Shown here piece by piece: positions 1-64,000 of a stretch of 64,000 bases of DNA; position 1 is the stretch's first letter; every line of letters starts with the position of its first letter. The stretch covers positions 2,607,223-2,671,222 of the forward strand of contig OZ316892.1 in NCBI GenBank assembly GCA_973895155.1, read 5' to 3'. This DNA is from Marsupella aquatica. Its lineage: Eukaryota; Plantae; Marchantiophyta. The translations under genes and the position numbers were made by a program. The notes below the pieces were generated by a model. That model saw nothing but the letters and a program-made list of their open reading frames with translations, did not search any database and was not told the DNA's origin.

Positions 1-2031
1 CAAGTAAGCGAAAAAAAAGAGGGTAAACTAGTCGTGAAAGAAATAACCTTTGGATGGGTTGTGATTGGTATATCAGTGTTTTCTGGTGATCTGTTTCAAT
101 TTTCTATTTAATCTAACATTTTAAAAATAATGATGAATAGAAAGAAACACTTCAACTACTTTAACATTTACCAAGGTAATCTAAGAAACCCCAAAAAAAT
201 TCAACTTCTCTAACAGTTTCCAAGGTAACTTAAGAAACCTAAGGCTACTATGGATAGAGGAGTAACAAGCAAAAATAAGAAACACCATAACTACTATGGG
301 CATAGGAATACCAAGGGACTCTAAGACCCTTGAATTACTATGGACAAATGAATATTTTGCTATGAAATGTTTCATATATTGTATACACATAGAGGTAGGG
401 ATAGAGGTACCAAGGGAAATGTTTTGCATGGAGTATTACCCTTAGTATTACCATGAACCATATTTGTAAATATACTAACTCCTATTTGTCTTCAATGAAA
501 TTATCCTAACTATCTTTAAAACTCATTTCATTTAGGATTCTCCATTTAATCTTTGTCTTCTCATCTATTTATTTCAATGTGCAACTCTTCATGACTCCAA
601 ATAGTTCAATAAAACAAGCTTACGTAACTAAAGGGTCCTTCAACTAATTCTTGGATTGATAATGCAACTTGATGACACAATTTTAACAATGTACAAAGAT
701 TAAAGTAGATAAATTTGCTGCATGGAGATCTCAACTTTAACAACAGGCAAATAACAAAAAATGTTCTTTTGCATTATGACTTTAGGTAAACCTCCTTAAC
801 CTTGAGGTGGGGGCCTCCACAAACTATGTAATTTAGTCGTAGTTGTCACATTTTGCTCTACCGACAGCCCCCTGGCAATATGCATGAATTCTTGGAGTGG
901 GAATTATTTTGATGTTTGGCTCTCAACAAAATTATGCAGAAAGTCCCCAAAAATAAATTTGTGATGAGTGAAGATTGGAAAAAAACCAAATGCAAGCTAA
1001 GCCAACCCAGAAAACATATATAATAATAATAAATAAATAAATAAATAAATCCAAGGCTTTCCTCACTGCTGGCCCGAATAGTAGAATGGAAATCCTGTAG
1101 ATCTATTTTTCTCTTCTGCAGGATAAGGCCAATGCCCATAATGTGGCCTGCAGGTGAGTTTGACCGGTGCAAAGACATTTTGAATTCATTTTTCCAGTCT
1201 CAGTAACAACCGGGAGGTGGGAAGAATTGACCATGGAGAAATGGTGAGGGAAGAATTGACCATGCATAAATGGTGAGTCCTGCAACATGAGTGTGCAGGC
1301 TAGGCACAGGGACTTCCCACTCATTCTTCACACGAATCTGTCCAAATCTTAACTCCGCCTGCCCTGAGACTCAATTGCCCTGAGACTCAATACAGGCTAT
1401 ATTTCTTGAGACGTCCTATTATAGGCAATAACAGACCCCCAAAATTCAAACTCGTTCTGTGCAATATATTGCACAAGGCCCTATTAATAAGAAGACATCG
1501 AGTATAATCGTATATCGTATGAGCATTTCCGTAGTAAACTAAATCAGGGCGGCCATGCCCGTTGTGCCATCCCCAACGACATGACATACCATGCCCATCC
1601 CCAGTCCCGCCTTTCCCGGGACTTTCAAAAGTGGCCCAGGAGATTATCCATAGGGCAGCCCAGAAAATTATCCGACTTCCCTCCAAAACTCGTCGAGAAA
1701 TTGGAAATTATTTTGGCCAGATTTCAGGCAAAGGAAATCCCGCCCAAAAATCCTTGCAGGAAAGAGCCCAGCTTTTCAGGACACGCATCCAACCGGGCAG
1801 CCGGGCACCCGTCAGCATCTCCGCGGCCCCGCCAGACAAGTCACGACCAGACAACGACACTTGGGGCAGGGGCATGTTCCTAATGATCAGGATTGTTCTC
1901 ATACAGTCCTGTACTGTGCGCGTTTAGAACAGTCGCACATTGGTGCCGTGTCGGTGTTCTAGTGGGAAACGAAAAGCGCGACTGCAGGGAGCCTGACCGG
2001 GACCTCTGCCCCTCTCCCAGTCCCGCCCATT

Positions 2032-2716
2032 CCCGGTTTGAGCTGTCGGACAACTTGTCGTGTTGTTGGACACGACAACTTGTCATTTGTCGCCTGAAAA
2101 TGACCCTATTTGTCGCATATTCCTTTTTATGCCCCGGCCCGGCCCATTCCCTCCCCGACTCTTCCCGGCCCCTTCCATTCCCGGCTCGGTCCGGCACCCG
2201 GGTCGGCCCGGTCTCTTCCCGGCCCCACACCCGGCCCGGCCTCACAAACACTAGGTGAGGGCGGGCCGAGTGCGGGGCCGGGCGGGATGCGGGGCCGGGA
2301 ATGGGAGGGGCCGGGCCAGGAAGGGGCAGGGCCGGGCCGGGAATGGGAGGGCCGGGCCGGGAATGGGCAGGGGCAGGGCCGGGAAGGGAAGGGGCCGGGA
2401 AGGGGAGGGGTAGGGCCGGGCCGGGAAGGGGGAGGGGGAGGGGGAGGGCCGGGCCGGGAAGGGGGAGGGGAAGGGAAGAGGCCGGGAAGGGGAGGGGTAG
2501 GGCCGGGCCGGGAAGGGGGAGGGGAAGGGAAGAGGCCGGGAAGGGGAGGGGGAGGGAAGGGGAAGGGGCAGGGCCGGGAAGGGAAGTAGCCGGGCCGGGA
2601 ATTACCGGCCGGGAATTACCGGCCGGGAGCCGGACCGGGGACCGGGGTGGACCGGGTGACAACTTGTCGGTTGTAGAGTCCAAAGGCCTCTATTTGTCGG
2701 ACAAGTCCAAACCGGG
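2032..2716. mobile_element. Non-autonomous TIR element (MITE), 685 bp, very GC-rich interior, 8-bp TSD
   Basis: Left end CCCGGTTTGAGCTGTCGGACAA matches the reverse complement of the right end, CCCGGTTTGGACTTGTCCGACAA. CGCCCATT is duplicated at 2024-2031 and 2717-2724. Subterminal GACAACTTGTC palindromes occur near both ends. Confidence 0.8.
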
Positions 2717-5700
2717 CGCCCATTCCAGGGCTGTGCACAGTGCCCTGCCCGAGCTGCTCGCCCCACTTTTTCAACAATACCAACACCATTTTTGGGAGGT
2801 CGAAAATGTCTGCTCCGGGGCCCCATTAGGGCATCTCAAATAAGTCCATTTTTTGGGTTTTGCGCTTTTGCATGTTGTGATTAGGGATAACAATCATAAC
2901 TGGTCCTCGGATGATCATGAACAGGGTCTTTGGATGATCTCGAACCTGATCCTCGGATGATCGCAAACCGGGTGATCATCCGAACCGTGCTCATTTGGAT
3001 GTTGCGGTTTGTGATAACAGTCATACTCGGGATGGCCCCAATTTTACACTAAACACAATAGTATTCAATGTGTCATGAGCCACTCATTTTCCAGTACCCC
3101 AAAAAATAATTATTCATTTGTACCCTGTTGAGCTATTACCAATTGACTCCCGGGCCTCCCATGAGGTGCCAATTTTTTTAAAGTTTTGAGACCTTCTATT
3201 GCATTTCATGATGTTTTAATTTGCTGTAACGAATCAATACTGACCATATCATGTCCACTGTAGTTCTCCTCAAATCATACCCAATGGCCAGCAAGGCAGA
3301 CGGTGATGACGAAGCACAGGTCGTGCGAGACTAAAAGTAACTAGGCTGCACGGAGAAAGAAGAGACGGTGCTGTCACAGTAGCTATCGATTTGGATCGGA
3401 ACCAAATCCTCAAACATTCTAGCGCCCGGCCACTTACTATGCACGACCCCGATGCTCTCCATGGACGGTGATGCAAAATCGGGAGATCTACAATTCAGCA
3501 TGCAAGGTACAGAAAGGAAAGATGTGCACGGATCAGATCAAATAATAAGTGCTTGTTGTAAAGGAAACGAGACGGCCCATTTCTGCGCGCCCCCTTTCTT
3601 GGATTCAGAGGATTGTACAGGAGTGCAGATCTTCTGCTGTACAAAATACCTGATCCATTTTTCCTTCGTGAATTCGTGATGTTTCTCATTGTCAATTTCA
3701 GTGCCTTTATGAGAAAGAATGGGCACTCAAGATTGGGCATTCATGAGACTTGGATCAGTTCATTAGTTAAATTTTACTCTTCTGTTTATAAAAATAGGCA
3801 CTATTTTTAAGTTTCACAGCATTCGTGAGATTCATGAATAAAATACTACTCTTCTATTTGTAAAAATAGGCAAAAAAAAATGAAATCTCTGAGATCTTTA
3901 AGTGTATTAAAGTCATGTTACCATCACAATATGGCAACTAATGAAAACTCAATCTCTCTGGGTTTAGGGAGGGTATATTTAGGATACAATTGTTTTCACA
4001 GTCAATTTATATAATAATAAAAAACTATTTCTCAGGAAGGTTCATCTAATTTTGAGATTAGAGACCCCCTAACAAGCACTTTGAATGGTTACCCACAGTT
4101 GAGCCTCATTTTGTTTCACACAAACCAGAATATCTTAGGAACCTTAGATCTCCTTCGTCACACAAGGTGACATTGCCACAGTGGAGAAAGGAAAGAAACC
4201 TCATTTTCTCTCACGGTTGGAGATGCTTTCACCCAAGTACCAACTCCTCCTCTCTGGACGCATCGTTGAACTAATGTATTAATGGTTGTCGAGAGATTTG
4301 AATTGAGCTAGATTTGAGGGGCATAGGAGTTGTAACCCCCGGCAGTGTGCAGCGGAGACGTTGAATTGTTGAAAGTTGAAACAGTCAGAGGAATGATTAT
4401 ACTTTCGTTTTTTAATCTGTAGTTTTATATGATCGATGCCTAGCGTCAGCATTCTTGCACAGACGAGCAGAGCCATAAATGCCACGGCCGCCGCAGCCAG
4501 AGCAATTGAGCAAACATTCTCTCAAGTCTCAATGACTCAATATCTCGTCGTCAGAATGCAGACATTCGGCCATTGGATCTTCTCGAGTTATGGCTCTATG
4601 AAAGTAACGAACAAACGACGACATTCAATGATGGCTGCTGAGGGAAATGCGCGGCCGTGTTTACTGACCTTCTTTTGGTTCCGTTAATCCGTTCACTAGC
4701 TGGCGAAACCTCTAGGCCGTCGATTTCAGAATCTTAACGGCTCCGAATTGGCAGATTCAAATCCGAAGTTGTGTAGTTCAAAAAACATGCTAAAGAAAGA
4801 TGAGGGCTGAATTAAGAAAAGACTAAACCGTTACTATTTGTTCGATTGAGATTTGGCGGCGAGTAAATTGTCAATTGTATTGAATAACCGCCGATGTCGA
4901 TCTCGGCGGGTATTATGGTTGCGTTGAAAAGTATTCACTTCATTTTTGGGGGATTTCCTGAATTAACATGATCAGCTTATTTTTTAAGGTTTTTTCTTTC
5001 TCGCCACAGTGATTAATGTCTTGTGTAGTTGCGTTTGAAGAAGAATATGATCAAAATATTATTTATTGGATTATTTTTTGATTATCAAATCTCCCTAAAT
5101 TTAAGGATGACAATTAAATTTTGGGGTGATGTTTGTGATTAGATGGGACACTGGCTAATGAGACAACAAAATACTACAGCCATTTCAAATTTTTGACACT
5201 TCAAAAATATGGAATCTGGCAAAATTTTGCAACTTAAAAAAAAAAATCTGATCATGATACAAACCAGAGAATTTTTTTCTTTTCCCCCAGGGTAACAAAT
5301 GTCACATTGTGTGAAAGATGATGATAGAATTACTACATAATTTTTGGACGTCAATTTTTGGGACGTCAAATCTCTCCAGAATTGAAGATATCTGTAAGAG
5401 TCTGAATGCTGAAATCTGGCAAGGTGTGAAAAGTGTCTAATGGAAGGGAAATTTTTGTGAATTAAGAGTTTCAGGAAGGTGGAATCTATCAAATTCTTGC
5501 CCTAAGATACTGATACAAATGGATGGATAGTGGGTGTGGTAAGGAGGTATGCTGCTGCTTGGAAGACTGTAGGTTTGACAATGTAATTTGGATGGACAGA
5601 GTAGCTAAAATTCCGTCGAGTCGGTTATTGACCACCATATTTCTCAGATTGGAATATTGGTTTTGATGTGGTGAAACAGGATAGTTTTCAGTGGCAAAAA

Positions 5701-8200
5701 GTCCCCAAATTCAGATATCTTCAATTCTGAATGAAGTGGCTAAACATCATTTCATCACTTTCCCACCACACCATATGGTTCATTAGCCACAATGTGACCG
5801 AGTCTCCCTACATCTCTAGAGATCTAGAAGTCCCCAATAAATCTAGAGAATTTATGTAAAGAATATTCTTAACATCTCCTCCTTTGCTCAAGATCCCATA
5901 GCAAAGAGTTCCACTTCAATGACATCAAATTCCAACTGTCATCCCAGTCCAGGATATGTGTTAAACTTACCGTGGACATCGAACAAATGCCAGCAGTTTC
6001 CTGAAGAGAATGCACCTGGAGTGTGGAGATTTTATGCCCTGTTTGCAACCTCACAACGGCCAAGGGTTGTCCCTCTCGTTTGGTGTGCATTTATCTACTA
6101 AGTAGTCTTATTTCGAGTGCATGACTTTCCTGTCCTCCATAATAAAATGCAAGAAGGGGTTGGAGATATCTCAACACCTATATTTTGACTCAGATAACAT
6201 TAATGATGGACAACCGCATCTCCTTTCCAACTCTTTTGCTACAACAAAATGGAGGGAGACACTTCTTTGCTGAAGCAGTGTGTAGGAATTTCCTCCTTAA
6301 AGTACTCTGGGTATCCAGTACAAATCATTTCACATGTAGTACAATCCTATTTATACAAAATCATATGATAAATCTGGAAACTTTTGGGTGTCAGTTGGCA
6401 TTTTTATTAGTTGACCATGGCAGGGAAACCTAGTAGTACTATTAATGTTGCATCTAGAAATAGTCATATTTTTAAAGAAATCACCAAAAAAGTTTGTAAG
6501 GGTAGTAGGCGTCATCATAATTATGCAAAGTGAGTGGAGGAACTTGCAAGGTAGCTCTATTGTTCACGTAGGCAAATGAGTAGTGGCCTGTTAGGGGTCC
6601 TTCTTAGACTGACAGAGATGGTTCAAAGAATTTTGGGGGCTGACACTGAAGCAGCCATACTCCACTGAAGCAGGGCATACAGTGAACATTAGCGAGAGGA
6701 AAGGGCTGTAACACAGATGAGAATGATGAATATAAATAATGCAGAAATATGTAATTTCCAAGAAGGGCTGATGTCAAAAACATCAATCCTATGGACCAAG
6801 TACTGTTTGACACCCAAAACGGTTGCAGGTGCGTATCCTAATATGTTGTCAAATGTGGTGATCCATGGTTTAACTAGTCCATTACCCATGTTATGCAATG
6901 CCTTTTGAGGGATCCTTACCTAAAATCCCCATGCCAGATAAATTTTAGGTCAGCAATATTAGACTCCAATTGTTAATTATAGTATAGTGTAGATAGATAG
7001 ATTCCAGTTCAGATTAAAGTATTTAAAATGAGTTTTATTCTTATGACATCACACCATCACACTTTTGCCAATCTTTAAGAACTTCATGCAATGGCCTCTA
7101 TGGTGGCTTCCATCGAATTGACACAGTCCACATGATTGGTCCAAGTAATATATTTCTGGAGTCTTTTGCTATATTGAAACCCTGTCCAAATTGCAGTGAA
7201 TTACATATCACAAATGGCACAAAAGTTTGCTATCACGGATTCACTAGTTTATTTCTTTTGAGTTTCCTTGGAGCAGGGCTCAGGCTAGAACCCCTGCTTA
7301 GACGTGCATCACAGTATGTAATTTCTGTCTGAAAAAAAGTTACTTCTTGGCAATAGATTACGAGAATAGCAAAAAGACTCCATAAATGTTTACATGCGAG
7401 GAACGGGCCTTCCAAAAGAATTCACGATTATGGAGAAACTGATATGGGAGTATCATTCTACGTATCTATCTCACTATATTTGAGTCACGTGACATAATCT
7501 TCTCTGCCTGCCATGTCGAGCCAAGTCGATGCGAGCTGTGGAGGTGTCTGTTCGTTCCCAAATTCAGTTAGAAATTGTTGCTGACATGGTGGCCGCATCT
7601 ACTCCGCCATTTCACTGCTTCAGTAACGACGACGCAGTTGGAAAGTGCCAAGAGGGAATCGCCATTTTCACTGTAACGGGAAATTGGTGATGAGACGACG
7701 CTCTGAGAGATTCTAGTGCTTCAGTACCGACACCAAGTCGGAATTGCCGAGAGGCAAGAATGGTGGATGGATCCACGTCTGCTAATTACTGTAGTGTCTT
7801 TTCTGTAACGGGAAATTAGTGGTGAGACTACTGTACATCTGGGCGATTTAGAGGGGACCATGGTGCAAGGATCCACGCCTCCACGACCGCCATTTTAGAG
7901 CTTCAGTAATGACCGGAGGTGGCGAAGAGAACGATGACGACTGGATTGCATCAATCACATGAATGAAAAAGATGGGAATCTGGGAATCTGGGAAGGACTG
8001 AAAGGGTACTGAATCCTCACTCGTGTGAAGGGCAGGCAGAGCTCTTAAATTGATCAGAGACGGACCTCCGCCAGCGTTTGTGAGAACTGAGAACCTCCTG
8101 TAGATCACTTCTAGAGTTCGACTGTAGACACGACGATCGATGGAGTGGAGGAGAGGGTTTCTTGTGTGACGGGTGTACGAGGTTCTGGACGACCGACGAC

Positions 8201-9009
8201 GGTTCCTGGAGACCTCATTTATGACTCCCAAGTGGGTCCACCAAGGGCCCACTTCTCTCGTTACCACACCACCATGTGAATATGGTGAAAATGTCTCCAG
8301 TTCCGTAACGTCTATGACGGAGCCCCTTCCTTTTGGCAACTGAAATAAACCAAAACTGCCTGACGGAACTAAACCCATCTCCTCTTACCCCAACCCAACA
8401 TAAACCTGTCCGTCCAGCCAAAGGCTAACCAGCAGTAAACACAACATGCTCGACAAGATGCCCACCATGGTGGCAGTCACCATAGTCACAGTTGCTGCAG
8501 TAGTGTTCGCCATTAGTTGCCGCCCTTCCAGAAGAAACTTTTTTGAACAAAGACATGCACTTTGTGAACAAGTGCCACCCAAGAGGAGATGTGACTGCTG
8601 GATCAAAATGTTACAGAACTGAGAAATGATGCCACCAAAATTGCATCCTTTTTGTTTTTTTTTCTATGTTTTGAACAAATACATAGGGTTGGATGTATCT
8701 AACGAAATTTGAATGAAGACATATCGGTGGATGTCTTCAAAAAGGGTGACAACCAGTGGTTAATTACTGCCACCGTGTGCGTCCTGGGTTTACTGTGGGT
8801 TGGACTGTGGCAGGATGGGTTTGTGCTGGGTTGGGTTAAGTTTAGTTCAGTCAGGGAAGTATGGGGTTCTGTGTGTTGCCTTTTGAACTCGGTTTAGGAG
8901 ATTAATGAACAGGAAAGACATTTTTACCAAGTTTAGTTATATGGTAACTAGAGTGAGTGGGCCCTTGGTGGGTCCTGTTAATAGACATTAATGAGTTTTT
9001 CAGAAATCC
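8201..9009. mobile_element. Old foldback/Mutator-like non-autonomous element with long degenerate inverted arms
   Basis: ~8201-8480 aligns in inverted orientation with ~8765-9009 (e.g. CCACCAAGGGCCCACT / AGTGGGCCCTTGGTGG, and CCCAACCCA / TGGGTTGGG). No TSD is recognisable. Confidence 0.6.
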
Positions 9010-10500
9010 AGAATGGCAGAATTGGAAGAGGATCCGGTTCCCTTTCGACATTAATTATTATTAGAGTTTCTCAGCGCTGTCTACATTCCATCATTGGGAG
9101 AGGAGGAAGAGCGCGTCGGTCGGGCTGTCGGGTCGAGTCGGTCGGTCGGTCCTATGCTCGTACCAACTGGATGGACGGATTCGGTTGACGTTATCGAGGT
9201 CAAGGTGATGGATTGATAAAACTCAAAAAGAGCAAGAGGAGATCATTCTTTTCCACTACCCCACGTATGGTGCCTTTGGTGACATTGATTGGTGACTCCT
9301 TAGCAACGATCTGATTCTGCTGACTGGCTCCATTCGTCTCAACTCTCCCCTAGTCTCTCATCCACCACTACTCTACCTGCCGAGGTGGGATCATTCAATT
9401 TCCTTGACATGGTTTGGTAGCTGAGATTGGCTGACTGAGCTGCTCGGTGGAACGAGAGAGAAGAGTGGTAGGACAGAAGATGGCAATTCTGTGAGTCCAC
9501 TACAGTTGATCATCCATTTATGCGAACGACTGTGTAACAGCCAAGTTGCCGTTGGGGGTGTGGAGAACTGGGTTCTACCGTGCTTATCAGGGACGATCGA
9601 TCTCTGAACATTGCCACATTCGCGTAATCCCATAATTACACCTCTCCTCGGGATTCGAGGAGGTGAGTAAAGAAAGGGGTTCTGAAACGCGTTCCAGTCG
9701 GTAAGAGTCGCATGCGTAGCCCCTTGCACAACGCGGCTGAATTACGTTCATTCCGACGTCAAGAGCACTGGTACTGCATGCCAACAAAGGCTTCGATTGA
9801 TGTGTAATTCGATAGTTCGTGGACTCTTAACGACAACTGAACTCGTGCCACACTCCGAAGCAACGAATCCTTTCAAGTAGAATACATTCCGTGCTCTTCT
9901 TGAAAGGTTTTCCAGGGACACTCGTCCCAGGGGATTCGAAGGTGTTGAGGTGGAGGGCTTGGTCTGTTGGATCCGCGGAGGTCTGGTACTTTGGTTTCAT
10001 TGCGTGCTGTGACAGGACGGTAGAGCACATTCAGAGCACATTTGGTTCTGGATTCATTCAACTGAGGTTTTGAGTGTGGACAATGGATCTGTCCATCTCA
10101 TCCTGGGATTCACAATTCAGTGGGAAAACGTAGCCTGTAAGGATTTAGACGATCTGAGGTCTCGTCTCGTGTCTGGCCTGTGGGTCGCTTCTAGTGGGTG
10201 TAAGTCGAGGCGGTCCTACACTGCAGGCGATCGTTGCCACTAACGCGTTGTCCTCTCTCTAGCATTCTTCGCCAGAGTATGTCTGTTGGCAGACCAAGAA
10301 GTTCGCCAGCTGCTGCTTGAGTTTTCTCGTGGAGTTCAGCATCATTCCCCACGTACAATTCTCCAGAGTCCGTGCTACTCCCACGCCTGACCAGGAAAAT
10401 CTGTCACAACACCCAAGTAACGTCCGTGTGGACCACCCGTCTGAGGTGTCGAGAGACGTGCCGAGGAGTGCTTTCCTGCAAAAGTGACGACTAAGTAAGT

Positions 10501-12099
10501 ATGTCTCGCTACGCGCGCCTGAAGGAGGTGGGATTCGTCGTGGATGACGCAGAGCTGTTCGGGGTCCGAGATGTGGGTGTGCATTTCTTAGACAAGCTTA
10601 CAGAAGGAGATGCAGTACGACACTCAGCTGAGGCCGAACGTGCCCACCAGCTGAAGAGTATTCACGATCACATCAACTCAGTTCAATCCACTGAGCTCGC
10701 CACTGAGATTTTCAGCAAGCTGCAAAACTCGAAAGGGTATCCTGACGATCGCCTTGCTCAGCAGCAGCAGGAAAAGCAGAATATCGAGAATGGGAATCCG
10801 AATGTCTGTTCACCTGATCGCACAACGCACCCCAACGTTGTGGCCATCTGTTCCCACAGCTCTACTGCAACTGGTGCCTCTCTGCAGGAACAGCAGTTGC
10901 AAGCAGGCGGAGGAAGGGGAGGAGCTTCACCTAGCGGTCGATGGGTCGGACGAAACATCGAAGAACGCAGTGGTAGATGGCGGACTGTGGGATGCGAAAC
11001 TCACCTTAGGGACAATTCCGCCAGCGTTCTGGATAGTGGTAACATTAATTCTAGTGGACCATCGGCAAGGTCAACATGCAGTCACTGGACCCCGTCCATT
11101 CAGCGAGGGACTTTGTACCGAGACCGAGACCCAGCCCTAGATCATCAGTCTCACGAACCACTCTCATTCAGAGGAGGAACTCAACCTCAACAATTTCAAT
11201 CTCAAGATAAACACTCCTGTAGTCTGCATTCCCCTTGTGTCGATGTCCGTCAATGCCAGAGATTCCCGAAAGAATCGTCATCCCGAGAGGGTCAGTTGAA
11301 CCCGGAAAGGAGGTCTGTTCCCTCCATAATGCATCCCAGGTCAGACGCTTCTCAATGTGGTTTCTTCCCTCAGGAGACTCCAAAGTTTCAGAGAAGTAGT
11401 TCGGCAAGAGGAGCTCCAGGCCTTCAGAGGAGTAGTTCCACGAGAGACACACCAGGGCAGCGGTCTGAGATGTCCATTGAGAATTGGCTCGATCAACCGT
11501 CGTCCAGAAGCTCTCTTGAATTCAACAAAACGAAGCCCCGCGTGAGCTTTTCCTTGACGGAAAAGCACGAGGTGGAGACGCAAAAGCTGCGTGAAAAGTT
11601 TAGGGAGCCGATTGCCCATAGCAAGAAAGCCTCACAACCGAAGCAGCAGACTACAAAGCAGCAGCCGCTTCGCTACAACTACGAGCAGCCAGGCTTCGTC
11701 GAGCGCGAGAAAGAGAACATTTGTGCTGGAAAGGCTTACACAATCTATGGAGTGAACGAGGTTAAGGACTGCCCCAAAGGGCCTTCTGTGCGCCATCACC
11801 ATCTCATGCGAGCATTCTCAGTTCGAGAGAACGGTACATCCTACACAAAGATGCCGCGGGCATGCTCTGTCAATGCTGGAGGGAGGAATGTAATGCCGAT
11901 GGAGTGCGACACCTGTGGTAAGGGTGGCATAGGCATTGTCTTCCTCGGAGTACCTGGGGACGATGCTAGCTTTTGTAGAACTTGCAAATCTTCTTCTGGA
12001 TCAGGATGGAGCTGTGGGGACAATAAACTTCCGAAGAAGAAGAAGTCCATCATGGACTACTGTCGGAAGGTGTTCAGGCTCCCACAAAAATCCAGATAA
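10501..12099 (+). CDS. Uncharacterised 532-aa single-exon protein: largely disordered S/Q/R-rich body, C-terminal CxxC-x19-CxxC motif and basic amphipathic tail
   Basis: Uninterrupted 1.6-kb ATG-to-TAA ORF in a GC-richer, coding-like context, preceded by a long UTR-like region. The C-terminus contains CDTC...CRTC and KKKKSIMDYCRKVFRL. No family recognised. Confidence 0.7.
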   Translation: MSRYARLKEVGFVVDDAELFGVRDVGVHFLDKLTEGDAVRHSAEAERAHQLKSIHDHINSVQSTELATEIFSKLQNSKGYPDDRLAQQQQEKQNIENGNPNVCSPDRTTHPNVVAICSHSSTATGASLQEQQLQAGGGRGGASPSGRWVGRNIEERSGRWRTVGCETHLRDNSASVLDSGNINSSGPSARSTCSHWTPSIQRGTLYRDRDPALDHQSHEPLSFRGGTQPQQFQSQDKHSCSLHSPCVDVRQCQRFPKESSSREGQLNPERRSVPSIMHPRSDASQCGFFPQETPKFQRSSSARGAPGLQRSSSTRDTPGQRSEMSIENWLDQPSSRSSLEFNKTKPRVSFSLTEKHEVETQKLREKFREPIAHSKKASQPKQQTTKQQPLRYNYEQPGFVEREKENICAGKAYTIYGVNEVKDCPKGPSVRHHHLMRAFSVRENGTSYTKMPRACSVNAGGRNVMPMECDTCGKGGIGIVFLGVPGDDASFCRTCKSSSGSGWSCGDNKLPKKKKSIMDYCRKVFRLPQKSR

Positions 12100-12696
12100 G
12101 GGTGTGTTTGAGCGTTCCTCTTGCGTACCTTTCTTGCGGAGGGCTTGGTCGATTGGTCAAACATCCTGAATCTCTAACTTTGGGATTTAGCAAAGCTAAA
12201 TTCTGACTGCTGCTGTCTGAGTTGGACCAGGCCATCCGATGTATACCCGAGATGTGTCCATCGAACAATTGTGTGATATGATAGCATTTGAGTCCCGGTC
12301 ATAGTCAATCCATTTCTGTAGTGTTGGTGATGTATCTTGCTCCGAAGCGCCGAAAGAGTTCCAATTTGATCTCCAGATTGTGTTGGACAGGATGGTTTAA
12401 ACTATATCAGAATTCTTGAATTGATGCCGTAGAAGTTCTACACATTTAAGCACGAGTTTGCCTGATGGATTACATGTGCATGTCGAAGCCTGAGCCATCT
12501 CCCATCTGGAGATTTCCGGTCTGGCAGCACGGCAACAGATTGCTGGCGTGTACATTCTCACATTCTCTTGGATGCTGTCATGATCCATTCTCCTGTCCGC
12601 TTCAAATTCTGCTGGGGATACCCGCCGGAGAATTTCCAGGGATCAGTGTTGGAATCTCGTCTCCAGATGTATCGATGCTGTGGGTCGGGGACGCGT

Positions 12697-13010
12697 ATCT
12701 TATGAATGTTGAAATCGCTTTAGGAAGTTGGAAGAGAGAGATCCGCGAACAAGGAGTTTCTTTGTAGGATGCTTCAGGAAGTCTGATGAGCTCTCTGCGA
12801 TCAATAACCAGAATTGATGTGACAGCCTCCAGGTGTTTCGCACTGTCGGGTCGGGAACGCAGTCTTATGAATGTTGAAATCGCTTTAGGAAGCTGGAAGA
12901 GAGAGATCCGCGAACAGCCACTGGAGTTTTCTTTGTATGAGGCTTTAGGAAGTCTGATGAGCTCTCTGCGATCAGTAACGAGAATTGAAGTGACAGCCTT
13001 TCAGGTGTTT
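12697..13010. repeat. ~170-bp direct duplication within the LRR relic
   Basis: TCTTATGAATGTTGAAATCGCTTTAGGAAG(T/C)TGGAAGAGAGAGATCCGCGAACA...AGGAAGTCTGATGAGCTCTCTGCGATCA occurs twice. Confidence 0.85.
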
Positions 13011-14101
13011 CGAAATGTACCCAGTATGTAACATTTGTATTGTTCGCCTTCATGATGCGATGCAATCCTTTCTACCGACCTTGATGAATTGAATTTCCAG
13101 GTTCTTTGAAATGAACACTTAGTGACTCGTCGCGTTGGAAGTATGGTTGGAAATGTCTCATCACCTGAAAGGCCCAGTCGTTCAGTTGCAGCCATCTCTC
13201 TAATTGCATACTTTGTTCACGACAGGTCTGGTCACTCATCCCCGTGCACATGGAGAAGAAACAAAGCATAATATACTAAAGGAATCCTAAATGTTGTATG
13301 AAACGAAATGAAATGAGATGAGAGATCTATGTTCTCAATACCTCTCTTCAAGGAAGAGTTTGGCCATAACAATGTGGCATACCGGGTGCAAATGTATTAA
13401 CTAGTTTAATGCGTTTCTTCAGTCATTAGTCTGTATGCTTCACCTGCATAAAGGAACCCAGCAAAGTATGCAATTTTAGAGATGGCTCGGAAACCAAGTT
13501 TTTAACTAGCACGAGACTAAGTTTGCTAGGTGGACATTCAGGGGTTTTTCCTCGAACGAGAAAAAGTATGGTATTGTGGAGAAATTCCTCACAGCCTGTT
13601 TGCTCACAGGGTAATGATAGCTTGCTGGGGTCTGGCCTAACAAATTGGAGGCTTAATCAAAATCTTTTACCAAGGCTTCTCACCCATTTGGAGGCTTGTT
13701 ATGGACTCAGTCTAAACAAAATGCTTTACTTCCCAGTCAATTCATGGAAACAAAGTACTAAGCAGAGGGAATGAGTCACTTGCAAAATTAGAGCACCATC
13801 AGAGGCGGTGTTTTATGATGCTGTATGATACAAACAGAGGAATTTTACGATAGCTAGTCAGAGGAATGGTCCAAAACGCCTTTTGATTGAATTTATGATA
13901 GCCAGTCACAGGAATAGTCCAAAAGGCTTCTTGATTTGTACTGACTTTTCTATTTCTAATGCATTTTTAACGCTCCATATGGCTAGTAACCCTAAACTGT
14001 AGCTAACCAAACGAGGAATCCCATTACTGGGTTTAGTTAAAAAACAACACAAAAGTAAATAACCCTAGCAAAGTGGTAACAGTTAAGTTTTTTTTTCTCC
14101 G

Positions 14102-14279
14102 TTGAGAAAAAAGTATGTTGTGAGGAATTATTTCCAATTATTTGCATGTTACAAGTACCTTTGAGAAAAAAAGTATGTTGTGAGGAATTATTTCCAATTA
14201 TTTGCATGTTACAAGTACCTTTGAGAAAAAAGTATGTTGTGAGGAATTATTTCCAATTTGCTTGCATGTTACAAGTACC
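14102..14279. repeat. ~60-bp tandem repeat, 3 near-identical copies
   Basis: TTGAGAAAAAA(A)GTATGTTGTGAGGAATTATTTCCAATT...TGCATGTTACAAGTACC x3. Confidence 0.95.
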
Positions 14280-14359
14280 CCATCAGCATCAAACTCCAAA
14301 TTAGATGCAGCAATATCAGCATCAACGTATCCAGACTAGATCCAGCACGAACACACTAA

Positions 14360-14700
14360 GTGTAAGCCAAGACTATATAATGATATAAAAATTTAAATCT
14401 CATCCAATGACAAGTTGTGGCAATTGCATTAACCCTTCAACAAACCAGTATTTCAATAGAATTGAGAATAGACGGGTGTAATCCAAGATCATTAAATGAT
14501 ACAAACTTTAAATCTCACGCAATGAAAAGTTCTGGCCATGGTATTAACCCTTCATCAAACTAGTATATCAATACAGTTGAGAATAGACCAGTGTAATCCA
14601 AGACTAGTAAATGATATAAAACTTTAAATCTCATGCAATGAAAAGTTGTGGCCGCTGCACTAACCCTTCATCAAACTAGTATTTTAATAAAGTTGAGAAT
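14360..14700. repeat. ~116-bp tandem repeat, 3 copies
   Basis: GTGTAA(T/G)CCAAGA...TTTAAATCTCA...TAACCCTTCA..AAAC.AGTAT...TTGAGAATA units start at ~14360, ~14476 and ~14591. Confidence 0.85.
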
Positions 14701-16748
14701 ATATCTCTGAGTCTCATGAGATTAGGGCAAAATAAAGACTGAGAAATGAAAGAGGCAAGTGCACTTACTCATGGGTTTAGCATGGGTGACACAACAGGTC
14801 AGGCACAGAAAAACACAAAACAAGGTGAATGGAGAGATCCACTTGACTTCTCTATGAGCCAACACTGCCTTGCCCAATACTCGCCAGGGAGGCCCTATTG
14901 GGAAAGCATTGTTTGCGATAGTTAATTTACATGCTTCCGGGTTTTGTAAGTAACTTTTCCCAGATGCATGTTTGCATCCATTGAAAATCATCTTCATGTT
15001 GTGAAGACTTCAATTTTGGGAAGATGCAGGTGGAGAGATTGCGCTCCAATTTCCCTGTAGGTGGAGAGATTGTGCTCATTCTGTTGTTCATGGGACAATC
15101 GCATATTATGCCTAACTCGAGCAATCCAGACACTAACATTGTCCAATGCTGCTCGGCAGATCCTCATTCTAGCCGCTTCAATTTTCAAACGATAGAGTGC
15201 ACACAACAACTGTCCGGTCCTTTCGGGCATGCTCACCAAGCTTCTCGTGCTCACATCAAAAGATTTCAGTGAACAGAGATTTCCGATGCTATCTGGTCCC
15301 CAGAGAATCGGCCCATATTACTAAACCCGCCAGTGCAGACGACTGGTACCTTCTAGCATGCTCACCAAGCTCCTCCCGTTGATATCCAATGTGTTCAGTG
15401 AAGAGAGATTTCCAATGCTATCCAGCAGCGTCTCCAGAGAATGGGCCCTCATAATTAAACGTTCCAGTGCACGCAACTGTCCAGTACTTCCTGGCATGCT
15501 CAACAAACTTCTCACGATGATATCCAATGCTTTCAGTGAAGCGAGATTCCGAAATTTCTCTTCGACTCAGGTAACTGTCCAAAAGTGGACGGTGGGTTTC
15601 TCAAGCTTTTCAAAGCAATGTCCGGATCTGTTAGTGAAGACAGTCGTGCAGTACTCTCAGTGATGCTCACCAAGCTCCTCGTGTTAGGAGCCAACATTTT
15701 CAGTGAATACAGATTCCCGAAACTATCCCAGAGCGAGAATCGCTATAAATGCGTGAAACCCACCAAGCCGATCACCTCAACATTTCCGAAGCTGTCGAAA
15801 AGCTTCTTCAGATTGCTACCCACAATATGCAAAGTTTGTAGTGAGGTCATTACCCAAAGCATTAATGAAAAAAGACAATACCTGACATGTGGAAAGTGAG
15901 ATCACTTAGCGAAAACAACTGTCCCACAGTCTCGGGGAGAGCCTCAACCCCACTGACACCAGGTAATGAGATTCTCTCCAGCCGAGTAAGATCTCCGAGA
16001 CTGTCGAGGAAACCCGTCACTGTTGGACATGACCGTATGTCCAAAATCTGGAGAGACGAGAGCTGGCCCACACTCTCGGGTAGCACTTCCATATCACCTA
16101 AGACATTATACAAGTTCTTGAGATCCCGGAGTCGCCAGATGTTTCTGTCTGGCAAGCTCTTTAATCGAAAAGCCCGCCTAATGTCGACTCCTCCGATGCC
16201 GAGAGCGACCCGAATGAAGCAGGCAGCCTGTGGAGATCCAATTCCCACAGCTCCCCAAATTGTCTGGAAGGTCTTTCAACGAGTTGAGGGACGAAATGCG
16301 GATGTTGGTGAGGTTCCCCAGTGCTTCCGGGAACCCTTGGAGAATTTACAACTAAGTTCCAAGACTGCAAAATTGCTCACTTCGTTGGCCTTATCTGCGG
16401 GAATAATGGTGGTGAGTTTAGGATTGACAACTTCCAATCCAGTATAGCTTCGTTGGGAATTTTTTAACCGAAACTATGGGCAGTACCCACTTGGCCTCCA
16501 GCTACGTTCATTTTCTCAATTCACGAGTAAGTAAAATTTGCTTGCCCCTGTGCTCCCCTCTGCCCCCACCGTGAGCCTAGGCTTACAATTTCTGTGTCTT
16601 CATCAACCTGCTGATATCACTCTCAAGTGAGTCTATCTTGAACTTCTTTGTAGGTTTTATCTTTAAATCTCCTGTAAATTTTACATATCTTAAACCACTG
16701 AATATCATCTCCATTAGTCTAGGTGAGCAATCTAAGGTACGAAGAAAC

Positions 16749-16838
16749 TTTCACTAGGATGTAATTGGATATATGACAAAAGCAATGGCCAGAACCCTTT
16801 CACTAGGATGTAATTGGATATATGACAAAAGCCATGGC
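16749..16838. repeat. 49-bp direct duplication
   Basis: TTTCACTAGGATGTAATTGGATATATGACAAAAGC.ATGGC occurs twice. Confidence 0.85.
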
Positions 16839-17169
16839 AAAATCCCTTTCTGTAAAAAACACTAGAGGTTTGCTCACTGTTTCAAGGTTAAGATAACGGC
16901 ATTGGATCGAAGCATGCATCCTGGATTTATGATAGCTTATCAGTAGTAAGATGTGACTCACCTCATCAGCATTTAGGTAGTCTAATGATGTGCCAAATGC
17001 CTCCATATGATCAACATTTAGATAATCCATAGATGTGTCAATGGCTCATATGGACTGCAATTGATCACCACATAACTATTTGCAAGAATTGCAGTCAGGA
17101 CCCCTAGCTGTTCATGCACCAAAATAGTTCTGAATTGGAGCTAATTCCTTCAACAAATACAACTAATGT

Positions 17170-17850
17170 ATCAAATAGCCACTTGCACAGAACAATGATT
17201 TCATAACTTCAAAGAAGAAGTTGCCTCCATACCAATATTATCGGCAACCAGGTAGGGAGAAAGTCCCCAAAGTTTGCAAACAGCCAGCTCCGATGCAAAT
17301 TACTGATCTCATTGAACTCTTGATTCAATCGTGCTGCAGCTGTGCTTAAAGTTTCAAAGAATGTCAACAGCGGCTCATTCATTCTGTTGGCCCATTTCTT
17401 GCCAATCGCTCCCCAATTGACCTTCCTCTTGCACTGTCAAGAAACGTCCTCAATTTATATCTCGGAAGCTCTTGGCTCAAGTTGATCCTCGGATGTGCCT
17501 GGACGGTGGCATACCTCTTTTATTACAAGTCCTCCAAAGGTATGGCCCACAAGTATGACCGGACAAATTGGATCTTGTCCGACGATATGCTACATAAGGT
17601 CAGACACCAAGTCCTCATTTGCAAGCTTTTCTATATCGCTGCACTGTATGAGGCAGTTAAGACATGGGCACGAGGAAAATCCTCAACTAGCCACTTCCGT
17701 GGCCAGATACAAGACTCAGCCGCACTTTTCCAGGTTGAAACATTGGAATAGTGATCCAATTGCAAACCATGGGAGAACATATCTGCAGGCGTGGAGTTCC
17801 GGTTGGCTTGTAGCGTTCGTACAGAGAGTCATTCACCTGTTCTTTCCTAG
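17170..17850 (-). pseudogene. Decayed SERAC1-like alpha/beta-hydrolase domain, the likely N-terminal part of an HNL (hydrolase-NLR) pseudogene
   Basis: Hand translation across frameshifts gives FSHGLQL..STWKS..CIWPRKWLVEDFPRAHVLTASY..PVILVGHTFGGLVIKEVC..LLTFFETLSTAAARLNQEF. The nucleophile-elbow motif is at ~17530-17547. It lies on the same strand as, and upstream of, the LRR relic. Confidence 0.75.
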
Positions 17851-18964
17851 AGCTACTAAAAGAGATGAGACGAATCATGTCAAACTGTAGAGAAGGCCAA
17901 AGACGAGGACTAAGGTTGTGAATGACCTGTGTGATATCCGAATGCTTAGGAACTTGTGGAGTTCTTGAAGAGGAGGCTCCATGACTTGACATCCAGCTTC
18001 GCTAAACTGAAAAAATAGTTGATCAATCAAACATGAGCTTGTACCTCTCTTACTTTCCAAAAACTGATCAGAGACAGAGTGGACCTTTGGTTGCACCCCA
18101 ACACTCCATGTTGTAGTGTGCATATCGATCCTCTATACGTTTTGAGCTTGGCTGTGGTTATAGGGTGATGACCCCTTCTTAAGATATCAAGATTTTGTCT
18201 CATGAGCCCCAAGCATGCTCTGTGTTCTGTGCTCTGTAAAGTTTGCTAACTACTGCACCCGAGTTGACAGACGCAGTCCTTCAAATGATCACCATCGGAT
18301 CGATCTGCACTGGACCTGGCCTCTATACGATAGCTGCCAAGGCTGAGCTGCACTAAGAGCTTCGATTAACATCCACTGCGGCCACTGTCAATTCTCTTTG
18401 TGCACCGTTTCTCACAGACAAATTGACGGGATTGATAGTGGATGGGTAGTTTGAGCATGAAGCTGGGTAAGGAAGAAACTTCTAGGTGCAGACCAATCGT
18501 TCAAAAGCAACGAACATTCAGTGCAAGGAACTACAGGAGCAGCAGGAGTACGAGAATGATGAGGAATTGAAGACGGCTCCGACTGCACGCAAAGCATTGC
18601 ATAGAAATTTCCAAGCTTTGGAACTGACTGTGGAAGAATGCGGCCAAGGGATTTGACTTTTTGATTGATTTTTCCAGGACACAGACAATTATATAGCAGT
18701 CATCCCCTGGCCAGACACTCTCTAGCCAGGGCCCAAGATTTACAGTTTGGTAGAGGAATGGAATTAAATGGCAAGTAAAAGGTAGGTCGATCAGTTGCTT
18801 AAACCTCGGGAGTGGTCTGTTCTTAGTCAATTGTCCAACAGGGTTCTCAAACCTCATAATTTGATTTAAGTTAAAGGTTGCTAACATAAAGTTATGGACT
18901 ACCAAATTCATGATACATGATAGTTTTTTGCCATGAAAATTAGTTGTATGCCATGACCATAACT

Positions 18965-19059
18965 TTTTTTTTCACCAAAACCCCCCACCCAGGGGAGAAC
19001 CGCCCAGGAAGAAACCCCCAGGGCCAGCGGCAACAGCAGGCCAAAAACAGGAAAAGCAA
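18965..19059 (-). mobile_element. 5'-truncated non-LTR retroposon (LINE/SINE) 3' stub with poly(A) and 15-bp TSD
   Basis: GCCATGACCATAACT at 18950-18964 and 19060-19074 flanks a 95-bp insert that starts with a T-run on + (an A-tail on -). Confidence 0.85.
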
Positions 19060-22000
19060 GCCATGACCATAACTAAGTGTACCCACTAGTGAATTTTTTT
19101 ATTTACACAACCCTGTGAAAAAACCATTGCCAAAAGGGATCATCTCTAACTATAAAGCTTTGAGATACCCTAATAAATTGAAAGGGTTGGCAATAAGAGG
19201 GCACTACAAGGCTGGGGTCACACCTTGTTCTAAAGAGACTAGAGACCCAATATCTTTTGAAATGAAATTCAGTGGATGCAAATCCCTGAAGGGGAGGAGC
19301 CAAGTTTGGATATGTTTGGACCACCTCGAATCTTTTGAAATGAAGTTACAAATCCCTCAGTCGAAAGAAGGAGCCAAGTTTGGAGAGGTGGTCCAAAATT
19401 CTGTACAAAATAAACACTAACCATCAGCATTTACTTGAGCCCAATGTTTACCACATAGGATTGGTAGACAGCTCACCTAAATGGGCCCCCGAGTTATTGT
19501 AAAGCCAACTCCAGCAGTTTCCACTCAATATGCAAGCAGGAGAATTTGGGTACGTTATAGAGAAGAATGGACAGTCCAGATTTGGACCAGGGCATTACAA
19601 AACTTCTCCCCTACTTTTACAATTTTTATTTTATTTTAAATCTCTATTGTCTCTAAGGGAGGCTATACAAGAACAAGAGGATGGACAAGTCTTCCTTTTC
19701 TAGACTCAGATGTCAGACATCTCAACCATTATTGTAAGGTGGATGACCATTCTTTGACTGTAGAAGGTTCTAGTGGCCATTTCAGCACTGGTGTGCCTGA
19801 ATCTGTACCCCCAAGGCTGTATTGCTCATCTTCTGTCAAATTGCAGTTAGGTCTGCACTTATCAATCTTTTCCTGAATGGTGCCTGCGGTATGGTTTTGA
19901 TACAAGTGCAAATTAACTTTTACCGTACAGTCTACCATGTCGAAGTGCAGTCTCTTGGGAAGACACCCCGAGCCTACACTTCTCCACGGTATGCACTACC
20001 CAACAAGTGCAGGAGTTAGTTTTATAAACGTCTGGGTATGTGCACAATCACAAATTGCAATAATACAATTTAACCACTTAGAGAAAGAAATCAGGGCTTG
20101 ACCAGCTACACACTTCCATGCACCCTAAACCCAAACCATATGCTCAATCACAAAGAGTTTGGAGGTTAGCATCACAATCTGGATTTGCAATGTCATCCTG
20201 AACCTTATGTCAGGTCCCACACCCTAAAGTCCTTGGCACCCTAAATCACCATACAGCCCCTTACACTAGATAAGTGCATGTAAGTACTCTCTCTAATTGT
20301 TGCAAGCTCTTATCAACAAAAGCACCTTGTGTACTCTCTGAACTAATTGATAAATGCACTTAATATATATATTTGTTGTTTAGTGAATTTCAAGACACTT
20401 GTGAAAACTCCATTTTTTGGTGCATAGAAAACTTTAATAATATGGGACTATGACCAGCCTCCACTTAACCCAGAAGTGCAATTATCCATGTTGCTCTTAG
20501 CCATTGTGAACTGTACCAATTACTGTACTGGAAGTGTATCCACTTCTTTTACTCTCCACAAGACTGTAAATCATGTTTTCTCCTGAAGCATGGAGGGACC
20601 TCTAGGTTTTCTAAAATGCTCCTATGGGATTTTGATATCCTGATGGACCACATTTCACCCACAATTGTGGTGTAAATCATGTTTTTTCCTGAGACCAGAT
20701 GAACTTTTAATTTTGCCAAATAGCTCCCACTGAATTTTGTAACTTGGATGGGCCTCATAATGTCATAAAACCAATGAATGACTACTATATCCCAGTTGGG
20801 TCGTTTCTCTCTGCTGTCCATGGATCCATCATAATCTTATTCTGTATTTAGGGTTTACTTTCTGAACTAAGTATGCCACATATTCATCGTTTCGATCACC
20901 AGACCAATGCCATTGTGTTGCCCAGTCATTGTCGCTGCCAGCTTCGTCATTGCAGTCGGGTCGTGGGTGGAAGTCAATTGTTGTTTTGAGTTGTTTGTCA
21001 TTGCAGCCATGTGGTTGGTACAGAAGCATTGCTGTCTTAGTGGTGTGATTGGTGCGGTCTTGTTCTGTTTGCAGAAGTGTCATTGTTTTTGCTTGGTGAT
21101 TGTTGCTACAAAATGGACATCCACCACCCTAGGTCCAGAGCCCACATGCCTTCAATCGCAACCTACTGGATTCCCAGATTTGTACCTAAAGTTACCAGAA
21201 CATGGTTAAGGTTATTGGTGCTATACCACCTTTCATATTTTGTCTTATTCAGATTTTGTGTTCAGTACTTTGATTTTAATGTGCCTTAACTAGGTGAATC
21301 ACTTGTATTAATTTGCTTTTGCATTAACTTTTGGACCCCTTTTAATGTATTTGGCTCCCTCATAAATGTTTAATTTTTCCTTTTCAATCACTCCTTGGTG
21401 AATTATCTTTTTTCTCATGAGAGTAAGAGAAATGAGTTTGAACAGTGTGCACATCAGGTGTACTAAGTTCCCTCCTTGGTTTTCTCACAAAATTTATGGT
21501 TTTAATTGAGTTTATTGTCATTACCTAGAATACTGTATGTGCACAACTCTTTGTACTTTTTTGGTCATCATGTGTTTTTTTTGCATGTGTACTATGTCAC
21601 TTACTCTTAATTAACAAATATTAATTTCTTGGCATATACTTGACATGTACCTACTGGTATTATCATAAAATAAATCAAATGAATTACATATCACTACAGG
21701 ACAAAAAGCAAGGCATGTTCCCGGATGAACAATCATGCTATTTTGGTTAAGTGTTGTGTTAAGTAAACAACCACTACTTATAAATAACATGCACATGTGC
21801 AACCAACAAGCACACAAGCAGTTGACACAGGAGATAAGTAAAAGGTTCACCTCCAAGAGGCTACATTCTTGGGAACACTCAAGACAGGTTTGACTATATA
21901 CTAAACTTGTGGACCATATCAAGTCTCCATAGACTGAGCTCTCTCTATCTTTTAGATGGCTATATAACAATGATCTAAATTTCACTCGTTAACTAAGTTT

Positions 22001-22339
22001 ACTAGTGAATATAGTAGAGTAGTAGCACGTGTAACCTTAACCAAGTACTACATTCACTACAGTAGTAAGATTTATTGGACTGTCTTTTATCAATAAGTGT
22101 TCATGTACACTTATCAAGGGCTTGTACTTGTAAAGTTGTACTCTAGAGAACAATTTTCATGCCTGTTTGAAAGGTGCAAAGCGGGAAAACTTGGGTTGTA
22201 AACTAAAAGGAAGGATGAGACGTCTTGCAGCTAGGATAGTTATGAACTTATGTATTTTGCACTTACATAAAGACAACTGTAGTCAATCCAACAGGACATC
22301 TTGCAGTTATCCTTGTGCACTTAGAGAGAACTGTAGTAA

Positions 22340-23365
22340 ATCTGCTAACCTTGGTTTGCACTTATGAATTTTGCACTTGCAGAGAGACAATTGTAATAAA
22401 TCCAATTGGATGCCTTGCAGTTAGCTTGCTTTGGCACTTATGGATTGTGCACTTAGGGAGAAATGCCTGTAGTAAATCTAGCAGAATGGGATGCCTTGCA
22501 GTTATCCTCATTTGGCACTTATGGATTGTGCACTTATAGAGAGACAATTGTAGTAAATCTAGTGGGAAGGATGCCTTGCAGGTATCCTAGTTTGGAACTT
22601 ATGGATTATGCACTTACAGAGACACTACTAGTAAATCTAGGGGGACCGGATGCCTTGCAGTTAGCCTGGTTTGGCACTTATGGATTGTGCACTCAGGGAG
22701 AAACTACTGTAGTAAGTCTAGCGGGACAGGATGCCTTGCAGTTATCCTAGTTTGGCACTGATGGATTGTGCACTTAGTGAAAGACAATTGTATTAAATCT
22801 AGCGGGACAGGATGCCTTGCAGTTAGCCAAGTTTGGCACTTATGGATTGTGCACTTAGGGAGAAACTACTGTAGTAAATCTAGCAGGACAGGATGCCTTG
22901 CAGTTAGCCTGGTTTGGCACTGATGGACTGTGCACTTAGGGAGAAACTACTGTAGTAAATCTAGCGGGACAGGATGCCTTGCAGTTAGATTGGTGTGGCA
23001 CTTATGGATTGTGCCCTTAGAAAGCGACAATTGTAGTAATTCTAAAAGGGAGGGATGCCTTGCAGTTATCCTGTTTTGGCACTTATGGATTGCACTTAGA
23101 GAGAGACAATTGTAGTAAATCTGAAAGGGACGGGATACCTTGCAGTTAGCCATGTTTGGCACTCATGGATTGTGCACTTAGGGAGAAACTACTCTAGTAA
23201 ATCTAGTGGATGCCTTGCAATTAGCCATGTTTGGCACTCATGGGTTGTGTACTTAGGGAGAACGACTGTCGTAAACCTAGTAAATCAGGACGGGATGCCT
23301 TGCAGTTAGCCAAGTTTGGCACTTATGGATTGTGCACTTAGGGAGAAACGACTGTAGTAAATCTT
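22340..23365. repeat. 81-bp tandem array, ~12-13 copies, upstream of the CTL gene
   Basis: GGATGCCTTGCAGTTA...TTTGGCACTTATGGATTGTGCACTTA...TGTAGTAAATCTAG. The anchor recurs at 22810, 22891, 22972 and 23053 (81-bp period). Confidence 0.95.
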
Positions 23366-25413
23366 GCGTCCAGTAGATTTGGTCTTTCACCCCTCCACGT
23401 GGTCGGCGATCTCCACAACGTTGACTGGATTGCAAGTCAGAATGATGAGCTACAGTCGGAAGAAATGTCGTCGCAGCTAGAGAGTGATGAGCTCGAGGGA
23501 ATTCTTTTGCTTCGCCATCCCTGGCGAGTCCCGGAAGCCTCGACGCAGCATCCTGACCTGACCCCACGGAACTACGGAAGACTGATCAATGATCATGGAT
23601 CGAGTCGTTTCACATGAAAGCATTCCGGACAAGCAATCGACGGCACTGTACACAAAGTACTACTGCTGTAAAGTATGCCTTTGTCCCCAACTCTCACAAA
23701 GTCACAAAGAAGTTTGGTGGGTGGGTGGTTTGATCGAGAAGAGAGCATCGGCATGCATGCATTCATTCATTCATTGATTCCTCCTTCCCTCCATCTCAAG
23801 CGGTTCGTCGACTGCTCTCCTATGGTGCCCCCTCTCTCTCTAGAATAGTCCAATCTCTCCTTGCCGACCCATCTGCTTTGCGTTCTGGAGTGATTGGACG
23901 CCATTCTGCTTTGCTCTCTAGCTTCTGATTTGATTTGATGATCTGGGGGTCGTTGTGGTGCCGGCCGCCATCTCAGGTGCTGTGGATCGAGTTTCGTTCG
24001 TCATCAGGAGAAGGTGAAATTATAACGGCTCTGCGACTAGTAACGCTCGGGCCCGCTTTGGGTTTCTAAACGCGTGAATCTTTCGAGTGAATGCCTTCAG
24101 CTTTGTGGTACTTGTGTGCTGTTTTCGTTGCCGCGAGATGTCATGTGAAATAATTTCGTGTGTATGAGCTCGAGGTTGTTAGGAAGCGAATCGCACAGAG
24201 CCAAGGGGAAGAATTTGTCAAATTTCCAATGTGAGGGGGAGGTGATCTATGGCTCGAAATGTCCAGAGTCTTACCTTTATGATTGAATTGAACGTCAGTG
24301 TGCCTTAGGAGGGATCCTCCTAAGTTCATCTGGTGGGGATCTGAGCGAGTAGAGCAGTTAGAGGAAGAAAGGGGTGTTTTTGGAGAGTCCTCGGAATTGG
24401 CCCATTACCGCAGAGAGATGGAGAGTTAAAAAAGGACATGTTTCCACACAAATTTCTAGGAGCTATCCGACCAGAATTCCAGCACCTTGGATGACGAAGT
24501 TTGAGAAACAAGTTTGTTCCAATCCAATCGAATGCACCATATTCTGTGACGGTTCCGTCCGAGAACCGTTAAGAGTTGTCGTTAGAGCTCCTTTGTCTCA
24601 GTAGTTTGAGCGCAAAACAGTTCTCTCAGTTTGTCACCGTTGAACTAATACCAAGAGAGCTCTGTCGACTGGCTTGCAGGTGACAGTCACTCATGTGAAA
24701 TATCAACTGGATTGCCAGTTTCTGGGACCCATTCGTGAGAGCAGTCCCTGACGACGAATGGCCATTTTGGATGGGGAGCAGCGTGCACTTACATGGACCT
24801 GTAGCTCATAAACGGAGGCGGCAGGGAGTTGTGGAAATAGGGAACTGGGTGATGGGAGTGTTTTGAATTAGTTACATAGATTTCGGAATTGTCTAGATCT
24901 GAGAATTGGCGGGGACTTGCAATCTTCGGCAATAATTTGACTGGCTCGGCCTCTGTTTTGACAAGGACGGAGATAGACTCTCGTACGATTGTGCGCAGTA
25001 TACCAGTGCACAATATCTTTTATGCATTCTCCAGACTAATCGGTTTGCAAGCTGGAGACGGGAAGGATGCTGCTTTTGGACATGGAGAATTGCAGACACA
25101 GGAAATGAACTATAGTAGGACACTCGAGTAAGCTCTTGCGTCGTTGAGGCGTTGGAAATTTCACATACCAGCATTATTCTTAAAACCCCGTGCACCGTAT
25201 CGTCCTATCAGGCTTTTGGACCTGATTATGAAAGACGTACTGGGAATAGTTTCGGTAATTGGTGCAGCGGAAGGCTTTCTTTGGTGATGCAACCTTTGGA
25301 TCTGCATTGGTGAACGCGTCCGAGATTTAGCCCTCCAAAGTTGAAATGTTTTGAAATAGTTTGGGTAGAGCAAAACGACTGTAGCACTTTTCAAGTAGCA
25401 ACGGTGTGTAGAC

Positions 25414-28400
25414 ATGAGGAGCTCAGCAAAAGGGCCGAAAGGCGCAATTATGGGAGGAGTGGAGATGGGCACACCTTGGAGGCAATCACCCCAAGCCTAT
25501 CCATTTCCAGGAGCCCCAACTGGTGGGTATCCGTCTACGGAAACCCAAGCCTATGGCTATCCGCCCACAGGAGCGCAAGCCTATGGCTATCCATCTAGAG
25601 AAACCCAACCATATGGCTACTATCCACCTCCAAGAACCCCACCGCAAGCCTATCCACCTCCAACAGCCCCACCCCAAGCCTATCTCCCTCCAACAGCCGC
25701 ACCCGAAACATATCCACCTCCAGAACCACCACTGCCCTATCCTCCGGAACACATGGCTGAGCAGAAGGGACGTCCAAAGCCCCGAATCAAAAGCAACAGA
25801 CACTGCAGGGACATCCCATTTCTGATCGCATTTGCCTTGTTTCTATTGGGCATGCTAATTAACTCGAGCTGGTCGTGGAATCAGGGTGCTCCAAAGAGGT
25901 GAGCTTAAAATGCTATTGATTGCTTTGAATTTGTTGAATGGTGGAATATTAGAGAGTCCTTACAAGTTGATCAGTACCATTCAATCTGATACCTCCTGAT
26001 GCAGAGATGTGCTTTGTGGTTCAAACCAAGCAAGTTTGATTGTGGGCATATTGAAATTTTTATGCTTCCAAGAATGTTTGGAAAAGGTTGCCAGGTTTTG
26101 GAACACGAAGAATTGGAACTCGTCAATCTTAGTCGAGCAATTTTTTGGTAGCCAAGTGTTTAATACTTCTGAGACTTTCTGCCGGTCGTTTTCGAACATT
26201 TATTTCCGAACAAGTATACGATACCGGGATTTATTGACTGATTTTGTTTTTCTATTTACAGGTAGAGACTGAATATTAGTCAAGATCTGAATTGATTGTT
26301 TCATTCCTTGGTTCGATTCAACTCAATCAAATTCGTATATTTATTGCTTACATTTCTTAGGAATTTAAATTCTCAGGAATTCAAAACTCTTGTGATTTAT
26401 ACAACGTGGAAATACAAGGGACTGCAGAAGTTTATAAGCAGTATAGAGGCTTAAGTCAATGACTTATTCCAAAATTCATCTGACTTGTCAACCAGGCTAC
26501 TTGGTGGAATCGACTATAATGGCAATGTCTGTGATGGAGGCTTCGATATAAGGTACTGGATGAATCCAAACCAGGTTTATGACAGCGGTGCCATAGACAA
26601 TCCGTTCAAAATCACCAATGCTCGAAGCATTTGCTTAAGACATTGCCCCAGTCCTTCGGTGAACGGCTCTCTCTCCTGGGTTTGTGATTATCCTGAAGGT
26701 CCTATCACACTGTCAAAGAATCAATGGGCCGATCAAAACTATGACTATTATGGCACCCTGACTCCCCAGCTGCAGGCTTCATCTCTCAATCTGACGGGTC
26801 CCTGCTATCCTGTCCTCTTTGAGAGTTCAAATTGTAAGTTTCTTCTACTTCAGTTCGACGCGCTGCCCATTTCTGTAGATGTTTCGAGAGTCGATCAACT
26901 TTCTAAGATTGAGGAGTCCATTTGTGGGTACAACGCACGCGGGATCCAAGGTGTGACGTAGTTGTGTGCAATGTTTGTGTTGTGTTGCAGATTTCTGGAG
27001 CTGTCAGCTGAAGCCAAGCCCAGACAACCAGAGTTTGGCAGAGTGGACTCAACTGGGTGGTTTCCTTCCGATTAACCAAGGAGACTTCATTGTGAAAGGA
27101 ATCCAAGACCTTCTAAACAAACCTGGAGAGATACTCAAGGTAAATCTCAAGGCAACTCCTCCTTCTTGGGCACGTGACTTGGATCGCAGCATCTTAGAAA
27201 TTGACAAATGAAGATGGTGAATGTGCGTCTTGCAGAGATATGTTGCAGATCTTGGACACGCTTGGCCTATTCTTGTTGTATGTGGCGGAATTGCGCCATT
27301 GCTCCTGTCACTTGTATGGTTGGTCATCATCCGTCTGTTTGTTGGAGCGATGATATGGATAAGCATCGCACTACTCAACATTGCAACAATTGCAGTGACT
27401 GTTTGGTTCTACGTGAAAGGTACCTCCTTAGCTGTGCGTTTCTGTGCTTTTCATCGATTCTGTGTTCCATGTGGAGAAACTAATGGTTTTTCTGGTTCTT
27501 GTGCAGCTGGATGGATTGGATCTGATGCAGTTTCTGGTATAATCGGGGAGAATGCTGCTGATGCCCTGTCATTGAAGACATCACACACGGTGAGTTCCGG
27601 CGTACCTCGCCGTGCTTCAGTTTTCTAGAATTGTGGAGGTTTATCGGTCTCCTTTGGTGAAAGTCTCTACGTCCGGGCTAAGGAAAAACAAGTGCAATGG
27701 CCTTGGAGGACAATCAGCACGCATTGAATGTAGTTTCTTCCAATTGTAAATCAGCGATTCAAACCCCATGACCTCAAAACTTAGAGTAGAGAACAATCGA
27801 ACCGCTTGTGCCTTTAGTAAGCGTTAGTAGTTTGACAGTATAGGGTACAATCAATGATTAAATCATTGAATTTTTATTGGAATAAACCGGAGCTGGAGAC
27901 AAATATCCCCCGGACCATTTGTCATCGGAATATCATGTGAGCTTCAGTGCATCACTTTCTAGTGAAGTGTGGGGTGAAACTTTCCGTCACCGAGCCCAGA
28001 GATTGGGTGCTATGGTTGGCTTTCTTTGGGCTCCGAAACCTTCCCAGGATAATTTATGAAATAAATATTATCAAGACAAAGTGGCAGCCGAACAAGCATG
28101 GAGCTCGAAGCACGCAACGATATATCAATTAACGGCGGCTCGTCTTGAAATGCACAGTTGCAACAGGACCTGAAGATTGTAGCTGTGATTATGACTATCG
28201 TAGTTGTGATACTGTTGCTGATCACTTTGGTTCTTATCAAGCGCGTTTTTCTTGCCATAGCTGTACTCAAGGTCAGATTTCTGCACCCTTCCAGCATTTT
28301 CTAGATTGAAGAATGCATTCAAGTCGACTTTTCGTAATTCACTATTTGCATGACTCGACAAAGTCGCTCTTCTAAAAGGAAACATGATGCTCTGACATCC

Positions 28401-30827
28401 ATCGCGACCTTAATTGTTTTATTTGCTGCATTGGTATAACTAGCATCGCGAAGATAGGTTTTGTTAGAACTGTGACTTTGGTGGATTTCCAGAGGACACC
28501 AGCACATTTTTAAAGAGACTTGGATTGAAAGGTGAAATGAATCTACAACTTGCGTTCGTAGTTATGAATCGTTCTTCCCTCATTATGACGGATCGAGAGA
28601 GACCTAAAGTCATCTTTCAACAAGTTCATCAGTAAGAGAAGACAATTCTTTTAGGGGAAGCTATGTTGGTAATTGTTACAAGGATGAGTTCACCAGGTGT
28701 TAGATCTCGCTAGTTGCCTATTTTGAATCGTAAAATCTCGAAGTGCTGAGGAATCTGTGTTTACATTGATTAAAGTCCTTGATAGAGAAGCGGCTGGCTG
28801 TGATTGATTTGCGAAAGTTTCTGATCAAAGTTCTAAATATGCTATGCAGGTGTCGTCAAAGTCCATAGCAGCAATTCCTTCTCTCGTCATATATCCAATC
28901 TTTCCAACCCTCATTCTGGGAATTTTTTTCATCTACTGGACGTCAGTCGTGCTGTACCTATTCAGTGCCGGAAAGATTCAGGAGAATACATCTTGCAGTG
29001 ATGGCTGCTGCGCGTATGATCTCGCAACACAAAGTCTCAACTGTAACAGTTGTTGTGGATATGAGTTCCACCATAGCAAAAATGTTGTATGGGCTATTTT
29101 CTACCATATATTTGGAGGCTTCTGGATAACTCAGTTCATCAATGCCTGCTCGCTCACTATAATTGCTGGAGCAGTTGTGTCGTATTACTGGGTTCGTGGT
29201 GACAGATCTGTGAGTCTCTGTGCCTTCATTGTTCTCTTGATCATTATGATGACGCAAAGTTAGACCAAAGACTAATCGTGAAAACTAAATGGAACACTAG
29301 GGTGGATATTAATCAAATGTCAAAGAATATGACATTAACAGTAGGTTTGAGTCCTTTCAGTCAAATTTTACATAATCTACAATTTATTTCTATAATAATC
29401 TTTAAAACAAAGTGTCTAAAATCTGATATTAATCAGTAGCTTAATATGCTGATTGAGATGATAGAAATGTGTAGCAGAAGCAAAGTCTATTGTTCACTCA
29501 GGAAACAAATGTAAGCACTAGAGCCTGTCAGAACACCTCTGGATTTGTGATAGACAAAGTAGCGGGTTATAAAGTCACTTTTGATTCTAACTCATTCTGT
29601 TGGTATTGTGCAGCAACTTCCTGCTTTTCCTGTACTCTCCTCGACGAAACGTTTGTTTCGGTATAGCTTGGGCTCAATGGCCATAGGCTCGTTTTTGGTA
29701 GCGGTGATCCAAATGATAAGATTTATTCTGGATTTCATCCGGAAGAAGATCAAAGTGCTCGAGGCAGCTCCTGGTGGCTGTTGTATCTCAATTCTCTGCT
29801 GCTGTGCTCAATGCTGTTTGGGATGTATTGAATGGACTCTCAAATTTATCAACCGAAATGCTTACATTGTGGTACGATTTCGTTAACTCCACCGGATTCC
29901 TTTCTTTAAATGCACGATCTGTGAATATTATCTCCTACTTGGTCATGAATATGGAGTATTCCTTGCAGAATATTTGTAATGATAGAGAGTGGACAATTTG
30001 GCTCGCACGTCGCCCTGTTCTAAGTTTGCTCACCTTGCAGATTGCCATCAAAGGCAAAGGTTTCTTTGGAGCTGCAGCAAAGGCTTCAGCTTTAATTATC
30101 AACAATATCCTTAGGGTGGGCACCGTGAACATAATAGGAGACTTTGTATTATTTCTGGGTAAGCTCAGTGTGGGAGCTTTAAGCGTTTTCTTTGCCTTTC
30201 TCATGCTGGAGCAGCATCAATATAAATCTGGCAAAGACAAAGTCTCATCTCCACTGTTCCCAATCCTGGTATGTTACCTCCCTCGCAGCCTGTCCGTTCC
30301 TTCATTCTGTACTGTTGAACCATCAGTTCTGTCAAGGACTCGCTTGACATTTGAATAAGACTGCCTTATCCTGACTGGAATTTAAGAAACGCAGGCCATA
30401 TATTTTGTGTATTGTTTTAACTCTTTGGTTACGTTTGTATGGCATGACGTAATGACCCTGCTCCAACTTTTTGATTAATTCCATATCTTCAATGTTGATG
30501 TTGTGCTCTAACACGGATGTAAGCATGGGGATGTTTCTGCATGAAAGACGGATTACTTTGCTACATGTTGTTGAGGAGCTTGTCAATGTCAAAATGTCTT
30601 AAGGGTGTGCCCTGTATGTGCAGTTCACCTGGATATTTGCCTACTCAGTGGCGAGCATGTTCTTCGGGGTGGTGGAGATGGCTATTGATACAATTCTCCT
30701 ATCATTCTGCATTGACTGCGAAGAAAACAATGGGACTCCCCTATATGCACCTCCACTACTTATGGACACCCTCAGCAGACATGCAAGAAGGCAGGAGGAA
30801 ATAGAAGCAAGGAAAGGCTTGCAATAG
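25414..30827 (+). CDS. CTL1: Choline transporter-like protein (CTL/SLC44 family; CTL1/CHER1 homologue), 10 exons, 800 aa
   Basis: Exons 25414-25898, 26496-26833, 26991-27139, 27236-27419, 27507-27589, 28158-28271, 28850-29209, 29614-29871, 30041-30268 and 30624-30827. All introns are GT-AG and phase-consistent (2403 nt). Motifs: RHCRDIPFL, GIDYNGNVC, ICLRHCP, GPCYPV, RYSLGSMAIGS, KFINRNAYI..AIKGKGF, EMAIDTILLSFCID. Confidence 0.95.
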
Positions 30828-32142
30828 AATCAATCGCCTGAGGATGTAAACAAATGTTTTGACACTACCGACACACTAGTCCATAGATTTTTTGGTTTAC
30901 CCATTCACAAGATTGTTTATTCTTCCCTGGGCTTTGATGATGGGAAGGGTTACTGTTTACGTTTCCAGTTCTTTGTATATTAACGAAGAAACGCCATTCC
31001 CCTTTGGAGTGAAGGTACACAAATGTAGGAAAATAGCATGCTTCGGTATAGACATGGACTGTAAATTTTGTGCTGTAAATTGGCAACCACCGTGTCCGGC
31101 CAGGTGCCCTATCATGTGTCCAGATGAGAACTATATATGGGAGATACCTCCCTGAGGTAGTCAGTAGTAATACTGATTCTCAGGTGCCATGCTCGATTGG
31201 TAAAATTCTCATGATATTGAATTCGACTTGAAGATCTATGGTAAGTTTAGAGGGTTCACTGGAAGGGATTCGTATTTGTTTCTGTGATCATGCATTCCAT
31301 GAAGTCCTTACTTTCTCTATCTTTCAAATGAGCATCAGCAGCCATTGAACATCAGTTTACTCATAAAAGCATCACCAGGCTGAAAAGGTTATTACAAAGG
31401 TCTGCATTTGGGCTGAGATAGCCACGTGGGATTGAAGCCATGTATTTGGTATTGATGGCCCACAAAGCTCCAATACAAATATTGATTGGGGCTAACCAAT
31501 CTCGAAGCTCTTGATTCGAGCTGAGATGGTGGGAATTGGATTGATCCCATGTTTTTGGTAACAAATATTCACTCATGTGCCTTGTGTAGGGTAAACCATG
31601 GCCCAAAAGGGTGGTTATGGGATGTAATCATGAAGGGCAGTCAGCCTGAGGGGGTTACAGCCATGACCCCCCAAGTGGCCATGGGTTAATGAGTGTAATT
31701 TTGCTTTATTTTGATCTGAAAATTGTGTCCGGAATTGGATTACCCTCGAGGTGGGTGGGGTAGCCATGGAAAAATCTCATGAGCCCGGGCCAGGCTGGCA
31801 AAGGGGTTATGGCTCACAACTATCCATGGAAATACTCAGAAAACTAGAGGAGGGGTTTAGGGGCCTAGATAGCCACTTGGGATGGAAGCCAGCCATTGAG
31901 CATTGTTGGCCTAAAAGGTGTGCAAAGGTCCAACTTTGGCTGAGATGTCCATTCCGTATTTATAAGTTACTACTTGGGTGTATAAAACCGTGGAAAGGAA
32001 GGGCAAGAAAAACCATGGGAATATTATTTTGGTGTAAATTTTAAGAATAATCTAAGCATTATAATGCAAATATTGACTTTTGAGTTTATGCATTATTTTT
32101 AAAATATTAGAAGTGTTCTCCCATAGACTTACTATGAATCAA

Positions 32143-32752
32143 CTAGCCCAATATCCTTGTGTTGCCCAGATTGTCAAAAGTATATTATGTTGAGGAGAAG
32201 TGTTGTCCAGCAGAAGTGAGATGATCAGACTGGGGGTCATATAGTTGAACGCTCCAGGAAGTTTGTGAGTTGGCCTGATAGCTAGATTTCAAGGAGTGTG
32301 CAAGTACGGGGAGAGTGATGGGGTGGGTCTGGAAAAGGTGCACAGTGGCGCCTTAAGGGCCATCTCATGGTGAGGAAAACAGGTATCATAATGCTATGGC
32401 TCAGGGCAATGACCAATGAAACTTGTTTGGTATTTCCAAACAAGCCAAAATACATTAGGGGGTGTCAAAGCTGACCATTGCCGCTTTCTCTGGGAGGCCT
32501 TGTTCACCTCATGGACTATGTTCAGAGAGGAGGGATGGGGATGGGTGCAGCTTCTTGAAGTAGCTTAAATCAGGCAGGGCAAGTAAATGATATGTGGCAG
32601 CCAAAGTCATGACACAACTGATGGCCTTTACTGACAGTGTCCAGCCATTTATGAGGTGACAACTCAGACAAACCTGACACAGTTCACGGTGAGGATCATC
32701 CCGACCGGCTTTGACACCCCCTATTACCTAAATTTTCCTTTAATAACGCAGA
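32143..32752 (-). mobile_element. Possible degenerate non-autonomous Helitron containing a nested MITE
   Basis: A|CTAGCCCAATATCCTTGTGTTGCCCAG on + is a decayed copy of the Helitron 3' end seen at 33711. The candidate 5' end A|TCTGCGTTATTAAAGG (- strand) at 32752 is tentative. Confidence 0.4.
32458..32721. mobile_element. MITE, 264 bp, TIR GGGGGTGTCAAAGC, flanked by TA
   Basis: TA|GGGGGTGTCAAAGCTG ... CGGCTTTGACACCCCC|TA. Confidence 0.75.
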
Positions 32753-33710
32753 TAGAAAAGCGAGCGAGCACAGAGGTGAACCAACTTGGAGTTGTCTTGC
32801 ATGTAACCGACCCTTAAATTTGCAGCCCTATATTGATTGTCTGGCAGCATATTATTCAAGGAGAACTTTGTGCCTGCACTGCCTCATCAGCCTGGCTGGA
32901 TGGCATGTTAAGCAAGGGCAAAGTCAAGATTTCTGGCCCTAAAGGTCCCCACATTTGATAAACAAATGAAACACAATGTTTTAGTTTGCAAATGTCTACA
33001 CCGAAATTGTGAAAGCCTTGCCCAACTGACATGTAGCAGCACCTTAGATTGATTGGGTTCATTGCTCTAGTTTTTTCTGGGCACTTTGGGGAGATTTTTT
33101 GGGGTTCATCTCTCAAGTTTTTGTCTTGGCAGTTTAGGGAGTTTTTGGGCTGCAACTTCAAGAGCCAGTTACATGCAAGACAGTCCTAAAAGGGACACAA
33201 GAGGGATGGACATTATTCTATCCTTCGAGTGAGTGTTAGCAAAATTTCCCCTTTTTTTATTCTTCTTTTTCTCAGGGTTGCACTTGCTTCTTTTTCGTTT
33301 GTCCTGTTGAGCATAGATGACATTTGCAATGGCAAGCCCATGAACCATCCAACGCACAATAGTAGAGACAGAGAGATACGTGGTTCACCTCCACATGAGA
33401 CTACGTCCACGGGAACACACAAGAGCTTTACTGTACTCTAGGTTGACCGGTCATACCAAGCATCCATAGCACAAGCTCTCCCTATCTCTCAACTAGCTCG
33501 GTAACAATGAACCTAAGTTCCACCAGGGTCTGGCATCAGCCTTGGCTTAATACAAAACAATATTACCACTAACATTAGCTAAGTTTTAACCCAAATTAAC
33601 TTAACTATAATTAACTCATGAGTCACAAGATTAAAGCAATATTTAACATGTACTCTTTGGACTTCTTTTGTTTGCTCTTCATTGTACTTTGTTAGGCCCT
33701 TTTTGTGTAA

Positions 33711-34097
33711 CAAGCCCAATGCCCGTGTGTTGCACGGTGCAAGGAGGACCGGCCGGTCCATAATGGAGGGGGTCCATAATTAATGAAGGCACGGAGGGGA
33801 GGGGACAGACTGACAGAGGCGTGGGGGGAGCATTAGTGAGGGAGGGAGGGAATTGATCAGGTCCATTAAGTAAATGAAATTGTGAGAGGCACGGAGCCAC
33901 AGAGGGGAGGGGGAATGAGGCATCGGCGTTATCCCTTCAGCGATGGGCGATGCAAGGCACGTCTTCGAGAGCAAGGCATAGAGCGGGGCGAGGGAACGGA
34001 TGGTGTTGTTGGGCGTGGGAGCCCTTGCGAGTGAATCAAACAGAGGTGGAAAGGAGATAAGACAGGCATTGAGCACGGAGGGGATGGTAGATAGAGA
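33711..34097 (-). mobile_element. Short non-autonomous Helitron
   Basis: The - strand reads A|TCTCTATCTAC... and ends ...CCGTGCAACACACGG-GCATTGGG-CTTG|T. This gives a 5' TC, a subterminal hairpin, a CTRR-like 3' end (CTTG) and an A|T target site. Confidence 0.6.
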
Positions 34098-34135
34098 TGG
34101 TGGAGAGCTACATTTGCTGTGGCGTCCAGCCCACA

Positions 34136-34666
34136 ATGGTCACCTCTGTAGCATGCCCTCGAATCTCTAGACACGGGGCTGTGGCGCTCGTCAATGTGCT
34201 TACAGGAGGTCCGGCCATAGGTGGCTCAAATCCAGCAAAGGAGCTGCACCTGGGGCGGAGAATTGTAAGCCATGGGGTTGTAAGCTGCTCCAATTCTGCC
34301 CATGGAGCTGTCTTACCAAAGGTTCAGATCACTGCAGGTTGCCCAGTTGTGGGCTTTGGAAGTTCACTTGTGACAGTGATTCGACCATCGTTGTCTTTGA
34401 GAAGAGTGAAAGCTGGCAACAAGCTCGAGAACGACCGAGAGGAAGCGGTGAGCAGTCGAAAGGAGGAGGACAAGGAGAAAAGCGTGGACAGGAAGGAAGG
34501 GTTGGTGGAGAGAATTGAGGCAGAGTTGGGTCGGCAATTCGGCGGTGTATTATGGTTCTCTGTGCTCTTGCTCTCCCTCGCTTTCTTTGGTGGAGTGTAT
34601 GTGTACTTCATCGTGAACTATGTGGATTTCAACGACATTCCCATTTTGAGGGGCCCCCAGCGCTGA
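34136..34666 (+). CDS. Uncharacterised single-pass membrane protein, possibly plastid-targeted
   Basis: ORF of 176 aa from ATG 34136 (189 aa from ATG 34097). It has an S/V/A/R-rich N-terminus with few acidic residues ending LRRVKA, then a charged linker, then a hydrophobic segment GGVLWFSVLLLSLAFFGGVYVYFIV and a short tail. Confidence 0.6.
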   Translation: MVTSVACPRISRHGAVALVNVLTGGPAIGGSNPAKELHLGRRIVSHGVVSCSNSAHGAVLPKVQITAGCPVVGFGSSLVTVIRPSLSLRRVKAGNKLENDREEAVSSRKEEDKEKSVDRKEGLVERIEAELGRQFGGVLWFSVLLLSLAFFGGVYVYFIVNYVDFNDIPILRGPQR

Positions 34667-37086
34667 TGCTGTGGAGGTAGTTCCCGGATGATGACCTGAA
34701 GAATTTTTCGTCGGCGCCTTCCTTCCTCTCTCCATGCGTTGAATGATTTGAAAACAATCTGCCCAGATGGAAATGGCTTCTTCAATCTGACCAGCTTCAA
34801 CTCAATTGATTTCCTGGCACTGGTGATAGGAATTGGCCCTGGGTGACTTCTAATGTAATTTATGATTCTGGTCTTTCAGCTTGCTACAGTTGTTATCCAT
34901 GGGCATTAATTGTGAAGCGCTTCCTCGGATACGCTGAATATTATTACATTGGCCGTCAGAAGCAGGTAGAGTGAACTTGTTTGTAACTCCCTCCTGCAGT
35001 GGGGTTCAGCTTAGTTACCATCGTGATCGAGTTGTAGAATTTTTTCCAGACGAGGTTGTAAATCTCGTCTTTCGAGTACATGTAGATCTATGTTGTGAAT
35101 AATTGTTTTCTCCAGCACAAGCACCCAGGAGTCTATTCTCTTCATGAATCGACTAGTAACTTCACCTAATCCCTTCTATTGAGCCTGAAACTTTAACCCC
35201 ATAGAATGAAGGCCATGATAGTAGGCTAATTCGCAGAAGTGGAGGGGCAATACGGGGGGGCATCTTCAATTAGCTTATGAATGAATTACTTTTCCCGATT
35301 GCCTGAATTTGCACAATTTCTTTTGGTCCGCATCGAGAAAATGAACCCTGTATAAATGCTTTAACAGCATAGGACGGATCTTTGTTCTCTGAGCCTTCTG
35401 GAGTCAGTTTGTGAGCTTTCGTGTTAATCCTGCAGAAACCTAGTAGGGAGAGAGGGGTTTGTTAGAGTTGAACGGGTTTCGCTGGTGCAGTTCTAAGACC
35501 AAGCCCTCATGTTTGAGCAGCAAGGGTAAAATTCTGCTACTCCAGGGTCGCTTACACATGCAACGCAAGAATGCCATGGTTCTCTTATTGCTGTAAAGAT
35601 TTTCCATAAAAATCACATAGACAGAAGTCCAGAACAAACCAGAACATTTGAGTTCAGGGTCCCTGTTCCCTGTTTCCATAAAAATCACATGACAGTAGCT
35701 GTTGTTATTTATTACAATACCTGTTGCTCTTGGAGTGGCTGCAGCCAATCTCTACTATTGATTGTCCAGGTCTACATTGGGTTTGAATACCCTTTGGCAA
35801 CCTGATTCCTTTGTGGACCGAAAATCTACGAACAACCCGCCAAATTGTTGGACGTCTTGAGCACACATCTATGACATTTGTCACTCATTTGTACAGCGCT
35901 TCACCTGCCCGGGCTATTTTGTGTGGGAAGAGTTACAGCACTCCACTGAGACTTCACCCAATGTCAAATTTATGGGGATAGTCATTCACAAGAAATTTCT
36001 TGGGAGTGATATGTTTAGCTCGAAGGTCGAACTTGCTATGTCAATGGAGAGTTCTTCCACGTAGAATGTTTTTCAGGAACTGGATAGGGTGACGTTTAGG
36101 ATGTAATAATCCAGAAGGTTGATGTGGACTTCATGTTTGCAAAAGAAGTGCGCCTCAGGGTTCACCGCATATTGCATTTAGTAGATTAGAAAGCTTCGAC
36201 CAGGAAAATCCTTCAGAAGTTTTCAATGTTAGACCTTTTGGGTACACTTTTCAATGTTAGACCTTTTGGGTACACGGTGCTGGAAGTATCTTTCTAAACT
36301 GTGCAACATAGCAGTCCTTACGGTTCACTGAAGAAGCCAAAGTACTGACGAGATTAGAGCCAACTGTCTAACGGACATCCAGGTCCTTAATAGATCTCAG
36401 GAAAATCGACTGCGAGGCACAGGGTAACCTCTTACGATGACTTTCGTTGCTTCACGACTAACGGAGTAAAATGCGGTGCACGTTCATCCCACAAGAAATT
36501 TCCCCTTTTTTATCTATTACGTACTGGTTTCCAGCACAGCGCTTTAACTTCATATCGGATGCAGCGTGGTTCCATTGACAACAGTTTCAAAGCGTTGGCC
36601 CTTCAAAATTAGGTTGCTCTGACCTTCCGGTCCCACGAATCATGAGCAGTGTTGCAGTGCAGCTCCAGAGAATTGAAGGAATCGCTGGTTCCCAGCATTT
36701 TACAAGTTCAATAAGATAAGAGAACGTTCACGACTCCCACAGCTGCCTTGAAGCACGATTCCGGCCAAAACATCCAAATGAAATAGGCCATCACAAAAAT
36801 GGCTTCCAACGACTACTCCGTTGTTCCCTTCAAACTTCCAACTATACGATTCCTCGGTGTAGGATGCAACCTTGTTGAGCAACGAAGTCTTATTGCAAAT
36901 CGAATTTCAAGACACCAGCATTCTCAAAGGCAACAAACATGAAGCACACACAATCTCACTAGAGATACACCTACAACAATGAGGAATTCCAGTTTAGGCT
37001 TCACTGAGATGTAACCAAAATACATCTGCTGTGTATCTACAAGAATTGGGATGCCCAAAATTATGATCCAACGGGGTGCAAGTGTG

Positions 37087-39393
37087 CTACTCCTCCATAG
37101 CATCGCCTTCAATTACGTCTACACTATCCTTGAATGGGACAATCTTAGTGGAAAGAACAGCTGCAAGACAGATACAACCTGGTCAGCCACTCTTCTTACA
37201 TGAAGTATGGACTAAAATGAAGCAAGAGAAAAAACTCCGTCCTCTTTTTATAGCTAGAACCTAAGGTCTAAGATGACGTAAGTGTCAGACGAGAAACAAA
37301 CCCCTAGGATAGACAGAATAAGATAGGGAGAGAGCGGGTACCTGTATGACCCTTGGCAAATGAATAGCCCTTGGAACGCACATAACTTCGAGGGTTCGGC
37401 TTTTGGTAATTTCTCAAGTATTCTGCCTGCTTCTGACCCTGCAAATTTCAAGCACACAACACATTGGCACCACAGCGTTTCTCCGGAATGACATCGCTGT
37501 ACTTATCTACTCGGTTTGGAATGTATGGATCGAGAACTGTTTTGACAGAATGGGACCCCAATGACTTATATGAGCAAAATAAGGAACAACCAGCAGTTCC
37601 CCGTCTCGTGAAAGGAACGCTATATACCTTCGTGAGGATGCAGAGGTCCACATTACTTCCACTTCCAAGATCATTGAATATACCAGCACATATGGCGGCA
37701 GCTACAAGGTCCATTCCCTCTTCTTTCTGCAGAGAGCAAGAATTTTATACTGTGTTTCCCGGAATTTAGTAATTCCTAACTAGATTACCAATCAAGCCGG
37801 TTCTCGTAAATAGATAACAAAACCCTGAATGATTTCCACTTACTACGTCCTAGGTAAAGAAGCTATTATAAAAGATGTTCAAGTTTGGTCTGGGATGATT
37901 GGGAACCAACCGTCATGTCCTCCTTGTAACCTGACTCGAAGATGGACATCGCAGCGAGCGATCCTGATCCCATGGTAGCAAATGGCAAAGTATCTGTTGA
38001 TCCATGAGGATACACCTGTTGCAAGGCAAAATGACTTAGAATGAGACTCTGTCTCTGTATAGAAGTGTGAATTCAAACCAGCTCATCAGAAATATGTCAA
38101 CTATCACAAACATGAACCAATATCAAGCTTAGACTTACTGTATGCAGGTGGGGGCCAGTCACATCAACTCCGCCAAGAACTAAAGCAGCACTGACCTGAC
38201 CTCGGTACCTGAGATGGAAATGAGGCATACGACCACAATGAGAAAAAATACGAGATTCCAAAAACATTTCGTTACTTCTACACGCTAAAATTTACTCTGA
38301 ATAACTCTCAATTCACAGAAAGTTCCCATCACATCAGTAACTTCTCCCTTCCGCAGAGACTAACGTACCCGAAAAGATGAGTCTTGAGCATTGTCAAGGA
38401 TGTCACTACACGAGAGTCCCGACCTGTTGCATACCGATGTAGCTCTAACTGGGATCTGACCATATCTGTAGAAGAAGAATTTCAGTGCACCCAGTGTCAA
38501 ATTTTATTCAAAGCCCGGAATGCTATATGTAAAGAAATGCAGGGGAAAGTCGCAATCCTTCGAAGCCAGTAATCCACAACAGTTAGGTTGACAAACCCTA
38601 CCAGCTGGAGCTATAGTCAGAGCCGAACTAAACGGGGCTCAAGTATTAACTTGCGGTACAGAATTCTGAGAGACGATAACCTAATTTTGTTCAATTTTAC
38701 AATAGCGGGCAGATCCCCAGAAGTTCACAATTATCTGCCATTTTCAATCAGGAATTGAACGAATTTCAGCAATTGAGGTAGGAGAGAGAGGTAAAGACCT
38801 GTCACATTTTCCGTATCAGCAGCTGTGCCGGCGCCACAGCAGTAGATGTTGGGAGCTATGTAGTGAATTTTCTCGCAGTTCTTGTCGCAAACAATCTCAC
38901 CCTCAGTTGCTCGAGTGTCAGCACCAAGAATGACTCCATCCTTCAACGAGACCATCAATAAACGCATGTCAAGCTATGAATCTTCAGACAGCTCATAATA
39001 TGACCTTTTCGCGAACCCTAATAATCCCGATTGCAAATCATGGACTCCGTAAAAGCCATTGGCCATGATTTTAAACTGATACCTCGGCACAATACTCAAC
39101 TTCCCGCTTGGTCTCATGTCAACTCGATACGCAAGCAAATCAATCACACAAAACGTAGATGCAGCTCTCTCACAGAAAATCCGAGGCCAACGAAAACGTA
39201 TCCGCCCCAAATTTGACAAAAATATAATCAATCACGAGTGTCATCTCACCTTATACACGAGACCTACAATTGTCGTTCCCGTCTTCCGAAAACGAGGCAG
39301 GACGATGCCATTCTTCTCCAACATGGCGTTTCTGCGGCACAAGTCGAAATTGAACCCTCCTTTCAGCGGCAGATCGACCATCGTTTCCGCCAT
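37087..39393 (-). CDS. PBB: 20S proteasome subunit beta type-7 (beta-2, PBB/PSMB7), 8 exons, 275 aa
   Basis: Exons 39393-39250, 38940-38799, 38465-38369, 38208-38139, 38015-37911, 37726-37628, 37438-37342 and 37160-37087, all GT-AG and phase-consistent (828 nt). Motifs: propeptide [14 protein letters not shown]|TTIVG catalytic Thr, [43 protein letters not shown]. Confidence 0.97.
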
Positions 39394-39635
39394 ATTGACG
39401 CAATCTCACGGAATGAACCGAGGTCGGAATTGGATGGGTATGCGAGGAGGAGGACTTCTGCGATGGAGAAACCGGAGACTGGGCAAATAATGTTCGTCTC
39501 GCTTCGACTTTCTTCTGAAGGAATGCGCGACAATGGAGAGGAATACTTCCGATTTGTTAGGGTTGGAGTGACTTCTAAGAATCCTCTGGAGGGACGCTAC
39601 ATGCATTACTGTCCTTCCTCTCGCTTCCACTCTAT

Positions 39636-40556
39636 TTGGAGGTGTAAAGCTATTGTGACACCTTGTGGGTGTAAGATTTCCTTGGAGGTGTGAAGCTTTT
39701 GTGAAACCTCAAGGTTGTAGGTAGCCCTCTTTTTGTGGGCGAAAATTAGCCAATAAGTTACCTAAACTTGTAACCTGTTGTTGGAGGGTTAATTACAGCC
39801 TGCTATAGTACACCTTGGGCGTGTAACATTTTGCTGGAGGTGTAAGTCTATTGTGACACCTTGTGAGTGTAAGATTTTGCTGGAGGTGTGCAGCTCTTGT
39901 GACACCTTGTGGGTTAAGATTTAGTTGGAGGTGTGAAGCTTTTGTGAAACCTCAAGGTTGTAGGTAGACATTTTTTTTGTGGGCTAAAATTAGCCAATAA
40001 GTTACCTAAACTTGTAACCTGTGGTTGGAGGGTTAATTGCAGCGTGCTAGATTACACCTTGGGGGTGTAAGATTTTGTTGGAGGTGTAAGTCTATTGTGA
40101 CACCTTGTGGGTGTAAGATTTAGTGGAGGTGTGAAGCTTTTGTGACACCTCAAGGGTGTAACCTGTGGAGGTTTAATTAAAGCTATTGTAGACATTAAGG
40201 GTGTGAAATTTTGTTGGAGGTGTAAAGCTATTGTGACACCTTGTGGGTGTAAAATGTGAAGCTTTTGTGACACCTCAAGGTTGTAACCTGTGGTTGGAGG
40301 TTTAATTACAGCTTGTACACCTTGTGGGTGTGACATTTAGTTAAGGGAATAATGCTATTGTGACACCTTGTAGGTGTAAGATTTTTTTGGAGTTGTGAAG
40401 CTTTTGTGATACCTTGTGAGTGTAAGATTTTGTTGGAGTTGTGAACTGCTTTTGTGATACATCAAGGATGTAACCTGTGGTTAAAGGTTTAATTGAAGCT
40501 ATTGTACACCTTGGGGGTGTGACATTTTTTGGAGGTGTCAAGCTTCTGTGACACCT
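39636..40556. repeat. ~46-bp tandem array with a 243-bp higher-order duplication, immediately upstream of PBB
   Basis: Unit TTGGAGGTGT(A/G)AAGCT(A/T)TTGTGACACCTTGTGGGTGTAAGATTT. The block at 39684 is repeated at 39927. Confidence 0.9.
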
Positions 40557-43500
40557 AGGGAATGATCCTTAGTTTCCCAGCCCCTTAAACAAGAGCAAAC
40601 CAGGCAGGAGACCCACTTATGGGGAGCAAACAAGGCAAAAGATCCATTAAACGAGAAAACCCAAGATCTACACTGTTCGCCGTAGTTCATGTCACTACGG
40701 AAACAGTGTAAAGTGTGTAACACTACCACTTAGTAAAGTAGTTTTGGAGCTCAAATGACACTATTTATGGAACATACTAACAAAACACCACAATCAGTGA
40801 TTCATATGAAAACACACAGCAAAAGATTTTACAAATGACTGCAAATCTATTGGTTTATTTAGGCTCTCTTGAATTCATGTATTTTTTGTCCATGCTATTA
40901 TCAAAATTTCCTTATTATCATAACATTTTCAACTAGTATTAGTCACACCCCTAAATAGTGTGACTACTCCTACAACTATTCATGATTTCATGCAGCAATT
41001 TTGGTATCATGCAAGCTGATTTCTATAATTACTGTTATTGGTAACAATAAGTGAATCACTTGCAATTACTGTTAACCCAGAGTTAGCGTTAGTAAGAGTA
41101 TTTCAAGAGGGGCTAGCCCGATTACCCATCCCTTGAAAAGTACATAATGTGCATATAGGCTTGTGTTATTATAATCCGACCCTTTTCGGTTATGGGACTC
41201 TGCATATCACCAGAATGAGAGCTATTTGGTTTTCTCTCAACTAAATAACTTGTCAATTAATCACTCAAGACAGTAAGCCCACTCTCATTAGTCACCAACA
41301 CCGCTTGTCATCCAATTGAAGGTTAACTGTCATCTAACCTTCAAACTTTGACTTTTTAAAGAGAACTTCCCATCTTAGGATGACTGAGGAAATTCACTGT
41401 TTTCAATTCTTCCTTTTCAAATTCATCCTCCATTTCTTAGCTAATCTCGAACATTTCCTTGGTAGACCAAACAGAATATATGATTTCAAATTTACTATAT
41501 ATGAACCAAACAAGGGTAATTATATAGATTCTCTCATTTCTACAACCATGGGTCCTTCAGAAACTTCCACTTATCAAACATTCAAAATATCTTAGTTGTA
41601 TGCTAACTTAATTTCTAGCCAAAGTACAATCAATCTCTAATGTTTTAAGTTCGACAATTCTGACCATCTTTTCTTGACAATTACTTTCTTCTCTTTATTT
41701 CAAATAATTTCACCAGACGCAAAGTCTACATGCGGAACCTTCATGTTGTCTTGAAGGCTTGGCTCCATAGCCAATTTTCTGACATGGATTTCTTTGACTG
41801 GACTTCAAACATTGGGGGCCTCAACTCAAGGGGTGTACAATATTATGCACAAAGTTTTTGGGGAATAAACACCTAAGTAAATAAAGTTTTTTAAAGGTTA
41901 TTTACCCCTAAATTAATGGAATATCCTTGGAATATTCTCACAATTGTTAAAAACTCCTATTATTATTATAATTCTCAAAATTGGATTAAAACATCCCAAA
42001 TGTTCTTCCACAATTTTTTTTAGTCATTCACTAAACCCAAGAAAAACCTTATACTTATTCACGTGCTCGGGGACCTCACTTCAAGGGAGGTCCCATATCA
42101 GTCGTAAAATTTTCAAGTACTAAGGGCGGTACCCTAAAACTTCAGGAAATAAAGTAGATTTTTACTATTTTTTAACCCCCAACTTTATGGAATACTAGAA
42201 ATATTTTCAAGTTTGGTATTAAAAACAACTTCTCAAAATTGGATTAAAATACCCCTATTTTCTTCCACAAATTGTTTCGTCTTCTGCCGGATTGAATTAA
42301 AAAAACCTAACTTCTTCGCCCACAATGCATCAGAAGAAAAGAACTGAGGACCTCAGGCTTCAAGCTCCATCTCCAGGCCTGGCAACAAAGCCCCCTCTCT
42401 TGGACTGTCTCATTTGCACTATAATCCTGGTTAAACTAAGGATAAGATCCCTCGTCTTTCCTTCCAAACTGACCTATACCCCCCATCCAAACTCAGGCAT
42501 TCCTAACTTTAACTGAACTACTGGTACTTACAACTGCCACATAGTCCTGTTTATACGGCCGCATGGTGAAGAGAGCTTGGACAGGAGCTCCATTGCCCTT
42601 AGTATTCTTGGCTCCAATAGGTTTCAGATCCCTTACTATCTCATGTTGAAAGAGGGGAGGATAAGTTCCAATCAGATCAGAATATGGGCATTGAGACATG
42701 GTGACTCACTGCATGCTGCTCTGAAGTGGGGCATGTCCATTCCATTGGCACACTTACCATTAGAGCAGCTTGATCTGCTCTTTAGTAATATTTTTGTAGA
42801 GCTGTAAAGGTTGATCCCGAGGTTGATGGTAGCATGTGTCCTTGCCGGGATCCTTGCTCCACATTGATGAACATGACAAACTTGCCTTGAATAAGATGAA
42901 AGACAAGCAGGTTCTTAATGTTTCAGTTTCCAGTGCAATTATGTAATTTAGTTTAATGTGTTTGTTGTACTAATTACCTTTTATTTTTCTCACTGGTTTG
43001 ATAGGAATGAGATCAGTCAAATGAACCAGCTCAACAGAGCAAGAGAAGATGTTCCTTGAGTGGCACAAGAAGTTTGATGAGATCGACTGGATAGGAGAGT
43101 TAACCAAGAACAAGTCAACCCTCAGTTTGCAGCTCGAGAGCTTGGTGGAGGCCCCCCTAGTGTTTCTGTTGGTAATAGTGTGTCAAGGAATAGATTTCAA
43201 ACTTATAATAACATCACCCTTTGTTGTGAAGGATGATAACAAAATTAAAGCCCCAATGGAGACCTAACGTAATTCTCAATAACCTGTTACAGATTACAAA
43301 GAGCAGAACAAACCAGATTCAATCCATGAATGTTTTGGATGATAGATCGGGTCTTTGATTTCCTTAATATTGATAAAGGGATCACTATGTATTGATCCCT
43401 TTGATTTGAATGAAGTGTTCACTTCATTAATTCAGAGATTACAAAACTATATAATGGCTCCCCTGGATTTTTTGAACAAAGTTTGAACCTTCAAAGATCT

Positions 43501-45904
43501 TATTATAAAAGCGCAAATGAAGTCTACTCTTAAGGGCCTAGAGTCTAGAGTGAAGCCTCTAGACCGTAACCCTCAATACAGACAAAAGTGATCATGATCA
43601 TGAGTCTCAATAAAAAATTGTAAATATATGAGGATGGACAACAATAATATTGATTCCAAATAAAGACAAAACTGAAACGAGGGTGGACAAAAGACAAGGG
43701 TGGGGCAAAGATTAGCTAAATTAACATAGAAATTTTAAAAGGCAAGAATTTTCTTTTTCATATCTATTTACATTCAAGGAACTGGTAATCGGGCTGCTGT
43801 ACAGACTGGATTGAAATGTGAAATCACAAAGTCCCATGCCACTTTGTAATATTGTCATGTAAGTTTCAAATGACTATACAAAAAAATTATAAACTCGACT
43901 CAAACTGTGTTAATGGCATATTCAAAATGGATACACGGTTGTAAAGAATAGTCTGAATATGCCATTTGCTCAAAGAATATGCTAGTTCCATGAATGAATA
44001 ATGAGATTCATTAAGGCAATTATGAACTTCCGTAACCCATTAATGAAATTATGTATGCGAGTTATGAAAATTGGTTGTGTCAAGCCAGAAATTACAGGAA
44101 GTAGACACCTGTAACGCATACAGTCAAGGATACTAGCTGTCCCATTAGAAACTATCCTAAACTATAATACACTGTTGCACCTTTTTTCCCCGTGGTCGTC
44201 ATTCAAAAATGCAGTGCCAACAAAAACGGTAATCAATAGACACAAGGGATAAAACCAAAAACAAATTATTTATAGAGTGGACCAAAAGTACAGTAAATTT
44301 TTTCACACAAAAGGGAATCAAATGATGGAGACAAAAGACAAAAATGAAACTAAATCGCATGCACGAGTATCAAGGAGAAACCGACTGTACCATCATAGAT
44401 ACACAAGAAAACAATATTGAGTGCACTATTAAGTGACTATAATACCATTTACTCTAGAAAGGGTACATTTACAAACTCAAGAAAAAATGGGAACAAATCT
44501 TAGCCCTTAGTTGAAAATTTGTTTTTTTGCAACCGCCGGATCCATCCATACTGTTGTATGCTAACAAAAGCAAATATCATCAAATAAATGCTAAAAACTT
44601 GGTGTTCGTTCCCGAGAAAGAACAAGAATGGGATGAAAAGATGTTTTAAAATGGTTTGAGTGGTTTAGAGACGGTACTCAACATCTATAAGAAAAATATG
44701 ATCTTAATTCAACAAAACACAGGCAATTAACAAAATGGAAACAAAAATGACATTTGCTGAATAATAAAATTTTAGAGCTTTTAGAGGTATAGTTTAACAA
44801 TATTTAACTCCGTCACCATATCTTGAGAAAGAGCTATGGCATTATTTAAGACATTGATAAGTCAAACATAACCTTGCTATAGCTACTCTCTAGGTTTCTA
44901 TCATAAATGCAGGTTTAAAAAGTGTCTATGCTCACAAAATCCAAGATAAGTTTTGGATTGTGCATATAGTAGTGTGTCATTAAAATGCCGACAACATGTT
45001 TCCTTCTTCAGCAATGCGCAATTCCAAAGGAAAACTAATGCACATTCAGTATACCACAATGATACTTCAAATCTGTGAATTAAGAATATTGCTACTTCTT
45101 AACATATAGATTTCTCTTTCTTGATTACATGCAATACTTATCTTCCAAAGATAAGTCCTTCATGAAAATATAGAAATCGACAACAAATGTTGTTGTTTGA
45201 ATTAGGCACCGACCAACAGATCTTCTAATACATTCCACAAACTGTATTTTTATGAGTTTTATTTCTTACGGTAATTGCAACATGCATTACCATACGAAGG
45301 AGGGTAGACTCCTAGCACGAGTAATCAAATTTCAAAGCATACAAATTTTCCTTGCAAAAATGCATTACAAGTACAAGGGACAAAACTCCAAGATGAGGAG
45401 ATGCAAATAACTATCCACTCTATCTCAAAATGAGACTGGAATCACAATAAGTACATGAGATTGCCCACGGGCTAAGGAGAATGAAGAGACATGCCTCTTC
45501 ATTTCCTAAGTCTAAACTAAGTCAACTAAAGTCAACTTTGACTAAGGAATAGTCAAGTAATCAAACTAGAATAAGCTAAATAAAAAGGTCTACAAACTAA
45601 AGTACTAACCTCATAGTATAATAAGAGGGGGGTCAACTACAAGTAAAGGAAGGTGAGCTACATAACCAAGGGCTAACTTCCCTTTGGTCTTCTGTCCCTT
45701 CAAATACATATAAGTCATTGCTCACTGGTCTTCCGAGTGGGATGTCCATCCGGTCCGATTCAAACAAAGTAATCTGATGGCCATGGAATGTTTGGGGCTG
45801 GAAGAGGAAAAGATGCAATGACCTTTCTACAATGGTAAACCCAACTCCATAAGTCAGGAGTCTCAATCAATGGCAGTCTCAGCTTGTTGACCCTGGGCCC
45901 TCAC

Positions 45905-46150
45905 CTTGGGGGGGTCACTTCCATGGAAGTGGCATATCACGTGCGACGAAGTATAGGGTCATTTAAATGGTTTTGGCGAAAGACTTATTAAGTCTTCAAT
46001 GGAAACATAGGGTTATTTAATTGCAAAATGCATATGTGTCATCACATGATTGGTGTCGTACAACTTTATAGAAAGTGACTTAGGGGGTCATAAATGATCC
46101 AAACCATTGCACGTGATGTATGAATCTTCATATAGTGACCCCCCCCCGAG
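45905..46150. mobile_element. MITE, 246 bp, TIR CT(T/C)GGGGGGGTCACT, 8-bp TSD
   Basis: GCCCTCAC is duplicated at 45897-45904 and 46151-46158. The ends are CTTGGGGGGGTCACT and AGTGACCCCCCCCCGAG, with inverted similarity continuing ~60 bp inward (ATCACGTGC / GCACGTGAT). Confidence 0.85.
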
Positions 46151-47057
46151 GCCCTCACTTCGTGTAAACAAAGTGGACCTCCCTGCGATCGGACCCTTTT
46201 CCTGTTTACCCCTTGTTATTTCCATTTTACTATTAAAAGTTCCCTTATTGCCGGTAATAATTATAATTATTAGTTCAAAATTAATAAAAACTACCCTTCG
46301 AGCGTTCGCACGTCCTCCACGTATTAGTTAAGACTGAGGGCCTAAGGTTTTTGTCGATAGGTAGCCATAGAATACCACAAGAAATAGAAACCATGTCATA
46401 GGTATATGGATAAAGAAAAAACTCACGACCAAACATAAGTGGAGGTAAGGGAGGTGCAAGAGGAATGCGTGCGTCGATGAGTGACCTGATCATCCTATCA
46501 AACTCGGCGGAGAAGACAAAAAGAGGCTCAATATTGGCAACACAAGAGACAATAGGAGGGTGAGACATCAAAAGGGTATGAGCTATAAAGGGTACACTGG
46601 GAGGCTCTACAGTCTCAAGCTCAGTCTCAGTCTTGGGAATAGGCTCAGGAATGGGTTCATTTCCTTCCCTGGTAGGAGAGGGAAATGAATCATCAGGAGG
46701 TGATAGGGTGGTATCCTCGATGGGGAAAATGGATCTGGAGGGGGTACTGGTGAAGGGGGTAAAGGCTCAAGGGTAGGGGATGGAGGGTGCTCGGATAAAG
46801 GGGGTGTAGGTGTGGAGGGAAGAGGAAGTAAAGGATCAACAATAGGTATCTCCGACTCATCCACATCCATAGGGTGGTCAGGCTATGGTGAAGGTGCAGG
46901 AGATGAAACATGAGGGGGTGGGGTGGAACGAGACTCGGAAAGCAAAGTACGAATATAATCAAATACCTGCATGGGAGTACAACTCAAGAGTCTAGTGGCC
47001 TCATCTACCAAATGCTGGTTGAAACCAGCCACACTAGCTAGTCTCTCGGCATCACCA

Positions 47058-50000
47058 CACTAGAAGAAAACAGGGCCCTTTATGACCAATCACCCAATGA
47101 CGGAAATGAATCAATGACCAAAATTTCTAATGACACAGAAAGAATGACGAAAGAATGACTGTCCACAATGACCAATAGACTGAAATGACAAAATGATAAC
47201 TTTTGCGTCATTTTGTATAATGTCTATAATGACTGATGCGACCAAAATGACACAATTTACCTAAAATGGTCAATTTAGACACATGTCCTAAATGACCCAA
47301 TAAATAACAACAATGATAAATCAGTGTTTAGAACCATTATAGTCACTTTGGACAATTAATGAAATGACCAAAAATCTATTTGGGTCATTTTGGATAACGG
47401 TGATAAATGACAAAAATGTATTTCCGTCATTTTAACCAACGGTGTTAAATGACAAAATCTAGGGTCAATCTGAAAATAAGAATATATTAGTGTTTACAAT
47501 AACATACCGTCATTATGAACTTCTCTCATAAATGACTAACTCTAGGGTCAATCTTGAAATTAGAATATATCAGTGTTTACAACAATATACTGTCATTATG
47601 TACTTGTCACATAAATGACTAAATATAGGGTCAATCTAAAAATCATGATATATCAATGTTTACAATAACATACAGTCATTATGGACTTATTGCATAAATG
47701 ACTACTTATAGAGTCATTAAAGAACCCAAGAGATATCAAGATTAAAATACTCAATAGTCATTCCAGACACCGATCATAATTGTAGAGTCATTGAAGAATG
47801 CCAATGACTACAATAAGGGTAATGTCAGTGGTCATATTAGAGGTCATTTTGACCAAATGACTATATAAGTTGTCATTCAAGACATCCCTCATGGTGTCAT
47901 TATGGACCAGCATAAATGAGCATTTTTGGTCTACAAGCTTAAGGTGGGCCCGAGTGTGTCATGGGCCCTACATAGAGGTGAGAACCCCTCCACTTGGTGT
48001 GGGACACTATACTCATCATTGTCCAACCACTAGTTGCGGCATTAGCAATTTGAACACATGTCTTTGCATTTACTTAAGGCATGATGCACCTTTGGGGAAA
48101 TCACTCCCAAGTCGTATGACTTTGGAGTGATTTGCCAAAAGCGTCACCATGGATGCATACCATCACATCCAAAGGCAAATAAAAGTTGTTTTTGGGTTCT
48201 CCAAGAGGTAGTGTTGCACCAATGGAATGGGCAGGGGAGTCATGCTTCTCTGTATGGTGTGGGTGCGGGTTTAAGGAAGAGGAATATTCCAACCTTGCAA
48301 GGAATCTAAAATGGGCTCTCTTTGGAGGTACTAGGGCCTTTATTGGGTCATATGTGAGCAACGGACCGTCATAAATGCCAATGACTACAAGTAGGGTCAT
48401 TAGAATTGTCATATGGGAAGTCATATAAGTTTAATGACTGTAGTTGTGGTCATTTGAGGGGTCCCTTGTGTAGTCATTAAGCAAAAGCACAAATGACCAG
48501 TTTGGGGCTAGGGGCTGGAGGTGGGCCCTAGAGTGCCATGTGGCCCACATAGAGGTGAGAACCCTTCCACTGGGTGCGGGACACTATACTCATCATTGTC
48601 CAACCACTAGTTGTGACATAAACACTTTGGACACATGTCTTTGCATTTACTTAAGGCATGATGCACCTGTGGGGAAATCACTCCCAAGTCATACGACTTT
48701 GGAGTGATTTGTCAAAAGTGTCAAATGGGCGCATACCATCACATCCAAAGGCAAATAAAAGTTGTTTTTGGGTTCTCCAAGAGGTAGTGCTGCACCAATG
48801 GAATGGGCAGGGGAGTTGTGCTTCCTTGTATGGTGTGGGTGCGGGTTTAGAGAAGAGGAATATTCTGACCTTCCAAGGAATCTAAAGCGGGCTCTCTTTG
48901 GAGGTACTATGGCCCACATTGGGTCATTTTTGCACAAAGTTGTGTCATAAGTGCCAATGACTACAAATAGGGTCATTGAAATTGTCATATAGGATGTCAT
49001 ATAAGTCAAATTACTGGACTTGTTGTCATTTGAAGGGTCCCTAGTGCAGTCATTGAAGACAAGCCTGAATGACCAATTTGGGGCTAAGGGCTGGAGGTCG
49101 GCGCTAGAGTACCATGTAGCCCCACATAGAGCTCGCAACCCTTCCACTAGGTGCCAAATACTATATTTACGATTCTCCAACCACTAGTTGCATCATTAGC
49201 ACTTTGGTCTCATTTTTGTGTTTACTTAAGGGATGATACAATCTTGGGGAAATCACTCCCAAGTCATGCGACTTTGGAGTGATTTGCCGAAAGTGTCACC
49301 ATTGATGCATACCATCCTATCCAAAGGGAAATGATCGAAGCCATTTTTTGTCTCTCCAAGAAGTAGCGCAACACCAATGGAAGACTATCATCCTTCCATG
49401 TAATTGTGTCATGTTTGTGCCTTTGTTTGGATGGGGAATATTCTATTTTGCAAATGAATAGTGATGGGGCAATGAAGGATGTAGTGTAATCTTTATTGGG
49501 TCATTTTTAGACAAATTTGTGTCATAAATGCCAATGACTACAAGTAGAGTCATTAAAACTGTCATATGGTATGTCATATAAGTCAAGTGACTAGACTTGT
49601 GGTCATTTGTGTGGTCCCCCATGCAGTCATTAAATAGAAGCACAAATGACCAGTTTGGGGCTAGGGGCTGAAGGTGGGCCCTAGAGTGCCATGTGGCCCC
49701 ACATAGAGGTGAGAAACTCTCCACTAGGTGCGGGACATTATACTCATCATTGTCCAACCACTAGTTGCGACATAAACACTTTGGACACATGTTTTTGCGT
49801 TTACTTAAGGCATGATGCGCCCTTGGGGAAATCACTCCCAAGTCATACAACTTTGGAGTGATTTGCCAAAAGTGTCACCATGGATGCATACCATCGTATC
49901 CAAACGCAAATGGAACCATTTTTTTGTCTCTCCAAGAAGTAGCGCAACACCAATGGAAGGTTGTCATCTTGTGATGTAATTGTGTCATGTTTGTGCCGAT

Positions 50001-52659
50001 GTTTGGATGGGGAATACTCCATTTTGCATATGAATAGTGTCGGGGCATTGTGAGTAGGTGTTTGAATCTTCATTGGGTCATTTTGGAGGAATAGTGTGTC
50101 ATTAATGCCAAAGACTGCAGTAAGGGTCATTTTGGCAGTCCTTTTGGAAGTCATTTGTGCCAAATGACTCCATATGGGGTCATTATAGAGGTCCCTCATG
50201 GTGTCATTATGGACCATCATAAATGACCCTTAATTGGAGCTTAAGGTGGCCCTAGTGTGCCATGGGGCCCTACATGAAGGTGGCAACCTCTCCACAAGGT
50301 GCGGGGTACTATACCCACTATTCTCCAACCACTAGTTGCACCATGAGCAGTTTGGAGCCATGTTTTTGAAATTACTTAAGGGATGATCCAACCTTGGGGA
50401 AAATCACTCCCAAGTTAATATACAACTTTGGAGTGATTTGCCAAAAGTATCACCATACATGCATACCATCCATTCCAAAGGCAAACAAAAATTGTTTTTG
50501 TCTCTCCAAGAGGTATATAGTGCAATACTAGTGGAAGACTATGTCCTTCTATATAACTATGTCATGTTCGTGCCAACATTTGGATTTTGGATATATTCTA
50601 TTAAATTTCAAAGGAATTGTAAGGGGGCACTCCGAGAGGTAGTATACTCTTCATTGGGTCATTTTCACCTAATATCTGTCATTAATGCCAATGACTACAA
50701 TAAGGGTCATCTTGGTAGTCATATTGGAGGTCATTTGGAGCAATTGATTGCATATGTGGTCATTAATGAAAACACCTCAAATTAGGGTAATCTTGGTTGT
50801 CATACTAGAGGTCAGAAGTACCAAATGACTGGAAATGTGGTCTTTACAAAGGCTATTGGGGGGTTCTCTTTGGAGGCACAAGGGAGTTCATTGGGTCATT
50901 TGTGAATTAAATGGTGCTTCATTCTGAGGACTAAACGTGGGGTCACTCACGCTGTCATATTGGAAGCCATTAATGTTGGCATATTGGAGGTCATATAGTC
51001 ATGGGAAGGCTCACTTGTTAATGCTTTGGTGTAATGCTCTCAAAACTCTTAGACAACATAGCCTCATATGTAGTGGTCATGTAGCATGTAAGGGGCCCGG
51101 GAAGTGGGCCCTAGACGAGGGTGCTGGCAAGGGCATGTACAAAAGTACACATACTATACATATGTCTGTGAAACTAATAGTTGCCCTATAAGTGTGCTAG
51201 AGTCATGATTGAGGGTTTCTCTCAATTGAGTCATGAGTGGAGAGCTATTAAATGCTATCATTTGGATGAGTAACATTTGGTCCCTAGTGCAGCCATTGAA
51301 GACAAGAACAATGGTGTGTCATTAATGATAACACCTCAAATTAGGGTCATCTTGGCTGTCATACTAGAGGTCAGAAATACCTATCACCCAAAAAACATGG
51401 CCGTTACATAGTTAATTACACTAGTGTAATTCACAAAACCCTCACCTCCCATGAAGGATTAATTTGTTTAAATGAGGGGCGGGTTACGGGTTTAGGGTCA
51501 ATGTGATCTTGAGCCATAACTCTAGAGCACCCTAAACCCCTTGGTCCAAAAGGACCTTTTATATCATGGATGTCCTTTTTTATATATAACATTCATCCTT
51601 AACATTCTTGTTGGCACCTACACAAACAGCCATGACCTTACGGGGTCCAAACATTTTCATGAGCACGACATGTGCCTCTACCTGGGCTGGCCATCCTAGG
51701 GCCAAATTTGACATAGTCACCCTGTTACACATTCCCAGTCAAAGCAGGTACATCTACAACTCTCAAAATGGGGTAAAAGTATTGGTTTACACCTCCTTTA
51801 CACCCTGTTTACACCTTATTTGTAGGTCTGTAAACCAAGACTTACACCCTTGTGAATTCCCTCACGACTTCTCCCTTACATCTCAACTTTGGAACTCAAC
51901 CCTCATAGGCTCATCCAAATTGACTTGGGTGTCAACCTAGTTCTAAAACCAAGCTTTACACTGATGTACATTTATGTAAAGAGGATTTTACTCCTTCCCT
52001 TCGTGTTTTCAAAATCTCCACTCGCAAAAAATGCCGCGCTCAAGGCTTTTGGTGTTTCAAGACCTTCAACTCTCTGCCTATGGAGCTTCATGCAACTGCA
52101 ATGAGACCTGAAAATCTTCTTGGTCCGACGACTCACAATCGCCACCAGATCTTGGCGCTGCTTTCTTCCAAGTTTGCAACAACCAATTTCAATGCGTTCA
52201 ATGGAAATTCTTTCCATCCTTCCATTGTGCGCGACTGGACCTACTTTGTCAATGCCAGATATGGCCTTACATCTTGCGGTTTGAAGGTTGGGAGCATTTC
52301 GAGGTGACATGCAATCCAGGTGAGCGCAATCCAGGATCAGCTCGATGTTGGGCGATGGCGGAGATGAGGAGGGCTGCGCAAGAGCTTGAGGTCATGAGTG
52401 CTTCGATCTTTCTGGCTGTTGTCAGCCTACTTTGTGGGTACCCACGCAGACGTTGATGGACCTGATGTGAGTCAACCACATCTCCCAATGTGGTTACACT
52501 TCAAAAAAGTTTTTGAAATCTGAGCAGCAGTGAATATTGGGAATAGAACCAATGGAGGAGGATAAGTTGGGACGTCCGAATGGTGGATGGGAACTCGCAG
52601 GATGCCATGGAGATGCTGGCAGTGTGTGGAGATTTGATTGGAGCTGCGCAAGCTGCTAT
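47058..52659. mobile_element. CACTA element terminus with ATGAC-rich subterminal region and internal satellite; partner end not in window
   Basis: CACTAGAAGAAAACAGGGCCCTTTATGAC at 47058 is followed by dense ATGAC/GTCAT motifs, an ~83-bp repeat (47447-47700) and the ~576-bp array. The right boundary is set only by the next CACTA insertion. Confidence 0.7.
47860..51390. repeat. ~576-bp tandem repeat, 5 clear copies plus a degenerate tail
   Basis: The anchor AAATCACTCCCAAGT..ACTTTGGAGTGATTT occurs at 48098, 48675, 49250, 49829 and 50401. A further matching pair lies at ~50760 and ~51320. Confidence 0.9.
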
Positions 52660-53008
52660 CACTAGTGAAAAATAGTGTCCTTAATGACTAGAATGAGGAC
52701 TGAAAAATGAGTCATATGTACCAATATATGACTAGAGATTTTCTGTCATACCTGCCTCGTCTTTTAGGATAGTCAATTAAGACAAATGACTAAAACTCTC
52801 ACCAGTCATTTATGGTAGTCCTAAATGACACAATATTTTTGAAATGACATGTTGTCCTAAATGACTGAATGAACGGCCGTCAGTCATTTAGGCATATCTT
52901 TAATGATACATATTTAAACAAATCATATTACAACACGTGGCAACTACACATGGTTGTCATTATATGTCATTTCAAACATGTCATAAATGACACAATAATA
53001 AATCATTT

Positions 53009-53340
53009 AAGGTGTCATTTAGTGTGTCATTGAAGGTGTCGTACATGGTGTCATTAAAAATGTCATACAAGGTGTCATACAAGGTGTCATTGAGGGTGTC
53101 ATATAGGGTGTCATTGAGAGTGTCATTGAAGGTGTCATTGAGGGTGTCATACAGGTTGTCATTGAGGGTGTCATACATGGTGTCATTGAGGGTGTCATAC
53201 ATGGTGTCATTGAGGATGTCATACATGGTGTCATTTAGGGTGTCATACATGGTGTCATTGAGGGTGTCATATAGGGTGTCATACAAGGTGTCATTGAGGG
53301 TGTCATACATGGTGTCATTGAGGGTGTCATATAGGGTGTT
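53009..53340. repeat. 12-bp subterminal minisatellite (~27 copies) of the CACTA element, putative TnpA-binding sites
   Basis: (A/T)(G/A)GGTGTCAT(TG/AC) repeats with a 12-bp period (ATGACACCCTCA / ATGACACCATGT on -). Confidence 0.9.
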
Positions 53341-53697
53341 TTTAAGTAATGTCATTTGGGATGTATCTAAGAAGAGCTCATAGTTATATTCAAAATCACA
53401 TACAATGAATCCACTTAAACCCTAAACAAAGACATCACTTTGCGCATCATCATTGTATTCATAAATTCACACTCCAACATTCACAAGCTCTAATATAGAA
53501 TAATTGAAAAAATAGAAATCATCATTGTATTCAGAAATTCACATTCCGACATTCACAAGCTCTAGTATAGAACAATTGAAAAAACAGAAGTCTTTATGAT
53601 GAAGTGATAGAAAGTACACATTTTTCACTCGCATGAGTGAAACAATGGTAACCAAAATATTCAAAAATTCTCTGTTCTACATGATCAGAGAAAATGT

Positions 53698-56487
53698 TCA
53701 ACACTTTCGAAGAAACCTAGCATTCCACAATGTATTCATTCCTAACACATTCCGTAAGCAGAGTTGTTTCTCTTCTTTGTTGGGCATTGGCAATGCTGCA
53801 TCACCACAATACACTGCCTTAACTGATACTCGCACCCAAGGACTCTCAATCATGACACAATGAAATTTATCCTCTCCTAGTAACCCTGTCACTTCACCTC
53901 TAGCAACAACTGTAGAGCGATCCACAACGCTTCGTACTTCTATAGCATCTCCTTTTGAAAACTGCCACACAAAATTGTTAGGACAAAATATTGTCTTGTA
54001 GTACTGATTTGGGCATATCATCAATTTAAGAACATAAACCAACTGAAAACAAATTCACCTTTGCTGCTGGATTTGGGGAGAGAACTGGTCCTCGTTCACT
54101 AGGTGAGATAGTGATAGGGGTTGTTTTCTTGAATCTCTTTGAAGGCCTAGGTGGTGTAGCCTCTTGTTCCTGAATTGTATTTGACACTATCTGTTCATCT
54201 ATGATAGCAATCTCATCACTCTCACCATTACCAATGCTGCTTTGTACAATGCAAGGTTCTTGCAGTGCTCCCAAATTTGCTTCTCCCATACTTGGCTTTG
54301 GCTTCTGCCTTGTTAAAGTATCTGATTTCTCTCGCTGTGATACAGGATTCTCCCCTGAAGAAGCTACCACAAAACCAAACAATGAATGCTTAGAAAACTT
54401 CATTCCAAATTGAAAAATAAATTATTGCATATGTAACATGTTTAGAGTATAAGTTTGTATGTTCTTACCATCACCATCACCTGAGAAAGTAAGAGAACGT
54501 TTCCTGCTACTACCTTTAGGCTCAACCACCACCTTAGTAGCAATTGCATTTGATAATTGCATATGGAACTGATTCTGTTGATTTTGTGCAATGAAAGAAG
54601 TCATCATAGATGTCAAATTGTCCACTTTGAACTCAAGCTTGGTTAAATTCTCCACAGACTGTTCAAGCTTGAGTAATCGAGTTGGTTCCTCAATTATAGT
54701 TTCCCTGGAAAGTGGAGTCTACATACACAAACACACCATACAATGTCAATCATCAATAATAATTTGAACATCATGGATGACTTATAATCAAAATTGAATT
54801 TATATACAGGTTTTCATTACATACCGCTGATCCATGTGCAGATCCAATTCCAACAAAACTACTGCCTCGATGTTCACCACTGCCCATAGATGGACTGATC
54901 TGCACTGGGGGGACTGGACTACTAGACACAAGTTTTGATATAACAGGGCTTGTCAATCCTTTTGCTTTCTGGAAACACATAATCACATTCAAAGCAATTA
55001 GAATATTAATGAGAACTCATCATGTCATTGTTTACTCCTATACTAGATAAACACTTCAATTCAAATGACAATCTAGACCTGCAGTGAGATGGACCATATG
55101 AAGATTCTTACCAATCTTTTTTCTGCTCCAGCAGCCCCTCCTCTTCCAAAATGCTCTTTGTTCACCACTTCTGCCCTCCTTGCTTTCATCACAGCACTCC
55201 TTGCAAGCAAAGCAGGACTATCAAAATGATCCACCAGTCGTGCCCATTTCAATGGGTCAACATATTGAGGTCCTGGTTTGGAGCGATCACGTTTACATAC
55301 ATCCTTCCAATAAGTATTTAGTTTGTGACGTTCTCTTTTCAATAACGTCCGACAGTGACTAATAAATTTCTTGTTAGACACTGACTGCTTATCTGGATTC
55401 TCCCAATCTGCCTCCATCAATTTCTGCACATCCTCAATTATGTTTGGATCTTGTTTGTTCCAATCAGGTTCTGATACATCAAAAAGCCTCAAGACATTGG
55501 CACGTAGCTCCTCCATCCAATATGGTTTATTAGGATGAGAATCATCAATATCATTGTCATGAATCTGATAAAAACACCACAAATGATAGTCATCAACATT
55601 GAGAATGAAACAAACACCCAATTGCTTCTGAGTACACAAACTGTAGGCCACAAATGTGAAATGTGCAATGAAAATCTTACCGTTATCAATTTTCCCTTCT
55701 TATTGTCAGCCCTTCTTACACTACCGGTTCTTTGGAATTGTTTTTTGGCTTGCCTAGATTCCCTGCGTTGCTCTGTTGCAGTCTTTCTTCCCTCTACATA
55801 CACAATGAACATCCAATATTGATCATCCACAATTGTAAAATGAGGGACAAGAAATATTACAATATAATAGGAGGACGCTTCATTGAATTTGACTTACCTG
55901 AACCCTGACTGGATGTCACTACTGTAGAGTGTCCAGATTTCCCAATCGATGTTGATGGAACCACCACTATACACATGCAAACCACTGGAATTATGAATCC
56001 AACATTCATATAGATCAACATTGAAAAATACATTGAAAATCTTTGAAATTACTTACATTCAAATAGTTGGCCAGTCACAGGGTCTTTGTAACATTGCACC
56101 ATGCCACTCATGGAAGGTCCAACCTTTGTAGGGGTTTCTTTTGCATCTGCCAAGCTCTTGGATGGAGGTTGCAGATGGACCTGTCCAGATCAAGTTAAAA
56201 CCAATGTTATTAAACATAATCACTACCAATGTCTATAGTTTCCTCATATTGTTGGTGAATGTAATAGGAATCTCACCTTGGATGAACTTTGTGGTTTCTC
56301 ATCTTCACTGTACTCAGCATCAGTGTCATAATCTGATTCAGAGCCCTCATCACCAGACTCTGCCATACTCACTGAGACAATTCTTGATAGTCTGGAGCTC
56401 TGTCTCCTCTGTGTGGTAACCTCACTTCTAGGAGTTCGACGTGCACTTGTTTCCTTCTTGCGCCCTATGGTCTGTGTTGCACCCAAT
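53698..56487 (-). CDS. CACTA TnpA-like accessory protein, multi-exon (Ptta/En/Spm and TNP1/EN/SPM-type domains)
   Basis: Exon 55564-55112 reads WARLVDHF.SP..RSAVMKARRA..HFGRGG. The last exon 53961-53698 reads VVARGEV..H..WVRVSV..DAALPMP..LGMNTLW. Several short GT-AG exons lie between 54.0 and 56.5 kb. The start and full exon chain are not resolved. Confidence 0.75.
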
Positions 56488-56776
56488 CTACATCAGAGAA
56501 TATCAATGAATGAATGACAAGTACCAACAACCAACTCATATTGCTGATGAGCAATATTAACACATCTTTGCACATTCAAAACAACATGCAAGATTATACT
56601 CACATGAAATTGAAATTTTCTCCAAATATCTCCCTGAATTTTTTATTGTTGTTTGCTACCTTCTTATTTCGTTCCTCCTCATATGGAGGTATTCGCTGCA
56701 TTCACTGCTAGACCATGGCATGCCATGTTAGTATGATCCCACTATCAACTAAATGAAACCGGACTGTACAGTATCT

Positions 56777-59700
56777 TCAAACCATTCGTTTTCTTTTATA
56801 CTTTCTTTTTCCTTTGTCTGTAGTACTTGGTCCAGGCTCCTGTCTAGTTATACAGGCTTCTGCCAACTCTATGTGAAACTTAGCATTGTCATCCATAGTA
56901 TCATGGAAATCAACTTCCATGTAATCACCCAGCACCCTTGTAGACCTGGATTCCTTGTGGAGGATTGTCCTCCATGCAATCCCCTTATCATTTGGGTAAA
57001 AAAACACCTGTTCTATCTGTCGTGGCAAGACATAGTCCATTTTCTTGGAAGCACCCAGCTCCTTCTGAAAATTTACTTGCCACAATCCAGACGTATCATA
57101 TCTCATACTTGCTGTGGCTTTGGGAGTCCAAGATGGGTTTGCCCACCTTCCTTTGAAAAGGACCACTTCCTTTATCAGAGGCCCATAGTTCAACACTAAG
57201 ATGTCTGTCAATACCCCCACATATTGTACAGATTCATCTACTGTTGCCCCTGACCTAATGACCCGCTTCTCAGTGAATGTACAAGCCATCCCAGAATCAA
57301 AAGTCTTGAACCCAGATGAGTCACAATCAATCAAGGAACCTAGTGATGGAATGGTCCTCCAATGGTGCCCATAGGCTCTGCAGGCCCTGTACCGCAGTGC
57401 CTTCAGACTAGGTGGGACACTATACGCTGCCAACACCATTCGTTCAAACTCATTCTCAAAATTATGCCTTCTAATTGTCACTTCAAACCATTCTCTAAAA
57501 TGAGGCAACTCATCCAAATCAGAGGGATAAGGCACAGGATTCCTCCGATTTCCTGGATTCCTCATCCATTCTTTTCGGAAATCTGCTCTGTGCTTGGTAA
57601 CTGCCTCCTTTTGATCATCATAAACCCTGCATGGCAAGAATGACAGTCAGCTCCTAGGCCCACACAATTTCTGCTCAAAACTCAATTCTGTTTAATAATA
57701 AACAACAGAGAACTTAACAATATAAACCATGCTCATACCTATACCATGGTTCCACCAGCTCTTCATTCTCTAGTATGTAATGATGCATAGCTATCATATC
57801 ATTCCACTCCAAGGTGATTTGTTTTCCAACTCCTTCCAAGACAATGCCTGCAACACCAGGATTCTCCTCCAAGTCCCATGTTCTCATTCCTGTCCCCTTA
57901 ACATCGATCATGTATTCAGAAAGGAATCCTAAAGATTCATCTAGAAGGTAGCCTTTAGCCATAGAAGCCTCTGGACGTGCCTTGTTTCGAACATAACCCT
58001 TCAAGGTCTTTAGATATCTTTCTATTGGGTACATCCATCTAATGTTTACTGGACCACAGATGTCTAGTTCCTGAACCAGATGAATCAACAGATGGGTCAT
58101 GACATCAAAGAAGCTTGGTGGGAAATGAATTTCCATAAGGCAGAGTGTGAATGCAACATCCATCATCACAGAGTCGTACTGTGAGGGATCCCAAACCTTG
58201 GCACAGATGGTACGCCACACATTGCTCACTCTGGCTATGGCCAACCAAACACCTTCATCAAGTAATCCCATTGTTGCCAATGGAAGGATTTGTTGCATGA
58301 GGTGATGGAAATCGTGAGATTTCAGCCCTGATAACTTCTTCTTAACTGTGACACATTTAGCCAGAGAACTGCTGAAACCAGTGGGCCCTTTAAAGGTCAA
58401 CAATACCTCTAAGAACTTAGTCTTCTTTGTCTTACTGAGGCAGTATGGGGCTGGCGGCATGATCTTTGAATCTTTTTTAGGATCTGGATTTGGAACCAGC
58501 CACAGGTGTTCCGGCACGTGTTCCAGCGCATTCCCTGGTTTCTTCTCCACATATTTAGCGGCCTTTTCTCCCCAACGTTTCCTATTAGAGCTGGACACTC
58601 TACACGGTGCATCTCGTGCCTCTACCTCACCATTAAAGTATTTTGCCACTTCCTCTTTACGAAAATAGTGCCTCTGTGGTAACCAGCGACGATGGCCAGC
58701 AAACAGTAACTTGCCCAACTGTTTTGAACCATGTGCCACACAATTTGGCCCACAAACCACACATCCTTTGTACCCTGCATGTTGTTGGCCAGAGACTAAT
58801 CCATATGTAGGATAATCATTGATTGTCCACAATACTGAAGCCCTTAGCTTGAACTCTTGCTGCAATCCTAGCCTTGGTAGAACATCAAAACAATCTACTC
58901 CTTCTGACCATAATGTCTCAAGATCATCCACAAGTGGAGCCATGTATACATCAAATTGTTCCTCGCTTACAGACACAGGACCTGGAATTAGAAGAGCCAG
59001 CATGACAAAGAACTTCTTTGTGGAAAGCCAAGGAGGGATATTATAATTCAACAGCAGGATTGGCCTGTAGACCAGGCAATAGAATTATTCCCAAATGGAT
59101 TTACCCCATCAAGTGCCAATCCCATTCGCACATTCCTTGGCTCAGCAGCAAAAGCAGGGTCGATCTCTGTGTCCACATGTTTCCATGCCTTTGAATCTGC
59201 TGGATGTCGGACCATGTTGTCCTTGCTCTTGTTCTCATGATGCCAAGTCATTAGCTTAGATGTACCCTTAGTGGCATACAATCTCTTCAATCGAGGGATT
59301 ATAGGGAAATATCTCAAGACCTTCACAGGTTGTAAAGAATTCCCCACTAACTTCATCTTTGGCTGATTACACTTGGAACAATTGTCCAACTCTGCAGTCT
59401 CATTTCTAAATAACATACATCCATTCTCACAGACTGGGATTCTCTCATAGTCTAAACCCAATTTTCTCAGTAATTGTTTTGCAGCATATAGGTTTTTAGG
59501 GAGAGTGTGCTCTGTTGGCATTCCATGCTCAGTCAACAAAGACAGCATGGCATTCACTCCCGTGTTCGAGAACCTATTGTTGTGACAGATGTTTAAAAAC
59601 AACAACATGAAGGAAACTACATCTGTCTTACTGCCTGGAAATAAGGGTTTCATGGCTTCTTCTAAAGACCCTTGTAGAGGGACAGGATTTATAGGATGCC

Positions 59701-60265
59701 CTGCTGTAGGTGTGTCCTCAGCCCTGGTCTCAGCAAAGGGTGGATCTGCCTCATTCTCATCATTTTGAAACATTGAATCTATATCAAAAGGAGGATCATT
59801 ATCCACATATTCGTCAGACTCTTCAGAAGCTCTTGCCAATGTCTCCTGAAGTAAAACTCTGACCTGCTCTTCAACATCTATTGATGGCTGGCCTGAGTGG
59901 AATGCCTCTCGAGACATTCCTGCCCTCAGTGCCTCTATACTAGAGTTACGGATGTAATTGGATCTCCACTCCTCATCAGAAGAGTCTTCACCCTCTCCTA
60001 CCCACACTCGACAGGCAGGGTAGCGGCCATATTTAAGAAGATGTTGTCGACTGGTCTTTCGAGTAGTCTTAACAATCCCTTTGCATTCCATGCAAGAGCA
60101 ATACATTCTATGATCAGCACTACCAGAGCAAGCTGTCTGTTCCCGAGCCCATAAGTTATCATCACGACGTTGTATTCGACATGGATGGGAAAGAGGTAAA
60201 CTTCTCAGGTTGTCTGCCTCTATTGTATGTGCAGTGTTATGTGACCCAGCCTGGCTAGAAGCCAT
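56777..60265 (-). pseudogene. CACTA TnpD/Tnp2 transposase with a 1-bp frameshift
   Basis: Motifs in order: C-x-C-xx-C N-terminal motif, LGLDYERIPVCENGCMLF..CSKC, YFPIIPRLKRLY, RHPADSKAWK, RNVRMGLALDGVNPF, YNIPPW, WTINDYP, LKSHDFH, FPPSFFDVMTHLLIHL, WMYPIERYLKTLK..RNKARPEAS. There is an intron at 57738-57627 and a DUF4216-like exon at 57626-56777. The frameshift is at ~59065. Confidence 0.92.
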
Positions 60266-61279
60266 GATTGTAGCACTACCTAATCAAAAACACAGTTGCA
60301 CATCTTTCTTCTGTGACATCTTGCAGAGCTCTAGACAACTCCAAAACCCTTCCATACCATCTTCTAGAGCGTCATGTGAAGCAAACATGTGCACAAGTGA
60401 AGAATAGACATACATTTGAGGTACAGTACTCCAACTGAGGTAAAGGTAGCTCCCACTTTAGCCTTCATTGCCAATAGAATAGTACATGCATGCCAACAAC
60501 AGGTAAACAGATGACATATTAGCACTTGATCAGAAATTATTTACTTGGGTACGTTACCTAATCTCATTTCATATTGTAAGTGGCAATGGGTATTTGAAGG
60601 AGACTTGAATTGTACAAATCAAAATGTCATCAGTTTACAAGACCAAAGAAAGGCCTACCTGAACCAGATTTAGGCCAAGGGTGTTCACAGTAGTCAGCAA
60701 TCTCAGACCCTTCAAAACAGTGAGTACAATAAGAAACATTAATCATAATTTCCATCAATCCCCTCCTTCATTCTTTGACTTTTGAATACATTTGTTGAAA
60801 GTCCTCTTCAAATATATAGGCAATTTTTATTTGGGCAGGTACTAGAATAGATTCCACATCACAACATTTCATCATCCCCACACAAACCAGGATACATATG
60901 GACAAGGGCCTGAAAGGGTTTCATGTAATCTACATAATTAAACATATAGTGTTTCTATGCAGTAGTAAGAATGAAATACAGTCACTCAGTCTTCAAAATT
61001 ATCAAAAAGGAGAAAGTTCTAAGACCCGGGTTGAAGGAGTTGTTAAGGGTGTTGACACGGGTTTAGAAAGGCAGTACTACAAAACTTGAGAGACATTACG
61101 TGAAGTTTGCCTTGTTATGCCCAAATCCCTCAGTCAAAGGGACAACAAGAATTTTAAGACCTTGGGTGGATTTTAGGTCTTGCCTCTTAAGGTCAGTGTG
61201 ATGTTTTTTAGTTCTTTTGTTATGTATCTCCATTCAGGCTCTTCATATGTTTGCCATTGACAAAACAGTCATCATACAA

Positions 61280-61726
61280 TCAGAATTGATACTGGTCTTT
61301 CTCCACTAAGTGCTGCTCTACTCTAGGGCAAACAGTCTCAACCCTTGGTCCCAAGATTGGCTCATCATGGTGGAACATTATACAGGCACACCTCCTTTGC
61401 AGTCTAATGTGTCCATCCCGCCTATATATATCCCCAGGGCGCACTCGACATTTTGGGCAAAAATCCTCACAACTATGGATACAGGCAGAGTAGCAGATTT
61501 GCTGTGGTTGTACCACTCCATTATCGACTGCCACAATACAAAAACCTATGGGCAAGGGTGGAGCATCCAGAGTAATGGGCCGGCTATACGTGTCTTTGTG
61601 TACAGGCAAAAACTCCCATTGCACAGCAGAACTGGCAGGGACCAACCTCATTCCACTCAGCTTCAGGTGTAGCCTCTCAGCTCTGCCTTCAAGGTCAGCT
61701 CCCAATCTGCTGCGCGTCCTTGGCAT
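61280..61726 (-). CDS. Cys-rich orphan ORF (148 aa) between the PHD ORF and the transposase
   Basis: The ATG at 61726 lies 2 nt after a candidate splice acceptor (TTGTTACAG). The protein contains CYSACIHSCEDFCPKC..CAC..HH..C. No family recognised. Confidence 0.5.
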   Translation of the reverse strand: MPRTRSRLGADLEGRAERLHLKLSGMRLVPASSAVQWEFLPVHKDTYSRPITLDAPPLPIGFCIVAVDNGVVQPQQICYSACIHSCEDFCPKCRVRPGDIYRRDGHIRLQRRCACIMFHHDEPILGPRVETVCPRVEQHLVEKDQYQF

Positions 61727-61952
61727 TACTGTAACAAATACAAGAAGCAATAATTTATCCAACCCAAACACTCAATGAAATTCATGCAACAATTTAAGAT
61801 TCAACTATTTCATACAATCAGATAGTTTAGTCCATTTGAGTTTAGTCCATTAGACAGTGTAGTCCACTTCATACTATAATCAAACAATTTAGTCCACTTC
61901 ATGAATACTTAATACTATGTCGTGTTTCTCTACACAACTGAAGGCTTATGAT

Positions 61953-62651
61953 CTATTTGAAATCATGAGGTGGCACATCAGAACCCTCTGGAATGACATG
62001 GCGATTGTAGTACACCATACGCCATGGACCAATATCCCAAGTTTCTCTACCCTTAACCCCTCTCTTCAGGTGTTTGTCTGCCTCTGGTCCTTCATCTCTG
62101 CACCACGCACGAGGGCACCTACGACACTAGATAAATTCCCAGATGCCATCCCGATACTCCTTGCACACATCACAATAATGCCTTGGGCATATCAGAGCAG
62201 CGGGATGTGCATCTGAGTTCTCTGCATAAGTTATCAGAGGCAACTCGTTCGCCCTCAATATAGTCCGTAGACAACCCACATGGTAAAAGGAATAGCAATC
62301 GTCCTGTGCACACTGAATCACAAGGGGCTCATCTGTAGTGGGTTTCACGGTTCGGCCAAGTGACCCACAAGCAAAGCAACAAGCTCGGTTCTGCTGACAG
62401 AGGTCACAGAGCCACTCCTTGTCCCAATCATGCCCTCTAGAAATGGCAATGCGTGTGCACTCAGGCCCATGGCCATCAGGCTCCTCAACATCCTGCCCAT
62501 CAACTAAGTAATGAAAATGTCGACTGCAAGGCCCATCGCAGAACAAAATAGTACCTCCCTCATCACATTCAAAACAACAGGGGGGATCCATGCGAAGGTG
62601 CTCCTTATGGGCAAACTTGGGATCCAACCAGGCAGCAGCAGCCCGTGCCAT
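61953..62651 (-). pseudogene. EDM2-like composite PHD-finger protein with one in-frame TAG (62127-62129)
   Basis: From ATG 62651: CFECDEGGTILFCDGPCSRHFH..C..WLCDLC..CCFACGSLG..VIQC..DCYSFYHVGC..ICPRHYCDVC..FI*CRRCPRAW..RETWDIGPWRMVYYNRHVI..VPPHDFK*. The Cys/His spacing and the post-PHD segment follow the plant EDM2 PHD region as recalled from memory. Confidence 0.8.
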
Positions 62652-64000
62652 GTTGAAGAAAATAAAATCTGCACAATTGCCTTCAACATCACTCCAAAGT
62701 CCATTCAAAAACCAAGAGACAAACACAAAGAAGGTAAGTGAAGTGTACTTACTCACAGAGCAGTTGAGCCAGCCCCAGTCGCACCTCCAACCAGCACAGA
62801 CCTGTGGTTACCACACTCATCAGTCTCCCCAATATTTATTCCCCAATTGCCCCAATATTTATTCTCGGTCTAGCCAAACCAGCCTGCAGGCCTACACCAG
62901 CTATTAAGTTTTCTCTAACGTCCCAGCTGACAAAACAGCTCAGCCTCTGTTGCACTTAAACTAGAACAGAACATACATCTGAAAACATTCTGATCATCAC
63001 CTCCAAACCTTCCGCTTTAACAAACAAATCACAGCCGTCCGTACGTAGCTCTCAATCAATAAACATACAAACCCTGAGAGACACACCCTATCAAATTACT
63101 TTAGGAGAAGTAAATATACTCTACAACTGAATTCTAGGTTTGACATGATTGTATGAATTTTAATGGGTATCCTGTTCAGGAGATCATTAGTTGAAGTGTT
63201 CTAAGCAGCTCCAATTCTCAAATACGCACCTAAGGCCTTAGCAGAATTAATAATTATAGGCTTGTTGCAAAAACTATAAGGCCAGATAGGAATACCTTAA
63301 GGGTGAAAGGTTTGCGGACAATCTGTAGAGAGCAGATTGCCTACAATCAAATCGAGACGCCCATAAACCCTGCACAACCACCACACAACAATTGCACATT
63401 GCTGACAGGAAATCACATGAAAGAATGCAGTATAACCAGAAGGGAAGAAGTATAATGCTTCTAAAATTAACGGACTTTGAAGAGCATAGCAGACCTCAGA
63501 CATGATTTGCCGTTTGGTTCAGACAAAAATTAATGAGACAAGAGAGACAACAAGGTACCCGAACCTTGTAGCGGGAAGGGGAAAAAGGGACGCAATGGAG
63601 GAAAGAGGAGAAGATGGGCTTTCAGAAGAGAAAACACGACCGAGCAGGGTGAGACAAGCAAGACTTCATCAAAGGACAGAACGCTGGAGTATGAAATCCA
63701 TGATTACTCTGTTTTTAGATATATTATATTTTCAGAAGAATAAGGAAGCAAGGCCCAGTGGATCCACACTGTCTTAAAGGTACTAGCGGGCAATATACAA
63801 ACATCCAATCCCAAGCCAATAGATATAACATTTCTTGGCCAGCACAGACAGGAAGCTCGAGAGGAGCACAAAGCAAGCCGCACAGGGTGAGAGAGAGGCA
63901 TGAACACAAAAACCTATACAGACCAGAACGAAAGCTCCCTTCAAGCTGGGACTCTACTCTTGGTTGATCGATGTTGCTGATACTAGCTAGTGCACTTTAC

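Follow-up and report, generated by a model that had tools for sequence, protein, structure and literature searches.

The 64-kb window (the whole stretch of 64,000 nucleotides of Marsupella aquatica DNA analysed here) contains, at 61953-62651 on the minus strand, an intronless tandem PHD gene of the EDM2/NSD type that is broken in this copy. The open reading frame (62651-61953) has 232 codons, one of them an internal TAG that is translated as X, and begins about 25 residues ahead of its first Cys. A Pfam scan returned PHD_NSD (E=3.1e-9, 37.4 bits, cutoff 23.9), with weaker matches to PHD and PHD-1st_NSD. The start codon of a TnpD-type CACTA transposase (at 60265) lies 1,688 bp below the PHD stop, and both genes are on the same strand. 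This arrangement agrees with a preliminary description of the DNA, which had reported tandem atypical PHD fingers encoded by an intronless ORF about 1.7 kb upstream of, and co-oriented with, TnpD. The same description had held that reading through the TAG adds CRRCPR and an R.W...R..Y segment, and both are present in the 232-aa translation, which continues CRRCPR...RETW...RMVYYNRHVIP.

The premature TAG is codon 175 (62127-62129, minus strand) and is CAG (Gln) in other copies. An A>G difference at 62129 accounted for 278.7/278.7 of the contig depth in run X1, 33265/33435 in X3, 551.8/551.8 in X5 and 12.5/12.5 in X6, and Gln occupies the codon in all four full-length homologues (P0002, P0003, P0005 and P0006; P0004 is a fragment that ends ahead of it and was not counted). 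The window copy also has Tyr in place of Cys215, a residue that is Cys in the four homologues and in 94% of the other hosts. Given the CAG in four of four runs, the Gln of the full-length homologues, the Cys215Tyr change and a frameshift in the adjacent TnpD, the stop is ordinary decay of one insertion, and the CAG-to-TAG change that had been proposed to explain it is borne out. The window copy is dead and the family is not. No other copy of the PHD gene was found within the 64-kb window.

The transposase gene spans 56777-60265 (minus strand). Its product matched Transposase_21 and DUF4218 above the Pfam cutoffs and Transpos_assoc and DUF4216 below them (E<4e-4). The frameshift is near 59065, where the best homologue reads through, and there is a putative intron at 57738-57627. 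The best match among long proteins was from the liverwort Calypogeia fissa (52% identity), the other 119 matches listed having 34-48%. A multi-exon ORF at 53698-56701 (minus strand) was assigned to the TnpA position from its location and splice signals; scans of its single exons, in which Transposase_24 was sought, gave no relevant Pfam match. Beyond it lie a subterminal array of 12-nt repeats with a TGTCAT core (52943-53394) and a terminal inverted repeat (TIR), CACTAGTGAAAAA, at 52660-52672 (plus strand), which is the 3' end of the element as transcribed and has a candidate TSD, TAT, beside it at 52657-52659. A CACTA-type terminus, subterminal repeats and the TnpD domain set place the element in the CACTA/En-Spm group.

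Within the window, CACTAGTGAAAAA matched exactly at 52660 only, and a partner TIR, sought over the full 64 kb, was absent. TGTCAT was found 31 times in 52660-53400, once in the spacer (60266-61950) and not at all in 61951-64000. It had been claimed that no TIR or subterminal repeat separates the PHD ORF from the transposase, and these counts uphold that claim; a scan for the TIR and TGTCAT revealed no element end between the two genes or above them in the window. Two other sets of candidate termini were set aside: three CACTAGTGAAAAA-like words with two mismatches (one at 60392), as the number expected by chance was 2.91 on average, and CACTAGTG words at 19084 and 51419, which lacked extended similarity to the element. 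The region upstream of the PHD gene, 62757-64000 (minus strand), has no TIR or subterminal motif and its depth is low, so it is either subfamily-specific or unique.

Several other features were noted in the window. A tandem array at 47791-51381 consists of 5-6 copies of a ~577-bp unit, with 83-bp shorter repeats at 47446-47738. It is rich in GTCAT/ATGAC, resembling the CACTA subterminal motif, is followed by CACTAGTG at 51419, and may be a satellite or what is left of the end of another element. At the 3' end of the CACTA element, record 17 of run X3 (52400-52681) is a depth-81 contig that spans the flank and the first 22 element bases, where the match ends; the cause could be clipping or a different end variant at that site. 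Further away are a host gene of several exons for a choline transporter-like (CTL) protein whose N-terminus is proline-rich (25399-30358, plus strand; Pfam Choline_transpo), an LRR_14-type fragment that is possibly the relic of an NLR-like gene (15862-16275, minus strand), and an open frame of 534 codons (10495-12099, plus strand) that has a CxxC...CxxC motif at its C-terminal end and matched nothing in Pfam. Repeats are present at 2000-2630 (G-rich, with inverted C-rich arms), 22213-23367 (an 81-bp tandem array) and 39635-40556 (an array of 46-bp units).

The stretch was present in six sequencing runs with three organism labels from four studies, the kind of run being recorded for one of the six. 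Depth was assessed from contigs at 85% likeness in 30 bins of 387 bp over 52400-64000, and all 30 bins were covered in four of four runs. In X1, depth was 321-524 over the transposase, 331-583 over 60527-62848 (the spacer and PHD gene) and 99-156 above 62849. The ratio of PHD to transposase summed depth was 1.47 in X1, 0.98 in X2, 0.36 in X3 and 0.31 in X4, where one PHD bin is compared with the median of nine transposase bins and summed contig depth is not copy number. These ratios fit a PHD gene that is present in most organism A copies and in a subset of those of organism B; in X3 and X4, many copies may lack the gene and may have spread well without it. Depth also dips at 61900-61933, perhaps through an edge effect.

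At least three overlapping sequence types were found at one place in X1 (depths 87-99, 64 and 110-114), and dozens of variant contigs in X3. The PHD ORF is therefore multicopy by depth and by variant contigs, and not the single-copy host gene that the preliminary description had named as a possible outcome. At 80% likeness many variant contigs covered the ORF, but depth fell upstream of 62682 to 92.8/371.6/0/0, with a single contig in X1 and in X3 and none in X5 and X6. This indicates that the PHD coding sequence is conserved where its 5' flank is not. X5 has a loose end coding for a further N-terminus that starts at about the same position.

Searching a 90%-cluster library with the PHD ORF gave three matches among 46 candidates: P0002 (68% identity, 247 aa), P0003 (56%, 226 aa) and the fragment P0004. 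Two further proteins, P0005 and P0006, cluster with P0002, and the contigs that encode P0002-P0006 are 1.2-3.2 kb in length. The stand-alone homologues are 211-247 aa long and 56-69% identical to the window ORF, with near-identical start and stop residues; pairwise identities within the family are 56-68%. An exhaustive search of 1.84 billion representatives (a 50%-cluster library) produced 201 matches at E<=1e-3. Among the 150 of these that were listed, the PHD family scored 290 and 170 bits and the rest no more than 96 bits, at 27-41% identity, and long, high-scoring fused forms were not found. A transposase domain was seen in none of the 30 matches scanned, and no orthologue of the PHD family with more than 41% identity was found in annotated liverwort proteomes. 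As judged by these comparisons, the PHD genes form a stand-alone family that is conserved. EDM2-type cassettes that are likewise short and stand alone, P0011 (Marchantia polymorpha MARPO_0172s0021), P0022 and P0138, could also be TE-borne; P0022 and P0138 are Logan proteins, and the third finger of P0138 has the W-C-R-D ending that is common to the TE family.

To assess selection, we used the 40 best-supported of 80 variants in 61900-62900, of which 38 fall inside the PHD ORF, and scored each base singly. These 38 listed variants comprised 20 synonymous changes, 17 non-synonymous changes and one stop, and 21 of the 38 were at third positions. For 37 of them pN/pS was 0.23 unweighted and 0.27-0.35 transition-weighted (p=1e-5 to 1.4e-3), in a set that is non-random and contains the window copy's own decay, and that agrees with conservation at the protein level. 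The preliminary description had called for other copies and a dN/dS-type test; the ORF is multicopy in three organism labels and these values are well below 1. Together with the conserved family, they argue against a neutral Pack-type capture. Because the family is conserved as a stand-alone protein and pN/pS is about 0.23-0.35, we consider it highly probable that the PHD gene is a selected cargo of this CACTA lineage. The proposal of an EDM2-type PHD cassette as CACTA cargo is thus sustained by a multicopy, conserved and apparently selected gene in a CACTA context, and is weakened by the PHD depth of 0.31-0.36 in X3 and X4. A second locus with the PHD gene and transposase on one contig was not found in scans of the metagenome (P0003, alignment A1) and of viral contigs, which is no evidence of absence.

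The relatives of the cargo among host proteins are mainly from liverworts. The ten top host matches were six liverwort proteins (from Marchantia, Riccia and Calypogeia), one EDM2-like protein, two other angiosperm PHD proteins and one unnamed protein, and the same two liverwort proteins were the top host match for all three family members tested. The liverwort matches stop just past the PHD cassette and are short EDM2-like paralogues, not full EDM2 (MPTK1_1g03210, R1sor_003797, C. fissa CAM6087769.1 and MARPO_0172s0021); in the 30 matches scanned, DNMT1-RFD was found in nine and SET in one. Mixture-model ML trees placed the PHD family inside the liverwort-paralogue clade with support of 98/97 (30 rows) and 100/99 (27 rows). 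These trees were based on 33 hand-picked rows, from which P0135, P0153 and P0142, and then also P0138, P0152 and P0022, were removed. A quick tree of 154 of the 158 cassettes (four under 150 aa were excluded) left the family unplaced among long branches. The family has a stem branch of 2.3-4.0 changes per site. None of four alternatives was rejected by AU tests, namely a grouping with the two long EDM2-like proteins of Riccia (p=0.07), with seed-plant EDM2 (p=0.15) or with non-land-plant-type outgroups (p=0.24), and a position outside the paralogue clade (p=0.34). Eight diagnostic residues are common to the PHD family and the liverwort paralogues, and two to the family and 75 other hosts. On this comparative evidence the cargo is shown to be EDM2-type, and a liverwort EDM2-like paralogue is only favoured as its donor.

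Because some hosts have the cassette as a protein of its own, in M. polymorpha (MARPO_0172s0021, 280 aa) and among the grass EDM2-like proteins, what the element took may have been an entire small gene. An N-terminal RFD/RFTS domain was not detected by Pfam in the PHD ORF or its family. The C-terminal methyltransferase-like ELP domain, as defined in the available text of PMC7529245, is also absent, the ORF and all four full-length homologues stopping right after the cassette. The idea that only the reader module of EDM2 was captured is supported as to the type of cassette; as to its source, it is qualified by the short liverwort paralogues as nearest hosts, by the stand-alone host cassettes and by AU tests that leave the donor unfixed.

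An AF2 model of the PHD protein built from 88 aligned sequences had a pLDDT of 82.8 and a pTM of 0.80 (pLDDT 32 with only 6 sequences). The top Foldseek matches were the PHD-C5HCH tandems of NSD1/2/3 (E 0.007-0.017, none under 0.001), and VIA ranked an NSD PHD-C5HCH module first (Z 5.2, rmsd 2.9, 78 aligned), followed by rice Ehd3 (Z 4.0). The Atlas placed P0003 among streptophyte PHD_NSD clusters (0.93), a PDB sequence search returned NSD3 and NSD2 only (E 0.55-0.73), and a viral fold library contained no match with E below 0.5. Unrelated PHD proteins were thus not the best matches: the comparison with EDM2 and NSD PHDs that had been recommended yielded the PHD_NSD domain, EDM2-like proteins and NSD1/2/3 folds. 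No close solved structure of the full three-finger EDM2/NSD unit was found in the PDB sequence and fold searches.

The Cys and His zinc ligands from C26 to C179, plus C215/H218, are kept in intact homologues. In the third finger, the zinc ligands His184 and Cys187 (96% in hosts) have become Cys and Asp/Glu/Lys in the PHD family, and N84, H90 and Q91 are likewise changed; owing to these replacements, the binding surface of the family may differ from that of EDM2. The first finger retains the stretch C-x2-C-D-E-G-G-x-x-L-x-C-D-G and the invariant Asp22. By eye, with the register off by two residues, it resembles the H3-binding beta1 surface and acidic residues of NSD2, as far as these are described in the available part of PMC11724302. 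No catalytic or recognisable DNA-binding domain was recognised in the protein.

The predicted fold does not name a ligand, as the marks read by NSD modules of similar structure differ, and some read none. From the portions of the sources available, the NSD2 module reads H3K4me0 and H3K27me3 and NSD3 prefers H3K9me3 (PMC11724302), and NSD1 PHDV-C5HCH binds H3 very weakly and has the zinc-finger protein Nizp1 as a partner (PMC4838375). The PHDs of Arabidopsis EDM2 are described there as binding H3K9me2 (PMC7472560, PMC7529245), and EDM2 as promoting full-length transcripts with ASI1 and AIPP1 (PMC7472560, PMC7529245, PMC3632883). In Marchantia a large fraction of TEs is reported to be under H3K27me3, and hornwort TEs often have H3K9me1/H3K27me1 (10.1101/2022.10.24.513474, available in part). 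By analogy, the mark that the cargo might read need not be H3K9me2, which would be an unsafe default given the H3K27me3 on Marchantia TEs and the differing ligands of NSD modules.

Between the PHD gene and TnpD there is a second putative cargo gene, ORF2 (61280-61726, minus strand), which encodes a Cys/His-containing protein of 148 aa. Its sole homologue found was P0317, with 55% identity over 146 aa and no gaps, and a Pfam scan matched it to no family. A contig in X1 (depth 92.4) skips 61343-61857, which is most of ORF2. A short Cys-containing open frame of about 36 codons was also seen in the spacer above TnpD (60740-60635, minus strand). Ahead of the PHD gene, donor and acceptor words indicate a putative 5' leader intron (62669-62756, minus strand), with a donor cluster, GTGAGTAAGT, at 62756/62752 and an acceptor at 62669, 17 nt ahead of the PHD ATG. 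Those two are the only GT[AG]AG[TA] donors in 60260-64000. A YAG was found 2-17 nt before each of four ATGs (those of the PHD ORF, ORF2, TnpD and the TnpA-like ORF), against a background of 45% per ATG; the corresponding putative acceptors are at 62669, 61729, 60280 and 56705. This weakly suggests, after the fact, that one leader may be spliced to four ORFs, in a model of four post-hoc sites of which two have poor T-tracts. In En/Spm, TnpA and TnpD are produced via alternative splicing.

Our interpretation, which we hold tentatively and at slightly under even confidence, is that the locus is a decayed copy of a multicopy CACTA element whose lineage carries as cargo a conserved ~230-aa EDM2-type PHD gene, the product likely being an accessory chromatin reader that acts on silenced copies. 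Its demonstrated basis comprises the anatomy of the element, its multicopy state, the stand-alone conserved family, the synonymous-biased variation, the PHD identity and the predicted fold. A reader kept by selection in a transposon would be expected to give an advantage to its own family, most simply together with a DNA-binding or transposase protein, and it is reasonably likely that the PHD protein works on chromatin for the element. That the element gains by anti-silencing or access and not by insertion targeting is more doubtful, and we would put it somewhat short of an even chance. Action on the element's own silenced copies is favoured because the host relatives read repressive marks associated with TEs.

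We hypothesize that the cassette came by capture from an EDM2-like gene of a bryophyte into a CACTA ancestor, diverged fast and was later conserved. The 5' leader would be alternatively spliced to acceptors before the ATGs of the PHD ORF, ORF2, TnpD and the TnpA-like ORF, and each ORF would be made as its own protein. The PHD protein would then bind H3 tails with host TE-silencing marks (H3K9me or H3K27me), and family specificity would come from the element's TnpA-like or TnpD protein, as the PHD protein appears to have neither a catalytic nor a recognisable DNA-binding domain. Transcription or excision from heterochromatin would thereby be allowed. A broader hypothesis, to which we give a little less credence than to the interpretation above, is that a liverwort CACTA took a host EDM2-like reader long ago and remodelled it for anti-silencing or targeting based on histone marks, perhaps with ORF2 and through one leader, as part of a wider habit of bryophyte CACTAs of carrying chromatin modules.

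The PHD protein might instead be a targeting subunit of the transpososome that steers insertions to marked nucleosomes, an explanation that we consider unlikely. The PHD of RAG2/RAG2L accompanies a Transib-derived transposase, and the cargo is similarly a separate, small, non-catalytic protein adjoining a transposase. In the accessible text of the respective papers, nearly all invertebrate RAG2L carry a PHD and that of sea urchin binds H3K4-methylated tails (PMC7204232), and Rehavkus transposases have a PHD within them (PMC6446971). However, only a single insertion site is in hand, and the host relatives not only read TE repressive marks but act in transcript processing, which is a better fit to existing copies than to new insertions.

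It is improbable, though less so than the explanations that follow, that the cargo is not a reader at all but a decoy or adaptor that titrates partners of host EDM2-like proteins or another silencing factor. The long stem branch, the loss of His184/Cys187 and the changes at N84/H90/Q91 are in keeping with this, as is NSD1 PHDV-C5HCH, which binds a zinc-finger protein instead of H3 in the available part of PMC4838375. The kept first-finger stretch and invariant Asp22, which look NSD2-like by eye (compare the portion of PMC11724302 available), speak for a reader instead.

Slightly less probable again is neutral or camouflage capture of the Pack type, or a PHD gene that belongs to a different repeat and lies upstream by chance. 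The window copy is indeed broken, and its PHD-transposase linkage is the only one seen on one contig. In X3 and X4 the PHD gene has the lower depth, there is a trough at 61900-61933 that may be an edge effect, and Chenopodium CACTAs are known to have captured fragments on the 5' side of TnpD (PMC8978399, in the part available). Yet open frames and zinc ligands have been kept over 32-44% amino-acid divergence, with a pN/pS of 0.23-0.35, and identity to any host protein does not exceed 41% (among the 150 of 201 matches listed), which would offer little siRNA camouflage. Breakage is common to TnpD, hence not specific to the cargo, and there is neither a TIR nor a low-depth 387-bp bin between the genes. 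Finally, that this is an ordinary single-copy host gene beside a CACTA insertion, as the existence of stand-alone EDM2-like host genes and the low depth above 62850 might suggest, is very hard to credit and is largely refuted by the multicopy depth, with its overlapping sequence types in X1 and variant contigs in X3, by the stop and ligand loss in the ORF, and by the lack of an orthologue above 41% in annotated liverwort proteomes.

The reading of the PHD gene as a selected chromatin-reader cargo can be compared with several known systems, for which we draw on the available parts of the papers cited. Chenopodium CACTAs (PMC8978399) and Pack-CACTA (PMC13317346) resemble the window element in having a CACTA TIR and subterminal repeats, in the order of the TnpD domains (TAD, Transposase_21, DUF4218, DUF4216) and in carrying additional sequence 5' of TnpD, but there the additions are Transposase_24, Peptidase_C48, short gene fragments or satellites, whereas here it is a whole, deeply diverged and conserved ORF. 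Pack-CACTA elements are non-autonomous, with recent host-like fragments and no transposase, unlike the window element, which has TnpD and a cargo that is at most 41% identical to hosts and conserved over the whole ORF. EDM2 and its liverwort paralogues share with the cargo a cassette of 2.5-3 atypical PHDs and its ligand spacing, and the paralogues also share the DPP, CPRH and QCRRCPxAW motifs. The cargo differs from them in having no RFD-like N-terminus and no ELP, in the loss of His184/Cys187, in its 27-41% identity, and in being multicopy and in a transposon.

Other transposons with epigenetic or PHD-containing genes are more distant. VANC/KIU of VANDAL elements (MULE; PMC13317346, PMC6446971) are likewise separate accessory genes with an inferred anti-silencing role, but VANC is from another superfamily, recognises DNA motifs and causes hypomethylation, whereas the cargo has a predicted fold of the histone-reader type. 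In the fungal TET/JBP DNA transposons (PMC12730594), EnSpm elements also stably carry a captured epigenetic gene; that gene encodes an enzyme acting on methylated DNA, in contrast to a non-catalytic reader in a plant. A PHD finger also travels with a cut-and-paste transposase in RAGL (RAG2L PHD; PMC7204232) and Rehavkus (PMC6446971), but these are mainly animal elements in which one PHD is fused either to a kelch propeller or to the transposase, unlike the lone EDM2/NSD tandem cassette of the window.

In the literature searched, with Repbase, subscription journals and supplements lying outside it, we found no description of a CACTA with an EDM2-type or other PHD cargo, in line with the claim of the preliminary description that none was known. 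In the available main text of a structure survey of CACTAs (PMC8978399) and of a review on gene capture from 2026 (PMC13317346), "PHD" occurs 0 times, and in PMC4788410 EDM2 appears in the reference list only.

As in the cases above, a PHD finger travels with a cut-and-paste transposase in AcademHP. To our knowledge, the plant TE-encoded anti-silencing factors that are known work through DNA motifs, and Spm TnpA, which is anti-silencing, does so. The available parts of PMC13317346 and PMC6446971 describe VANC as working through DNA motifs too. If the broader hypothesis is true, plants would have a histone reader encoded by a transposon, unlike VANC, which depends on DNA motifs. The cargo would also provide, at 26 kDa and in soluble form, experimental access to the EDM2/NSD tandem PHD cassette. 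An EDM2-type reader maintained by a DNA transposon would represent a second route to anti-silencing, in a lineage in which TEs have both H3K9 and H3K27 methylation.
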